A stretch of DNA of 64,000 bases from Escherichia coli (lineage in GTDB: Bacteria > Pseudomonadota > Gammaproteobacteria > Enterobacterales > Enterobacteriaceae). Location: assembly GCF_003018255.1 (NCBI RefSeq), contig NZ_CP027441.1. The stretch is one strand, 5' to 3'. How positions within the stretch are numbered: the first letter of the stretch is position 1; every line of letters begins with the position of its first letter. The notes below the pieces were generated by a model. The model had not been told where the DNA came from. It did not search any database and was given only the letters and a program-made list of their open reading frames with translations. Of the stretch, positions 1 to 64,000 are shown piece by piece. A program made the translations under genes and the position numbers.

Positions 1-1
1 T

Positions 2-1111
2 GCCTTTGATGCTGAAGGCCTGACCCTTCTGACCCAGGAAACAGAACGTCGTCGCCGCGAACGTAACGAAGTTGAGCAGGATGTTGAAGTGGCCATCAGG
101 GAAAAAAACCGGGATGCACTCTCCCGACGTCTGGAGATTGAACAGCAGGAAGCCTTCATGACTCTGGAGCAACAACAACGGGTAAAAACCCGTACGGCAG
201 AGCAGAGTGCCAGTATTGCTGCTATTGAAGCTGAACGACGTCGTGAAGCAGAATCCGCGAGAATTCTGGCTGAACGTAAGATAGAGGAAGCCGAAATCGA
301 ACGACAGCAGATAGTGCGTACCCGCCAGGTCGAAGCCGAACGGGAAGTGGCCATACGGGAAATTGAGCAACAGCAGGCAACCGAAATCGCCAGCCAGGCC
401 AGAGCCATTGCCGTGGCGGCAAAATCGGAAGAGCAGTCACAGGCAGAAGCCCGGGCAAGTAAAGCACTGGCTGAAGCCGTACAGGCCCAGCAGGATGTGG
501 AAACCACCCGCCAGACTGCGGAGGCCGACCGTACCAAACAGGTTGCCCTGATTGCTGCTGCTCAGGAAGCTGAAACGAAAGCGGTTGAACTGACGGTTCG
601 CGCACAGGCTGAAAAAGAAGCAGCCGAACTCCAGGCAGCAGCAATTATTGAACTGGCGGAGGCCACCCGTCAGAAAGGTCTGGCAGAAGCAGAAGCACAG
701 CGCGCACTGAACGATGCCATTAACGTGCTTTCGGATGAGCAGACCAGCCTCCGCTTCCGTCTTGCCCTGCTGGATGCATTACCTGCTGTCATAGAGAAGT
801 CCACAGAACCAATGAAATCCATTGACGGTATTAAAATCATTCAGGTGGATGGTCTGAATGGCGGTGTTACCCGCGGTAAAACAGCAACAACCGACATAAG
901 TGGCGGAAATCTCGCTGAACAGGCGGTAACCGCCGCTCTGGCTTACCGTACACAGGCTCCGCTCATCGACTCCCTGCTGAAAGAGGTGGGTTTATCCGGT
1001 GAAGGACTTACAGCCCTGACACGTCCACTGGTCATGCCTGCCCCGGAAAAGATTCCGGATGTCAGCGAACCGGTAACCGCTCCGGATAACTCAGAACCAC
1101 AACAGGTTTAA
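2..1111 (+). CDS. flotillin-like SPFH/band-7 family protein, C-terminal part (5' end outside window)
   Basis: Frame open from window start to the stop at 1109-1111; long Ala/Glu/Gln/Arg-rich coiled coil then Gly/Pro-rich tail, as in YqiK-type flotillins; hairpin plus T-run directly downstream. Confidence 0.6.
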   Translation, partial: AFDAEGLTLLTQETERRRRERNEVEQDVEVAIREKNRDALSRRLEIEQQEAFMTLEQQQRVKTRTAEQSASIAAIEAERRREAESARILAERKIEEAEIERQQIVRTRQVEAEREVAIREIEQQQATEIASQARAIAVAAKSEEQSQAEARASKALAEAVQAQQDVETTRQTAEADRTKQVALIAAAQEAETKAVELTVRAQAEKEAAELQAAAIIELAEATRQKGLAEAEAQRALNDAINVLSDEQTSLRFRLALLDALPAVIEKSTEPMKSIDGIKIIQVDGLNGGVTRGKTATTDISGGNLAEQAVTAALAYRTQAPLIDSLLKEVGLSGEGLTALTRPLVMPAPEKIPDVSEPVTAPDNSEPQQV

Positions 1112-1118
1112 TCCCCGT

Positions 1119-1146
1119 GCCGGAATTTTTCCGGCATCTTTTTCAC
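1119..1146 (+). terminator. rho-independent terminator-like hairpin
   Basis: 7-bp perfect stem GCCGGAA/TTCCGGC, 3-nt loop, then CTTTTT, 8 nt after the stop codon. Confidence 0.5.
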
Positions 1147-1191
1147 AAAGAATGCCCTCACGGGATATTCTGGTTTAAAAGAGGATTGAAA

Positions 1192-1434
1192 ATGTCCGCA
1201 GAAAAATTCAGCGTTGTCATATACACCAATACATGTGAAAAGAAAGTCAGTTATATTCCTGCAACAGAAGATATAAACATCGCTATAATGCCATTTCAGA
1301 CGGCAGACAATGGCTTAATTATTGTGTGTCAGAACTCCCGTATAATACGACGCAAAGAGCGTATACCCGGAAGCAGCTGTGAATGGAAAGATGTGACATT
1401 AGCACCAAAATCCAGAAACCGCGTTCAGTTATAG
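1192..1434 (+). CDS. hypothetical small protein (80 aa)
   Basis: ATG preceded by AGAGGA Shine-Dalgarno inside track ORF 1117..1434; no recognisable motif. Confidence 0.35.
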   Translation: MSAEKFSVVIYTNTCEKKVSYIPATEDINIAIMPFQTADNGLIIVCQNSRIIRRKERIPGSSCEWKDVTLAPKSRNRVQL

Positions 1435-1447
1435 CCTGACAGCCTGC

Positions 1448-1477
1448 TTTTTATCCCTCATAAAAGGGGGATAAAAA
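1448..1477. terminator. hairpin TTTTTATCCC / GGGGATAAAAA
   Basis: 10-bp inverted repeat with A/T runs on both sides, immediately after the small ORF. Confidence 0.4.
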
Positions 1478-1889
1478 TTAAATATTTCACAACCGCGATA
1501 TTTTTCAGGAATGCAGATTATTTTATGTTATGACCAACAGAGAAACAGGCATGAGAACAATCACAACGCGTGAATAATTATTAATTAATGGGAGAGTCCA
1601 CGAAAGAATCGCCACACATAGAGTTACAGGAGCTCATGGGTATGAAACGCCTTGCACAAATGGCTATAACGTCAGATACAACAAGGCGCAGCAACTGGTT
1701 GAAAGCTGCGAAAAAATAGCTGAAGGCAAACTACCTGTTACCTGTCCTGTCTGTTTCGCCATATGGCAGGATGTACACAGGTTCACCCACGTTGACTTTG
1801 ACACATAATCGGGGAAAAGTGATTTTATTGATACCTGCCATTCGGAGAACATAACCGGAAATGTTTCAATAACAGGCAAGAAATAAAAT

Positions 1890-1950
1890 AATGCTCCCGT
1901 TCAGAAATGCAATTCACTCTTATAATCCCCCCACGAACATGAACGTTCAT
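1890..1950 (+). promoter_or_regulatory. candidate pil-operon promoter with 12-bp perfect palindrome ATGAACGTTCAT
   Basis: TATAAT at about 1921-1926; palindrome at about 1939-1950, roughly 90 bp upstream of the pilL ATG in a 600-bp AT-rich leader. Confidence 0.3.
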
Positions 1951-2042
1951 TATCAATAACCCGATGAAATGATATTCATCTGAAGGCCAGTTACCCGCCA
2001 CCTGTCTTATACCGTAACCCGTAATATACCGGATTTTATTCT

Positions 2043-3113
2043 ATGCAAAAAAAATCACTTACACTCCTTCTGCCGTCATTACTCAGCGGCTGTACGGCAT
2101 TTAATGCCACGCCTGTTCCTGACACCACACCTCCGGCTCTGGTGTTCGTCGACGGACAAATTCGCGAAAGCGCTGCCATTATCGCCCATACGCAAAAACG
2201 TCTGCTTCCGCCACCGGTGACCCGCCCTGTGACGCCGCCCCGCCCGACAACAACAGCGACGCCCACAACCGCAGTCAGCAGCCAGAGTAACGCACTGCCT
2301 CCCCGCCCGCTCCTTCAGGCCACACAGCTGCCCGCACTGGTTATGACCGGTAAACCCGGTCAGTCATCCGTCGTTTATTTACGTGAGGCACGTCAGCGCT
2401 CCGTCAGTGACTGGATACGCCAGTTGCTGCCACCCGGCTGGCAGTTCCGGCAACAGAACGCAGCCATACCGGCACTGAACAAACGCCTCCCCGTCTGGTC
2501 CGTTAATGACCAGTGGCACCGGGCACTGAATACTCTGCTGACCGGGCAGCAACTGTACGGACATATGGACTGGAACAGGAAAATACTGACTGTCACGACC
2601 ACTGCAGCACCGCCTGTTGACCTCACGGCACCGCAGGGTTCACAGAAAACAGCGGACACACCACGTAATCCGTTCAGGAGCACAACCGGAACGGCTGCAG
2701 ACCAGGCACTGGTACCACCTGCCGTCAGCGCTTCCCGGGTTCAGAGCACAACAGGGACATCCGGTACATCTGCGCCCCGCACAACCACGCCAGCCCCGGT
2801 GGTCACGAAACCAGTAGCACCATCATCACAGAAGGTCACACCGCCACGGCAGTGGAAAATGGAAAAAGGGACCACGCTGAAGGACGGACTGGCCCGCTGG
2901 ACGTCGTCCGAAAAATGCCCCCACGGCACCTGGACGCTGCGCTGGGAAACACCCGTTAACTACAGTATCGATGCCCCTCTGGTTTTCACCGGCAGTTTCC
3001 GCCAGGCGCTGGAACAGCTCTTCGCACTCTACACCCCGGTGGAAAAACCGCTGTATGCCCGGACCAGCACTGCACAATGTCTGCTGCGGGTGACAGATCG
3101 TCCACAGGAATAA
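2043..3113 (+). CDS. pilL: thin-pilus lipoprotein PilL
   Basis: 356 aa; lipoprotein signal with lipobox LSGC; Pro/Thr-rich linker; first gene of an 11-gene block whose order and sizes match R64 pilL-pilV as recalled. Confidence 0.75.
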   Translation: MQKKSLTLLLPSLLSGCTAFNATPVPDTTPPALVFVDGQIRESAAIIAHTQKRLLPPPVTRPVTPPRPTTTATPTTAVSSQSNALPPRPLLQATQLPALVMTGKPGQSSVVYLREARQRSVSDWIRQLLPPGWQFRQQNAAIPALNKRLPVWSVNDQWHRALNTLLTGQQLYGHMDWNRKILTVTTTAAPPVDLTAPQGSQKTADTPRNPFRSTTGTAADQALVPPAVSASRVQSTTGTSGTSAPRTTTPAPVVTKPVAPSSQKVTPPRQWKMEKGTTLKDGLARWTSSEKCPHGTWTLRWETPVNYSIDAPLVFTGSFRQALEQLFALYTPVEKPLYARTSTAQCLLRVTDRPQE

Positions 3114-3117
3114 CCTT

Positions 3118-3555
3118 ATGGGCTGGTTCATCGTGTTCATCATGGTCATCACGACCACAGGCAATTTCTGGTTCACCAGTCAGCTCTCCCGCAGCGAACA
3201 CCGTCATCAGGCCGCAGAAAACACACAACAGGCAGCAACGTTCATTCGTTATATGAACGCCATCAATGATTACCTGCATCAGCATCCGGAACGACGGACA
3301 GCCGGAGGGCGGCTGACATCCGCTCAGCTCGGGATTCCCGGGACGGATACCGTCAGTCATATCATCAGCCAGCAACGTGTTTTTGTCTGGGCTACAGAAA
3401 CCCCGGGCCTGATGGCCGCGCTCAGGGAACAGAGTAATGACTCTGCTCTGCTCGGCAGGGTGGAAAACGGCCGACTGCTGGACACTGCCGGCAGAGCGCT
3501 TTCCATCACACTTCCGTCAGTGATCCCCGATCACGTCATCCTCTGGATGAATTAG
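3118..3555 (+). CDS. pilM: thin-pilus assembly protein PilM
   Basis: 145 aa, N-terminal hydrophobic segment; position and size. Confidence 0.65.
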   Translation: MGWFIVFIMVITTTGNFWFTSQLSRSEHRHQAAENTQQAATFIRYMNAINDYLHQHPERRTAGGRLTSAQLGIPGTDTVSHIISQQRVFVWATETPGLMAALREQSNDSALLGRVENGRLLDTAGRALSITLPSVIPDHVILWMN

Positions 3556-3585
3556 TCACGAATCTGAATAAATCACGGATCTCCC

Positions 3586-5205
3586 ATGAATAAAAAAATT
3601 CTTGCCATTATGATTGCCGCCGCTCTGTTACAGGGCTGTGCCAGTTACAGACAGCTTGAGAGCACAAGAAAGGAAGCCGTTGCGGAACAACAACGGGCAC
3701 GGGAAATGATGTCTGATCTGCGAACCCGGACGCCGGTTGTTAAGGAATCCTCACGACAATGGATCAATCCCCGTCCGGTCATGGATAAAAACACCGGCAA
3801 AACCGTTCCCGGTTGTCCCATTGTCATTCATACCCGTCAGAGCATCACCCTTCAGCAGGTGGTTCAGCGGATCACGGAAAGCTGCCATATTCCGGTACGG
3901 ATCACACCTGATGTACTGGCATACCTGAATACATCCACAACCGGCAGCACACAACAAATCCAGGGCGCGTTACCCCCACCGGATGCGAGCGGCATGGTTC
4001 CCCTTGCCGCCATTGGCGCATCCGACACGCCACCATCCCGTTTGCCGGGAAATACCGCAGCACTGTCTGAACTGAATGCCTCCGGCCTGACGACCCTGCT
4101 GAATGCGGTCTCCTCCCGTCTCGGTATATCCTGGCGCTATGACGGCTCGCATATCATCTTCTATTATCTCGAGACACAGACCTTCCCCATCACCTATATG
4201 GACAGTCAGGTGGCCTATAACGCCACTGTGGTCAGCGGCACCATGTCCTCAAACGGCTCATCAGGAGGCAGTGCATCAAATGCCATTTCCGGTGATGCCA
4301 GCAATACCCAGACCACCTCCGTGGATATGAAGTCTGCGCTGTATCAGGATGTGAAAAATGCGGTCACATCAATGCTGACCCCGGGTATCGGACGCATGTT
4401 CATGTCCACGGGCTTTATCACCGTCACAGATAATCCACAGGTTCTGGAAACGGTCCGGGCATTCATTGAAAAACGCAATGAAGAGATGAAACGTCAGGTG
4501 GTGCTGAATGTGGAAATTCTGAGTATCCGGAAAACCCGCAATGAGCAGGCCGGTATCGACTGGAACGCAGTCTTCAGCGACAGAACGCTGGGACTGAGTC
4601 TCGGCAGCACATTCACCAGTGCAGCCAGTGATGCCATCACAGGTGGTGTTTCCATTGTGGACGGTAAACTCACCGGTTCAAAAGCCTTCCTGAAAGCATT
4701 GTCTTCCCAGGGGGATGTCAGTGTGGTGACCCAGAACTCTGCCGTCACCAAAAACCTGACGCCGGTGCCAATGCAGATCGCCAATCAGCAAAGTTACATC
4801 GAGAGTGTGACGACGGATACCACAGCCAATGTCGGCTCATCCACCTCCCTGAATGCGGCCACCATCACCACCGGTTTTAACATGACCCTTCTGCCGTTCA
4901 TTCTCCCGGACTCACAGACACTGCAGTTGCTCTATTCCATGAGTCTCTCCGACAAACCGGTTATTGAGAATTATGAGAGCGGTGGAAGTAAAGCCCAGCT
5001 GCCGAATGTGGATCTGAAAACCATCAATCAGACCGTGGATCTGAAATCCGGGCAGACGGTCATTATCAGTGGCTTCCAGCAGTCAGGACGTCGCAGCGGA
5101 AAACAGGGGGTAGGCACGCCGGGATTCTTCGGTCTTGGCGGTGGGATCAACAGTGAAAACGACGACACCATTCTCGTGGTGCTGATCACGCCCAATATCA
5201 TCTGA
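3586..5205 (+). CDS. pilN: secretin-family outer-membrane lipoprotein PilN
   Basis: 539 aa; lipobox LQGC; Ser/Thr/Gly-rich beta-domain typical of secretins; position. Confidence 0.8.
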   Translation: MNKKILAIMIAAALLQGCASYRQLESTRKEAVAEQQRAREMMSDLRTRTPVVKESSRQWINPRPVMDKNTGKTVPGCPIVIHTRQSITLQQVVQRITESCHIPVRITPDVLAYLNTSTTGSTQQIQGALPPPDASGMVPLAAIGASDTPPSRLPGNTAALSELNASGLTTLLNAVSSRLGISWRYDGSHIIFYYLETQTFPITYMDSQVAYNATVVSGTMSSNGSSGGSASNAISGDASNTQTTSVDMKSALYQDVKNAVTSMLTPGIGRMFMSTGFITVTDNPQVLETVRAFIEKRNEEMKRQVVLNVEILSIRKTRNEQAGIDWNAVFSDRTLGLSLGSTFTSAASDAITGGVSIVDGKLTGSKAFLKALSSQGDVSVVTQNSAVTKNLTPVPMQIANQQSYIESVTTDTTANVGSSTSLNAATITTGFNMTLLPFILPDSQTLQLLYSMSLSDKPVIENYESGGSKAQLPNVDLKTINQTVDLKSGQTVIISGFQQSGRRSGKQGVGTPGFFGLGGGINSENDDTILVVLITPNII

Positions 5206-5225
5206 TTTGCACAAGGAGGACGATC

Positions 5226-6521
5226 GTGACGGATATTTCACCGACAGGGCGGCAGGTGTTTCCGCTGACGGCAGGGCGCAATGTGTTTCTGGCCGGTCTG
5301 GAATGGAAAACACTGCCCTCACAGTACCGGCATGCCCGCGACTTTGCCCGGGCACAGAAAGCCGACCTTTTCCTAGCCTGTCAGTATCTCAGTAATGAAG
5401 ATGCCGATACCCACACCATGGTAGCCACTGTCAGTCGCCGCATACTGCCCGGAAAACCCCGTCAGTGCTTCTCCCTCGCCCTGCTGATCCTGCCACTACT
5501 TGAACATGGCGGCTATGCCATCACGGAACTGACGTTACCCGGAGAAACACCGCGCTATAGCTTTGTTTCCGTTGTCGACGGTGTTCTCGTCAGTGACCTG
5601 GTGGGAAGCGGGGAAGAGGTTCGGGAAGCCCGGGATACCTTTCTTTCTATCAACACCGAACCGACTCAGGGCTGGATACACTATGAACCAGCGGCATTTT
5701 CAGCAGGCGCTCAGAATCAGCACCTGCCGCTGGCCTCCCTGACTGGCTCTGGTAAACATCCGGCTGCCGCACGCCTGAATCCGGTATCCCGGGGACCGCA
5801 GTTCATCACTGTCTCTCTGATCATCGCCCTTCTCGGCACTGCATGGTACGGCTGGCAGTATTATGAACGCTGGCAGACAGAAAAAGCCGCGCAGGCAGCG
5901 GTTGCCCGACAGGCCACAGAGGAACGAATCACTCCCCCCTGGCCCGGACTCCCTGAAACAGACGCGTTCATCCGGGGATGTGCTGATATATGGACTTCAC
6001 TGCCACTGTCTGCTGCCGGATGGCGTTATTCGCTGGCAGAATGCTCGACTGACGGTGGCAGCGGCAATCTTCGCGCATCGTACACCAATACTGCGGGCGC
6101 GACAGTGACTGACTTCATCCGGCGCATCAGTGATATGACAGACAGCCGACCGTTTATTGTGATGCCGGAAGGAAAGACCGGCGGCATTGGCCTGCCGGTC
6201 ACCTTCCGGCTGTCTGAAAACGCCGTCACAGTTGATGCACTACCGGAAACCGCTGTCCTGCAGGAACGACTGACCTCGCTGGCTCAGTCAATGCAACTGA
6301 AACTGGACTGGCAGGAAGTTAATAACAGCATCACTGATGAGAACGGACAGATCATTCAGCCCCCATGGAAAGAGTATGACCTTCAGATACAGACCACACT
6401 CCCTGCACACCATCTGGCTGAACGCCTGAAAGAGCCTTCTGTCCGTTTTATCTCTGTCACACGGCAACTGGAGAACGGTCGTTTCCACTATCAATTTACA
6501 GGTAAATATTATGCCCGATAA
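5226..6521 (+). CDS. pilO: thin-pilus assembly protein PilO
   Basis: 431 aa; GTG start 5 nt after AAGGAGGA; single internal transmembrane helix; position. Confidence 0.7.
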   Translation: MTDISPTGRQVFPLTAGRNVFLAGLEWKTLPSQYRHARDFARAQKADLFLACQYLSNEDADTHTMVATVSRRILPGKPRQCFSLALLILPLLEHGGYAITELTLPGETPRYSFVSVVDGVLVSDLVGSGEEVREARDTFLSINTEPTQGWIHYEPAAFSAGAQNQHLPLASLTGSGKHPAAARLNPVSRGPQFITVSLIIALLGTAWYGWQYYERWQTEKAAQAAVARQATEERITPPWPGLPETDAFIRGCADIWTSLPLSAAGWRYSLAECSTDGGSGNLRASYTNTAGATVTDFIRRISDMTDSRPFIVMPEGKTGGIGLPVTFRLSENAVTVDALPETAVLQERLTSLAQSMQLKLDWQEVNNSITDENGQIIQPPWKEYDLQIQTTLPAHHLAERLKEPSVRFISVTRQLENGRFHYQFTGKYYAR

Positions 6522-6963
6522 AGCCAAAACCCTTCTGTTTTCAGTCCTGCTGTTACCGGCCACGGCAATGGCCACAACCGGAAATGCAGAGCAACAGAAC
6601 ACACAGCAAATAAGGATTGAACAGATACAGGAAGAGACAGCCCTGTATGAAGCCATGCTGGCAAGAGAGAAGATCCGCCATGAACTGCGAACACTGGAGC
6701 AGGGGGGGCCCGCAGAGGCCGGACGTCAGCAGGAAAGCATTTCCGCAGTCACAACAAATACACAGGCATCACTATCCCCCCGCCTGACAGCAATATTCGG
6801 TGTTCATCCTCAGCTGACTGCCCGGATAGAACTTCCGGGGGGAAGCATCTCCGATGTGAAGGCGGGCCAGAACATCCCCGGAACCACTTATCACGTGGAA
6901 AAAATCACGCCGGACAGTGTGGTGCTGGAACAGTCTGGCACCAGAAAAACCCTGCGACCATGA
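6511..6963 (+). CDS. pilP: thin-pilus periplasmic protein PilP
   Basis: 150 aa with signal peptide; start overlaps pilO end; position. Confidence 0.65.
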   Translation: MPDKAKTLLFSVLLLPATAMATTGNAEQQNTQQIRIEQIQEETALYEAMLAREKIRHELRTLEQGGPAEAGRQQESISAVTTNTQASLSPRLTAIFGVHPQLTARIELPGGSISDVKAGQNIPGTTYHVEKITPDSVVLEQSGTRKTLRP

Positions 6964-7047
6964 GACCGGCCGCCGTAACTGGCGGCTGTCAAAAATAAAA
7001 GGATGAAAGACATATTTTCCGGGCACCGCTGCCCGTAAGGAGGCTTT

Positions 7048-8556
7048 ATGCTGGATCCAGCAGACCTGCCGCCGGATGACATTCTGGATTATGTGGCCAT
7101 CGACACCGATAACGCCGGACAACTGCGGATCAGGGTTGTTGAGGGAAAAAAACATCTGCGTGCCGTCCAGGAATATCTGACCCGCCTGCGCGCACGCTAT
7201 CAGGGACGAGTCGGAGACTTTGAATTCACCACACTGGATGTGATAGCCCGGATCCGGGAAGCAACAACAATCGCCGGACAGGAAAACGGCATGAATCCTG
7301 TGCAGAATAAAATGCTCGGGTATATCCGACATGCCGCCACCCTTAATGCCTCCGATCTTCATATCACTCCGGGCCGGGACAACACAGACTTCACCTATGT
7401 GGAGGCCCGTGTACATGGGGAACTGGAAATCCTCGACATTATCCGGAAAGATGAGGGAGTGGAGCTTCTGGGGGCCACCTACTCCGGGATGACTGATGTC
7501 ATCAAGGGAACACAATTTGATCCTGGTGTTCCCCAGGACGCCCGACTGGCGGAAAAGTTTCTGAAACTTGCGGGGTTGTTTGGCGCACGTTACTCCCATT
7601 ATCCCTGCGTGGGGGGCCTTTATGCTGTTCTGAGGCTGATCAAGGACGACAGCAGCCATATTCCGACCTTCGGTATGCTGGGCTATCATCCAAAGCAGGA
7701 GCAGACCATCCGCCGTATTCTGCAACGACCGGAAGGTATCATCACCCTGTCAGGGCCGACCGGCTCCGGAAAATCCACCACGCTGAGGACGGCGTCTGCG
7801 GCCTATCTTGAACAGCACGGATTCAACAACACCGGTGGTATTCTTTTGCCCCGTCGTCGTCTCTTCACCATTGAATCACCGCCGGAAGGACGTATTCCCG
7901 GCGCAATCCAGACCGCCGTCATGGACAGTGCTCAGGGCTGGGTGGATTCCATAAAATCAGCCCTGCGGCTTGATCCTGACGGCATTCTGAACGGTGAAAT
8001 CCGCGATCACGATTCCGCCATTACGGCAATAAAAGCCGCCATGACAGGCCATCTGATGCTGACCACCATCCATGCGAACGACCCGATTAACATCCTCGAA
8101 CGCCTTGAGATGGAAGGTGTTCAGGCCAAGATGATTGCAGACCCGCAGTTGTTCATCGGACTGCTCAGTCAGCGTCTGGTTCAGCTGATATGTCCCCACT
8201 GCCGTCATCCATGGAATGACGTGGCATCCCGTCGTACTGAGGATGAACGACGTCTGGTGGAAACCTTCTGTAATGCTGATGCGGTATATCTGAGAAACCA
8301 TGACGGCTGCCCACACTGCTGGCGTGGTGTCACAGGGCGCACAGTGATTGCCGAAGTCATCTCTCCTGACGCCAGATTTTTTCAGTTATACCGGGAAAAA
8401 GGCCGTATCGAAGCCAAAACCTACTGGCACAGGGAACTGGGCGGGATGACGCGTAATCAGCATCTGCTGGGAAAAATCAACAGCGGACTGGTTGACCCTC
8501 TGGCGGCCCATTACATCTCTCCCATTGATGAGGACAGCTATACGCTGCTGCGCTGA
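7048..8556 (+). CDS. pilQ: type IV pilus assembly ATPase PilQ (GspE/PilB family)
   Basis: 502 aa; Walker A GPTGSGKST; tetracysteine CPHCRH...CPHCW motif typical of secretion ATPases. Confidence 0.85.
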   Translation: MLDPADLPPDDILDYVAIDTDNAGQLRIRVVEGKKHLRAVQEYLTRLRARYQGRVGDFEFTTLDVIARIREATTIAGQENGMNPVQNKMLGYIRHAATLNASDLHITPGRDNTDFTYVEARVHGELEILDIIRKDEGVELLGATYSGMTDVIKGTQFDPGVPQDARLAEKFLKLAGLFGARYSHYPCVGGLYAVLRLIKDDSSHIPTFGMLGYHPKQEQTIRRILQRPEGIITLSGPTGSGKSTTLRTASAAYLEQHGFNNTGGILLPRRRLFTIESPPEGRIPGAIQTAVMDSAQGWVDSIKSALRLDPDGILNGEIRDHDSAITAIKAAMTGHLMLTTIHANDPINILERLEMEGVQAKMIADPQLFIGLLSQRLVQLICPHCRHPWNDVASRRTEDERRLVETFCNADAVYLRNHDGCPHCWRGVTGRTVIAEVISPDARFFQLYREKGRIEAKTYWHRELGGMTRNQHLLGKINSGLVDPLAAHYISPIDEDSYTLLR

Positions 8557-8557
8557 T

Positions 8558-9658
8558 ATGAAATTTCTGGAAAAACTCAACAGTACTGAACTGGATCTGT
8601 CTGCCCTGAACAGCTGGACAGCCAGAAAAACCTTCGGTCTTAAGCGTGCTGAGTTCTATGAGTCCCTCGGCGGAATGATACGTGACGGAACGCCGTCACT
8701 GCGCGCCCTGGAGTTTATCTGTAATGTCGAAACTGACTTTGGCACCCGGAAAGGAACATCCGGCATGTACTTTCTGGCCAGAGAATGTATTGCCTCCCTG
8801 AAAGCCAGCGGTATGCTGTCGGGGGCCCTGCCTACATGGGTTCCCCCGGAAGAAGCAGCACTGATCAGGAACGGTGAAGAACGCGGGAACATCGCCGAAG
8901 CCCTGTTCCAGGTCGCAAAAACCGTGAAAGCACGGCGGGAAATGGTGAGCAGTCTCATCACACTCTGTCTTTATCCCCTTCTGCTGCTTTCACTATGTGT
9001 GGTGAATATGTACAACGCACATACCCGCATCATCCCCATTGTCAGCGCTTTTGCACCGGAGGAGAAATGGTCATTCCAGATGAAAGTCCTTGCAGCCATG
9101 TCAGAGCTTGTCATCGGCTATGGTCTGTGGCTCAGTGGTGCCATCATCACGCTTGTCATCATCATCCGCTTCTCACTCAGTCGCTATACCGGCCCGGGAC
9201 GCAGGCTTCTTGACAAACTGCCACCATGGTCGCTCTATCAGACTTTTCATGGTGTGAATTATCTGTTCAGCATATCGTCAATGCTGCAGATAAATATTCC
9301 GCTTTCACAGGCGCTGCTCAGAACTGAGAAAAGTGCGGAGCATAATAAATGGTTAAAGGAGAGAATTCAGGCAATAAGAAAAAATGTATTATCCGGTCAG
9401 AGTCTGGCCACCGCCATGCGCAATTCTGACTATGATTTTCCTTCAAAAATATGCATCAATAAACTTCTCTTAAATTCTGAAAGGGAAGACAGCGTATCTG
9501 CAATGAATACCTATGCCGGACAGTGGCTGGAAGATGCAAAAAAGAGCGTCAGAAAAAGTGGATTAATTATCACCGGTATTTCAGGAGGTTTTGTATTCTT
9601 TTTTATTCTTAACATGATTAGCGCGATATACAGTATCAGCGATATGCTCAACCAATAA
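8558..9658 (+). CDS. pilR: polytopic inner-membrane platform protein PilR (GspF/PilC-like)
   Basis: 366 aa from the ATG (MKFLEKL) 1 nt after the pilQ stop; several hydrophobic segments; track ORF extends upstream in frame without a plausible start. Confidence 0.75.
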   Translation: MKFLEKLNSTELDLSALNSWTARKTFGLKRAEFYESLGGMIRDGTPSLRALEFICNVETDFGTRKGTSGMYFLARECIASLKASGMLSGALPTWVPPEEAALIRNGEERGNIAEALFQVAKTVKARREMVSSLITLCLYPLLLLSLCVVNMYNAHTRIIPIVSAFAPEEKWSFQMKVLAAMSELVIGYGLWLSGAIITLVIIIRFSLSRYTGPGRRLLDKLPPWSLYQTFHGVNYLFSISSMLQINIPLSQALLRTEKSAEHNKWLKERIQAIRKNVLSGQSLATAMRNSDYDFPSKICINKLLLNSEREDSVSAMNTYAGQWLEDAKKSVRKSGLIITGISGGFVFFFILNMISAIYSISDMLNQ

Positions 9659-9731
9659 TATCTGCCGTAACACTAAAACGCCCTTCAATATACTTTCATT
9701 AACGTAATAACCATTAATACAGGAGTCATAT

Positions 9732-10268
9732 ATGAACTTCAGAGCACGTCTGTCTTCTTATTTTTCTTTAAAAAAAGATAAAGAAGATGATAAAGGTTTA
9801 ACATTATTAGAAATTGCCGGCGCAATGATTATCATCGCAATAGTTGTCGCGCTCGCGATGAGCCAGATGTCCAGCACAATGGCCTCCAGTGACAACCAGC
9901 GCGAACTGAAAAACCTGCAGACAATTGCAACCAAAATGAAGCAATACAAGTTCCAGGGAAGATATACCGGAACGGATTATATCAAAACCCTGACGGAAAG
10001 CGGTGCATTGCCTGCTGATATGATTGCAGGAGGCAACAAAGCCAAAAACGCATGGGGTGGTGATGTCACGATTGCTGCCACAGCAGACAAATATGGCTAC
10101 ATTATCACCAGTAATAATGTTCCTAAAACAAACTGTGTTGAGCTGATTAACAGCCTGCGCAGTTCGTCCATATTTACCAAAATTATGAACACAGCCCCGA
10201 ACACGGTGGATCCCGTTACCGTCTGCAGTAGCGATAAAAACAATATCAAGCTGGAAACCAACAGCTAA
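9732..10268 (+). CDS. pilS: type IVb prepilin PilS (major thin-pilus subunit)
   Basis: 178 aa; long basic leader then GLTLLEIAGAMIIIAIVVALA pilin N-terminal helix. Confidence 0.85.
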   Translation: MNFRARLSSYFSLKKDKEDDKGLTLLEIAGAMIIIAIVVALAMSQMSSTMASSDNQRELKNLQTIATKMKQYKFQGRYTGTDYIKTLTESGALPADMIAGGNKAKNAWGGDVTIAATADKYGYIITSNNVPKTNCVELINSLRSSSIFTKIMNTAPNTVDPVTVCSSDKNNIKLETNS

Positions 10269-10321
10269 TGCCCTGCCACACAGCACTCCCTCCGGGGTGC
10301 TGTTTCCCGGAGCACATAATC

Positions 10322-19477: not shown

Positions 19478-22400
19478 ATGAAGTCCAGATATCGTACCTG
19501 GCTTGCTGTCCCGCCTGAGGAGACAGAAGCCGTAAAAAATGCAGTCCCCCCGTTAAATGGCCGCAAAGCTGTCGCATGGGATCCAGAAAAAAAACTCTGG
19601 TATGCCCGGGCGGGTACCGAACTTTCACTGCTGGAGCGCTGGTTACCCCGGCCGCAGGAACTGTCGATGGATGCCGGCGATCCGGTCACCGAATTTGCTC
19701 AGGTCCTGGAAAACGCCGGGCTGGTTATTCAGGGATTGCCACAGATGGATGGCGCCATACACAGAGTCGCCACCCGGGATGACAAAAAAGGGGCCAAAAG
19801 TGGCGCATACAAGGCCTATCTTGATGGGCGCCCCGCCGGCTGGTACCGCGACTACCGGAGCGCCGATGACAGTCCCACAAACTGGGTATTTTCCGGCGGA
19901 GAACAACACGATCCTCTGGCCAGACTGCATCTGCGGGCATTCGCTCAGCAACAGCGCGATGATAACGCACGTAAACTGCAGCAACAGTACAACAAACAGG
20001 CCCGGTATGCCCGCTCCTATATTAACCAGTTACCACAGGCAACAGAGCATGAATACCTGACCCGAAAAGGGATCCTTGCCGCACCGGGCGTCCGTCTGAA
20101 TAACAAGAATGAACTCGTCATCCCTTTCAGTAACAGCCGGGGAGAAATACGTTCATACCAGCGTATTCCTGCCACCGGCGGGAAGGATGCCCGCATTCTG
20201 AAAGACTCAGAGAAAACCGGTAACTGGTTCACCTTCGGAACCCCGGAAAATGGCCGTCCCCTGTTATTTGCGGAAGGTTACGCAACTGCAGCCTCCCTGC
20301 ACGAAGCCACCGGCCTTCCGGTTCTGATGACAGTTGATGCCGGCAATATGATTGACGTGGCAGAAAATGCCCGCCAAATCTGGACTGACAGCCCCTTTGT
20401 CTTCTGTGCCGACAACGACCATCAACGGAAAATTAATAAAGGTGTTTCAAGTGCAAAAAAAGCTGCCGCAAGCACGCATGGCGAAGTCATTATTCCGGCC
20501 TTTACGGAGGCGGAAAAAGCACAGGGACTGACCGATTTCAATGACCTGGACGCCAGCCGGGGACGAGACGCCTTTCAGCGAGCCATGAACGCACAGTTAG
20601 AATATATCGGTATCCCCACGCCCAACAGTGACACTACTGACCGCCGTGAAGCTATCGTGATCGGCAACCTGATATTCACACCGGTAAAAGATGAGAAGCC
20701 ACAAATGTCCCCTGAAAACAGACAGAGCACAGCCCCTGAACCGGCAGTGTCGGAACAGAATCATCCTTATGACATCCCTGCAGAAGAGACAGACAATCAG
20801 GCATATGAAGATGACTATGCAGCATATGCATCCCTGCAGTCGGTAACTGCCGGGACAACCTCCCCGAATGAACCGCAGGTGAATGCTGTTTCTGCCATTG
20901 ACAGCAACGCAAAGAATACCTCTGCCGCCACCGCTGACGACCGGAATGTATTAGCACAAGAACCCAATGCTGACGCCACGGTTACAGTTACGACCACGGC
21001 TCACGACACCGGCACAGCAGAAACAGATTCACCTTCTGAACCTGCAGAGATTCAGCCAGTGCAGCAGGCCAGTCCTGAACCATCGGCTAAAGATAAACCA
21101 CTGGAGAACGTAGTGTCTGCTACTGATAACGACGCAGAGAACACCTCTTCCGCCACCACTGCCCTCCGGAGTAACGACACACCGGAAACATCCGTCTCCG
21201 ACGCAACCGGGACACAGCACACCGCCACAACGCAACCTGAAGAACAACAGCAGGTCTCCATGGGCAGCGCTGACGACTGGAGCGCATTTGCGGAAGACCT
21301 CAATGCTGATGCTCCGGGGAATGCCACTGCTCACAGCACCGACAACGCGGAGACAAAGACACTTTCTGAACCTGCCGGGATGCAGCCTGTTCAACAGGCA
21401 ACCCCTGAACCAACGGAAGAAAATAAACCTCAGGAAGAGGGCGTTATGTCTGCCACTGATACAGGTGAAGAGAGTGCCGCTGCCGCTATCGATGACGACC
21501 TGGACACAGTTGCGGAAGACCTCAATGCTGATGTTACTGTGATGACCACAGCTCACCACACCGATACAGCAGAAACAGCCTCACCTTCTGAACCTGCAGA
21601 AATTCAGCCCGTACAGCAGGCAACCCCTGAACCAACGGCAGAAGATAAACCGAAGGAAGAGCGTCCAGTGTCTGCCACTGAGACCAGCACAGCGAATGAA
21701 ACAGCCCGCCCTGAAACAGCATCGCTTTTCAGCCGCCTGCGCCGTTTTCTGACCGGTGGAAAATCACGTACCGCCGAACCTCCCGTTATTCAGGAGAACA
21801 CGCTTACGGAGGCCGAAACTGCGACAGAGGCCGCAGCACCACCGTCACCACCTGAAACCAGCCCGGAAGACACATCGTCAGCAGAACCGGACACGATTAT
21901 CTTTGCGCCCCGCCGGCCCAACAGTCCGCAGCGGCACAACCTGGACGAGATTATTAAAAATCTTGAGCACGAAGAGTTACCCGACAATACTGCGCTCTAC
22001 CGCGTCGACGGCGAACCGGCATTCCTGGATAAACTCAACCGTCTGGAAATGGTGGATGGTGCCAGTGCTGATGACAAAAAGGTCCTGGCTGCCCTTGCTG
22101 TGGCCACCAACTTCTATGGCGGCGTTATCGAGCTGACCGGCAGTGATGCCTTTAAGCAAAAAGCCATGCAGCTGATTGTCGAATACGACATCAAGGTTCG
22201 CATGAAACTCCCGGCCCAGCGGGCAGCACTGGAAAAACTCCGCAAGGAAAAAGAGATGGCGCATGATGCCATTGTCACCCACAGACCCACGCCGGAACTC
22301 AACCGCCTGTCACCGGAAGAGACAACAATGGCCCAACCGGCTCCCCCTGTGTCACCGAAGGCAGAGGCTGAACAAACAGCAGGCAGTACGGCTGAAACAC

Positions 22401-23500
22401 CGCATCCGGAAGCGCCGGTCACGGCAAAAGCTGAAGCCCCCCGGGCCGACAGACCGGAACAACCCGCCGCCTCGTCGTCTGCGCCAGAAAAAGCCCCTGT
22501 CAGTGCACAGCCGCAGCAACCCGACACACCGGAGGAAGAGCCGCCCGGCAAGCTCAGACCCGGTGAAAGTGTGACTGCCGTCCTGACAAACTACGGAGAA
22601 AAAGAGTATGCGCCCGGAAAAGGGCACTGCTTTTTTGTGGAGCTCACCAACCGCAGTGGCAAACGGGAATACTGGGGAAACGGCCTGGAAGAACTGGTCA
22701 AAAACCATCAGAAGGGTGACCCCGTCACACTGACACTGCAGGCGAGAGAAACATTCCGGCTGTCCGGTGAAACGCGGGATCGTATCCGTAATATCTGGGC
22801 CATAACCCCGGTCAGTAACGGCATTACCGTTAATAATGACCAACCTCATGCGGGTCAGCATACCCTGGAGTTTCCGATGGCAACATTCAGCCAGGTGATG
22901 TTACAGATGCAACAACACTGGCCACAGATAATGCAGGAAGTTCGCTCCCCCAAAAATCCTCCCAATAATCTGTACATTGGTGAAGACAGGCAACCTACAT
23001 CAGCACCTCAGGATCAATCAATGCGACTCCCCCTCGCAGGTAAAGCCCCCGATGAACTGATACCAGCCATCGCCTCTGCCGATAAGGACAATCGTCAGTT
23101 GAATCTTCTGCTGGTCCACAGCGCAGATGATCATCTGCAGGGCGTGGTCCGCCTGAACGGCACCCTTTACCCGGCACTGGCCACCCCGTCAGCTGACAAC
23201 CGTCAGCTGGTCATCAATGCCCTGACGGATAACGGTCTGCAGTTTGCCGGTTACGGTGAAGCTGTTAACCATGATGAGAATACTCATCAACGTCCGTCCC
23301 CACAAATAATGCAGTTTCACCTGAAGCAACAGGACTCCCCGTTGTTTGCCGCCATCCACAAACCGGAAGAGCAACCGGACAAGCTTTTCCGCTCTCTGGG
23401 TTTTGAGCAGACCTGGAAAGAGTGGTCTGACAGCCAAAAGGCGGAGGACAGGCAGGAAAAAACTCTGCAACAGGCACAATCCCACAGCCCCGGCCTGTGA
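19478..23500 (+). CDS. sog: plasmid DNA primase Sog
   Basis: 1340 aa; N-terminal primase region with LLFAEGYATAASL toprim-like motif; long acidic Pro/Glu/Thr-rich repetitive linker; located between traK and traL. Confidence 0.8.
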   Translation: MKSRYRTWLAVPPEETEAVKNAVPPLNGRKAVAWDPEKKLWYARAGTELSLLERWLPRPQELSMDAGDPVTEFAQVLENAGLVIQGLPQMDGAIHRVATRDDKKGAKSGAYKAYLDGRPAGWYRDYRSADDSPTNWVFSGGEQHDPLARLHLRAFAQQQRDDNARKLQQQYNKQARYARSYINQLPQATEHEYLTRKGILAAPGVRLNNKNELVIPFSNSRGEIRSYQRIPATGGKDARILKDSEKTGNWFTFGTPENGRPLLFAEGYATAASLHEATGLPVLMTVDAGNMIDVAENARQIWTDSPFVFCADNDHQRKINKGVSSAKKAAASTHGEVIIPAFTEAEKAQGLTDFNDLDASRGRDAFQRAMNAQLEYIGIPTPNSDTTDRREAIVIGNLIFTPVKDEKPQMSPENRQSTAPEPAVSEQNHPYDIPAEETDNQAYEDDYAAYASLQSVTAGTTSPNEPQVNAVSAIDSNAKNTSAATADDRNVLAQEPNADATVTVTTTAHDTGTAETDSPSEPAEIQPVQQASPEPSAKDKPLENVVSATDNDAENTSSATTALRSNDTPETSVSDATGTQHTATTQPEEQQQVSMGSADDWSAFAEDLNADAPGNATAHSTDNAETKTLSEPAGMQPVQQATPEPTEENKPQEEGVMSATDTGEESAAAAIDDDLDTVAEDLNADVTVMTTAHHTDTAETASPSEPAEIQPVQQATPEPTAEDKPKEERPVSATETSTANETARPETASLFSRLRRFLTGGKSRTAEPPVIQENTLTEAETATEAAAPPSPPETSPEDTSSAEPDTIIFAPRRPNSPQRHNLDEIIKNLEHEELPDNTALYRVDGEPAFLDKLNRLEMVDGASADDKKVLAALAVATNFYGGVIELTGSDAFKQKAMQLIVEYDIKVRMKLPAQRAALEKLRKEKEMAHDAIVTHRPTPELNRLSPEETTMAQPAPPVSPKAEAEQTAGSTAETPHPEAPVTAKAEAPRADRPEQPAASSSAPEKAPVSAQPQQPDTPEEEPPGKLRPGESVTAVLTNYGEKEYAPGKGHCFFVELTNRSGKREYWGNGLEELVKNHQKGDPVTLTLQARETFRLSGETRDRIRNIWAITPVSNGITVNNDQPHAGQHTLEFPMATFSQVMLQMQQHWPQIMQEVRSPKNPPNNLYIGEDRQPTSAPQDQSMRLPLAGKAPDELIPAIASADKDNRQLNLLLVHSADDHLQGVVRLNGTLYPALATPSADNRQLVINALTDNGLQFAGYGEAVNHDENTHQRPSPQIMQFHLKQQDSPLFAAIHKPEEQPDKLFRSLGFEQTWKEWSDSQKAEDRQEKTLQQAQSHSPGL
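20950..21700 (+). repeat. imperfect tandem coding repeats in the sog linker (three copies of a 220-330 bp unit)
   Basis: Repeated blocks containing TCACCTTCTGAACCTGCAGA(G/A)ATTCAGCC...CAGCAGGC...CCTGAACCA and GCGGAAGACCTCAATGCTGATG at about 21033, 21365 and 21593. Confidence 0.7.
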
Positions 23501-23516
23501 GCCGGTAAGGACGACC

Positions 23517-23867
23517 ATGAACATGAAAAAAACGCTGCTGGTCATACTGACCAGCATCTCGCTGGCTTCTCCGGCTGCCGTGGCAGCAACCTGTCGGGCA
23601 GGTGCTGCCGCAGAAGCCGGCAGCAAAGCCGCCTGGGAGCGGGCGCGTACAGCCAGCCAGGCATGGTCACAGCGAGAAAACGACGTCGCCTCCTCCCTGC
23701 AGTCCTGCCTGTCCCGCATTAAGGACGTCAGCATCACTCTTCCACAATTCCCCAGCCTGGACAAAATCCTTCGCGATCTGGAAAACCAGGTCTGTGATGC
23801 CGTCGTGGATCGGGTGAATGAACATCTGCCGGGGAATATCGACCCCTGGAAAGACTATAACCTCTGA
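23517..23867 (+). CDS. traL: conjugal transfer protein TraL (secreted)
   Basis: 116 aa from MNMKKTLLVILTSISLASPAAVA signal peptide; position. Confidence 0.65.
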   Translation: MNMKKTLLVILTSISLASPAAVAATCRAGAAAEAGSKAAWERARTASQAWSQRENDVASSLQSCLSRIKDVSITLPQFPSLDKILRDLENQVCDAVVDRVNEHLPGNIDPWKDYNL

Positions 23868-23878
23868 ACAGGAGCCCC

Positions 23879-24574
23879 ATGAGCGAAGCACACCCCACAT
23901 CCCCTGTCTCTCCGGAAACAGATAACAGCGGAGATATTTATAAACAAACGCTCAGTACCATTGCACAGTCAGAACAACGGGCCGCACTGGTTCCCGGACT
24001 GGTCAGAGCCTTGCTGTGTAGCAGCGCAGCTCTCGTCATCAGTCTGACCGGCAATATCATACAGTACTGGCATAACAGCAACGTAACGCGTGAATACTTT
24101 GCCACCGACAATGGCCGCCTGGTCCGCCTGGCCCCCACCAGTCAGCCAGCCTGGAGTCAGAGCGACGTCATGACGTTTGGCAGCATGACGCTGAGCGAAG
24201 CTTTTAATCTGGATTTTGTCCACTACAGGAAACAAATCACGACACTGGCCCCCCGCTTTTCCGAAGCCGGTTTTGCCGGCTATGTGAATGCTCTTCAGGC
24301 CTCCAACATTCTGGACACCATTAAAAAGGAGAAATTTAACCTCACAGCCACCATCGGGGCCGGCACGCTGGTGAATCAGGGCCAGATGGAAAACGGCATC
24401 TGGTTCTGGAAATTCCAGTATCCGGTCAGGATGCGTCTGGTCGGTCAGACCAGCACCCGCCCCGAGCAGGCCTTCACCTTTGAAATCACTGTCCGGCGCG
24501 TTGACCCACGAATCAAACCCGGCGGCATGGAAATCAGCCAGATGGTTTCCCGTAACGCCGCATCAGGAACCTGA
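23879..24574 (+). CDS. traM: conjugal transfer protein TraM
   Basis: 231 aa, one transmembrane segment; position and size. Confidence 0.65.
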   Translation: MSEAHPTSPVSPETDNSGDIYKQTLSTIAQSEQRAALVPGLVRALLCSSAALVISLTGNIIQYWHNSNVTREYFATDNGRLVRLAPTSQPAWSQSDVMTFGSMTLSEAFNLDFVHYRKQITTLAPRFSEAGFAGYVNALQASNILDTIKKEKFNLTATIGAGTLVNQGQMENGIWFWKFQYPVRMRLVGQTSTRPEQAFTFEITVRRVDPRIKPGGMEISQMVSRNAASGT

Positions 24575-24584
24575 GACTCATATC

Positions 24585-25559
24585 ATGCAAATACATCATC
24601 TTCTTGGCGCACTGCTTATTGTGTGCGGCACTGTCACGGCTGCAGATAACCCGGGCTGGCAGAACGCACGAACCCCACAGGCTGGCGGAAAGACAGGACA
24701 GGCTCCCGGGAACGCCCCCGCAGGCGGCCCCCCGCCAGCCACACAACTCACAGGCCCCCTGCCGCCACCTGCCTCTCCCCTTGTTCAGGAAGCCGCATCA
24801 CTGGATTCCCCCCTGAATGCAGGTGAAATTCGGGAACTGCGGGGACGAATGGCCGATAACGAACGGGCCATCAGCGCACCTGTCACCAGTGTGGTGCCCC
24901 GTATCAGCTCCCTCACGGTAAATCTGTCACCCGGAGCCAGTCTGCCGCTTGTCCGAACCGCACTGCATAACGTCAGCGTGGTAACGTTCACGGACATCAA
25001 CGGCTCCCCGTGGCCTCAGTCGGATCCGCCTTATAACGCGGCACCCGGTCACTTTGATGTGCAGTTCAACGGCAATATGGTCTCCGTCACTCCCCTGCGC
25101 GCCTGGGCTGCAGGGAATGTAACGGTCTACCTCAAAGGACTGTCTGTACCGGTCATTCTGAATATCACCAGTGGTGAAACCGACACCAATACCCTGAGTC
25201 AGGAGATCGACAGCCGTCTGGATCTGCGCATTCCCCGTCAGGGACCTGCCAGTCCTGTGGTAGCCGTACCATCAGAGAAGATTGCCCTGCATGATGCCAC
25301 CCTGCAGGCCTTTCTGGACGGTGTTCCTCCCGATGATCCCACCGTGCGTCGGCTGAAATTCTCCGGAAATGTTCCGGGCACCACCATCTGGCAGCACGGC
25401 GATGATCTGCTCGTGCGATCGCGGGCCATGCTGCGGGATGAATTTGAACAGACGCTGGCATCTGCTGACGGTACGCGTCTGTGGAAACTGCCGGTGACAC
25501 CCTTACTCACCTTCTCCGTGAATGGTCAGTCCATTCACGTCACCCCTGAACTGGAGTAA
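24585..25559 (+). CDS. traN: conjugal transfer protein TraN (secreted)
   Basis: 324 aa from MQIHHLLGALLIVCGTVTA signal peptide; position. Confidence 0.65.
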   Translation: MQIHHLLGALLIVCGTVTAADNPGWQNARTPQAGGKTGQAPGNAPAGGPPPATQLTGPLPPPASPLVQEAASLDSPLNAGEIRELRGRMADNERAISAPVTSVVPRISSLTVNLSPGASLPLVRTALHNVSVVTFTDINGSPWPQSDPPYNAAPGHFDVQFNGNMVSVTPLRAWAAGNVTVYLKGLSVPVILNITSGETDTNTLSQEIDSRLDLRIPRQGPASPVVAVPSEKIALHDATLQAFLDGVPPDDPTVRRLKFSGNVPGTTIWQHGDDLLVRSRAMLRDEFEQTLASADGTRLWKLPVTPLLTFSVNGQSIHVTPELE

Positions 25560-25562
25560 ATC

Positions 25563-26894
25563 ATGAGCGCAGAACAGGACACAGCCGCAAAGTCCGGCAA
25601 AAAACTGTCAGCCCTGCTGGTTCTCGGGGGCGTGATTATCATCGGGGGCGGATACCTGCTGCTCACCTGGCTTTCCCCCGAAAACAGCGCATCGCTCTCG
25701 TCAGTCAATATCAACAGCACGACAACAGGCAGCGGGCGGACCGTGGTGGAGTCACAGCACTACCGGGATTTACTGCGTGCTGACAATGAGCGCGGGGCCG
25801 CAGAAGCATTACGTAATAACCAGACGTTCATCGCCAGTCTGCCCAGGGGACTGGATACTGATCACGGAAAGAATCAAAGAAGGGATACTCAGCCTGCTGA
25901 CCAGGCCGAGGGTTCTGGTCAACCATCAACGCCCCCTCAGGCAGATCAAACAGCCCGGGAAAAACAGCGGGAAGCGTTACAAAAACTGCTTGCCCGCATC
26001 AACACACAGCATCCTGACGCCCGCCCCCCGGTAGTGGCGGCTGCAATGTGGGGTACCACTGGTGCTCCCGGGATAAGCTCACACGCCTCACCACCCGGTA
26101 CCGGCACATCACCACAACCACGTCTGCAGGAGGCCAGTCTGGCAACACCGGCAGCTCGTACAGGGATACAGCTGATACCGGCACTGACCCGCGTACCTGC
26201 CTTCATTGATACGGAAGTGGACTCTGACAATGCTGTCTCCCGCGTGGTGGCCTCCGTACCTGCCGGCCCATGGGCCGGGGCCGTCCTCTACAGCCAGGAC
26301 GCCAGACTCGCCGGCAAGGGAATGGATATCCACTTTGACCGGATGATGTGGCGGGGCATGTTTCTGAAAGTCAATGCATATGCCCTGAATGAACATACCG
26401 GCATGTCATCCGTGGCCAGCGACGTGAACCACCGCTGGTTTAAGCATATCGTTCTGCCGTCTGTGCTCGGTGGGGTGGGCAGTGTCGGAAGTCTTTACAA
26501 AGACGCCAATACACAGGTCATTCAGGGAAACTACGGCAGCATTACCGGCAGGGTAGGAATGCCTGATGGCGAGGCGCTGGCTGGCGTCATTGCAGGCGGC
26601 ATGGCCGAACGGGGCAGTCAGTTGCTGACCCGCCAGGCGGAGAGCGAACCTTACCGGCAGGTGACAGTGTCACGCGGAGAGGTTGTCTCCATTCTGTTTG
26701 TTGAGCCGGTCATGAGCAACGATATCAGTCTCCCCTCCTCCGGCACTGCCCCTTCTGTGCCACCGCCCTCCGGACGCCCGCTCACCCAGGAAGAAGCAGA
26801 GCGTCAGGCGTCTGACAGGATCCAGGCAGCAGTCATGCGTAAACAGAACGAAATGCGGCAACGTTACGGAATACAACAGGAAACTCATCCATGA
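25563..26894 (+). CDS. traO: conjugal transfer protein TraO
   Basis: 443 aa; N-terminal transmembrane helix, Pro-rich periplasmic region; position. Confidence 0.65.
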   Translation: MSAEQDTAAKSGKKLSALLVLGGVIIIGGGYLLLTWLSPENSASLSSVNINSTTTGSGRTVVESQHYRDLLRADNERGAAEALRNNQTFIASLPRGLDTDHGKNQRRDTQPADQAEGSGQPSTPPQADQTAREKQREALQKLLARINTQHPDARPPVVAAAMWGTTGAPGISSHASPPGTGTSPQPRLQEASLATPAARTGIQLIPALTRVPAFIDTEVDSDNAVSRVVASVPAGPWAGAVLYSQDARLAGKGMDIHFDRMMWRGMFLKVNAYALNEHTGMSSVASDVNHRWFKHIVLPSVLGGVGSVGSLYKDANTQVIQGNYGSITGRVGMPDGEALAGVIAGGMAERGSQLLTRQAESEPYRQVTVSRGEVVSILFVEPVMSNDISLPSSGTAPSVPPPSGRPLTQEEAERQASDRIQAAVMRKQNEMRQRYGIQQETHP

Positions 26895-27604
26895 AAAACG
26901 AACATGAAGATCCCGGCAGTTTTGGCGAAACAACGACACCGGCATCCGGCAAATCCTTCCTGAAACGCCAGTATATGGGATACAGCCTGCCAGTCTGGGC
27001 TGGCTGTGTCCTCATCATCCTGGCCGCAGTCTGGTACAAGTTTCTGCGGACACCCTCAGAGCCCCCTGCAGATGCAGGCTTCGCGGTCACACCGCCCGCT
27101 GCTGAAAGCTGGGCAGAGCCCATGCCCATGACGGAGACCGGGAGCGGAAACACCATGTCCGCGCCTCCTGTCACCCCACAGGCAGACATGCAGCAGCTTG
27201 CCCGTGACCTGAAAGCAGAGCTGGACAGGCGGGATGAGGAAATCCGACGTACCCTGACCATGCTGAAAGAGAGCATCACAACCCTTGGCGACACCATACG
27301 GAAAGATGAGGCCTGGGCACAGGAAACCCGTCAGTTGCTTGATGAAACCCGTAAGCAGGTGCATGCCCTGCAGATGCAGGGACCACTGCAAATCCCGACC
27401 GGGAATAACGGCCAGTCAACGAAAACCCCGCCTTCCCGCCTGCAGGGCATGAAAATCATGTCGGTGGAAAAAGGAATGGCCTGGATCCGCTGGCAGGGTA
27501 GCGCCTGGGCAGTACGGGAAGGTGACAGGCTGGGGAATATCACCATCACCCGGATTGAACCGTCCAGCCGCTCAGTCATCACCTCTGCCGGTACATTACG
27601 ATGA
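26891..27604 (+). CDS. traP: conjugal transfer protein TraP
   Basis: 237 aa; single transmembrane segment; start overlaps traO stop. Confidence 0.6.
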   Translation: MKNEHEDPGSFGETTTPASGKSFLKRQYMGYSLPVWAGCVLIILAAVWYKFLRTPSEPPADAGFAVTPPAAESWAEPMPMTETGSGNTMSAPPVTPQADMQQLARDLKAELDRRDEEIRRTLTMLKESITTLGDTIRKDEAWAQETRQLLDETRKQVHALQMQGPLQIPTGNNGQSTKTPPSRLQGMKIMSVEKGMAWIRWQGSAWAVREGDRLGNITITRIEPSSRSVITSAGTLR

Positions 27605-28131
27605 TGAGCATTGATGCCCTGACAGCCATAGAGAACTTTGCCAGCGGTATATTCAGTGCAGGCATGGAGTTTCTCTTCACCTGGGGAGAGCTGCTGGGGA
27701 TTATCGGCCTGATTGGTCATCTGATGCGCGCCCGGGCAGAAGGGCGTCACAGTATGGGACCGGGAAAATTTATCGCCGGTATCGTCATCTGCGGCATGCT
27801 GGTCGCCCTGCCATCCTTCATCAATGCCGGGGGTACCCAGATGGGATTCAGGGCAGATTCCTTCGGCCCTATCGCTTATGTACAACCAACCACCTTTGGT
27901 GCCGCTGCCGGTGCCGCCAATGCCATGCTCTCACTGGTAAAACTGGCCGGAGTGGGGTTTGCCATGAACGGCATTTCCATCTGGCGTAAATCCCTGCTGG
28001 ACGGGCATACCGCCCTGAGCAGCAGTGAGTCCATCAGCAAAGGAAACGTCAAGTTTGTTGCCGGCGTTCTGCTGGTTTTTATCGATCGCGTCATCGATGC
28101 CTCTCTGGCGAGTCTTGGTCTCGCCTTCTGA
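27601..28131 (+). CDS. traQ: conjugal transfer membrane protein TraQ
   Basis: 176 aa, hydrophobic; overlapping start/stop; position. Confidence 0.6.
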   Translation: MMSIDALTAIENFASGIFSAGMEFLFTWGELLGIIGLIGHLMRARAEGRHSMGPGKFIAGIVICGMLVALPSFINAGGTQMGFRADSFGPIAYVQPTTFGAAAGAANAMLSLVKLAGVGFAMNGISIWRKSLLDGHTALSSSESISKGNVKFVAGVLLVFIDRVIDASLASLGLAF

Positions 28132-28177
28132 TCCACATTCATTTTCAGTAATTCAGTCTGTTAGTTAAGGAGACTAT

Positions 28178-28576
28178 ATGTCACGATTCCGTGCCATGGC
28201 GGCGCGTCTGTGCGCTGCATTTATTTATGTTCAGTTATGCCTGGTGGCCTGCCGTGACCGGCTGATACGCCTGTTACTTCTGCTTCCCGTGATACTGCTG
28301 CCCCACACAGCGATGGCAAACACCCTATTCGATATGATCAAAACCGTTGGCGATGGTGCAAAAGGCTCCAGCAGTTCATTTGTGGCCATCGCTCAGGTTA
28401 TTGGCCTGGTGCTCTTTATTGCCGGCCTGCTTGGCCTCAAACAAATCGGTAAAAAACCCGGAGCAGGGCTGGCCTGCATACTGTCCATTGTGGTCGGTGC
28501 CTGTCTTGCCGTCGTACCGGAAATGATGAGCAGTGGACAGAAAACGCTCGGTCTTTCTCCGGTCTCCATCAGTTAA
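28178..28576 (+). CDS. traR: conjugal transfer membrane protein TraR
   Basis: 132 aa; signal-like N-terminus and second hydrophobic helix; position. Confidence 0.6.
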   Translation: MSRFRAMAARLCAAFIYVQLCLVACRDRLIRLLLLLPVILLPHTAMANTLFDMIKTVGDGAKGSSSSFVAIAQVIGLVLFIAGLLGLKQIGKKPGAGLACILSIVVGACLAVVPEMMSSGQKTLGLSPVSIS

Positions 28577-28632
28577 TCCACAACGGCACCGGTTTCCCGG
28601 TGCCGTCTTCACACAATGAAGAGGACCAGACC

Positions 28633-28884
28633 ATGTCCTGTGAGCTGCCCCCTTTCACCCTGCTCAGAACAGAGCACGGCAACGTGATTGCCCGCGACAA
28701 CCGGGATAATCAGGAGTTTGTGTTTGCAGAATGTTATTCCACCGCCATCGCAGCACTGATTCTGGCTGCCGTCACCCTGTATACAGAGAGAAAAACGTAT
28801 GAACAAAACACCGCCACTCATCGCCCCGGCCCGGGAACGCTGGCTTTTCCCGCTCCCGCAACCGGACACGGTATTCAGCGGTGA
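28633..28884 (+). CDS. small protein in the traS slot
   Basis: 83 aa from MSCELPPF with one hydrophobic helix; 3' end overlaps the next ORF by 86 nt, so one of the two boundaries is uncertain. Confidence 0.4.
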   Translation: MSCELPPFTLLRTEHGNVIARDNRDNQEFVFAECYSTAIAALILAAVTLYTERKTYEQNTATHRPGPGTLAFPAPATGHGIQR

Positions 28885-29617
28885 ATCCCTGCTGCCACCA
28901 CCCGTGCTCTCAACACCCGGACGCTGTCCCTGCTGTCGCAGGACCGTCACTCACCGCTTCATTCTGGAGGATTCATGGCCATTACAGCAGATGGCTGACA
29001 CCTGCCGGGATACGGTCGTCCTGCTGGAAAAAAACCTCACCCGGGTGATGCGCCTGAAAAAACATCCGGTACCGGAAAACGCTGACGAAAAAAAGAAACA
29101 CACCCGAACCCTGCAGGATGCGGAGCGGTCCCTGGCACAGGCCCGCCTGTCGGCCAGGCGACTGGCCCTGCGTCATGTGGAAAAGTCACAAATCGTCACA
29201 ACAGATGCACTCAGCGAAAATGAAAGTGAACTGCTGCAGCCGGAAGGCCCGCCCTTTCATCTCTGTGCCTTCTGCCACGCCTGGCACTGCCTGAACGGCT
29301 ACGCTGCCGCACAGGGGGTGATGGTCTGGCTCCCTGATTTGCATCCGGCCTCGGTAGTTGCTCTCAATGCACGGGCACTGAAGGAAATTTTCAGCGATGA
29401 GCGTAAGCGAGTCAGACAGGGACGGGCCGTACTGAATGCCCTGGTACAGAACCGCCTGGCCGTTGAGGAGAAATTTCGCACCTGGCGTCCGGCGGATTTT
29501 GCTGATGCACTGCGCCGCTGGCCGCCGGCACAGCGTAAAACACTGCGGGAGAAAATGGACGGGGTGGCGCTCATTCTGATGCCAGATTCGTTTCCTGACA
29601 AAAAGTACGTCATGTGA
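28799..29617 (+). CDS. traT: conjugal transfer protein TraT
   Basis: 272 aa, basic/Arg-rich, soluble; position; true start may be a later ATG. Confidence 0.55.
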   Translation: MNKTPPLIAPARERWLFPLPQPDTVFSGESLLPPPVLSTPGRCPCCRRTVTHRFILEDSWPLQQMADTCRDTVVLLEKNLTRVMRLKKHPVPENADEKKKHTRTLQDAERSLAQARLSARRLALRHVEKSQIVTTDALSENESELLQPEGPPFHLCAFCHAWHCLNGYAAAQGVMVWLPDLHPASVVALNARALKEIFSDERKRVRQGRAVLNALVQNRLAVEEKFRTWRPADFADALRRWPPAQRKTLREKMDGVALILMPDSFPDKKYVM

Positions 29618-29671
29618 CACACACCGCTGCCGGTGACGTTCTGCCGGCCCCAACTGACAGAGGAACAAAAA

Positions 29672-30031
29672 ATGGATACCCTCACTGCCGGATATCAGTT
29701 TTCCGCAGATGCATTCCGGCGCTTTATTATCCGGACGCTGACTGACGATATTCCGCCTGACGGAGATGAAAAAGAGATTGCCCGGTTCATTCTCCGCCAC
29801 CCGGCATTTAACGGCGGCTGGCTGCTCTTTCTGGCTGCAGAAATTCATGAAAGATCCCGTACCCATAACAGCATCACCGTCACAGTGAGCGTCGATAACT
29901 ATCTCTCATGGATGGATATTGCCGTGTCCGGTCTCCCGGAATTACCGGATATGCCCTTCTGTGATTTTTTCATTCGCCGCCAGCAGTTTATTTATCCGGG
30001 TGTACCCCCGACAAAATCAGGAGAAGAATGA
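29672..30031 (+). CDS. hypothetical protein (119 aa)
   Basis: ATG after GAGGAA; no motif; between traT and traU. Confidence 0.4.
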   Translation: MDTLTAGYQFSADAFRRFIIRTLTDDIPPDGDEKEIARFILRHPAFNGGWLLFLAAEIHERSRTHNSITVTVSVDNYLSWMDIAVSGLPELPDMPFCDFFIRRQQFIYPGVPPTKSGEE

Positions 30032-30411
30032 TGAAAATTCACCGCATATCCCCGGAGACGCTTATAACACTCATCCTCGCACACCTGGCCGGAAAAGCTG
30101 ACAGTACCGCCAAAGAAGAGCATCGGCTACTCCGTCGGTTCCTTCGGGATGATGACGGCAGGCTGGCCGGCATACTGCTGAATATTGCCGGAATACTTCA
30201 GTTCAACAGGGAATTAAGCGCCCGGCATAATTATCCGGCCACACCCCTGACTGATTTTTCATTAAGGAAACGGGGAAAACAACTACATCTCTGTCTCTGC
30301 AGTCTCCGTTTCTTTTATATCCCCCCTGTATTTATACGAAATGAAAGAAGAAAATGTATTGTTGTACATATTAATAAAATCACTTATCCGCCAGTAAATT
30401 CACTACGCTGA
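30028..30411 (+). CDS. hypothetical protein (127 aa)
   Basis: Start overlaps the previous stop; Arg-rich; followed by a 160-bp AT-rich spacer. Confidence 0.4.
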   Translation: MMKIHRISPETLITLILAHLAGKADSTAKEEHRLLRRFLRDDDGRLAGILLNIAGILQFNRELSARHNYPATPLTDFSLRKRGKQLHLCLCSLRFFYIPPVFIRNERRKCIVVHINKITYPPVNSLR

Positions 30412-30586
30412 CAGCGTGTTTCCACCTTATTACATTTTTATTATTAACTGTAATCACACAGAAATACGCACCTGTCCCTCAACAGATTATTTATTTTCTC
30501 TGCTGTTTTTTCATGCCACATCCCCTGCTGTGGCATCAAAAAATATCAGACCGTGATGATTCATCCTTACCGGAGTGCTCCATGCC

Positions 30587-33500
30587 ATGAATATCAACCG
30601 CATTATTTTTGCCATTGAAGACTGTATCAGTACCCTGTCACGGTATTCCGTTTCCGCATTCTTCCCCGATTACTGTGATCTGCACACCGTCATCGGTCTG
30701 GACCAACAGGACCGCGAACGCCGCCCCTGGCTGAAAGCCCCCTACATTGCCACCACCAAACAGGGGTATTACCTTTCCGTCTTTGAAATCAGCGGTGCCC
30801 TGAAAGAAATGGATGAAAACCCGGACCTGACAGCCCCCGGCACACTGGAATCACTGATTACAGCGCTGGCCGAGCGAATGAACACTGCCTATAAAAACAC
30901 CGGTCACAAAATCAGTTTTGTTTTCGAACGCGATCCGGAGCGTGGAAGGGATGAAATCGAAGCCATGCTCTTACCCCAGCGAAAATCCATCGCACGCACG
31001 GGGATCCTGCTTCAGGACGTTCTGGATGAAAAAGTCACCACACTCACCCCCTGGCTTGTCCGGGAACGCTGCTGGCTGACCGTCTGGAGCTCTGAAGAAC
31101 TGCTGAGCCGGACCGATCGCAAGGACCACCAGACCCGTATCAGGAAACTCGCTGAACACGCTCCGCCAGCCCGATTTGCGCAGGATCCATGGCGCTGGAC
31201 ACTTTCCGCACTCAAAATACGGCATGACGCCTTTCTGGACACGCTGGAGCAGGCCCTGACACATGATTCTGATGGTCTGCTGGTTCGCCTGATGGATATT
31301 CATGAAGTGGGACGGGAAATCCGCCGTCAACTGGAGCGCAACAGCACACCTGCAGTATGGCAGCCTCATCTGCCTGAAGATGCCCGTCCTGCCGGCTGGC
31401 GACAGGGCGAGGATACCTCTGTATTCCACGCACCGTCGCTGAATCTGCAGTTATTCACCACACAGCCTGAAACACACGGCAGCCTGATAAAGGCCGGTGA
31501 CCTCTGGCACGGTATGGTCGCCATTACCCTGCCACCCCAGAATCTGCGGACATTCAACCAGCTGGTCAGGGATGTGCCCCGCGCAATCCCCTGGCGTATC
31601 CGGATGGATCTGATGCCCGGCGGCATGAAGGCGCTTGGGGTCAAGAAAACCCTGCTGACCTACAGCAGCTTTATTTCCCCTCTCCGGCCCATGTATGACT
31701 CGGTGATGATGCTGAATGACATCAACAAACATGATCCGGTCTGTATCATGACCATTGTTGCCACCACATGGGGAAACAGCCGGGAAGTCTGTACCCGCAA
31801 CCAGGCTCTCCTGAAATCTGCGCTGGAAGGCTGGGGAGTATGCGGCACCACCACCACCTTCGGTGATCCGAGACGTACCTGGGTGAACACGGTTCTGGCG
31901 GCCTCCCACGGTTCCGGTCCAGTCCCCCTTTACCCGCCCCTTTCACACGCCCTTTCCCTGTTTCCCCTGAACAGGGCCGGCTCTGTCTGGCGGGGACAGG
32001 GAAATCTGATGATGCACACCGAAGACGGCTCTGCATGGGAGGTCGCGCTGGCATCGTCACAACAGAACAAGCACACGGAACTGACGCCCGGCGCACCCGG
32101 TCTGGGCAAATCGGTACTCATCAACGCACTGTCGGAGATCCAGATAGCCTCAGCCCAGAAGAACCTGCCTTTCATTGCCTATATCGACAAGGGATTCAGT
32201 GCACAGGGACTGGTACAGCTTATCCGTGACAGCCTGCCGGAGCAGAGAAAGGACGAAGCCGTGGGGATCATTCTGAGCAATGATCCGGAACACACCCGTA
32301 ACCTGTTTGATGTGATGTACGGTGCTAAAAAACCCGCCACCCCGGAAAAGAACTTCATGGTATCTGTACTCTGCGCACTGTGCGTGGATACCGGCACCGG
32401 TCAGCCCTGTAATCCCGGTGACACCCGGCAAATCATAAGCAACCTGGTGGATCTGGCCTTCAGGGAGTATGGCGAAAACAACCCCAGACTGTACCGTGCA
32501 GGAACAGAGCCCCTTGTGGATCTCGCCCTGGAAGAGAGTGGCATCGCAGAACAACATGACGCTGGATGGTGGAATGCTGCCACCTGGTTTGAAATCAGGG
32601 ACATGCTGCATATGGCTGGCAATATCCCCGCAGCCCAGCGGGCACACTACCAGGCCATGCCCCTGCTGGCTGAAATGTCCGCCCTGCTGGGACAGCCATC
32701 CATCCGGGATGTGTTCGGCACAGTTCAGCGCGATAACTCAGCAGAATTGTTACTGGACTACATCCGCCGTGCCCTCGTTCAGGGACACAGTGACTACCCG
32801 ATGATGTCCGGCTGTACCCGGTTTATGCTCAGCCCCGACACCCGCGTCGTGGCCGTTGATCTGAACAATGTGGCCGGTGACAAGACACCTGCCGGGCGTC
32901 TGCGCACCGGCATCATGTACCTGCTGGCAGGACAAATCGCCGGCGGGGATTTTGTCCTGCCGCAGTATCAGGAGGAAATACGGAAAAATCTCGACCCACG
33001 CTACCATGAGGTGATTTTCCGCCGCATTGAACAGCTTGATCAGGAGGTCAAGACCAAAGTCTATGACGAACTGCACAATGCAAAAGGGATCAATTTCATC
33101 TGGGAAGCCCTGGACACCCAGGAGCTGGAGCAGCGTAAGTTCGGGATACGCACAGTGCTGAGCACCCAGCTACTGCAGGACTATCCACCGGCAGTTCTCA
33201 AATCCGCCAACACCCTCTGGTTGCTGCGTTACCGCCCTGACGAAATTCCGTTTCTGCGGGATAATTTTGGTGTCCCTGAAGTCACCCTGCGGCGCTTTCT
33301 GAAAATGCCGGAAGGGGCTGCACCGGATGGCAGCGGTGTCCCGGTACTGGCTGTGTTCCGTGTAAAAAACGGTACGCTGGCCCGGATCCTGAAATTCACT
33401 CTCGGTCCACTGGAGCTGTGGGCACTGAATTCCTCACCCAAAGACAGCGCCCTGAGACGTGCGCTGACGCAGGAGCTCGGGTCACTGCGGGCACGCCAGA

Positions 33501-33631
33501 TCCTGGCAGAAAACTTTCCCCGTGGTTCAGCCACCTCACTGATAGAACACCGCGCCCGTACACATGACAGTGAAAACGTCATCCATGATCTGGCTGCAGA
33601 ACTCATCCGTAAGCAGGGATATCACCTCTGA
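30587..33631 (+). CDS. traU: conjugation ATPase TraU (DotO/IcmB-like)
   Basis: 1014 aa from MNINR (track ORF starts 12 nt upstream); Walker A GAPGLGKS; size matches R64 TraU as recalled. Confidence 0.8.
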   Translation: MNINRIIFAIEDCISTLSRYSVSAFFPDYCDLHTVIGLDQQDRERRPWLKAPYIATTKQGYYLSVFEISGALKEMDENPDLTAPGTLESLITALAERMNTAYKNTGHKISFVFERDPERGRDEIEAMLLPQRKSIARTGILLQDVLDEKVTTLTPWLVRERCWLTVWSSEELLSRTDRKDHQTRIRKLAEHAPPARFAQDPWRWTLSALKIRHDAFLDTLEQALTHDSDGLLVRLMDIHEVGREIRRQLERNSTPAVWQPHLPEDARPAGWRQGEDTSVFHAPSLNLQLFTTQPETHGSLIKAGDLWHGMVAITLPPQNLRTFNQLVRDVPRAIPWRIRMDLMPGGMKALGVKKTLLTYSSFISPLRPMYDSVMMLNDINKHDPVCIMTIVATTWGNSREVCTRNQALLKSALEGWGVCGTTTTFGDPRRTWVNTVLAASHGSGPVPLYPPLSHALSLFPLNRAGSVWRGQGNLMMHTEDGSAWEVALASSQQNKHTELTPGAPGLGKSVLINALSEIQIASAQKNLPFIAYIDKGFSAQGLVQLIRDSLPEQRKDEAVGIILSNDPEHTRNLFDVMYGAKKPATPEKNFMVSVLCALCVDTGTGQPCNPGDTRQIISNLVDLAFREYGENNPRLYRAGTEPLVDLALEESGIAEQHDAGWWNAATWFEIRDMLHMAGNIPAAQRAHYQAMPLLAEMSALLGQPSIRDVFGTVQRDNSAELLLDYIRRALVQGHSDYPMMSGCTRFMLSPDTRVVAVDLNNVAGDKTPAGRLRTGIMYLLAGQIAGGDFVLPQYQEEIRKNLDPRYHEVIFRRIEQLDQEVKTKVYDELHNAKGINFIWEALDTQELEQRKFGIRTVLSTQLLQDYPPAVLKSANTLWLLRYRPDEIPFLRDNFGVPEVTLRRFLKMPEGAAPDGSGVPVLAVFRVKNGTLARILKFTLGPLELWALNSSPKDSALRRALTQELGSLRARQILAENFPRGSATSLIEHRARTHDSENVIHDLAAELIRKQGYHL

Positions 33632-34248
33632 TGTACAGCATACACATCACTCCCCGCTGCCGGCGTCCTGCACGGGGACAGGTCTTCCTGAAAACGCTGC
33701 GCGTGGACGGTGACAGTTTCAGCTTCACCCTGCCGTCCGCCTGCTTCACGCTGCGTCCCTCCCCCAATCCCCGGGTCATTTTTGCCAGTGACAGACGGGC
33801 TGACGGGGAAATGAGTGGCGTTCGCCTGGCTCTGCCCGGAGAGACAGGCACACTGATAACAACGGCCACCTGGCAGGTCAACGTGCCGGAGCGGCCTCCT
33901 TTTGATATACAGCATGTCATTCACTGGCTCCTGCCCTCGCCTCTCACGACGCTGATGTCCGACAACACCTGGCTGTGGCCGGATAGCCCCGGCACACCGG
34001 CACTGACGGCGGGAGACTGGCCGGTAATGGAAACCGATACCCCGACGCTGAAACGCGTGAAGCGTCGTACCTTCACGCTCATCGATAACCGCAACCGTCA
34101 GGGATGGATCACCCGTCGCTTCCAGTGCTTCCCGCTGGCTCCGCTGCCGGAATCACACAGTCACCGCGTACCAGACATCCTGTATCCCCTGAAAACGGAG
34201 AAAAAAGAATGCAAAGGCAACCAGCAACCACACTGCTTGCACTCCTGA
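33631..34248 (+). CDS. traV: conjugal transfer protein TraV
   Basis: 205 aa; position and size. Confidence 0.6.
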   Translation: MYSIHITPRCRRPARGQVFLKTLRVDGDSFSFTLPSACFTLRPSPNPRVIFASDRRADGEMSGVRLALPGETGTLITTATWQVNVPERPPFDIQHVIHWLLPSPLTTLMSDNTWLWPDSPGTPALTAGDWPVMETDTPTLKRVKRRTFTLIDNRNRQGWITRRFQCFPLAPLPESHSHRVPDILYPLKTEKKECKGNQQPHCLHS

Positions 34249-35414
34249 TAGGCTGTACGGTTATCCCGTCCACCCACGCCTATCCTGTGACCGTAGTGGC
34301 CAGCCAGCCTGTCACCACACAAATCATGCCGGAGCTGGCCGCCATTCAGGGCGTGATGGCAGAGATGGTCCGTATGCAGACAGCCACCGGCACAGCCATC
34401 AACCAGAGTTCAGAGAAACTGGCCTCTGTCATTGCGCAGGATGGGCAGGCCACCCGTCAGCAGATGATATTCAGTAATGAAACCCGCCGGCTTGAGGAAG
34501 CCCGGAAGAGCTTCAGCGTGCCGGACTCCATCTGCAGTGAATCCGCCTCCGGAGTTGCAGCTGAAAGTCGCCGTGCAGCAGCGTCTGCGGCTGCACGTCT
34601 GAGTCAGGGAGGAGGCGTCAGCAGTAAACCCATCCGTGAACGTCTCTCCCGGGCAGCAGACTCACCAACCCGCGAGGCATATGACAGTGCAGGCATTCAT
34701 GCCGGTTACTGCACGGAAGCTGAATATGCCCGCTTTGGAGGAACCGATGTCTGCCCTGCCGTGGGCGAGCTGCCGGGCGGAGACAGCCAGGTGCGATCGC
34801 TCTATCAGGGTGCAGGCACAGCAGATACCCCTGCCGCCCTCACCTGGGATCAGAAACAGATTGATGCTGCCACGGCTTACATGAAAAACACCGCCAGACC
34901 GTCAGCGGGTCGTGCCCCGGGGAAAGGTGAAGTGGGAACACAGACCGGGCGCACGTATGTGGGCCTGCAGAATGAATACAACGGCATCATCGATGCCGCT
35001 TCTCATCCGCAACTGTCACTGATAGCTGACAGTACCCCTAATGAGGCCACCCGTGGAGCGCTGACTGAAGCCCTGCAGTCACCATCCGCTGCGGCATATT
35101 TTGACCGGACCGCATCATCAGAGGCCCGCACCCGTGGTCACATGAGCCAGCGGGAGTTTGAGGCCTTTGAAGCCGGCAGACGCTATGCAAACACCGACTG
35201 GCAGCAGGATCTGCAGGGCATGGAAGGCGATAACCTTCTCCGTGAACTGCTGCGCACTACCGCCCTGCTGAACTGGCAGATGAACGACCTGAAAGAGCAG
35301 ATACGCCAGGGTAATGTTATCGCCGGGCAGCAGCTGGCACTGGCGGCACGACAGTATTACGGACAGCGTCTCGGTGAACTGTCACAGGCCATGAGCCAGG
35401 GGAGCGTAAGATGA
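34209..35414 (+). CDS. traW: conjugal transfer lipoprotein TraW
   Basis: 401 aa from MQRQPATTLLALLIGC lipoprotein signal (track ORF starts 105 nt upstream). Confidence 0.7.
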   Translation: MQRQPATTLLALLIGCTVIPSTHAYPVTVVASQPVTTQIMPELAAIQGVMAEMVRMQTATGTAINQSSEKLASVIAQDGQATRQQMIFSNETRRLEEARKSFSVPDSICSESASGVAAESRRAAASAAARLSQGGGVSSKPIRERLSRAADSPTREAYDSAGIHAGYCTEAEYARFGGTDVCPAVGELPGGDSQVRSLYQGAGTADTPAALTWDQKQIDAATAYMKNTARPSAGRAPGKGEVGTQTGRTYVGLQNEYNGIIDAASHPQLSLIADSTPNEATRGALTEALQSPSAAAYFDRTASSEARTRGHMSQREFEAFEAGRRYANTDWQQDLQGMEGDNLLRELLRTTALLNWQMNDLKEQIRQGNVIAGQQLALAARQYYGQRLGELSQAMSQGSVR

Positions 35415-35980
35415 GAGACGACAACAGCACCGACAAAAAAAAACCGGCCCCCCGTCTCCGCCGCATCGGTGACATCGGGATAAACCTGTTCGCACCACTG
35501 GCAGAAACCCGGTGGATGCTGCGCAGCTGCCGCCATATGCTGGGCCAGCATAAAACGCGCCTGAAGCGCCTCATGCCCGACCGGCAACCGGAGAGTCCGG
35601 TCTGTATGACCTGGGAAGAAGCCGTCAGGGCCAGTGGCCTTACGGTCAACGAACTGGATCGGCGTCTGCGACGTCGCAGGATGTTCTGGCGGACAGGATT
35701 CTGGCTGATGATGATACCGGTACTTCTGCTGTGCGGCATGGCCCTTGCTGCCACAGCGCTTCCGGCCATCACCCTGATACGTATACTGGCCTGCCTGTTA
35801 CTGATGAGTGCCATTGCAGCACTGTGTGCCTCAAAAACCCTGATTGTGTCATACCGCCTCTGGCAACTGAATGAACGGCGGGTCAGCGAGGACGAACAGG
35901 GCACCTTCCCCGATTACCTGCAGGCCCGGCACGGCTGGAAACAGGCTACATGGCTGGCCATTACCCACCGGCAGTACTGA
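35411..35980 (+). CDS. traX: conjugal transfer membrane protein TraX
   Basis: 189 aa; transmembrane segments; position. Confidence 0.6.
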   Translation: MRDDNSTDKKKPAPRLRRIGDIGINLFAPLAETRWMLRSCRHMLGQHKTRLKRLMPDRQPESPVCMTWEEAVRASGLTVNELDRRLRRRRMFWRTGFWLMMIPVLLLCGMALAATALPAITLIRILACLLLMSAIAALCASKTLIVSYRLWQLNERRVSEDEQGTFPDYLQARHGWKQATWLAITHRQY

Positions 35981-36052
35981 CCGTCCGGTCTGCAATTCCT
36001 TTTCCTCATTCCGGAGGCTGATGCCCTGCATCCCTTCGGTTCCGGAGTTATC

Positions 36053-38218
36053 GTGAAAATCATACCCAGAGCACTGAGTGCGGGTCTGGCGCTGGCTGCC
36101 GTACCTGCACAGGCATTCGTCACCTATCAGGACATTGTGAGCGCCGCCACCAATCCGGATGACCTGTCGCGCCTGGCACTGGTCACCATTTTTGGCGACG
36201 TGGTCACAAATCCCCTGACAGCCAGCAGCAACACCATTATCGGTAACCTGTTCATGGTGTTTAACGCAATTATCGCCATTATGGGGATAGTCTGGTTCCT
36301 GTTTATTGGAATCCGCCATGTTGTCCGCACCGGCCACCAGGGCAATGTCTTTAACAACGGGCGGGACGTCGTCGGAATGCTCAGTATTGTGAGCGGTTTT
36401 ATGATGATTGTGCCCACCGCTTCCGGCTGGAGTCTGGCACAACTGGTCATGCTCTGGGGCGCATCCATCATGGGCATTGGTTCCGCCAATATCATGGTTC
36501 AGACTGCTGCAGAAAACATCGCTGAAGGCTATTCAATGACCGTACAGCCTGTTCATGTCTCCACCCGCACGGCAGCACGGGGAATACTGGAGATGGCGCT
36601 GTGCAAACACGCCATGAATGCAGGCCTCGATGACTTTAATCGTACTGCCCGTTCATCAACGCCCCCCATGAGCGAATCCTCACGGACAGAGAACGGCAGG
36701 TATACCGTCACCGTTTCAAATGGCAGTGCCACCTGCGGGAGTGTGAGTCTCACCGTGAAAGGGAATGGCAGCAACAACCAGTCCGCGCTGGACTATTTTT
36801 TCAATCCCTTCATTGAAACGGAGTATCAGGGAGTCCTGACGGCACAACGGTCTGCCATGGATACCATGCTCCGTGACCTGGACAGCGCAGCACAGGAATT
36901 TGTGTCAGCGTACCGGACCCGACGCGACACGGGTAACGGCAACCTGCCGGATATTGAAAGCCGTATTCAGAAGGCTGCCAACCGATATGAAGAAACGGTG
37001 CAGAAGGCGTTGCCAACAGATAACGCAGAAACTGAGCGCAGGGAGCAGCTGAAATCCTACCTGACCACCTACGGCTGGGTTGCCCTGGGGGCCTGGTACC
37101 AGACCTTTGCCACCGCCAACCAGCGACTGGCAGAACTGGCCGACCGTGCCCCCACTGTGAGTGGAGTTTCATCGCAGGGCGAAGCCGGAGATACTGAGTT
37201 CCTGAAGGAAGTCAAAGGAGCTTACCAGGCACAGTTGCAGAACTCACCATATACACCTGCACTGGGAACAGCCACCTCAGCCAGTGAATACCAGGCATCT
37301 AATACACAGAATCCTCAATCAGCCCTGTTAGAGTTCATAGGGCCAGGGTTAACTCGATTTTCAAATAAAGTAGCAACCATACATTCAGGAACAGGAACAA
37401 CGAGTCAGCAGGCAAATCCTCTGCTGAAAATGAAGGACATTGGTGATTACACCATGGTCACAACCGAAACCATCTGGGCGGGTTATACCACCGTCAGGGT
37501 GCTTTCCACTGCCGGCAGCAACTCCATTTTTGGTCGACTGGTCAATGCTGTTAGCGGCTTATCTGATGCCGCAAAGGCTTTTCTGGAAGCAGCTGCACCA
37601 CCGCTCTACTTCCTGCTGTTTTTGCTGTTCTGTGCCGGTTTTTCGTTATCCATTTACCTGCCGTTTATTCCGTTTATCTTCTGGATGACCGGCATCGGTA
37701 ACTGGATAGTCAGTGTACTGATTGGATGCGCCGCCGGCCCCCTGTGGGCCGCAACCCACCTGGGAACAAGTCAGGACAGAGGAAGTCGGGCCGCTTACGG
37801 TTACATCTACCTGATAGACAGCATGATCAGGCCTCTGTTGATGGTGTTCGGGTTCTTTTTTGCATCGGTCGCCATCGTGGCTGGCGGCACCATACTGAAT
37901 GCTCTGTACGCTGCAGCACTAATGAATGTCCAGATAAATTCTGTGACGGGGGTGTTCAGCATGGCGGGATTTTTGATGATTTATGCCCGCGCCTGTACCA
38001 CACTGGTTGCGGGCGTTTTTGCACTTCAGGCTTATCTGCCAGACCATGTGATTAATTTTCTGGGCGGACGTGACGGCGTTAATATGCTGGGGAATATGGT
38101 TTCTTCCGTCAAAGATATTATTGCCGGCGGAAACACCAATATACGCAGAACACCTGGCGTTCGTGAAGATAAACTGAAAAATATTAATAGAGATGATAAG
38201 GACGGAATAAAACAATAG
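36053..38218 (+). CDS. traY: polytopic inner-membrane protein TraY (DotA-like)
   Basis: 721 aa; signal peptide plus many transmembrane helices separated by a large periplasmic domain. Confidence 0.75.
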   Translation: MKIIPRALSAGLALAAVPAQAFVTYQDIVSAATNPDDLSRLALVTIFGDVVTNPLTASSNTIIGNLFMVFNAIIAIMGIVWFLFIGIRHVVRTGHQGNVFNNGRDVVGMLSIVSGFMMIVPTASGWSLAQLVMLWGASIMGIGSANIMVQTAAENIAEGYSMTVQPVHVSTRTAARGILEMALCKHAMNAGLDDFNRTARSSTPPMSESSRTENGRYTVTVSNGSATCGSVSLTVKGNGSNNQSALDYFFNPFIETEYQGVLTAQRSAMDTMLRDLDSAAQEFVSAYRTRRDTGNGNLPDIESRIQKAANRYEETVQKALPTDNAETERREQLKSYLTTYGWVALGAWYQTFATANQRLAELADRAPTVSGVSSQGEAGDTEFLKEVKGAYQAQLQNSPYTPALGTATSASEYQASNTQNPQSALLEFIGPGLTRFSNKVATIHSGTGTTSQQANPLLKMKDIGDYTMVTTETIWAGYTTVRVLSTAGSNSIFGRLVNAVSGLSDAAKAFLEAAAPPLYFLLFLLFCAGFSLSIYLPFIPFIFWMTGIGNWIVSVLIGCAAGPLWAATHLGTSQDRGSRAAYGYIYLIDSMIRPLLMVFGFFFASVAIVAGGTILNALYAAALMNVQINSVTGVFSMAGFLMIYARACTTLVAGVFALQAYLPDHVINFLGGRDGVNMLGNMVSSVKDIIAGGNTNIRRTPGVREDKLKNINRDDKDGIKQ

Positions 38219-38237
38219 AGTACAAAACAGTATTGCC

Positions 38238-38278
38238 ATATTCACCTGAAGAGATTAAAATACATTCAGGTGAATATG
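38238..38278 (+). promoter_or_regulatory. 14-bp perfect inverted repeat CATATTCACCTGAA / TTCAGGTGAATATG abutting the excA ribosome-binding site
   Basis: Arms at about 38238-38251 and 38265-38278; GGAGG SD and excA ATG follow directly. Confidence 0.45.
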
Positions 38279-38288
38279 GAGGTTTATT

Positions 38289-38939
38289 ATGAACACAACA
38301 AAAAACAGATATCCTTCCTGGTGGGCATATTACCACTTGGCCCGCAACGCTTATTTCTTATTAGGAATGCCGTGTTTACTTTTATACTCAGCCGCTTATA
38401 CATCAGATTTATTAGATGATAATCTAAGACATTCAATAAGTCTTTTTATTCTGGCATATGGATGTTATTTTCTTCTTTTCATTCCTCCGCTCTGGTTATA
38501 TCTGAGAACCAGGGCGAAGAAAAAGAAAGTCCAGCAGGTTGTTCAGCAGATAAAAGAAAGCAGTCCCTTTGCGCCGACCAGCGATTATGAGCAACTGTCA
38601 TTCTCGAAGAGTTGTTATTTCGGGATCGACATTAAAAACGGCACCATGCTGTATGTGCGTATTTATCCAAACAATGTGATGGATGTGATTGGTCTGGATA
38701 TTCACAACTTTACCCGCACGGTTGCTGAGGACGGCAAGCTGGAAATCCACACCACCTATGTGAGTCTGCCGATGATTCCTCTTGAGATCTCCGGCATCTC
38801 AGCAAGGACGCTGGCCAACACCATGCACACCATGGCTGCACGTGGATATGAGTACAAGGAACGTTTCCCACAGATGATCCGGTATCGGGTTAAAGAGTGG
38901 GAAAAAGTTGCCGGTGTTCCTGTTGCAGAAGTATTTTGA
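38289..38939 (+). CDS. excA: entry-exclusion inner-membrane protein ExcA
   Basis: 216 aa; two N-terminal transmembrane helices; immediately after traY. Confidence 0.6.
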   Translation: MNTTKNRYPSWWAYYHLARNAYFLLGMPCLLLYSAAYTSDLLDDNLRHSISLFILAYGCYFLLFIPPLWLYLRTRAKKKKVQQVVQQIKESSPFAPTSDYEQLSFSKSCYFGIDIKNGTMLYVRIYPNNVMDVIGLDIHNFTRTVAEDGKLEIHTTYVSLPMIPLEISGISARTLANTMHTMAARGYEYKERFPQMIRYRVKEWEKVAGVPVAEVF

Positions 38940-38971
38940 GGTAGCTATCAACTGTTAGACGATAATCCGTC

Positions 38972-39005
38972 AGCCGGTTTTCTCTGAACCGGCTTTTTCT
39001 TTTCA
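38972..39005 (+). terminator. rho-independent terminator after excA
   Basis: AGCCGGTT/AACCGGCT stem followed by TTTTTCTTTTC. Confidence 0.6.
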
Positions 39006-39212
39006 GGCAGAATGCCTGTCTGCCGTCTATCTCAGGACGCCGCATGGAGTCTCTATGTTTTCCCCACAAATTCTTAGCACTGTCTTGCCCACTGTAGACA
39101 AAATCAATACAATTCTGCATATCAGTTATCTATAAAAGATAACAATATCATTATAAATAATTATCATATCCACACACTCAAGGCAGTACCTAGAAAACAT
39201 AAAGATAAAATC

Positions 39213-40799
39213 ATGTCTGAATCCCGCAGCAATTTTCCAGCACGACATGGTACTCCATGGAATACTGAAGAGTTACAGCGTCTTCTCGTATCCATAGCGG
39301 AGGGCCTCTCGCTAAAAAAACTTACTCAAACACATCAACGATCGTCCGGGGGAATACGTGGAGCAATCAAACGCCTGCTTCCTTCTGAGTTTCTTGAGTT
39401 CAACGATATAAACACTGTGAATGATCTCAGCAATTACTTCAACAAGATTCCTCGCCAAGAACACAATAGTATCATCAATAATTTAATATCATTGAGCACT
39501 GCAAAAACAATTGCTCATGATAAAGTTGAAATACAAAAGAATAGTTTTAAACAAAATACCCCACTCCCCCTCTGCCAACCCAATACAGATTTTAAAGATT
39601 ATATAGCCGATGAACATGATGTCATTATGCTAATTCATTCTGCTATCGAAAGTTTATCTAATAAACGACATCAATATATTCTTCTAATGCGACTCGGCAC
39701 AGATGATTCACCTCATTCTCTGGCAGATATTGCCGTCAAATTAGGAATTTCCCGTGAAAGGGTAAGACAACTTCAGGAACGAGCCCTTGGCTTACTAGCT
39801 GCTAAATCTCGCTATGAAGGGACACCTGGAGCTTGCCTTAAAGCCCTTATTAACTCAATAGGTAATTCACCATATGATATAGCAGTATGGATTTATCGTA
39901 TTGTTCATCGGGATTTCGTTACATCCTCTGAGTTAGCCGCCAAATTCATTATTTTTACCGCAGGCATTCCTAAAGCAAGACGAGATGAAATAAAAAATTC
40001 GCTCTCATTAATATCACAATTACAAAAGCAGAGGTTACGTGAACGAAGAGCAGAATTAGCACACGCTCGCGCTCAGGAAAGAGCCCGAATCAAGAAAGAA
40101 AGAGTTGAGTTCATATTCAGTAAATGGCTAGACAATACACATTGGCCAAAATATATCGCACCTCCTCCCCCCGTAGAACAGCTATGTTCACAGAGAGCGG
40201 TTAATGATACTGACATATCTGGATTCTTTTACTCTCAAAAATTAGGTCGTACAGTCCAGTACGAATCAGGGCTTGAGTTTAAAATAATGAATCTATTAGA
40301 ATGTTGCGATCAGGTTCTTTTCTATCAAGAACAACCATTTTCTATTCCATATTGTTTTAAAAACAAATCAAAAAAATACTATCCAGATTTACTCATTGCG
40401 ACAGTTGATGGTCGGTGCCTACTTATGGAAGTGAAGCCAACAGACCGAATGACCTTGAGTCTCACGAGAATAAAAAGTAATGCAGGTCGCAAATGGGCAC
40501 ATACTCGAGGATGGGGATGGTTGGTCATTAGTGATAGGTTCTCGTTACGTCAGCTGGAAGAACATGCCATCTCAACAAACACATGGAAACTTATAGAGGC
40601 TGAACTGAAAACATCAAGGATTTTAGCATGGCGTGAAATGATGGAGTTACGTACACGATACGAGATTCATCGTTTAGATCTTATTGCATATATCATTCAG
40701 TCTGGTGCTGAAGTGGATAACTTTTATCGAATTACCCCGAAAATATCTAATAATACATCTAACCAGAGACAACCAAATGAGAGCAACTGTCATAATTGA
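39213..40799 (+). CDS. multi-HTH DNA-binding protein with C-terminal PD-(D/E)XK nuclease-like domain (528 aa)
   Basis: Low-GC gene; N-terminal Myb/GcrA-like segment (PWNTEELQRLL...GLS...IRGAIKRL); central sigma-70 region-4-like HTH (SLADIAVKLGISRERVRQLQERALGLL); C-terminal E...YYPDLLIATVDG...LMEVKP pattern. Confidence 0.6.
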   Translation: MSESRSNFPARHGTPWNTEELQRLLVSIAEGLSLKKLTQTHQRSSGGIRGAIKRLLPSEFLEFNDINTVNDLSNYFNKIPRQEHNSIINNLISLSTAKTIAHDKVEIQKNSFKQNTPLPLCQPNTDFKDYIADEHDVIMLIHSAIESLSNKRHQYILLMRLGTDDSPHSLADIAVKLGISRERVRQLQERALGLLAAKSRYEGTPGACLKALINSIGNSPYDIAVWIYRIVHRDFVTSSELAAKFIIFTAGIPKARRDEIKNSLSLISQLQKQRLRERRAELAHARAQERARIKKERVEFIFSKWLDNTHWPKYIAPPPPVEQLCSQRAVNDTDISGFFYSQKLGRTVQYESGLEFKIMNLLECCDQVLFYQEQPFSIPYCFKNKSKKYYPDLLIATVDGRCLLMEVKPTDRMTLSLTRIKSNAGRKWAHTRGWGWLVISDRFSLRQLEEHAISTNTWKLIEAELKTSRILAWREMMELRTRYEIHRLDLIAYIIQSGAEVDNFYRITPKISNNTSNQRQPNESNCHN

Positions 40800-40895
40800 T
40801 GACGCACAGGACGGAAAAAATAATAGCTGCCGGACAGCAGCAACCAGCAGTCGTCCGGTAAAAAAGACAAACAAGGCGCATTGAGGTCAGCCTTC

Positions 40896-40914
40896 GCAAC
40901 AATCCGGCGGCAGA
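40896..40914 (+). repeat. orphan shufflon-type site GCAACAATCCGGCGGCAGA
   Basis: First 12 nt identical and 16/19 identical to the reverse-strand reading of the site at 13064-13082; sits in a GC-rich 500-bp spacer between low-GC genes. Confidence 0.45.
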
Positions 40915-41422
40915 TGTCCTGCCGCCGTGTTGCCCGTTAACGTTTAACTTCGTAGGCTAACGTTGCCACAAGCACTGTGTTTCCCTGCTCGACACGGAAT
41001 CCGCAAAGCGAATCCCTCACCATCCAGACAAAACACAGTATCGTCACACAGACGACAATTAACATTGTTAAAAACGTTCGTTGTGGCATCGCAGCCCCTC
41101 CATTGCCTTTCGGCCGTCATCGGGCTACTATAATGTTGTCGATGCATTACAGTAGAGCCCTGGGTTGATTGATAAAAAAATCGCCTGGGGCTTTCTGCTG
41201 CATGCCGTCCACAAAACGCTTTCAGCATACAGCCTCAAGCGCCCGCCGCTATTCTAATCGATTTTCAGTCTGCCACAATCGGTTTCCACCTAATGACATG
41301 TAATGCACAACAGTATTTTTACGGGAAACTACACGGCAAGGACTCCCGGAACACGTTCATTATTTTATGGTTACAGACATCATGTTAAATCCGGAAGTAA
41401 TAATGACCTGAAAGGAAATACT

Positions 41423-41665
41423 ATGAGTAACGAATATCAAAGCACCAGTATAAACCCTGATGTTTTTGAACAATTTCTTACCCTCCTGAATACACACTGT
41501 AAATCATCAGAAGCTGCACTTGCTATGCTGAGTACACTCTGCTACGAACTGATGAGGAGGAGTGGGATCCATTCACTGGACAGCCTGATGCTCAACGGAG
41601 AAGGTATATTGATACAATTACAGGGGGCTGATATTCGCGAAAAAACAGGTCAGCATATTCACTGA
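41423..41665 (+). CDS. hypothetical small protein (80 aa)
   Basis: ATG after AGGAAATACT; track ORF 41303..41665 trimmed; no motif. Confidence 0.4.
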   Translation: MSNEYQSTSINPDVFEQFLTLLNTHCKSSEAALAMLSTLCYELMRRSGIHSLDSLMLNGEGILIQLQGADIREKTGQHIH

Positions 41666-41705
41666 TCCAGGGATGTGCTGAAAACAGTGTCAGCCTGAAA
41701 TAAAC

Positions 41706-41738
41706 GCTCAATGCCTCATACACATGGGGCATTGAGCA
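41706..41738. terminator. bidirectional hairpin between convergent genes
   Basis: CTCAATGCC / GGCATTGAG 9-bp inverted repeat. Confidence 0.45.
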
Positions 41739-41757
41739 CGGTCATCAATAATCTTTA

Positions 41758-43314
41758 TTATTTTTCTGATTCAACATTTCCGGTCAGTATCGGCTCTTCT
41801 GGCAAAGACAGTACCGGAACGTCACGTTCACCATTGAATACAAAAACACTTTCAGCGAAATCATTCTGTAACAAAGAAAAACTTAACGGCAGATTTTTAG
41901 TTTGTATCCCTGTGAGCCATTGAAAAATCTCGGGAAAACGACGTGCACTGATATGCACATGATTGAGGTGGTGCTCAGTAATATCACTGGCCATCATCAT
42001 GAGAGGCACATCGTATCCCGAACGCAAACCTGGCGCATGATGCACAGGGGTGCTGTCTGAACTGACGGATTGCCCATGATCAGAAAAATACAGCATGGCA
42101 AAATCATCACCATGCTCTGTCGTCATGTTATAAATTGCCTGAAGAAACCGATCCAGTTTAAGCAGTGTTGATAAATAACAGGATACTTTATGTCCGAATA
42201 ATTCCCTGAATGGCTGTGCATCATTAAAAAGTCGGTCACAGGGATTAGTGTGAGACCCCAGCATATGAATAAAAATCACTTTTGGAGAAGACGAGTTAAC
42301 AGCTTCCCTGACATACTGAAGCATATCCTCATCATCAATGCGAAGGGAAGAAGAGCTCCCTTCCTTAAGAAAATGTTTTTTATCCGCATTGGCGGCGATG
42401 ACAGAAATCAGCGTATCATGTTGCCCTAAAGAGCCCTGATTTGATATCCACCACGTCTCATACCCGGCTTTTCTGGCAAGCGTAACAATATTATTACCCG
42501 GATTACCTGTTTCAGTGTAATCAAGCGTCAGTGTTCTGCTGAGTGAACCTATCGTATTCGGCGCTGCTGAGAAATACCCATTAATAAATATACCCGGAGC
42601 AGAATTCAGCCATGGTGTTGTCGGCAAAGGATACCCATAAACAGAAAGATAATCCCGTCGGACACTTTCACCAATTACGATAATTATGGTTTTATATTTC
42701 TTCTCCACACTCACAATATCCCATGAGTCTTTCTGATTGTTTTTCAGCGATTCATATCGCATCATTTCTTCTCTGGTTTCAGCTATCCCTGTCATTACAT
42801 TCGTAACCATACGTTTTGGCCATGCATTTACTGACAATACGATAAAGAACAACAGAAAGATAAATCCCCGGTGGCTTTTATCACGCTTACGCCAGAACCA
42901 GAATGTAAAAGCAGCAATGACCAGCGAAACAATAAAATAAAGAACAGGTATGCCTGTGATAAACTCACCTGCCTCATTTATATTTGTCTGCATTACAGAC
43001 GCAATAAAACTGTTGTTTATTTTCCCGTAAATCATCCCAACCGGAGCATAGCATGCACTTAACAAAAGAAAGATACAGACACACGTTGCTGAAATAACAT
43101 TCCGCCGCCCCAACAACATCATCAGGAACAATATAAGCACATTCCCCAGGGCGTTTTTCACTGTATATCCGCAGCACCATGTAACAAGTACAGAAAACAA
43201 CAGATAAATCAGTGACTCTTTACACCACAACATAAAATAAAACTGTTTTGCTCTCTCAAAAGCATATTTTGACTTTTCTTTAATACAAGACACGCCGGTC
43301 ATTTTCCTGTACAA
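41758..43314 (-). CDS. sulfatase-family integral membrane enzyme (phosphoethanolamine / phosphoglycerol transferase-like)
   Basis: 518 aa; about five N-terminal transmembrane helices then a soluble domain with IIIVIGESVRRDYLSVYGY and later His/Asp-rich metal-site-like motifs; low-GC; true start may be an internal Met. Confidence 0.65.
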   Translation of the reverse strand: MYRKMTGVSCIKEKSKYAFERAKQFYFMLWCKESLIYLLFSVLVTWCCGYTVKNALGNVLILFLMMLLGRRNVISATCVCIFLLLSACYAPVGMIYGKINNSFIASVMQTNINEAGEFITGIPVLYFIVSLVIAAFTFWFWRKRDKSHRGFIFLLFFIVLSVNAWPKRMVTNVMTGIAETREEMMRYESLKNNQKDSWDIVSVEKKYKTIIIVIGESVRRDYLSVYGYPLPTTPWLNSAPGIFINGYFSAAPNTIGSLSRTLTLDYTETGNPGNNIVTLARKAGYETWWISNQGSLGQHDTLISVIAANADKKHFLKEGSSSSLRIDDEDMLQYVREAVNSSSPKVIFIHMLGSHTNPCDRLFNDAQPFRELFGHKVSCYLSTLLKLDRFLQAIYNMTTEHGDDFAMLYFSDHGQSVSSDSTPVHHAPGLRSGYDVPLMMMASDITEHHLNHVHISARRFPEIFQWLTGIQTKNLPLSFSLLQNDFAESVFVFNGERDVPVLSLPEEPILTGNVESEK

Positions 43315-43493
43315 ACACAGACGATCATTTCAACGCATGGATATTTATATGAAACAGTTCACAAAAATACCCTACCCTGTTCAGCAACATTGACATATTA
43401 TCAGATTCTGTGTTTACAGCAACTGCTCTCCGGACCAGATTATTCACATAACCCGATGAATGACTCATCATCATGATGAGTCTCAGCATTCAT

Positions 43494-43949
43494 TTAGTTA
43501 ACAAAAATATTTCTTGCCTTCCCGGAAAGACAAACATACGAAAGAGAAAGCATGGCTATAATAATATCAATCAAAATATTCTCAATCTTTCCGGTTGTCA
43601 TACACTCAGCACCGACAACATAAAGACAATAAACAAAAGTGATAGCATAGTGCGATATATAAAGGAGATGAATGGCCAGAAGTAATTTTCCTACCACTCT
43701 TTTTCGTTTAAAGAAGGAATAAATGAAGAGCAAACATAACCCTGACAGAAAAAGAAAGGTAGCAATGGAGATTATAAAATACTCCGTCACCTGTGAATCC
43801 TCTTCCAGAGATGAATACAGCGAATAATATGTGGTTGTGAGATTAAGTCTTGTTATCAATATATAAACAACTGATAATAGTATAATATAAAGAATCAGAC
43901 CAAATCTGTTTTTCTGCGCTCCGGTTAATACTTCTGATTTATCTCGCAT
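43494..43949 (-). CDS. hypothetical polytopic small membrane protein (151 aa)
   Basis: Four hydrophobic helices; low-GC; same strand and directly upstream of the sulfatase-family gene. Confidence 0.45.
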   Translation of the reverse strand: MRDKSEVLTGAQKNRFGLILYIILLSVVYILITRLNLTTTYYSLYSSLEEDSQVTEYFIISIATFLFLSGLCLLFIYSFFKRKRVVGKLLLAIHLLYISHYAITFVYCLYVVGAECMTTGKIENILIDIIIAMLSLSYVCLSGKARNIFVN

Positions 43950-44036
43950 AAAATATCCTGTCTGTAATCTGTCCCGGTCAACAACAGTAAACGTCAGAAT
44001 CAGTACGAATACGGTAACAAAGATTCCTCCTGTGCG

Positions 44037-44660
44037 TTAAAGTGCACAGGCAGAAACCAGTCTGGTGGTTCCGGTCAGGGAGTCTGATACCTCAACTTCC
44101 CGGGTGACTATAACCATACCTGACTGACGCAGTCTCTGCACATCAGCGGCAATTCGCTGAGTTCCCGGCCAGAACAGGCCATCCAGTGCCGTTACCAGCA
44201 ACCCGCTTTCCAGCGCCAGTTTCAGCCGTGCCGTCGGGGCTTTAACCTGCCCGGAAATATCAGTAAAACAACGCGTCGTCATGCCATAGCAGTCCAGCCG
44301 CCGTATTCGCGTCGCAAGACTGTAGCTGAAACAATCCGGCACGCCGGATAAGTCATTCCGCAGACTGTATACACATCCCCGCTGCCGCCCGTTGAACAGG
44401 GCTTTTTTCTGGCTGAGTAGCCATTCCCGACGCAGAGTGTCAATCATCTGCGGTGTCCGGGTTAACAGCAGACGAAACGGCAGCTCAAAACTGGTCACAT
44501 CATCAACATTCAGTAATGCTGTCCGCAGTCGCTCCCTGGCTCCAGCCCTGGTCTCCCGGCATTCACGCATGACATAAGCCCACTGACGCATCAGTCGTGG
44601 AGACTCATTCCTCGCCCTGAACTGATATTTCTCAATATGATAATCAATACGTTCCTGCAT
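44037..44660 (-). CDS. hypothetical protein (207 aa), Arg-rich, higher GC than neighbours
   Basis: Clean ORF; size and composition recall YagK/YfjJ-type prophage proteins, but this is not verified. Confidence 0.45.
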   Translation of the reverse strand: MQERIDYHIEKYQFRARNESPRLMRQWAYVMRECRETRAGARERLRTALLNVDDVTSFELPFRLLLTRTPQMIDTLRREWLLSQKKALFNGRQRGCVYSLRNDLSGVPDCFSYSLATRIRRLDCYGMTTRCFTDISGQVKAPTARLKLALESGLLVTALDGLFWPGTQRIAADVQRLRQSGMVIVTREVEVSDSLTGTTRLVSACAL

Positions 44661-44818
44661 ATCGCCACCAGATATCTGTTGTTTACCCAGACACAGTTAT
44701 TAGCCTACAGGAATAAATATCCTCCGTGAAGTCAGGTGCCTCAGAAGATAAAAACATGTATTTTTTCAACGCGTAATATTAACGTCATCCCCATAAAAAT
44801 AAATCAGGAAAATATAAA

Positions 44819-45205
44819 ATGATAAAATATATATTCGCACTCACTCTTCTGCTTTCCGGTTCTGTCTGTGCCGTTCAAATTCAGGGACTCGTTATTCGTG
44901 TGCTGGACGGTGATGCTCTGGAGATATTACAGGCCCGGCACCCCGTGAGGATTCGTCTTGTTAATATTGATGCACCGGAAAAGAAACAGCCTTTTGGGCG
45001 CAGGTCAATGAATCAACTTAAAAGCCTTGTGGTAAATACGCCCGTAACCGTGACATACACACAGACAGACCGCTACGGGCGTATTCCTGGACGGGTATAT
45101 ACCGAAGACGGCATGGAAGTTAACCGCTGGCTGGTACAGCATGGTGCAGCCTGGGTATATCCTGATTTCAACACAGATTACACCCTGCCGGTATACCAGA
45201 GATAG
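44819..45205 (+). CDS. secreted thermonuclease-family (SNase-like) nuclease
   Basis: 128 aa; signal peptide MIKYIFALTLLLSGSVCA; IRLVNIDAPEKKQ matches the Ca-dependent staphylococcal-nuclease active-site region. Confidence 0.65.
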   Translation: MIKYIFALTLLLSGSVCAVQIQGLVIRVLDGDALEILQARHPVRIRLVNIDAPEKKQPFGRRSMNQLKSLVVNTPVTVTYTQTDRYGRIPGRVYTEDGMEVNRWLVQHGAAWVYPDFNTDYTLPVYQR

Positions 45206-45678
45206 GTCAGAACAATGAAGCGGGGTCTGTGAGCAGATAAAAAACCTGTTCCTCCATGGCTGTGGCGAAAAGAAAATAAAAAATGACCGCACAGAATTAC
45301 AAATAAAAAACATCTTGGCGTAATATATATTTTCTCTGCTCCATTATTTTCCCTGTTTACAGTCAGCAAAAAACGCCCGAAGCAAAACAAACACGAATAA
45401 TAAACCTGCCCGATGCATCCATTACAAAAATGAATCCTTCCTCTTATGGAAAATACAGTAACCACAATGAAAAATAAACAGATAAAGATGATACTTATCT
45501 CACAAGGAAAAGCACTGGTGAAAACATAAGGCTCACTTAACTTTTTCACCCTGTAGAATCTTATTTTTTCATGGACATGTTATTTTGTTGATTTTAAAAT
45601 ATCAAAATGAGTGAATGTATCACATCACTCATAAAGTGGATATTATCACGAAACAATCTATTAAATAGCAGATACAAC

Positions 45679-48600
45679 ATGAATAAAATTTACTCACTAA
45701 AATATAGTAGCCTTACTGGTGGGCTTATAGCTGTATCAGAGTTAAGTAAAAAAGTTAAAGGAAAAACAGGCAGAAAATTAATGACTGCTTCCGTTGCTTT
45801 ATCTGTGAGTCTTTCAGCCTTACCCGTAGAGGCATCAACGGTCAGCGCTGAAATACCATATCAGACTTTCCGTGATTTTGCTGAAAATAAAGGCGTATTT
45901 ACACCTGGTGCAACCGGAATTGAAATAAAAGACAAAAATGGAAACCTGACTGGCGTTCTCAATACCCCCATGCTTGACTTCTCCAGTTTGTCTCGAGATG
46001 GTCATACGACGCTGATTCATCCTGGCTATGGTGTTTCTGCAAAACATGGGAGATTGCAGAGTCTTAAGACAGCCACCTTTGGTTATAATGCCGAATATAA
46101 AATAGTTAATAACAATCATGCATCATATGATTTCACAGCTCCACGATATAGTAAATTAGTAACAGAAGTTATTCCAGTTAACACTGGAGATGGGAAATAT
46201 AACGACAGTAAAAAATATACGGCATTTTATAGAGCTGGGGTTGGTGACCAGTATATAAAGGATAAGAAAGGGAATCATACACTCCTGAACAGATATGCCC
46301 CCCAAAATGCTTATCTGACAGGTGGTACTGTCGGCACTCCCTATTATGGACGTGTCAGCAATCAAACTGTTCTCATTAGTTCTCCAGGGAATACATTTAA
46401 TCAAACCCATGGACCTTTGGCAAGTTATGGCCAGTCAGGAGATAGTGGCTCTCCTCTTTATGCATGGGATAACATACAGAACAAATGGGTTCTTGCTGGA
46501 GTTACGTTATATAATGAAGGCGTTAATGGCTCTCGCAACTGGTGGCTGGAACTCCCTAATTCTTTTATAAATGAGACAATAAAAAGTGACTCAAAAGAAA
46601 TTGTTGTAAAAAACAAGAAAGAAGATATCACCTGGAGTTTTGATAAAACTCAGGGCACTGGTGTTATTAATCTTGAAAGAAAAGACCATATAATCAATGG
46701 CCATAAAAACAACAACCCAGATTACGGGGATAATATCGTTTTCTCTGGGGAGGAAGGCGTTATAAACATAAAGAACGATATTGCTCAGGGGGCTGGATTT
46801 ATTCAGTTTAATAACAATTATATCGTATCTACACAAAATAACAGTACATGGACAGGTTCTGGCATCATTGTTAATGATGGAAGTGAAGTATATTGGGGAA
46901 TTAATGGTGTAAAAGATGATAATCTTCACAAACTAGGAAGCGGCAAGCTGATTATTAATGGTAATGGTATAAATACAGGGGGATTAAAAGTAGGTGATGG
47001 CACTGTGTTACTTAGTCAACACAAAGATGCTGAAGGGAGAGTTCAGGCATTTAGTTCTGTAAATATTTCCAGTGGACGTCCTGTTGTTGTGCTGTCAGAT
47101 GATAAGCAGATTAATCCTGATAATATATCATGGGGATACAGAGGTGGTACTCTTGACTTAAATGGGAATAATATTACATTTACCCGGATACAGGCCTCCG
47201 ATTATGGTGCCATCATTACTAACAATAATGATAAGAAATCAATAACCAACCTGAATATTAGCACCCTAAAAGACACTGATATCAATGTTTCCGTTAGTGA
47301 TGTTCATGTGCTTGGCGGAAAAGGAAAACCTGGTGATTTATTTTATGACAGAGGGACAGGCAGATACCTTATTCTGAAAAAAGAAAAGTATTCACCATTT
47401 TTTCAGGATGTAAATAATACCAGCGTCTGGCAATATGTGGGAAAAAACCGTAATGAAGCAATAGCAGTAGTTAAGAGTGAAAAAATCAAAAACAGTAGCA
47501 AACCTTATCTTTTTCATGGGCAATTAAATGGCAACATGGACATTAATATTCAGAGCGGCATGGGCGTTAATACCTTTGCGATAGATGGCTCAGTCAATAT
47601 ACCAAATGGAACTTTAAGTAATAAGTTAGGCAGCCTTATATTCCAGGGACATCCTGTCATTCATGCCGGGGTCGGTGTTTCTGCAGAACAGAATGATTGG
47701 GAGACAAGGTATTTTACCCTCAATACCCTCAATCTGGATGGTTCTGATTTCCATTTATCCCGTAATGCAGTTATGACTGGAAATATTCATGCCACCAACT
47801 CAAGTAAGGTAACGCTGGGTAGTTCAAGTGTTTATGTTGATCGTAATGACGGTACAGGAGAGTCAGTTAACTCAACATCTGCTACAGCGTCAGATATAAA
47901 TGAGAAGGATTTAAGCAAATTTACTGGAGATATTACAGCAGACAACTCAAACATTATCATAAACAATAAATTCGAAGGTGGTGTTTCCGCTGTAAATAAA
48001 AGCGCCATTGATATTCATAGCCAACACGCCGTAATTAACAGATGGAGTGATATATCAGACAACAGTAAACTAACTTTAAAGAAAAATGCAACCCTTACAG
48101 TTAACACTGGATTGGTTAATAAAGGCACTATTGAAATCGGAGAAAATGCGGAGTTAAATCTTCAGGGATATCCGATTGCTGATAAATTCATTCCGTCACT
48201 ACATGACCTGGGGAATGTGAAAATGACGGCGTCAAATGCCACCCTGACGGCAGGTAATTATGCAATGTTCAGCGGTGAGATCACTGCCGATGACGCCACT
48301 GCTGTCAGAGTTAACCTGGGCTCAGAGACATCAACACTCTCTGAATTTAATCCTAATCCGGAACTGACCGACCTGATGTTTGATAAATATAATACATCAT
48401 GGACCGGCAAAATCTCTGCCCTGAAAGGCGATGCATCAATGGTTAATACTGTATGGCGTATGACGGGAGATTCCGGGCTTAATACCCTCAAAACCAGCAA
48501 ATCCCTGACGGTATTCAGCAGTGATAATAAATTCTCCACGCTGACAGTTAATGACCTGACAACCAGTGACAGCACCTTTGTGCTGCGTTCTGACTCTACA

Positions 48601-64000: not shown

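Follow-up and report, generated by a model that had tools for sequence, protein, structure and literature searches.

Why does the conjugative primase Sog of an Escherichia coli plasmid carry repeated acidic segments in the middle of the protein, and does the number of these repeats explain why this Sog is longer than that of R64? The question comes from an earlier note on the window, by which I mean the whole 64,000-nt stretch of contig NZ_CP027441.1 analyzed here (positions count from its first letter, and features lie on the plus strand unless stated otherwise). The note saw three imperfect tandem copies between the primase domain and the C-terminal domain, called them expandable, and suggested that their number might vary by slipped recombination and account for the difference in length. 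Work on ColIb-P9/R64 has reported that hundreds of Sog copies enter the recipient by export (PMC8406263), and the Sog proteins, of which R64 SogL has 1,255 aa and SogS 844 aa, have been speculated to coat the transferred strand (PMC6112013). A literature search found no paper describing repeats in Sog, and a search on LPD7, the domain that follows the repeat-bearing linker, found nothing.

The gene and its plasmid setting

The open reading frame (19478..23500) encodes 1340 aa, the length first reported, and is identified as a SogL-equivalent conjugative DNA primase by its EGYATA motif, by the Pfam families DUF5710, Toprim_3 and LPD7, and by near-identical plasmid genes. Its carrier is a pO113-family plasmid that combines IncFIB with an I-complex MPF_I transfer region. 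The gene is 100% identical to that of NZ_CP027451.1, and this identity holds across three finished plasmid records, while it is 99.3% identical to sog of pO113 (NC_007365.1) and ~91% identical to sog of IncK2/Z plasmids; since the same gene stands in three finished records, the array in the window is not a collapsed assembly, which the note had asked to be confirmed. Also, sog is flanked by a traK/icmT-like gene and by traL, so that it sits between traJ-traK and traL-traM-traN of an MPF_I (Dot/Icm-like) tra operon, the same position that SogL/SogS hold in the I-type operon of IncI1 R64/ColIb-P9; annotation of the identical NZ_CP027451.1 and its relatives gives the order traJ, IcmT/TraK-like, sog, DotI/IcmL and DotH/IcmK. 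In IncI1 plasmids nuc lies between traK and sog, whereas it is absent from this place in the window plasmid. Homology to R64-type SogL extends over the full length of the protein (48% identity to IncI SogL by alignment), and megablast gives matches in the 5' and 3' parts of the gene. The 'sogS' of pOU7519 was considered as an R64-type reference and rejected as only a truncated remnant.

The protein opens with an N-terminal primase module (19493..20569; dN/dS 0.14) made up of DUF5710 (aa 6-57, E 1.2e-8, above its own cutoff), the EGYATA motif (aa 266-271, nt 20273-20290) and Toprim_3 (aa 264-364, E 2.3e-5, with 25.2 bits slightly under the 27.2 gathering cutoff). Further on, the ATG of Met410 (20705..20707) aligns with Met412 of R64, the internal initiation codon of SogS as derived from the two R64 lengths (1,255 - 844 aa; PMC6112013); this position is ATG or GTG among alleles and has a purine-rich stretch upstream, and from the alignment I infer that Met410 may serve as the SogS start in the window plasmid. 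Linker 1 (aa 410-806, 20705..21895) holds the repeat array and is followed by LPD7 (PF18821; aa 839-922, 21992..22243), which scores 44.7 bits against a cutoff of 27 (E 1.4e-11) and is folded with confidence by AlphaFold2 (pLDDT >90), by linker 2 (aa 931-1020, 22268..22537), which is Pro/Ala/Glu-rich, non-repetitive and predicted from composition and AlphaFold2 to be disordered, and by one or more beta-rich C-terminal domains (aa 1030-1335, 22565..23482; pLDDT 83-95). A Foldseek search of the PDB with the C-terminal domain returned RPA70, SSB and POT1 as top matches, a weak OB-fold-like resemblance with a best E of 1.8e-3 and no match at E <=1e-3. On the Pfam layout, then, the repeats do follow the primase module and precede the downstream domains, as had been stated. 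IncI1 Sog is built alike: its N-terminal DUF5710/Toprim primase part with EGYATA leads into a long acidic linker, LPD7 comes next, and beyond a second linker the C-terminal domain has exactly the same length as here (320 aa past the EEPPGKL anchor); its LPD7 segment is equal in length, and its internal start codon is aligned with Met410.

Linker 1 is acidic and rich in Ala, Thr, Glu, Asp, Ser and Pro, with a net charge of -44 over aa 470-745 and a Uversky mean hydropathy of 0.396, which falls on the disordered side of the boundary at 0.464. AlphaFold2, run with an input alignment of 38 sequences, gives aa 410-805 a pLDDT of 31-47 and, apart from the short helical elements described below, no secondary structure, as against >83-90 for LPD7 and the C-terminal domain. 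With low hydropathy, high net charge and no confident structure, these ~400 aa are predicted to be intrinsically disordered. Upstream of the array, alignment reveals a Tyr-rich acidic motif, AYEDDYAAYASLQ (aa 442-454, 20801..20839), with counterparts EEYEDYSAYQELM in IncI1 and EYDDFRAYEEMM in the protein P0123, and directly after the array AlphaFold2 places a short basic amphipathic helix, LFSRLRRFLT (aa 750-759, 21725..21754; residues 341-350 of the model of the SogS equivalent, pLDDT ~60), which is kept in all aligned B/O/K/Z alleles.

An old repeat array in frame

Three head-to-tail units of 225, 333 and 222 nt, in short-long-short order, occupy 20888-21667, and these sizes bear out the first estimate of 220-330 bp. 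The array had been placed at 20950-21700, which is broadly the right location, although its true start lies ~60 nt further left. Unit 1 (20888..21112, aa 471-545, 75 aa) is short and has a degenerate ADDRNVLAQEPNAD at the Trp-motif position; unit 2 (21113..21445, aa 546-656, 111 aa) is the long form, with an insert of ~36 aa carrying the intact Trp motif DDWSAFAEDL (nt 21272-21301); and unit 3 (21446..21667, aa 657-730, 74 aa) is again short, with a degenerate DDDLDTVAEDLNAD. All three were delimited by repeat search and self-blastn, the third also by TRF, and they are followed by VSATETS (21668..21688), the head stub of a fourth unit and fourth copy of repeat family D4, the unit heads of which are spaced 225, 333 and 222 nt apart. 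The acidic peptide quoted in the note, SPSEPAEIQPVQQA(S/T)PEP, is indeed present.

Identity between units by self-blastn is 77.0%, 78.1% and 70.9% over ~200 nt (E 3e-42 to 9e-24), and off the diagonal the linker scores 161 bits at best, as compared with 20.9±2.4 (max 29.2) for codon-shuffled versions of it (n=60); this is therefore repeat structure and not composition alone. TRF counts 1.9 copies only (period 222, 21271-21681), because the insert of unit 2 breaks the period. Taken together, TRF, repeat search, self-blastn and the shuffle control show two or more tandem copies, significantly beyond what composition would give. The array is thus old and in frame, with units 71-78% identical and every repeat period divisible by 3. 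Furthermore, dN/dS is 0.45-0.5 in the array and 0.36-0.54 between units, higher than the 0.14 of the primase module and the 0.13-0.24 of LPD7, and these ratios show the array to be under relaxed but non-zero purifying selection.

Does this array explain the length of the protein? The window ORF is longer than R64 SogL, as supposed, but unit number is not the cause: no copy of the unit is detectable at the DNA or protein level in IncI1/Igamma Sog (1254-1255 aa), which has faint relics only (a unit-HMM i-Evalue of 0.014 and a single DKDWREFEAEL motif), and the excess of 85 aa over IncI1 Sog is split over two linkers, linker 1 contributing +63 aa and linker 2 +24 aa, while the N-terminus accounts for -2 aa. 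The IncI1 counterpart of linker 1 has 334 aa, is non-repetitive and similarly acidic (net -55), and can be aligned with the 397 aa of the window linker only at the Trp and Tyr motifs. The array itself starts ~60 aa past the codon aligned with the R64 SogS start.

Unit number among relatives

VNTR-like, in-frame length polymorphism in disordered linkers arises by slipped misalignment or unequal crossover. IncB/O/K/Z Sog (from records typed as IncK2/Z and IncI-gamma/K1) and pO113 Sog have the same short-long-short array of three units as the window and differ from it by allelic changes only, such as a 6-nt tandem slip that sets the window apart from pO113-type alleles (GTTACAGTTACG, 20981-20992); unlike the window, the sog of some IncK2/Z plasmids has four units or a 12-aa micro-duplication. 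When a unit HMM was applied to the 120 closest protein clusters, ~40 had two units (1261-1267 aa), ~75 had three (1335-1355 aa) and 5 had four (1405-1463 aa), and the expectation that related plasmids would differ in unit number is thereby borne out, with alleles of 2, 3 or 4 differing by whole units, as VNTRs do. In finished IncB/O/K/Z- and pO113-type plasmids, which number in the hundreds, an array of three units is usual: nearly all of ~443 finished plasmids have three, five have four and none has two. The finished plasmids L002, L010, L011 and L012 have three units. The four-unit junction is present at 100% identity in five finished IncK2/Z plasmids, and no two-unit junction was found in 443 PLSDB plasmids and 336 RefSeq complete E. 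coli genomes bearing this linker. All of the ~40 two-unit clusters come from draft assemblies, so that the evidence for contraction is confined to draft and Logan assemblies.

The mapped junctions fit the slipped or unequal recombination that had been proposed. Removing exactly 222 nt from the window gene gives the type B allele, but for 1 mismatch over 3801 nt, and ungapped mapping puts its crossover interval in the 24-nt TTGCGGAAGACCTCAATGCTGATG (21288..21311, identical to 21510-21533), the longest in-register identity of units 2 and 3. Similarly, three-way alignments place the 222-nt deletion of type A in the 22-nt CAGGCAACCCCTGAACCAACGG (21395..21416, identical to 21617-21638), the second-longest identity of the same two units, and the 225-nt deletion of type C in the 8-nt CCGCCACC (20925..20932, identical to 21150-21157), the longest identical run that the heads of units 1 and 2 share in register. 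All three junctions are clean hybrids lying on the longest shared identities (22, 24 and 8 nt for A, B and C), as misalignment predicts. Records in which these alleles are reported include SRR8145298 for type A, GCA_011903305.1 for type B, and GCA_024871045.1 and GCA_900603205.1 for type C. The four-unit allele has a different composition, its first part matching units 1-2 of an L010-type allele (99.5% and 97.5%) and its second part units 2-3 of an L011/L002-type allele (95-96%), and judging from this mosaic it is the product of unequal crossover between two diverged alleles. Every event (222, 222, 225, 330 and 360 nt) is divisible by 3.

Like VNTR linkers, then, sog has head-to-tail units, in-frame events, junctions at the longest identities and alleles that differ by whole units; unlike them, its units are long (222-333 nt), old (22-29% diverged) and near-fixed at three in finished plasmids. 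The word expandable therefore overstates the present dynamics, also because the four-unit allele is a recombinant of diverged alleles and not a duplication in situ. With units so long and so old, the variation is rare rather than hypermutable, no contingency-type behavior (a high mutation rate with frequent ongoing change) was seen, and variation in the repeat number of sog is ordinary length variation in a known gene.

Looking further afield, IncM pCTX-M3 Pri and distant DUF5710-Toprim-LPD7 proteins share the overall architecture, and Pri has been proposed to encode a second, shorter product (PMC6112013). All seven of the distant Sog-like proteins checked have Ala/Pro/Glu/Thr-rich tandem repeats of their own in the primase-to-LPD7 linker, with periods of ~30-100 aa (~17 to 121 aa in the wider distant set, many members of which have such repeats), and since these are unrelated in sequence and period they arose independently. 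Unlike the window protein, the distant proteins gave no regex match to the Trp and Tyr motifs, matches to which were limited to the closest subfamily, and family-wide conservation of the two motifs was accordingly rejected.

What the linker may do

Now considering these observations together, I regard it as probable that the old in-frame array of sog, set in a linker predicted to be disordered, is changed by misalignment and serves as a length-tolerant tether. In SogL the array keeps the primase module at the N-terminus apart from LPD7 and the C-terminal domain, and if Met410 is used as in R64 it would also form the N-terminal tail of SogS. Unit number would change when neighboring units misalign at short identical stretches, through replication slippage or short-homology unequal crossover, and crossover may also take place between diverged alleles on different plasmids. 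The linker would act as a flexible, negatively charged tether or spacer, the exact length of which may be tolerated within roughly 320-520 aa, in keeping with the acidic but unalignable IncI1 linker and with the unrelated repeats of the distant proteins, and the repeats would merely reflect the way in which linkers of this kind lengthen. That three units are near-fixed and dN/dS is below 1 nevertheless suggests some constraint on length or sequence, and the kept Trp motif points to a possible sequence-specific function beyond that of a plain spacer, the most likely functional element being the Trp-motif segment of the long unit.

How far can this last point be taken? One could suppose that the units are functional modules with a docking motif, DDWxxFxEDL, whose copy number tunes valency toward partners such as the type IVB coupling complex, a chaperone, host SSB or the replisome. 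The Trp motif is common to IncI1 and P0123 and is conserved in linkers that otherwise cannot be aligned, as DKDWREFEAEL in IncI1 and as DDWNAFAEDL in a 46%-identical homolog; it forms the sole helical turn of the array in the AlphaFold2 model; deletion types A, B and C all keep it, and it occurs twice in intact form in the four-unit alleles of 1458-1463 aa; and dN/dS stays below 1. However, it is intact in one of the three window units only, and with two of three positions decayed multivalency is not maintained; also, P0110 is the one variant that lacks the motif entirely, as more distant homologs do. I therefore consider such modules, and the partners proposed for them, rather unlikely, and the full version, in which the Trp-motif unit docks to the type IVB machinery or a host replication factor and unit number tunes how much primase/SogS is exported with the DNA, quite improbable. 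Were the docking reading true, selection for valency or reach, and not neutral drift, would lie behind the recurrent independent repeat expansions in this linker across the whole Sog-like family.

Acidic tails shield the DNA-binding surface of SSB and T7 gp2.5, and linker 1 might similarly be an intramolecular mimic of single-stranded DNA that shields the OB-like C-terminal domains until Sog meets the transferred strand, with repeat number setting the strength of the shield. The net charges of the array (-44) and of the IncI1 linker (-55) are in keeping with this, since charge is conserved here although sequence is not, and so are the consistent if weak matches to RPA70, SSB and POT1 and the published speculation that Sog coats the transferred strand (PMC6112013). 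Yet all of the fold matches have E >1e-3, and the repeat linkers of some distant homologs are near-neutral (net +3 in P0165 and -9 in P0168), which makes the proposal improbable.

It is very improbable that there is no true repeat but only low complexity, or that the differences in copy number are artefacts of assembly. The region is compositionally biased, self-blastp shows no repeat, and the two-unit alleles are all draft-derived, with none in finished records. However, the shuffle control leads to rejection of the first idea for the array itself, and the negative self-blastp result is an artefact of the tool, which culls HSPs contained in the self-hit and was replaced by fragment-versus-whole searches with shuffled controls. 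As for assembly, the three finished copies of the window gene and the five finished four-unit plasmids speak against an artefact, two assembly pipelines yielded the same type B protein, on 24 contigs or more, and the junction identities of 8-24 nt are too short to join de Bruijn paths at k = 31, the value used for Logan assembly. Finally, it is extremely improbable that the DNA or RNA itself, and not the Sog peptide, is what functions (as protein-binding iterons, as an internal regulatory element or through the 176-aa minus-strand ORF that crosses the array at 21029-21559), and this idea was rejected, since all periods and indels are multiples of 3 in the sog frame, dN/dS is below 1 there, an Rfam scan matched no family, the DNA repeats that distant homologs carry at this place in the protein are unrelated, and the antisense ORF is an expected by-product of a stop-poor, repetitive sense frame.

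Significance

These findings leave our understanding of conjugation unchanged and offer a tidy case of a known gene shaped by a common evolutionary process. For those who type or annotate plasmids, the array makes the length of sog heterogeneous, which could cause confusion, and comparing alleles unit by unit is advisable. Sog belongs to a small set of proteins that a conjugative, Dot/Icm-like type IV secretion system naturally takes as substrates. Its long linker, previously uncharacterized, now has predicted disorder, old in-frame repeats, length variation by whole units and two short motifs in common with IncI1 to its name. The alleles of two, three and four units, together with the Trp motif, provide concrete handles on the role of this linker.

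The sog gene and its repeat array

Judged by its domains, plasmid matches and neighbouring genes, the plus-strand open reading frame at 19478-23500 (4,023 nt, 1340 aa in the ORF list) is sog, the primase gene of a transfer region of the I-complex (Dot/Icm-like) type. Pfam places DUF5710 at aa 6-57, Toprim_3 at aa 264-364 (just under cutoff) and LPD7 at aa 839-922, and the EGYATA primase signature lies at aa 266-271; the gene is 100% identical to that in three finished E. coli plasmids, such as NZ_CP027451.1 (IncFIB plus I-complex, MPF_I), and 99.3% identical to its pO113 counterpart, with traJ and an IcmT/TraK-like gene on one side and traL, DotI and DotH homologs on the other. The traK/icmT-like gene directly adjoins sog in the window (about 19130-19478) and in IncK2/Z and pO113 plasmids, whereas IncI1/Igamma plasmids (L003 and L004) carry nuc, an EDTA-resistant nuclease of the phospholipase D family, between traK and sog.

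In the full-length product SogL, the linker that joins the primase module to LPD7 contains three tandem units: unit 1 (aa 471-545, 75 aa), unit 2 (aa 546-656, 111 aa, including an insert of ~36 aa) and unit 3 (aa 657-730, 74 aa), directly followed by the stub VSATETS. A repeat search placed unit heads at 20887, 21112, 21445 and 21667 (spacing 225, 333 and 222 nt), together with longer core families, and self-blastn aligned the units pairwise across roughly 200 nt with identities of 77.0%, 78.1% and 70.9% (E values from 3e-42 to 9e-24), while TRF reports the last two copies only (period 222, 1.9 copies) because of the insert in unit 2. Codon shuffling of the linker yields 20.9±2.4 bits (maximum 29.2) against 161 observed, so the three repeats of 220-330 bp described in the earlier note are genuine and go beyond low-complexity composition. 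The reading as composition alone or as artefact is rejected. The blank self-blastp result for Sog is no sign that repeats are missing, since the program discards HSPs contained within the self-hit, and a fragment-level repeat search with shuffled controls is the valid protein-level test in its place.

All periods and indels seen, at 222, 222, 225, 330 and 360 nt and, for one slip, 6 nt, are multiples of three, and an Rfam scan of the repeat region gave zero family matches. The slip, GTTACA GTTACG at 20981-20992, encodes TVTV in the window allele where pO113-type alleles have TV, and explains gene lengths of 4023 versus 4017 nt. A minus-strand ORF of 176 aa (21029-21559), antisense to the array, most likely arises incidentally, because the repetitive sense frame is poor in stops; nothing supports it as a gene.

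The linker and a putative internal start

R64 SogL has 1,255 aa and SogS, made by in-frame re-initiation, 844 aa (PMC6112013), which sets the R64 SogS start at Met412. This residue aligns with Met410 of the window Sog (nt 20705), whose codon (20705-20707) is ATG in the window, IncK2/Z and IncI alleles and GTG in several pO113-type alleles (L005, L007 and L008). Both ATG and GTG serve as start codons, and the pattern fits a conserved internal start despite the weak Shine-Dalgarno-like GAGAAG upstream; given this alignment, the array would begin some 60 residues downstream of the SogS-equivalent N-terminus.

The linker (aa 410-806) is rich in Ala, Thr, Glu, Asp, Ser and Pro, carries a net charge of -44 across aa 470-745 and falls on the disordered side of a Uversky plot. 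AlphaFold2 (38-sequence alignment) gives it pLDDT 31-47 without secondary structure over aa 410-805, with two exceptions: the Trp motif (aa 602-605), which is predicted to make a helical turn, and LFSRLRRFLT(GGKSR) (21725-21754, aa 750-759), a short helix, basic and amphipathic, just after the array. The model is confident for LPD7 and for the beta-rich C-terminal region (pLDDT 83-96), and shows the second linker as likewise unstructured. The helix, at pLDDT about 60, is the best-predicted linker element and is kept in all aligned B/O/K/Z alleles, and IncI1 Sog has a basic segment, FLDKARGLFTRKK, at the matching relative position. For the window against IncK2/Z alleles, dN/dS values are 0.45-0.5 (array), 0.14-0.15 (primase module) and 0.13-0.24 (LPD7), and paralogous units compared with one another give 0.36-0.54. 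These values argue for a linker that is relaxed yet not free of constraint.

The earlier note was right that R64 Sog is shorter than 1340 aa, but its suggestion that repeat copy number might account for the difference does not hold. In the IncI1/Igamma Sog of L003 (1255 aa) and L004 (1254 aa) no internal DNA repeat was found and the unit HMM had zero matches; with all filters off, it retrieved only the relic TATIEPAVRDEPTPQQPVQSTSPS (i-Evalue 0.014). The first linker of IncI1 Sog is different in sequence and non-repetitive, though equally acidic (net -55). When the 85-aa excess is partitioned by conserved anchors, it splits over both linkers, with -2 aa up to the SogS start (410 in the window, 412 in IncI1), +63 aa in linker 1 (397 against 334) and +24 aa in linker 2 (111 against 87, anchor to anchor), the LPD7 segment (102 aa) and C-terminal domain (320 aa) being equal in length. 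Linker 2 (22268-22537, aa 931-1020) is Pro/Ala/Glu-rich, predicted to be disordered, length-variable and without repeat structure, and lacks about 42 aa in the close allele P0022 (1296 aa).

Two short acidic-aromatic motifs are also found in the window Sog, a Tyr motif upstream of the array, AYEDDYAAYASLQ (20801-20839), and the Trp motif DDWSAFAEDL in unit 2 (21272-21301), with IncI1 counterparts EEYEDYSAYQELM at aa 632 and DKDWREFEAEL at aa 522, respectively. Both are also shared with P0123, a 46%-identical homolog; in IncI1 Sog and P0123 alike, the surrounding linkers cannot otherwise be aligned. Searches of more distant homologs recovered neither motif. Tyr precedes Trp in the window and P0123, and follows it in IncI1.

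Contraction and expansion of the array

Copy number does vary among related plasmids, as the earlier note thought possible. The 120 closest protein clusters sort into discrete length classes, in which the unit HMM counts two units (1261-1267 aa, about 40 clusters), three (1335-1355 aa, about 75 clusters, one representing 2,310 sequences) or four (1405, 1458 and 1463 aa, 5 clusters). The finished plasmids L002, L010, L011 and L012 (IncK2/Z and IncI-gamma/K1-typed) all have the short-long-short array.

Alignment revealed three distinct one-unit deletions, confirmed at the DNA level: type A (P0017/L005) lost 222 nt across a 22-nt crossover stretch, CAGGCAACCCCTGAACCAACGG; type B (P0005/L006) lost 222 nt across 24 nt, TTGCGGAAGACCTCAATGCTGATG (21288-21311/21510-21533); and type C (P0028/L007) lost 225 nt across 8 nt, CCGCCACC. 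Apart from 1 mismatch over 3,801 nt, the type B allele equals the window gene with exactly 222 nt removed. The crossover stretches are the longest in-register identical runs (the top two between units 2 and 3, the top one between the heads of units 1 and 2), a pattern that slipped misalignment or short-homology recombination would be expected to leave. A fourth type, seen once (P0110), lacks about 330 nt, so that the cores of units 1 and 2 are joined and the Trp motif is gone. Types A, B and C each occur in several allele backgrounds, and the type B junction is identical among genes that differ by 67-68 nt elsewhere, which points to either recurrence or spread by recombination.

None of the three junctions occurs in finished records carrying this linker (443 plasmids in PLSDB and 336 complete E. 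coli genomes in RefSeq); all known two-unit alleles come from draft and Logan assemblies, on dozens of contigs of up to 268 kb from independent pipelines. Since the crossover stretches (8-24 nt) are shorter than the k=31 used by Logan, and an 8-nt identity cannot mislead any assembler, these alleles are considered real but rare. Across alleles P0001-P0120, polymorphism blocks in the upstream part of sog pair with those in the downstream part in almost every combination (for instance, M/VS/VY at the SogS start against three variants near LPD7), indicating either that sog alleles of co-resident I-complex plasmids recombine often or that some draft assemblies are chimeric.

The diagnostic four-unit junction is present at 100% identity in five finished IncK2/Z plasmids (NZ_OQ534116-119 and NZ_CP080167.1; Sog 1463 aa). 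Units 1-2 of this allele correspond to those of an L010-type allele (at 99.5% and 97.5%), and units 3-4 to the second and third units of an L011/L002-type allele (95-96%); with halves matching two different diverged alleles, duplication in situ is ruled out and the sequence marks the four-unit allele as an unequal crossover between them.

Interpretation

The best-supported reading is that the array belongs to a tether in Sog that is disordered, flexible and acidic, and which would lengthen and shorten through misalignment between units, with length tolerated over roughly 320-520 aa and the Trp-motif segment as its most likely functional element. Less supported are an array of docking motifs and an ssDNA-mimicking shield for an OB-like C-terminus. 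Foldseek against PDB gave the C-terminal region (aa 1030-1335, 22565-23482) weak matches only (best E 1.8e-3), consistently to OB-fold ssDNA-binding proteins (RPA70 DBD, SSB and POT1), suggesting, as a hint only, that the C-terminal part of Sog/SogS may bind ssDNA via OB-like folds; this would agree with literature-cited speculation that Sog coats the transferred strand (PMC6112013). A DNA-level function of the array is rejected.

I found no earlier description of the Sog array in the searchable literature. An exhaustive search with the SogS-equivalent part as query returned a small family, with 237 representatives at E ≤ 1e-3. Strong internal repeats, their periods ranging from about 17 to 121 aa, occur in many of its 52 long members, shuffled controls being clean. 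In 7/7 members checked, the repeats come after the N-terminal module and before LPD7; most are Ala/Pro/Glu/Thr-rich and unrelated in sequence to the window units. The distant Sog-like proteins P0124, P0126, P0168, P0269, P0270, P0155 and P0178 carry such unrelated tandem repeats in the primase-to-LPD7 linker, with periods of about 30-100 aa and some copies 85-95% identical; that of P0124 looks helical instead of low-complexity. Unrelated repeats in the same linker argue that tandem expansion there has happened repeatedly and independently, and the array described here is one more case of a well-known kind of variation, namely in-frame repeat length polymorphism affecting the disordered linker of a known gene.

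Follow-up and report, generated by a model that had tools for sequence, protein, structure and literature searches.

Two questions are raised by the interval between traR and traU in the window, i.e. the whole 64,000-nucleotide stretch of Escherichia coli DNA that was analysed: why the genes in the positions of traS and traT overlap extensively in different reading frames, and what is encoded by two further small ORFs of 119 and 127 aa that lie between traT and traU. The interval belongs to a pO113-like I-complex (IncK/B/O/Z) plasmid, in which it forms the part of a type IVB (I-type, Dot/Icm-like) conjugation operon that runs from traR to traU. The DNA of the region is 100% identical to that of E. 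coli plasmids typed IncI-gamma/K1 and MPF_I, and the RefSeq records with this identity have the same four CDSs as the window. All four ORFs lie where the original prediction had placed them, and their conservation and substitution pattern exceed chance. The region contains the following features:

28178..28576, plus strand: traR, 132 aa, DUF6750 membrane protein, upstream edge of the slot
28583..28606, plus strand: G+C-rich hairpin with a 10-bp stem and a TTTC loop, just 3' of the traR stop
28633..28884, plus strand: traS, 83 aa from ATG 28633
28799..29617, plus strand: traT (IncI type), 272 aa, DotN/IcmJ-like by its model, with a CxxC...CxxC(H) motif
29672..30031, plus strand: ORF119, 119 aa, acidic (pI 4.9) member of the conserved paralogous pair
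30031..30411, plus strand: ORF127, basic (pI 10.5) pair member, 126 aa from the conserved second ATG
30412..30586, no strand: A+T-rich spacer before traU, G+C 33-40%, differing between plasmids
30587..33631, plus strand: traU (DotO/IcmB-type ATPase), downstream edge of the slot

TraR matches Pfam DUF6750 (E 4.9e-27) and is annotated in the identical plasmids. For traU the start ATG 30587 is annotated in the identical plasmids and has a Shine-Dalgarno dG of -6.1 vs +0.6 at GTG 30575, the start listed for this gene, which is less supported; the annotation of R64 has TraU in this position as well. Long ORFs on the minus strand, e.g. 29186-29866 (226 aa), were dismissed as a side effect of G+C-rich coding sequence because the synonymous-substitution signal sits in the plus-strand frames.

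The order and orientation traR-traS-traT-traU are the same as in R64/ColIb-P9 (IncI1), where traS also overlaps the start of traT. Similarity to the R64 proteins and position agree with the placement of traS and traT made in the original prediction. The window TraS is 66% identical over 44 aa (E 1e-19) to the IncI1/R64 TraS (WP_001277255.1, annotated in R64), and the window TraT is 61% identical to R64/pESBL-305 TraT over 260 of its 272 aa (E 5e-123). Neither protein matched F-type exclusion families (e.g. the Pfam TraT lipoprotein) in Pfam or NCBIfam; the names shared with the entry and surface exclusion proteins TraS and TraT of the F plasmid are coincidental. Compared with R64, TraS is longer in the window (83 vs 62 aa), as is TraT (272 vs 266 aa, with six extra N-terminal residues), and the gap between traT and traU measures ~970 bp instead of 89 bp. 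The window gap holds ORF119 and ORF127, which are absent from the R64 interval. The two ORFs had been left unassigned to any R64 gene, correctly so, as the 89 bp of R64 hold no such genes.

The overlap itself was confirmed: the nucleotides 28799-28884 (86 nt) are common to the 83-aa and the 272-aa ORF, whose frames differ by +1. In R64, pESBL-305 and L007, a Salmonella lineage being among them, the overlap is 17 nt. The window TraT N-terminus carries its six additional residues and has lost an out-of-frame stop, and it is because this stop is missing that TraS runs 86 nt into traT. Accordingly TraS consists of a conserved core of residues 1-55 (28633-28797) and a tail of residues 56-83 that is read out of frame across the traT start. 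An alignment of TraS from four lineages showed a conserved core and a tail that is missing in the other lineages. In comparison with p866, five of the six substitutions in the non-overlapping part of the TraS frame were synonymous, while four of the five in the overlap were non-synonymous. As judged from these substitutions the 28-aa tail appears to evolve without constraint, being ignored by selection. An open extension of 28 codons has a chance of ~40% at ~0.03 stops per out-of-frame codon (hand estimate for G+C 56-61%); such a stop-free extension is not unusual because out-of-frame stops are few at the local G+C. The favoured scenario is an ancestral overlap of traS and traT, still 17 nt long in R64 and a Salmonella lineage, that was later lengthened in the window lineage: the lost stop would let TraS read on into traT and add the 28-residue tail, with no frameshift involved.

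The original prediction had offered a misassigned start, a frameshift or translational coupling as explanations of the overlap. That the overlap is an annotation error with a wrong start, or reflects a programmed frameshift yielding a fusion of TraS and TraT, is very improbable in our judgement. Its length of 86 nt is unusual, ATG 28799 has a weak Shine-Dalgarno (dG -3.6), and the start of TraT differs among RefSeq records. However, both starts are supported by the alignment of homologues, by the Shine-Dalgarno of ATG 28633 and by the conserved N-terminus of TraT. ATG 28633 aligns with the TraS start of three other lineages and has a GAGG Shine-Dalgarno with a dG of -5.8 vs -2.4 at the alternative GTG 28600, such that scoring of the starts favours the ATG. 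GTG 28600 (giving 94 aa) was rejected as TraS start: it sits in the 3' arm of the hairpin and lacks both a Shine-Dalgarno and conservation. The p866 RefSeq record, in which TraS is given a GTG start, is misassigned.

On the TraT side, no possible start precedes ATG 28799 in the frame, and in the alignment this codon coincides with Met1 of the homologues, which is invariant. Conservation of Met1 and the N-terminal CxxC extends to all lineages. ATG 28991 was excluded as start: the 64 residues in front of it are conserved with respect to IncI1 TraT, contain the invariant C43 and C46 and change synonymously, most substitutions before Met65 being silent in the frame of TraT. Against a frameshift, no lineage has lost the start codon of TraT, and no slippery site was seen at which ribosomes could pass from the TraS frame to that of TraT. 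In R64, pESBL-305 and L007 the TraS stop follows early within traT, so that no fusion is conserved, and the tail of TraS is free to evolve. Translational coupling is plausible for traS and traT because an overlap is conserved, and is well supported for the ORF119/ORF127 pair (see below). The 208-aa TraT in the RefSeq records of pO113, p866 and RL97 results from a misassigned start. These calls should be replaced by the 272-aa form, since the short form drops two of the four invariant cysteines. The peptide MNKTPPLIAPAR would mark the long TraT product.

The cysteines also bear on what TraT is. C43, C46, C156 and C159 are invariant in seven TraT homologues down to 35% identity, and H160 is invariant in the six closer sequences. 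Zinc binding by TraT, suggested by these cysteines, is putative. In an AlphaFold2 model of TraT (pLDDT 78), residues 60-123 form a long helical hairpin and the N-terminus is disordered. When compared with the PDB using Foldseek, the best eight hits of the model were all Legionella pneumophila DotN, also called IcmJ (5X1H, 5X42 and 6SZ9, chain C), with a probability of 1.0 and E values of 2e-4 to 5e-3. The match spans ~124 of the 272 residues at 18-21% identity, with a TM-score of 0.35 when normalized by the TraT model and 0.47 when normalized by DotN, whose chains have ~200 aa. A profile search of PDB sequences with TraT did not find DotN and returned a weak mitoribosomal CxxC match alone. Two further features recall DotN: the cysteine pairs are conserved and traT lies upstream of traU, the homologue of DotO/IcmB, the window differing by the two extra genes in between. 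On the strength of the modelled fold, TraT is taken to correspond, on the plasmid, to Legionella DotN, which is a zinc-binding subunit of the type IV coupling complex. According to sources that cite Komano 2000, traT of R64 is essential and traS is not. Reading IncI TraT as a DotN-like coupling-complex subunit would tie plasmid genetics to the structural work on Legionella. In pOXA-48 an unrelated protein in the same slot, Orf38, was independently reported to be DotN-like (Nat Commun 2025, doi 10.1038/s41467-025-62404-7). Orf38 is the one gene in the traR-traU slot of pOXA-48/pCTX-M3 (IncL/M) and is reported to be needed for efficient transfer; these plasmids are reported without sequence homologues of traS and traT, and no counterpart of ORF119 or ORF127 has been described for them.

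We now turn to the two ORFs between traT and traU. Their substitution patterns and start signals indicate that ORF119 and ORF127 are real protein-coding genes. For ORF119, dN/dS was 0.19-0.26 in comparison with L008/L011 at a dS of about 0.9-1.1, and for ORF127 0.32-0.46; both values leave out pairs with pO113 (L003), in which an internal stop shifts the codon alignment. Each ORF has a Shine-Dalgarno (GAGG with a dG of -6.0 for ORF119 and AGGAG with a dG of -7.4 for ORF127), and the C-terminal strand of ORF127 together with K108 is conserved despite A+T-rich DNA. The junction of the two reads ATGATGA in the window, the ORF127 product having 127 aa if read from the first ATG at 30028, and is ATGA or TAATG in seven of nine lineages. 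The overlap of the ORF127 start with the ORF119 stop suggests translational coupling. The antisense ORFs that are called in NZ_CP055049 where the homologues of the pair lie are probably wrong. Reference plasmids carry the same ORFs, as the original prediction had allowed for; they are listed there as hypothetical, with no experimental product.

ORF127 is homologous to the ORF119 family according to hhalign (probability 93.5%, E 2.3e-7), and a duplication may have given rise to the two as distant paralogues, one acidic and one basic. The charges of the pair are opposite in nearly all lineages, with a pI of 10-11 for the basic partner. In a model of ORF119 fused to ORF127, both halves adopt a beta-alpha-alpha-alpha-beta-beta-beta arrangement, with a pTM of 0.75 for a fusion with a 25-residue flexible linker. 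The two proteins are thus predicted to pack together as a heterodimer, a prediction from one AlphaFold2 run on an artificial fusion with nine sequences.

Searches for known relatives gave little. TraS, TraT, ORF119 and ORF127 yielded sub-threshold noise and nothing more in Pfam, NCBIfam, PADLOC and PHROGs, and a Pfam scan of all members of the deep alignments gave no match. For ORF119 and ORF127, no PDB entry matched either, including in profile searches of PDB sequences, and a search of the literature by RefSeq accession of these proteins came back empty. These results bear on whether the pair is a toxin-antitoxin or addiction module, in which the upstream acidic protein would be the antitoxin and the downstream basic protein the toxin, as two small genes of opposite charge with a 4-nt start-stop overlap could suggest. 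We regard this as improbable, though slightly less so than an erroneous traS/traT annotation: toxin, antitoxin and defence families of the four collections are among those that did not match, and the partners are paralogous to each other, an uncommon feature among type II systems. Moreover, the pair sits within a long operon of co-directional genes, and promoter-like matches in the interval were weak and about as many as in shuffled sequence. Finally, the putative antitoxin ORF119 is broken while the putative toxin ORF127 is intact in pO113 and in IncK2 blaCMY-2 plasmids, and such a loss of the antitoxin argues against an active toxin.

The distribution of the pair is distinctive. It occupies the traR-traU slot in at least five divergent I-type lineages (the window, L007, L008/L011, L014, L015/16 and L017), and homologues of ORF119 down to 28% identity always lie in this slot; IncI1 lacks the pair. 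Homologues outside such operons were found neither among 1.84 billion representative proteins nor in a collection of 5.8 billion protein sequences. An ORF119 motif scanned against 100,044 species-representative genomes gave no relative, and no close relatives were returned from 72,556 plasmids when P0054 and P0056, two distant homologues, served as tblastn queries. Between the window and L014 the divergence of the pair (31% and 28% identity) tracks that of TraT (35%). It would thus seem that I-type transfer operons passed the pair on by inheritance, with the DotN-like gene as its constant neighbour. Compared with L008, however, ORF119 is 65% similar and TraT 37%, which could mean that the pair was exchanged between plasmids rather than strictly co-inherited.

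At the same time the pair is frequently damaged. In pO113 a nonsense mutation places a stop at W50 of ORF119 and leaves ORF127 intact, in ~216 plasmids the pair is deleted with a remnant alone left, and in IncK2 an ISEcp1-blaCMY-2 insertion at codon 32 splits ORF119, again with ORF127 intact. This insertion was described as being "between traT and traU" (PMC5350095); for resistance plasmids our data mean that the epidemic IncK2 blaCMY-2 insertion interrupts a conserved gene. The natural losses indicate that the pair is dispensable, and the frequent loss from successful conjugative plasmids suggests that its contribution to transfer is small or conditional.

Such losses would fit cargo equally well. 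ORF119 and ORF127 could be passengers in a permissive gap of the tra operon that are linked to the secretion machine neither physically nor functionally, for example a small DNA-binding regulator, as the pI of the basic partner may suggest, or a factor made during transfer that counters defences or interacts with the host. The gap between traT and traU is a hotspot of variation, with the ISEcp1-blaCMY-2 insertion, extra unrelated ORFs in L007, L014 and L017, and an insert in pO26_H19_1, in which 30413-30582 are swapped for a different ~740 bp sequence with a minus-strand ORF. We nevertheless consider a passenger role unlikely, if the strongest of the competing explanations: the pair keeps its slot and its orientation in the operon across lineages that are as divergent as the T4SS genes (28-35% identity), and its homologues are confined to such operons, while typical cargo is more mobile.

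We therefore favour, with moderate confidence, a reading in which traS and traT are genuine with correct starts, and ORF119 and ORF127 are real paralogues, predicted to form a heterodimer, that would serve as a non-essential auxiliary transfer factor. The coupling complex or the substrate in transit would be the most likely target of the heterodimer; its basic subunit ORF127 could bind nucleic acid, and the pair would modulate transfer without enabling it. Should it act in transfer, the pair would count as a new accessory component in a plasmid family of clinical importance; otherwise it would be one more small orphan gene family. A more specific and rather doubtful version is that the pair is an unrecognised heterodimeric module which docks on the TraT/TrbA/TrbC coupling complex and tunes the choice of substrate or the efficiency of delivery, the substrates being relaxase-DNA, Sog primase or other proteins. 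It would then be the conjugative counterpart of Legionella IcmS-IcmW in role and not in ancestry. IcmS and IcmW are two small proteins that form a heterodimer acting with the type IVB coupling complex (PMC12857230). Their likeness to ORF119/ORF127 is a functional analogy alone: no similarity in sequence or structure to IcmS or IcmW was detected and, unlike IcmS-IcmW, ORF127 is strongly basic and the two partners are paralogous to each other.

The hairpin downstream of traR was obtained from an RNA fold of 28570-28640. Six other lineages also have a strong hairpin at this position, with stems that differ in sequence.

The traR-traU interval of the I-type transfer operon is shared with many other plasmids. 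Window 27600-31400 was matched at 100% identity by several E. coli plasmids of the types IncFIB + IncI-gamma/K1 and MPF_I and at 99.6% by pO113; 449 plasmid records reached an identity of at least 90%. The annotated order in the matching plasmids is traO-traP-traQ-DUF6750 (traR)-hypothetical-TraT-hypothetical-hypothetical-traU. The ORF listing confirmed the 86-nt out-of-frame overlap and the two extra ORFs at the positions where the original prediction had placed them. Start candidates were scored by their anti-Shine-Dalgarno pairing energy (dG):

28178-28576, plus strand: traR (DUF6750), from the annotation in identical plasmids
28633-28884, plus strand: traS, 83-aa ORF, hypothetical in matching plasmids, named from the R64 comparison; ATG 28633, dG -5.8; GTG 28600, dG -2.4
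28799-29617, plus strand: traT, 272-aa ORF, from matching-plasmid annotation and the R64 comparison; ATG 28799, dG -3.6; ATG 28991, dG -1.5
29672-30031, plus strand: ORF119, 119 aa, hypothetical in matching plasmids; ATG 29672, dG -6.0; GTG 29633, dG +0.7
30028-30411, plus strand: ORF127, 127 aa, hypothetical in matching plasmids; ATG 30028 / 30031, dG -7.4
from 30587, plus strand: traU, annotated start; ATG 30587, dG -6.1; GTG 30575, dG +0.6

For traU the mechanical ORF begins at GTG 30575; ATG 30587 has a Shine-Dalgarno sequence, the annotated start and the MNINRI N-terminus of the homologues.

A misassigned start had been suspected as the cause of the overlap. This is not supported, since ATG 28633 and ATG 28799 outscore their alternatives, TraT Met1 is invariant in seven homologues, and most changes with respect to p866 between 28885 and 28990, i.e. 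upstream of ATG 28991, are synonymous in the TraT frame. GTG 28600, which lies within the 3' arm of a hairpin and pairs more weakly than ATG 28633, was rejected as TraS start, as was a TraT of 208 aa, which would lose the invariant C43 and C46. RefSeq annotation is inconsistent in this region: the 208-aa TraT is called from an internal ATG in the records of pO113, p866 and the RL97 plasmid, the p866 record starts TraS at a GTG within the hairpin, and antisense ORFs take the place of the ORF119 and ORF127 homologues in NZ_CP055049.

In a four-lineage alignment the conserved TraS core reads approximately TLxRTExGNVIAxDxRDxQEFxFAECxSxxIAxxILxAVxxYT. In R64-type plasmids and a Salmonella lineage the stop follows about ten residues past this core, and in the window and p866 TraS continues for 28 residues further. 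DNA alignment showed that in R64 the Ile-Lys codons of TraT supply a TAA stop, and that this stop is missing in the window, where TraT has six additional N-terminal residues. By a hand estimate, 28 open codons have a chance of roughly 40% at the local G+C, such that no special mechanism is needed. Compared to p866, 5/6 changes in the traS-only part fell on third positions of the TraS frame and were synonymous there; within the overlap 4/5 fell on third positions of the TraT frame and were non-synonymous for TraS. These frame-specific substitutions indicate that TraS is a real gene whose tail is free of constraint and that TraT is coding from 28799. The proposed frameshift found no support either: no slippery site leading ribosomes from the TraS into the TraT (+1) frame was seen, and the 17-nt overlap of R64-type plasmids conserves no fusion. 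The overlap is an ordinary by-product, already implicit in reference plasmids.

In R64 (NC_005014) traS and traT encode 62 and 266 aa, overlap by 17 nt and are followed by a gap of only 89 bp before traU; the TraS and TraT proteins of pESBL-305 are identical to those of R64. Between window and R64, identity was 66% across the TraS core and 61% across 260 residues of TraT. About 1,400 IncI1-type plasmids align only to window 28667-29592 (traS and traT) with ~70% DNA identity, and tblastn matches to ORF119 occurred in 439 plasmids only, all from the K/B/O/Z-like group. The extra ORFs are therefore not R64 genes, in agreement with the earlier inability to assign them.

The AlphaFold2 model of TraT (pLDDT 78, pTM 0.65, residues 1-33 disordered) had as its best eight PDB matches exclusively DotN (IcmJ) of Legionella pneumophila, with a probability of 1.0, E-values from 2e-4 to 5e-3 and about 124 aligned columns; the DotN chain of the coupling-complex structure 6SZ9 was among them. 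A sequence-profile search of PDB sequences with TraT did not detect DotN. The structural match agrees with the report that Orf38 of pOXA-48, which occupies the traR-traU slot, is DotN-like (doi 10.1038/s41467-025-62404-7). Four cysteines (C43, C46, C156 and C159) do not vary among seven homologues, even at 35% identity, and H160 is invariant in the six closer sequences. In Pfam and NCBIfam, TraS and TraT matched no exclusion family, and they are unrelated to their namesakes of the F plasmid. According to published R64 genetics, traT is indispensable and traS dispensable (Komano 2000, as cited); in a pESBL transposon screen both came out as required, perhaps through polarity.

Homologues of the extra ORFs from other plasmids gave dN/dS values (Nei-Gojobori) of 0.19-0.26 for ORF119 at dS about 0.9-1.1 (0.19-0.54 in close pairs) and of 0.32-0.46 for ORF127. 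Judged from their sequences, both are real genes. Conserved residues extend into the A+T-rich 3' part of ORF127, where one lysine is invariant and a terminal strand is predicted. Homologues of ORF127 begin with MKIHR, which places the conserved start at the second ATG (30031). Stop and start codons of the two ORFs overlap (ATGA or TAATG) in 7/9 lineages, the junction being ATGATGA in the window and TAATG in one plasmid; this suggests translational linkage. Profile-profile comparison aligned the two families over 92 columns (93.5% probability, E 2.3e-7), and at the sequence level they are paralogues. A model of the fusion ORF119-(GGGGS)5-ORF127, built from nine paired sequences, predicted for both halves a strand, three helices and then three or four strands in identical order (pLDDT about 80-90 in structured parts, pTM 0.75). 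Going by pLDDT and pTM, we read this as a confident prediction that the two halves would pack against each other.

Among 5.8 billion clustered proteins only 34 clusters were found for ORF119 and 20 for ORF127, and those with a name all belong to E. coli, Shigella or Salmonella. Three further, distant relatives of ORF119 (28-35% identity) came from a profile search run exhaustively on 1.84 billion representatives. All homologues with sufficient flank lie between DUF6750 traR-like and traU-like ATPase genes of an I-type cluster, beside the partner ORF. The pair follows traS-traT in the Salmonella lineage (L007), follows traR and precedes nuc and a TraT-like gene in E. coli loci L008 and L011, and precedes a 206-aa TraT-like gene in L014. 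In L017 the partner ORF is uncalled but present; two metagenome contigs (L015, L016) carry the pair and are too short on the flank to show the slot. The data show selected paralogous genes that are co-inherited with I-type transfer operons beside a DotN-like gene.

Other contents of the slot vary. In one E. coli I-type lineage (L008/L009 5801-7057; L011 4579-5835) nuc (PLD family) and a 235-aa TraT-like gene follow the pair homologues, and traS is absent. Further unassigned genes occupy the slot in other I-type lineages (L007 5889-7042; L017 3-536; L014 5187-5908): a 196-aa protein in L007 and a 177-aa protein in L017 with the common motif WPDxxITxHDVLWFLPL, a 142-aa hydrophobic protein in L007, and two paralogous signal-peptide proteins (107 and 111 aa) in L014.

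Plasmids can do without the pair. IncI1 lacks it, codon W50 of ORF119 is a stop in pO113, and about 216 p866-type Shigella/E. coli plasmids retain only ORF119 residues 5-43, having lost approximately 29800-29968 and 30005-30448. In IncK2 plasmids an ISEcp1-blaCMY-2 unit, described in the literature as inserted 'between traT and traU' (PMC5350095), lies at 29767/29768, in ORF119 codon 32. A toxin-antitoxin module was considered for the two adjacent small genes; ORF127 being intact where ORF119 is broken, the paralogy, and the lack of any toxin or antitoxin family match in Pfam, NCBIfam, PADLOC and PHROGs argue against it. The mechanism inferred for ORF119 and ORF127 is a heterodimer that would help the transfer machinery but not be essential to it; its site of action may be the coupling complex or a DNA or protein substrate. 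We consider it less likely than not that the pair is directly linked to the transfer machine, and a more specific adaptor reading less probable still. The main rival reading is cargo with no relation to transfer that by chance has stayed stable in the traR-traU slot. As to whether reference plasmids show these ORFs with supported products, the ORFs are indeed present, but the two extra ones are annotated only as hypothetical genes of an orphan family, whose putative association with transfer is interesting.

Every lineage examined has a strong G+C-rich hairpin after the traR stop, with differing stem sequences (window 28583-28606; comparison loci L004 about 2410-2435, L008 4927-4952, L014 about 5129-5147). 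It may act as a partial terminator or message stabiliser, separating traQ/traR from the downstream genes. Window 30200-30600, comprising the ORF127 end and the pre-traU spacer, is A+T-rich (G+C 33-40%). In pO26_H19_1 (L013 3241-3979) ~740 bp of other sequence with a minus-strand 181-aa ORF replaces the spacer, which marks the pre-traU segment as a variable spot. A 226-aa antisense ORF (29186-29866, minus strand) covers the 3' part of traT and the 5' part of ORF119; since the plus-strand frames fit the substitution patterns better, it probably arises as a side effect of coding sequence rich in G+C.

Follow-up and report, generated by a model that had tools for sequence, protein, structure and literature searches.

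A predicted phosphoethanolamine transferase of the YjgX group on a pO113-type conjugative plasmid of Escherichia coli

What does a sulfatase-family membrane enzyme encoded on a conjugative plasmid of Escherichia coli transfer, to which acceptor, and does the small membrane protein encoded just upstream of it take part? These questions arise from an earlier note on a 64,000-nucleotide stretch of contig NZ_CP027441.1, referred to here in its entirety as the window. The genes in question, the plasmid that carries them, the relatives of the enzyme and its candidate acceptors are considered in turn below.

Locus, plasmid setting and distribution

The window represents an I-complex conjugative plasmid of the pO113 type, as found in Shiga-toxigenic E. 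coli. The region shares 99.6–99.8% identity with pO113 and related plasmids, and the annotation of pO113 over the corresponding span includes IncI-type tra, pil and PilV genes, in keeping with the conjugative plasmid that the earlier note had assumed. A type IVb thin pilus, including PilV, is encoded on the plasmid, and the surface exclusion gene excA is found two or three genes away from the transferase gene. The transferase gene itself is accessory content: in I-complex (IncI-gamma/K/Z) plasmids, the stretch from excA to trbA is a variable slot, and the gene occupies it.

Both reading frames described earlier were recovered. The transferase gene (41758–43314, minus strand) encodes 518 aa when read from a TTG codon; an ATG at 43302 (514 aa, as in homologue P0002) or a GTG at 43293 (511 aa, as annotated by PGAP) is a likelier start. 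On the same strand and 5′ of it lies the gene for the 151-aa membrane protein (43494–43949, minus strand), a member of the DUF2569 family. This is preceded in turn by the gene for a 207-aa ECs1377-family protein (44037–44660, minus strand; NCBIfam NF052300, 278 bits versus a cut-off of 190; phrog_24243), the first gene of a same-strand run in the order ECs1377, DUF2569 and transferase. The GC content of the transferase gene (0.41) and DUF2569 gene (0.336) is indeed low relative to the window (0.511) and the tra backbone (0.562).

The spacer between the DUF2569 and transferase genes (43315–43493, minus strand) is 179 bp long. A weak sigma-70-like pair, TTGCTG-16-TAATAT, can be seen by eye at ~43420–43390; a consensus scan listed no promoter here above its threshold, so a promoter in the spacer is inferred only. 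An Rfam search over 38–52 kb returned sok and AgrB alone, with no regulatory RNA upstream of the transferase gene. On the other side of the gene, an inverted repeat (41706–41737; 14-nt arms, 4-nt loop, 93% complementary) is situated between two convergent genes and likely serves as a bidirectional terminator. The convergent gene is a hypothetical 80-aa reading frame (41423–41665, plus strand) that is annotated by PGAP in pO113 as WP_001398505.1 and gave no family match.

A 1.92-kb segment (41441–43360), which spans the body of the 80-aa reading frame, the whole transferase gene and the 46 bp preceding it, is present here and missing from the IncI plasmid pHB42-5, as determined by BLASTN and a read-out of the junctions. 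Its right-hand junction falls in the spacer at 43360/43361 and its left-hand junction 11 nt past the ATG of the 80-aa frame. The junction is clean, with neither a target duplication nor terminal repeats. Insertion of the transferase gene by a mobile element was considered and rejected for want of flanking direct or inverted repeats, and since the left junction lies 11 nt inside a reading frame, a deletion in pHB42-5 is a better reading than an insertion here.

The plasmid transferase gene is found in ~2% of E. coli genomes. It belongs to a far larger group: about one in two complete E. coli genomes has a YjgX-group gene, for the most part on an island, and copies of YjgX elsewhere are chromosomal in 3690 of 3693 places. 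The island copies reside in pheV/leuX/selC-type islands, often after a gene for an Adr-like outer-membrane protein. An ancestral pairing of OmpX with an OpgE-like enzyme was considered for these copies and dropped, as the neighboring protein is Adr-like and not OmpX. Close relatives of the transferase stand alone or next to a gene for an outer-membrane protein, glycan genes being absent from their surroundings, and a diverged form of the YjgX group is carried by pO113, pO26 and IncK/Z plasmids. A phage-borne origin through lysogenic conversion, prompted by a PHROG match, was likewise set aside when tblastn against 50,697 phage records gave distant EptC/EptA-like matches only. Most of those matches were in records that resemble bacterial contigs. 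A link to defence systems was rejected as well, with no PADLOC match for the transferase, DUF2569 or ECs1377 proteins.

Architecture, active site and relatives of the transferase

The product of the transferase gene has five hydrophobic segments within residues 27–170, followed by a periplasmic domain of the sulfatase type, much as the earlier note had described. Pfam matches are to EptA_B_N (PF08019, E 3e-6, residues 61–158) and Sulfatase (PF00884, E 7e-38, residues 208–469). An AF2 model (pLDDT 89.8, pTM 0.87) searched with Foldseek matched EcEptC (4e-19), as well as full-length MCR-1 and NmEptA over 525–532 columns. EcEptC is also the top sequence match among solved structures (1e-22), with the catalytic motifs aligned.

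All six residues expected of an active enzyme are in place, as E216, T254, H350, H355, D412 and H413 align to E246, T285, H390, H395, D465 and H466 of MCR-1. In the membrane domain, T110 and E114 align to T112 and E116 of MCR-1, a Thr/Glu motif that is required for donor lipid handling. The catalytic residues are invariant in 73 homologues, and so too is E110 (514-aa numbering). One detail of the earlier description has to be corrected: the GES(V)RRD stretch is not the nucleophile region, since the Glu of GES is the metal ligand E216, whereas the nucleophile is T254 in the motif APNTIGS.

The gene is intact and under purifying selection. It is uninterrupted and full-length in every copy examined, and its dN/dS is 0.17–0.20, even when compared with a variant of 71% identity. 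Fold, catalytic residues, gene integrity, purifying selection, family placement and distribution are thus results of the analysis, whereas PEtN (phosphoethanolamine) as the group that is moved, the identity of the acceptor and the expression of the gene are inferences. Of the two activities suggested earlier, that of a phosphoethanolamine transferase stands, since every match is a PEtN transferase, while that of a phosphoglycerol transferase is unlikely, as the LTA-synthase-type protein Opt is dissimilar. Architecture, active site and Thr/Glu motif together place the protein in the PEtN transferase superfamily (YhjW/YjdB/YijP/YbiP: EptA, EptB, EptC, OpgE). It is an ordinary, uncharacterised transferase that PGAP already annotates.

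Within the superfamily, the protein groups with YjgX, known from the K-12 pseudogene b4575. A tblastn search against the translated pseudogene gave 52% identity and 313 bits, whereas OpgE scored 181 bits on the same locus. Intact island copies of YjgX (P0006–P0019) are ~50% identical to the transferase and share its length and catalytic residues. The two differ in setting, in that YjgX copies reside in chromosomal, tRNA-associated islands, whereas the present gene is plasmid-borne, ~50% diverged and placed after a DUF2569 gene. In a simple neighbor-joining tree, drawn without support values and without sequences of Lpt3, Lpt6, PetG or PtdA/B, the transferase falls inside the OpgE-like radiation, apart from EptA/MCR, EptB and EptC. 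There it forms one clade with the YjgX copies that excludes OpgE, YhbX, EptA, EptB and EptC, and it lies outside the OpgE subclade. On sequence grounds, the protein is therefore assigned to the YjgX group and is not regarded as an orthologue of EptA, EptB, EptC, MCR or OpgE. A sizeable and unstudied branch of PEtN transferases thus circulates in E. coli. In the literature, yjgX is encountered only as a pseudogene integration site or a false-positive control, with no experiment on the YjgX group. Papers on I-complex and IncK plasmids do not mention the transferase gene, and no paper found links pO113 to phosphoethanolamine.

Among the references compared, no characterised protein other than OpgE (YbiP) resembles the transferase along its full length (490 aa at 30% identity, E 3e-71). 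BLASTP scores fall from 227 bits for OpgE to 112 for EptC, 58 for EptA and 50 for MCR-1. The two enzymes share a multi-pass membrane region, a periplasmic sulfatase fold and phosphatidylethanolamine as presumed donor. In contrast to OpgE, which is core in E. coli and encoded next to ompX, the transferase is limited in distribution and has no ompX synteny; with 30% identity, a separate subclade and a plasmid location, orthology to OpgE is not supported. EptC/CptA provides the top solved-structure match for the periplasmic domain, but identity is 23–28%, scores are below the CptA model cut-offs (110 bits versus 404; 101 versus 900), the clade is another one, and the gene is not in an LPS operon. 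For an LPS-core PEtN transferase on an EHEC plasmid there is nonetheless a precedent in Ecf3, a CptA-like product of the ecf operon of pO157. Opt (Lpt-O), which modifies the S. flexneri O-antigen, is likewise a plasmid-borne PEtN transferase gene without accompanying biosynthetic genes. Shigella Opt was considered as the nearest relative and rejected, as the real Opt of pSFxv_2, annotated by PGAP as an LTA-synthase-family protein, has no detectable similarity to the transferase (BLASTP E 0.84). Nor is Opt represented by the transferase of L002, a small ColE1-like plasmid of E. coli (28% identity), from which the opt primers are absent.

The same comparisons bear on the proposal that the gene is a mobile lipid A PEtN transferase, of the MCR/EptA kind, that lowers polymyxin susceptibility. 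In common with MCR-1 and EptA, the protein has the superfamily fold, the Thr nucleophile, the Zn ligands, the membrane-domain Thr/Glu motif and, like MCR, a plasmid location, and some sources label members of its cluster "lipid A phosphoethanolamine transferase". However, identity to MCR-1 is 22%, which agrees with the earlier view that this is not MCR-1. Scores against the NCBIfam models are far below cut-off, at 76 bits versus 561 for EptA and 17–28 bits versus 1100–1250 for MCR-1 to MCR-8, and the clade is separate. The position of MCR-1 K333 is a gap in the alignment, E468 is replaced by Gln, and the periplasmic domain has only two cysteines. Furthermore, AMRFinder annotation of these plasmids marks epeA and not the transferase gene. 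We regard this proposal as most improbable. Lipid A phosphates are probably not the acceptor, and no polymyxin-resistance phenotype is therefore expected; these results make it unlikely that the gene is a concealed colistin-resistance determinant spreading on STEC and I-complex plasmids.

The DUF2569 neighbor

The 151-aa protein is polytopic, as noted earlier, with four hydrophobic segments, and its match to DUF2569 (PF10754) is weak (E 3.9e-7, residues 18–150, model positions 15–143 of 143). Its gene has a dN/dS of ~0.3. It was previously described as a small membrane partner of the enzyme, and one could envisage a dedicated two-gene system in which the small protein presents the acceptor, handles diacylglycerol or regulates the enzyme. 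The genes share a strand, with 179 bp between them, and are found as a pair in 112 of 5426 complete genomes. The DUF2569 variant that diverges most (83%) again adjoins a transferase gene, and synonymous divergence of the two genes is similar. However, all co-occurrences are in one plasmid lineage and thus amount to a single evolutionary event. In L012, L011 and L032–35, the DUF2569 gene persists where the transferase gene has been deleted or cut by IS3, while pCT lacks both and keeps an ECs1377-type gene. Moreover, no YjgX-group or OpgE-like homologue elsewhere has DUF2569 next to it, and a selC island holds both gene types 10 kb apart. The steadier companion of the DUF2569 gene is the ECs1377 gene, which is found with it in every examined plasmid that retains DUF2569. 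A search for distant DUF2569 homologues, intended to test partnership, gave only close, plasmid-borne E. coli copies. A two-gene system is accordingly unlikely. Since each is found apart from the other, DUF2569 in plasmids that lack the transferase and YjgX homologues elsewhere in the absence of DUF2569, partnership is unproven, and the gene is best described as a linked neighbor within one plasmid lineage.

Proposed mechanism and candidate acceptors

The reading that we favor, with moderate confidence, is that the 518-aa frame encodes a functional, metal-dependent inner-membrane PEtN transferase of the YjgX group that acts on a sugar of an envelope glycan, with the LPS core as first candidate and osmoregulated periplasmic glucans (OPGs) as second. 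By homology to EptA, MCR-1 and EptC, the donor would be phosphatidylethanolamine in the outer leaflet of the inner membrane, taken up by a membrane domain of five helices that contains T110 and E114. A PEtN-Thr254 intermediate would then form in the periplasmic domain of alkaline-phosphatase fold, at a Zn site predicted to comprise E216, D412 and H413, with release of diacylglycerol. Finally, PEtN would be handed from Thr254 to an acceptor exposed to the periplasm.

As for that acceptor, we rank an LPS core oligosaccharide residue as most likely, ahead of an OPG. The gene contexts of homologues in other genera lean this way: in Proteus an OpgE-like gene lies directly upstream of WaaB-like and RfaI/J-like LPS glycosyltransferase genes, in Photorhabdus a homologue is part of a glycosyltransferase cluster, and in Kluyvera one adjoins an Acyl_transf_3 gene. 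The relatives with glycosyltransferase contexts are ~30% identical to the transferase and belong to another subclade. The leaning toward a glycan or LPS draws on these three contexts, on the LPS-modifying operon of pO157 with its CptA-like transferase, and on the redundancy of an OPG isoenzyme and the OpgE-like enzymes of H. ducreyi described below; set against it are the OPG acceptor of OpgE (PMC3818809), the restriction of glycosyltransferase contexts to ~30% identical relatives and the lack of glycan genes beside the close relatives of the transferase.

The second candidate corresponds to a plasmid-borne isoenzyme of OpgE, which would place PEtN on OPGs and might raise or deregulate their substitution. 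OpgE has the same architecture and is the closest characterised protein among the references compared. In addition, no E. coli host is without OPGs, and extra biosynthetic genes would thus not be needed, which fits a transferase gene that travels alone. Against this, the transferase is outside the OpgE subclade, and the subclade nearest to OpgE is that found in LPS glycosyltransferase clusters. OpgE-like enzymes also occur in bacteria that lack OPGs, such as H. ducreyi, which makes none (PMC4406763). With chromosomal opgE already found in 5421 of 5426 E. coli genomes, an OPG isoenzyme would be redundant, and since loss of opgE has no phenotype (PMC3818809), selection for a second copy of this type is hard to explain. 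An OpgE isoenzyme is thus possible but doubtful, and its effect, if OPGs are the acceptor, is probably subtle.

Acceptors other than these glycans have precedents, as PEtN transferases of the superfamily modify proteins and cellulose too (PMC10525099). By analogy with PptA and C. jejuni EptC, a pilin or flagellar rod protein could be the target, the type IVb thin pilus of the plasmid being one candidate, or else a non-LPS polymer such as ECA, capsule or cellulose. The transferase shows no specific similarity to enzymes of the PptA or BcsG type, with BcsG a distant fold match only, and the YjgX copies on chromosomes have no pilus genes with them. Such acceptors are considered very unlikely.

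Should the acceptor be the LPS core, as favored here, these genes would alter surface charge, sensitivity to serum and peptides, and receptors for phages and conjugative pili in EHEC. Assignment of an acceptor to the YjgX group would also give a function to a widespread gene family. A more speculative extension, which we hold to be quite unlikely, is that PEtN on an LPS core sugar edits the receptor of I-complex PilV adhesins and of LPS-core-specific phages, and thereby serves in plasmid exclusion or phage protection. The idea comes from the proximity of excA and the PilV thin pilus encoded on the plasmid. If true, receptor editing would give PEtN transferases a new role, and might account for the abundance of YjgX-group copies on the genomic islands of E. 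coli.

The transferase gene and its product

The transferase is encoded at 41758-43314 (-) by a 518-aa ORF starting from TTG. Alternative starts at ATG 43302 and GTG 43293 would give 514 aa, as in homologue P0002, and 511 aa, the version annotated by PGAP. The DUF2569 gene, a 151-aa ORF at 43494-43949 (-), lies 179 bp upstream, and both ORFs have the positions, lengths and shared strand described in the earlier note. Their low G+C was also correctly noted (0.41 and 0.336, respectively; the window has 0.511 and the tra backbone 0.562). Around the two genes (41000-44800), identity to pO113 (NC_007365) and to its large relatives in Shiga-toxigenic E. coli is 99.6-99.8%. The pO113 counterpart of the window, located by coordinate offset, is annotated with an IncI-type pil operon including PilV, traH-traY, excA, trbABC, a relaxase and the EpeA autotransporter, in agreement with the proposed conjugative-plasmid setting.

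The transferase ORF is a genuine gene shaped by purifying selection, with dN/dS of 0.17-0.20, even against a variant of only 71% identity. RefSeq already labels it "phosphoethanolamine transferase", a class predicted by Pfam, structural modeling and catalytic-residue alignment alike. Pfam matches comprise Sulfatase (E 7e-38, residues 208-469) and EptA_B_N (E 3e-6, residues 61-158), and five hydrophobic segments all fall within residues 27-170, as expected for the five-helix-plus-sulfatase architecture originally proposed. The closest solved relative by sequence is the E. coli EptC periplasmic domain (1e-22), followed by NmEptA and MCR-1. An AlphaFold2 model built from an alignment of 73 homologues was confident (pLDDT 89.8, pTM 0.87); in Foldseek it matched EcEptC at E 4e-19 and the full-length MCR-1 and NmEptA structures over 525-532 columns.

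In a multiple alignment, residues E216, T254, H350, H355, D412 and H413 correspond to MCR-1 E246, T285, H390, H395, D465 and H466, which indicates a complete catalytic set. H425 likewise aligns with MCR-1 H478, and T110 and E114 of the membrane domain with T112 and E116. The catalytic and membrane-domain positions are invariant across the 73 sequences, and the gene is uninterrupted in all six extracted copies; hence, neither loss of the metal ligands or threonine nor disruption of the frame was found. Since E216 and T254 align with their MCR-1 equivalents, GES(V)RRD, previously read as the nucleophile region, instead holds a metal ligand. The role of nucleophile falls to T254, which lies within APNTIGS some 38 residues further along the chain. 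By analogy, and with good confidence, the enzyme would use PE as donor, form a covalent phosphoethanolamine (PEtN)-Thr254 intermediate on a Zn site with release of diacylglycerol, and pass PEtN to an acceptor at the periplasmic face.

Family placement and candidate acceptors

NCBIfam scores of the transferase are all far under the curated cut-offs, including those for CptA (110 bits versus 404), EptA (76 versus 561), EptB (38 versus 493) and MCR-1 to MCR-8 (17-28 versus 1100-1250). BLASTP references were taken from K-12, an mcr-1 plasmid, pO157 and pSFxv_2. OpgE (YbiP) was the best match among the families that had been suggested for comparison (227 bits, 30% identity over 490 aa, E 3e-71). 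Scores were 218 bits for a Proteus mirabilis homologue, 169 for a small-plasmid E. coli protein, 112 for EptC, 108 for pO157 Ecf3, 91 for YhbX, 58 for EptA, and 50 each for EptB and MCR-1, consistent with the earlier impression that the protein is not MCR-1. No similarity to S. flexneri Opt (pSFxv_2) was detected (E 0.84). The translated K-12 pseudogene yjgX shares 52% identity with the transferase (313 bits) and 89% with the abundant chromosomal cluster P0011.

In a neighbor-joining tree of 120 sequences, the transferase and its 68-96% relatives group with YjgX-type proteins (~50%) from E. coli, Salmonella and Erwinia. The next proteins outward come from Kluyvera, Frischella and Aquitalea (about 35-40%), and all of these fall within a large OpgE-like radiation. 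This radiation is apart from EptC/CptA/Ecf3, EptA/MCR-1 and EptB, with YhbX as sister; true OpgE occupies a different subclade, together with Proteus and Photorhabdus proteins. The comparisons thus place the transferase in an OpgE-like YjgX group rather than with EptA, MCR, EptC or Opt. The radiation is broad, since an exhaustive search returned 302 clusters (50% identity) at E <= 1e-30, and almost entirely uncharacterized. No functional work on yjgX or the plasmid gene was found in the literature, and the interest of the gene, though modest, lies mainly in its wholly uncharacterized subfamily.

The acceptor is not readable from homology. OpgE acts on periplasmic glucans (PMC3818809), and opgE is already present in 5421 of 5426 E. 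coli genomes. H. ducreyi, which produces no periplasmic glucans, nevertheless has the OpgE-like enzymes PtdA and PtdB (PMC4406763). OpgE-like genes of P. mirabilis H110 (5923-12579; WaaB-like, GT2 and two RfaI/J-like neighbors) and Photorhabdus (6001-11277; GT4/GT2/Caps_synth) are located in LPS-type glycosyltransferase clusters, which suggests that part of the radiation acts on LPS, not glucans. A Kluyvera relative adjoins an Acyl_transf_3 gene. The pO157 ecf operon, annotated in p17B6-1 (1285-6095) as polysaccharide deacetylase, GT4, CptA-like PEtN transferase and LpxM, is an EHEC-plasmid precedent for LPS-core editing; its CptA-like enzyme, a different plasmid-borne PEtN transferase carried by many O157 plasmids, shares 27.6% identity with ours over 46% of its length. 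Based on these relatives, neighbors, the near-universal opgE and the ecf precedent, LPS core or another surface glycan is tentatively ranked first. Osmoregulated periplasmic glucans are a clearly less likely second, a protein or other polymer is improbable, and lipid A is slightly more so. The altered polymyxin susceptibility raised in the earlier note, and with it a resistance role, is therefore unlikely.

On recipient cells, specific LPS-core disaccharides are the binding targets of the PilV adhesins carried by I-type thin pili (PMC10654706). The present plasmid has a pilus of this type, and its transferase gene is near excA, the exclusion gene; core modification could therefore aid exclusion or phage protection, a speculative function that we consider unlikely. 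The shufflon of pO113 is reportedly inactive (PMC3377399).

A second, unrelated PEtN-transferase-like gene occurs at 3258-4898 of NZ_CP110981.1, a 6.7-kb ColE1-like E. coli plasmid. Its 546-aa ORF (28% identity to the transferase; not Opt) carries at its 5′ end a run of QINQMN-type repeats (MNQINQINQMNQINQMNQMNQINQINQIKQMKQMKQ) that could vary in length, and PGAP annotates merely a shorter 388-aa CDS.

Distribution, the variable slot and the DUF2569 neighbor

The transferase-DUF2569 stretch (at least 80% coverage) is present in 112 of 5426 complete E. coli genomes, with 177 of 178 occurrences on plasmids, and is not restricted to STEC. In PLSDB, the transferase (60% identity or more) is found in about 110 plasmids and the DUF2569 gene in 116. 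The order between excA and trbA, namely hok, an 80-aa ORF, transferase, DUF2569, ECs1377-family gene and thermonuclease, recurs in an IncK2/Z plasmid obtained from a healthy individual, in a plasmid of a Swiss stool isolate and in pO26_H19_1.

Between the 80-aa ORF and the ECs1377-family gene, I-complex plasmids differ in content. This slot holds transferase and DUF2569 in pO113, pO26_H19 and IncK2/Z; two small ORFs (122 and 71 aa) without either gene in pCT (IncK1); and, in L007/L008, small ORFs together with a transferase variant of 71% identity in a pCT-like arrangement. In pHB42-5, DUF2569 remains and 1.92 kb (window 41441-43360) are cleanly missing; the left junction, 11 nt into the 80-aa ORF, suggests deletion. 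In F-type ehx plasmids, DUF2569 is retained and the transferase is disrupted by an IS3-family element. No repeats were found at slot junctions.

The 151-aa protein, with four hydrophobic segments and a weak DUF2569 match, had been proposed as a small membrane partner of the transferase. Its gene has dN/dS of about 0.3, and a homologue search returned only close matches, in E. coli plasmids. The two genes share a strand, are consistently adjacent even in the most divergent (83%) variant, and show similar synonymous divergence. However, all cases of adjacency come from a single plasmid lineage, the DUF2569 gene persists without the transferase in several plasmids and always accompanies the ECs1377-family gene, and transferase homologues outside this lineage have no DUF2569-type neighbor. 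A dedicated functional partnership is thus doubtful and unproven, and we treat the gene as a neighbor.

YjgX-type genes are nearly always chromosomal and were detected in 2730 of 5426 genomes, with coverage of 80% or more in 1449. They are located in tRNA-associated islands (PMC6174562), often directly after an Adr-like outer-membrane-protein gene. Such a beta-barrel gene (~240 aa) precedes the transferase on the same strand in E. coli pheV islands and a Salmonella integrative element (L003, 7113-9500; L004, 1-2049; L029, 6054-8503), so that the two form a recurring module.

Other genes of the region

The ECs1377-family gene (44037-44660 (-); 207 aa, faint HTH_39, also phrog_24243) is divergent from a secreted SNase-type thermonuclease gene at 44819-45205 (+), and the pair is kept beside DUF2569 in I-complex and F-type ehx plasmids. 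The window thermonuclease ORF, which is without annotation in pO113, is 128 aa versus 160-167 aa elsewhere and may be truncated. The EpeA serine-protease autotransporter gene (45607-49758 (+)) directly follows, within the excA-trbA interval; it is 100% identical to the AMRFinder epeA reference in pO113, and in pO26_H19_1 this position is likewise occupied by an autotransporter.

Two type I toxin-antitoxin loci flank the cargo region. The hok toxin gene (40937-41089 (-) and 41087-41244 (-)) is accompanied by a full-length sok antisense RNA (Rfam RF01794, 119.7 bits), and an AgrB-type RNA (RF02891; antisense by Rfam type) lies at 51679-51767 (+), near the annotated DinQ-like dqlB toxin gene of pO113. 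A 528-aa ORF at 39213-40799 (+) displays an odd fusion of a sigma-70 region-4 HTH (residues ~130-200) with a TnsA-like endonuclease N-terminal domain (~330-440). It has been recorded as "putative sigma factor pCT_066" for pCT, pO26_vir, pO113 and pSERB1 (PMC3377399), and the 1.84-kb block that holds it (39028-40868) is entirely missing from the IncI plasmid pHB42-5.
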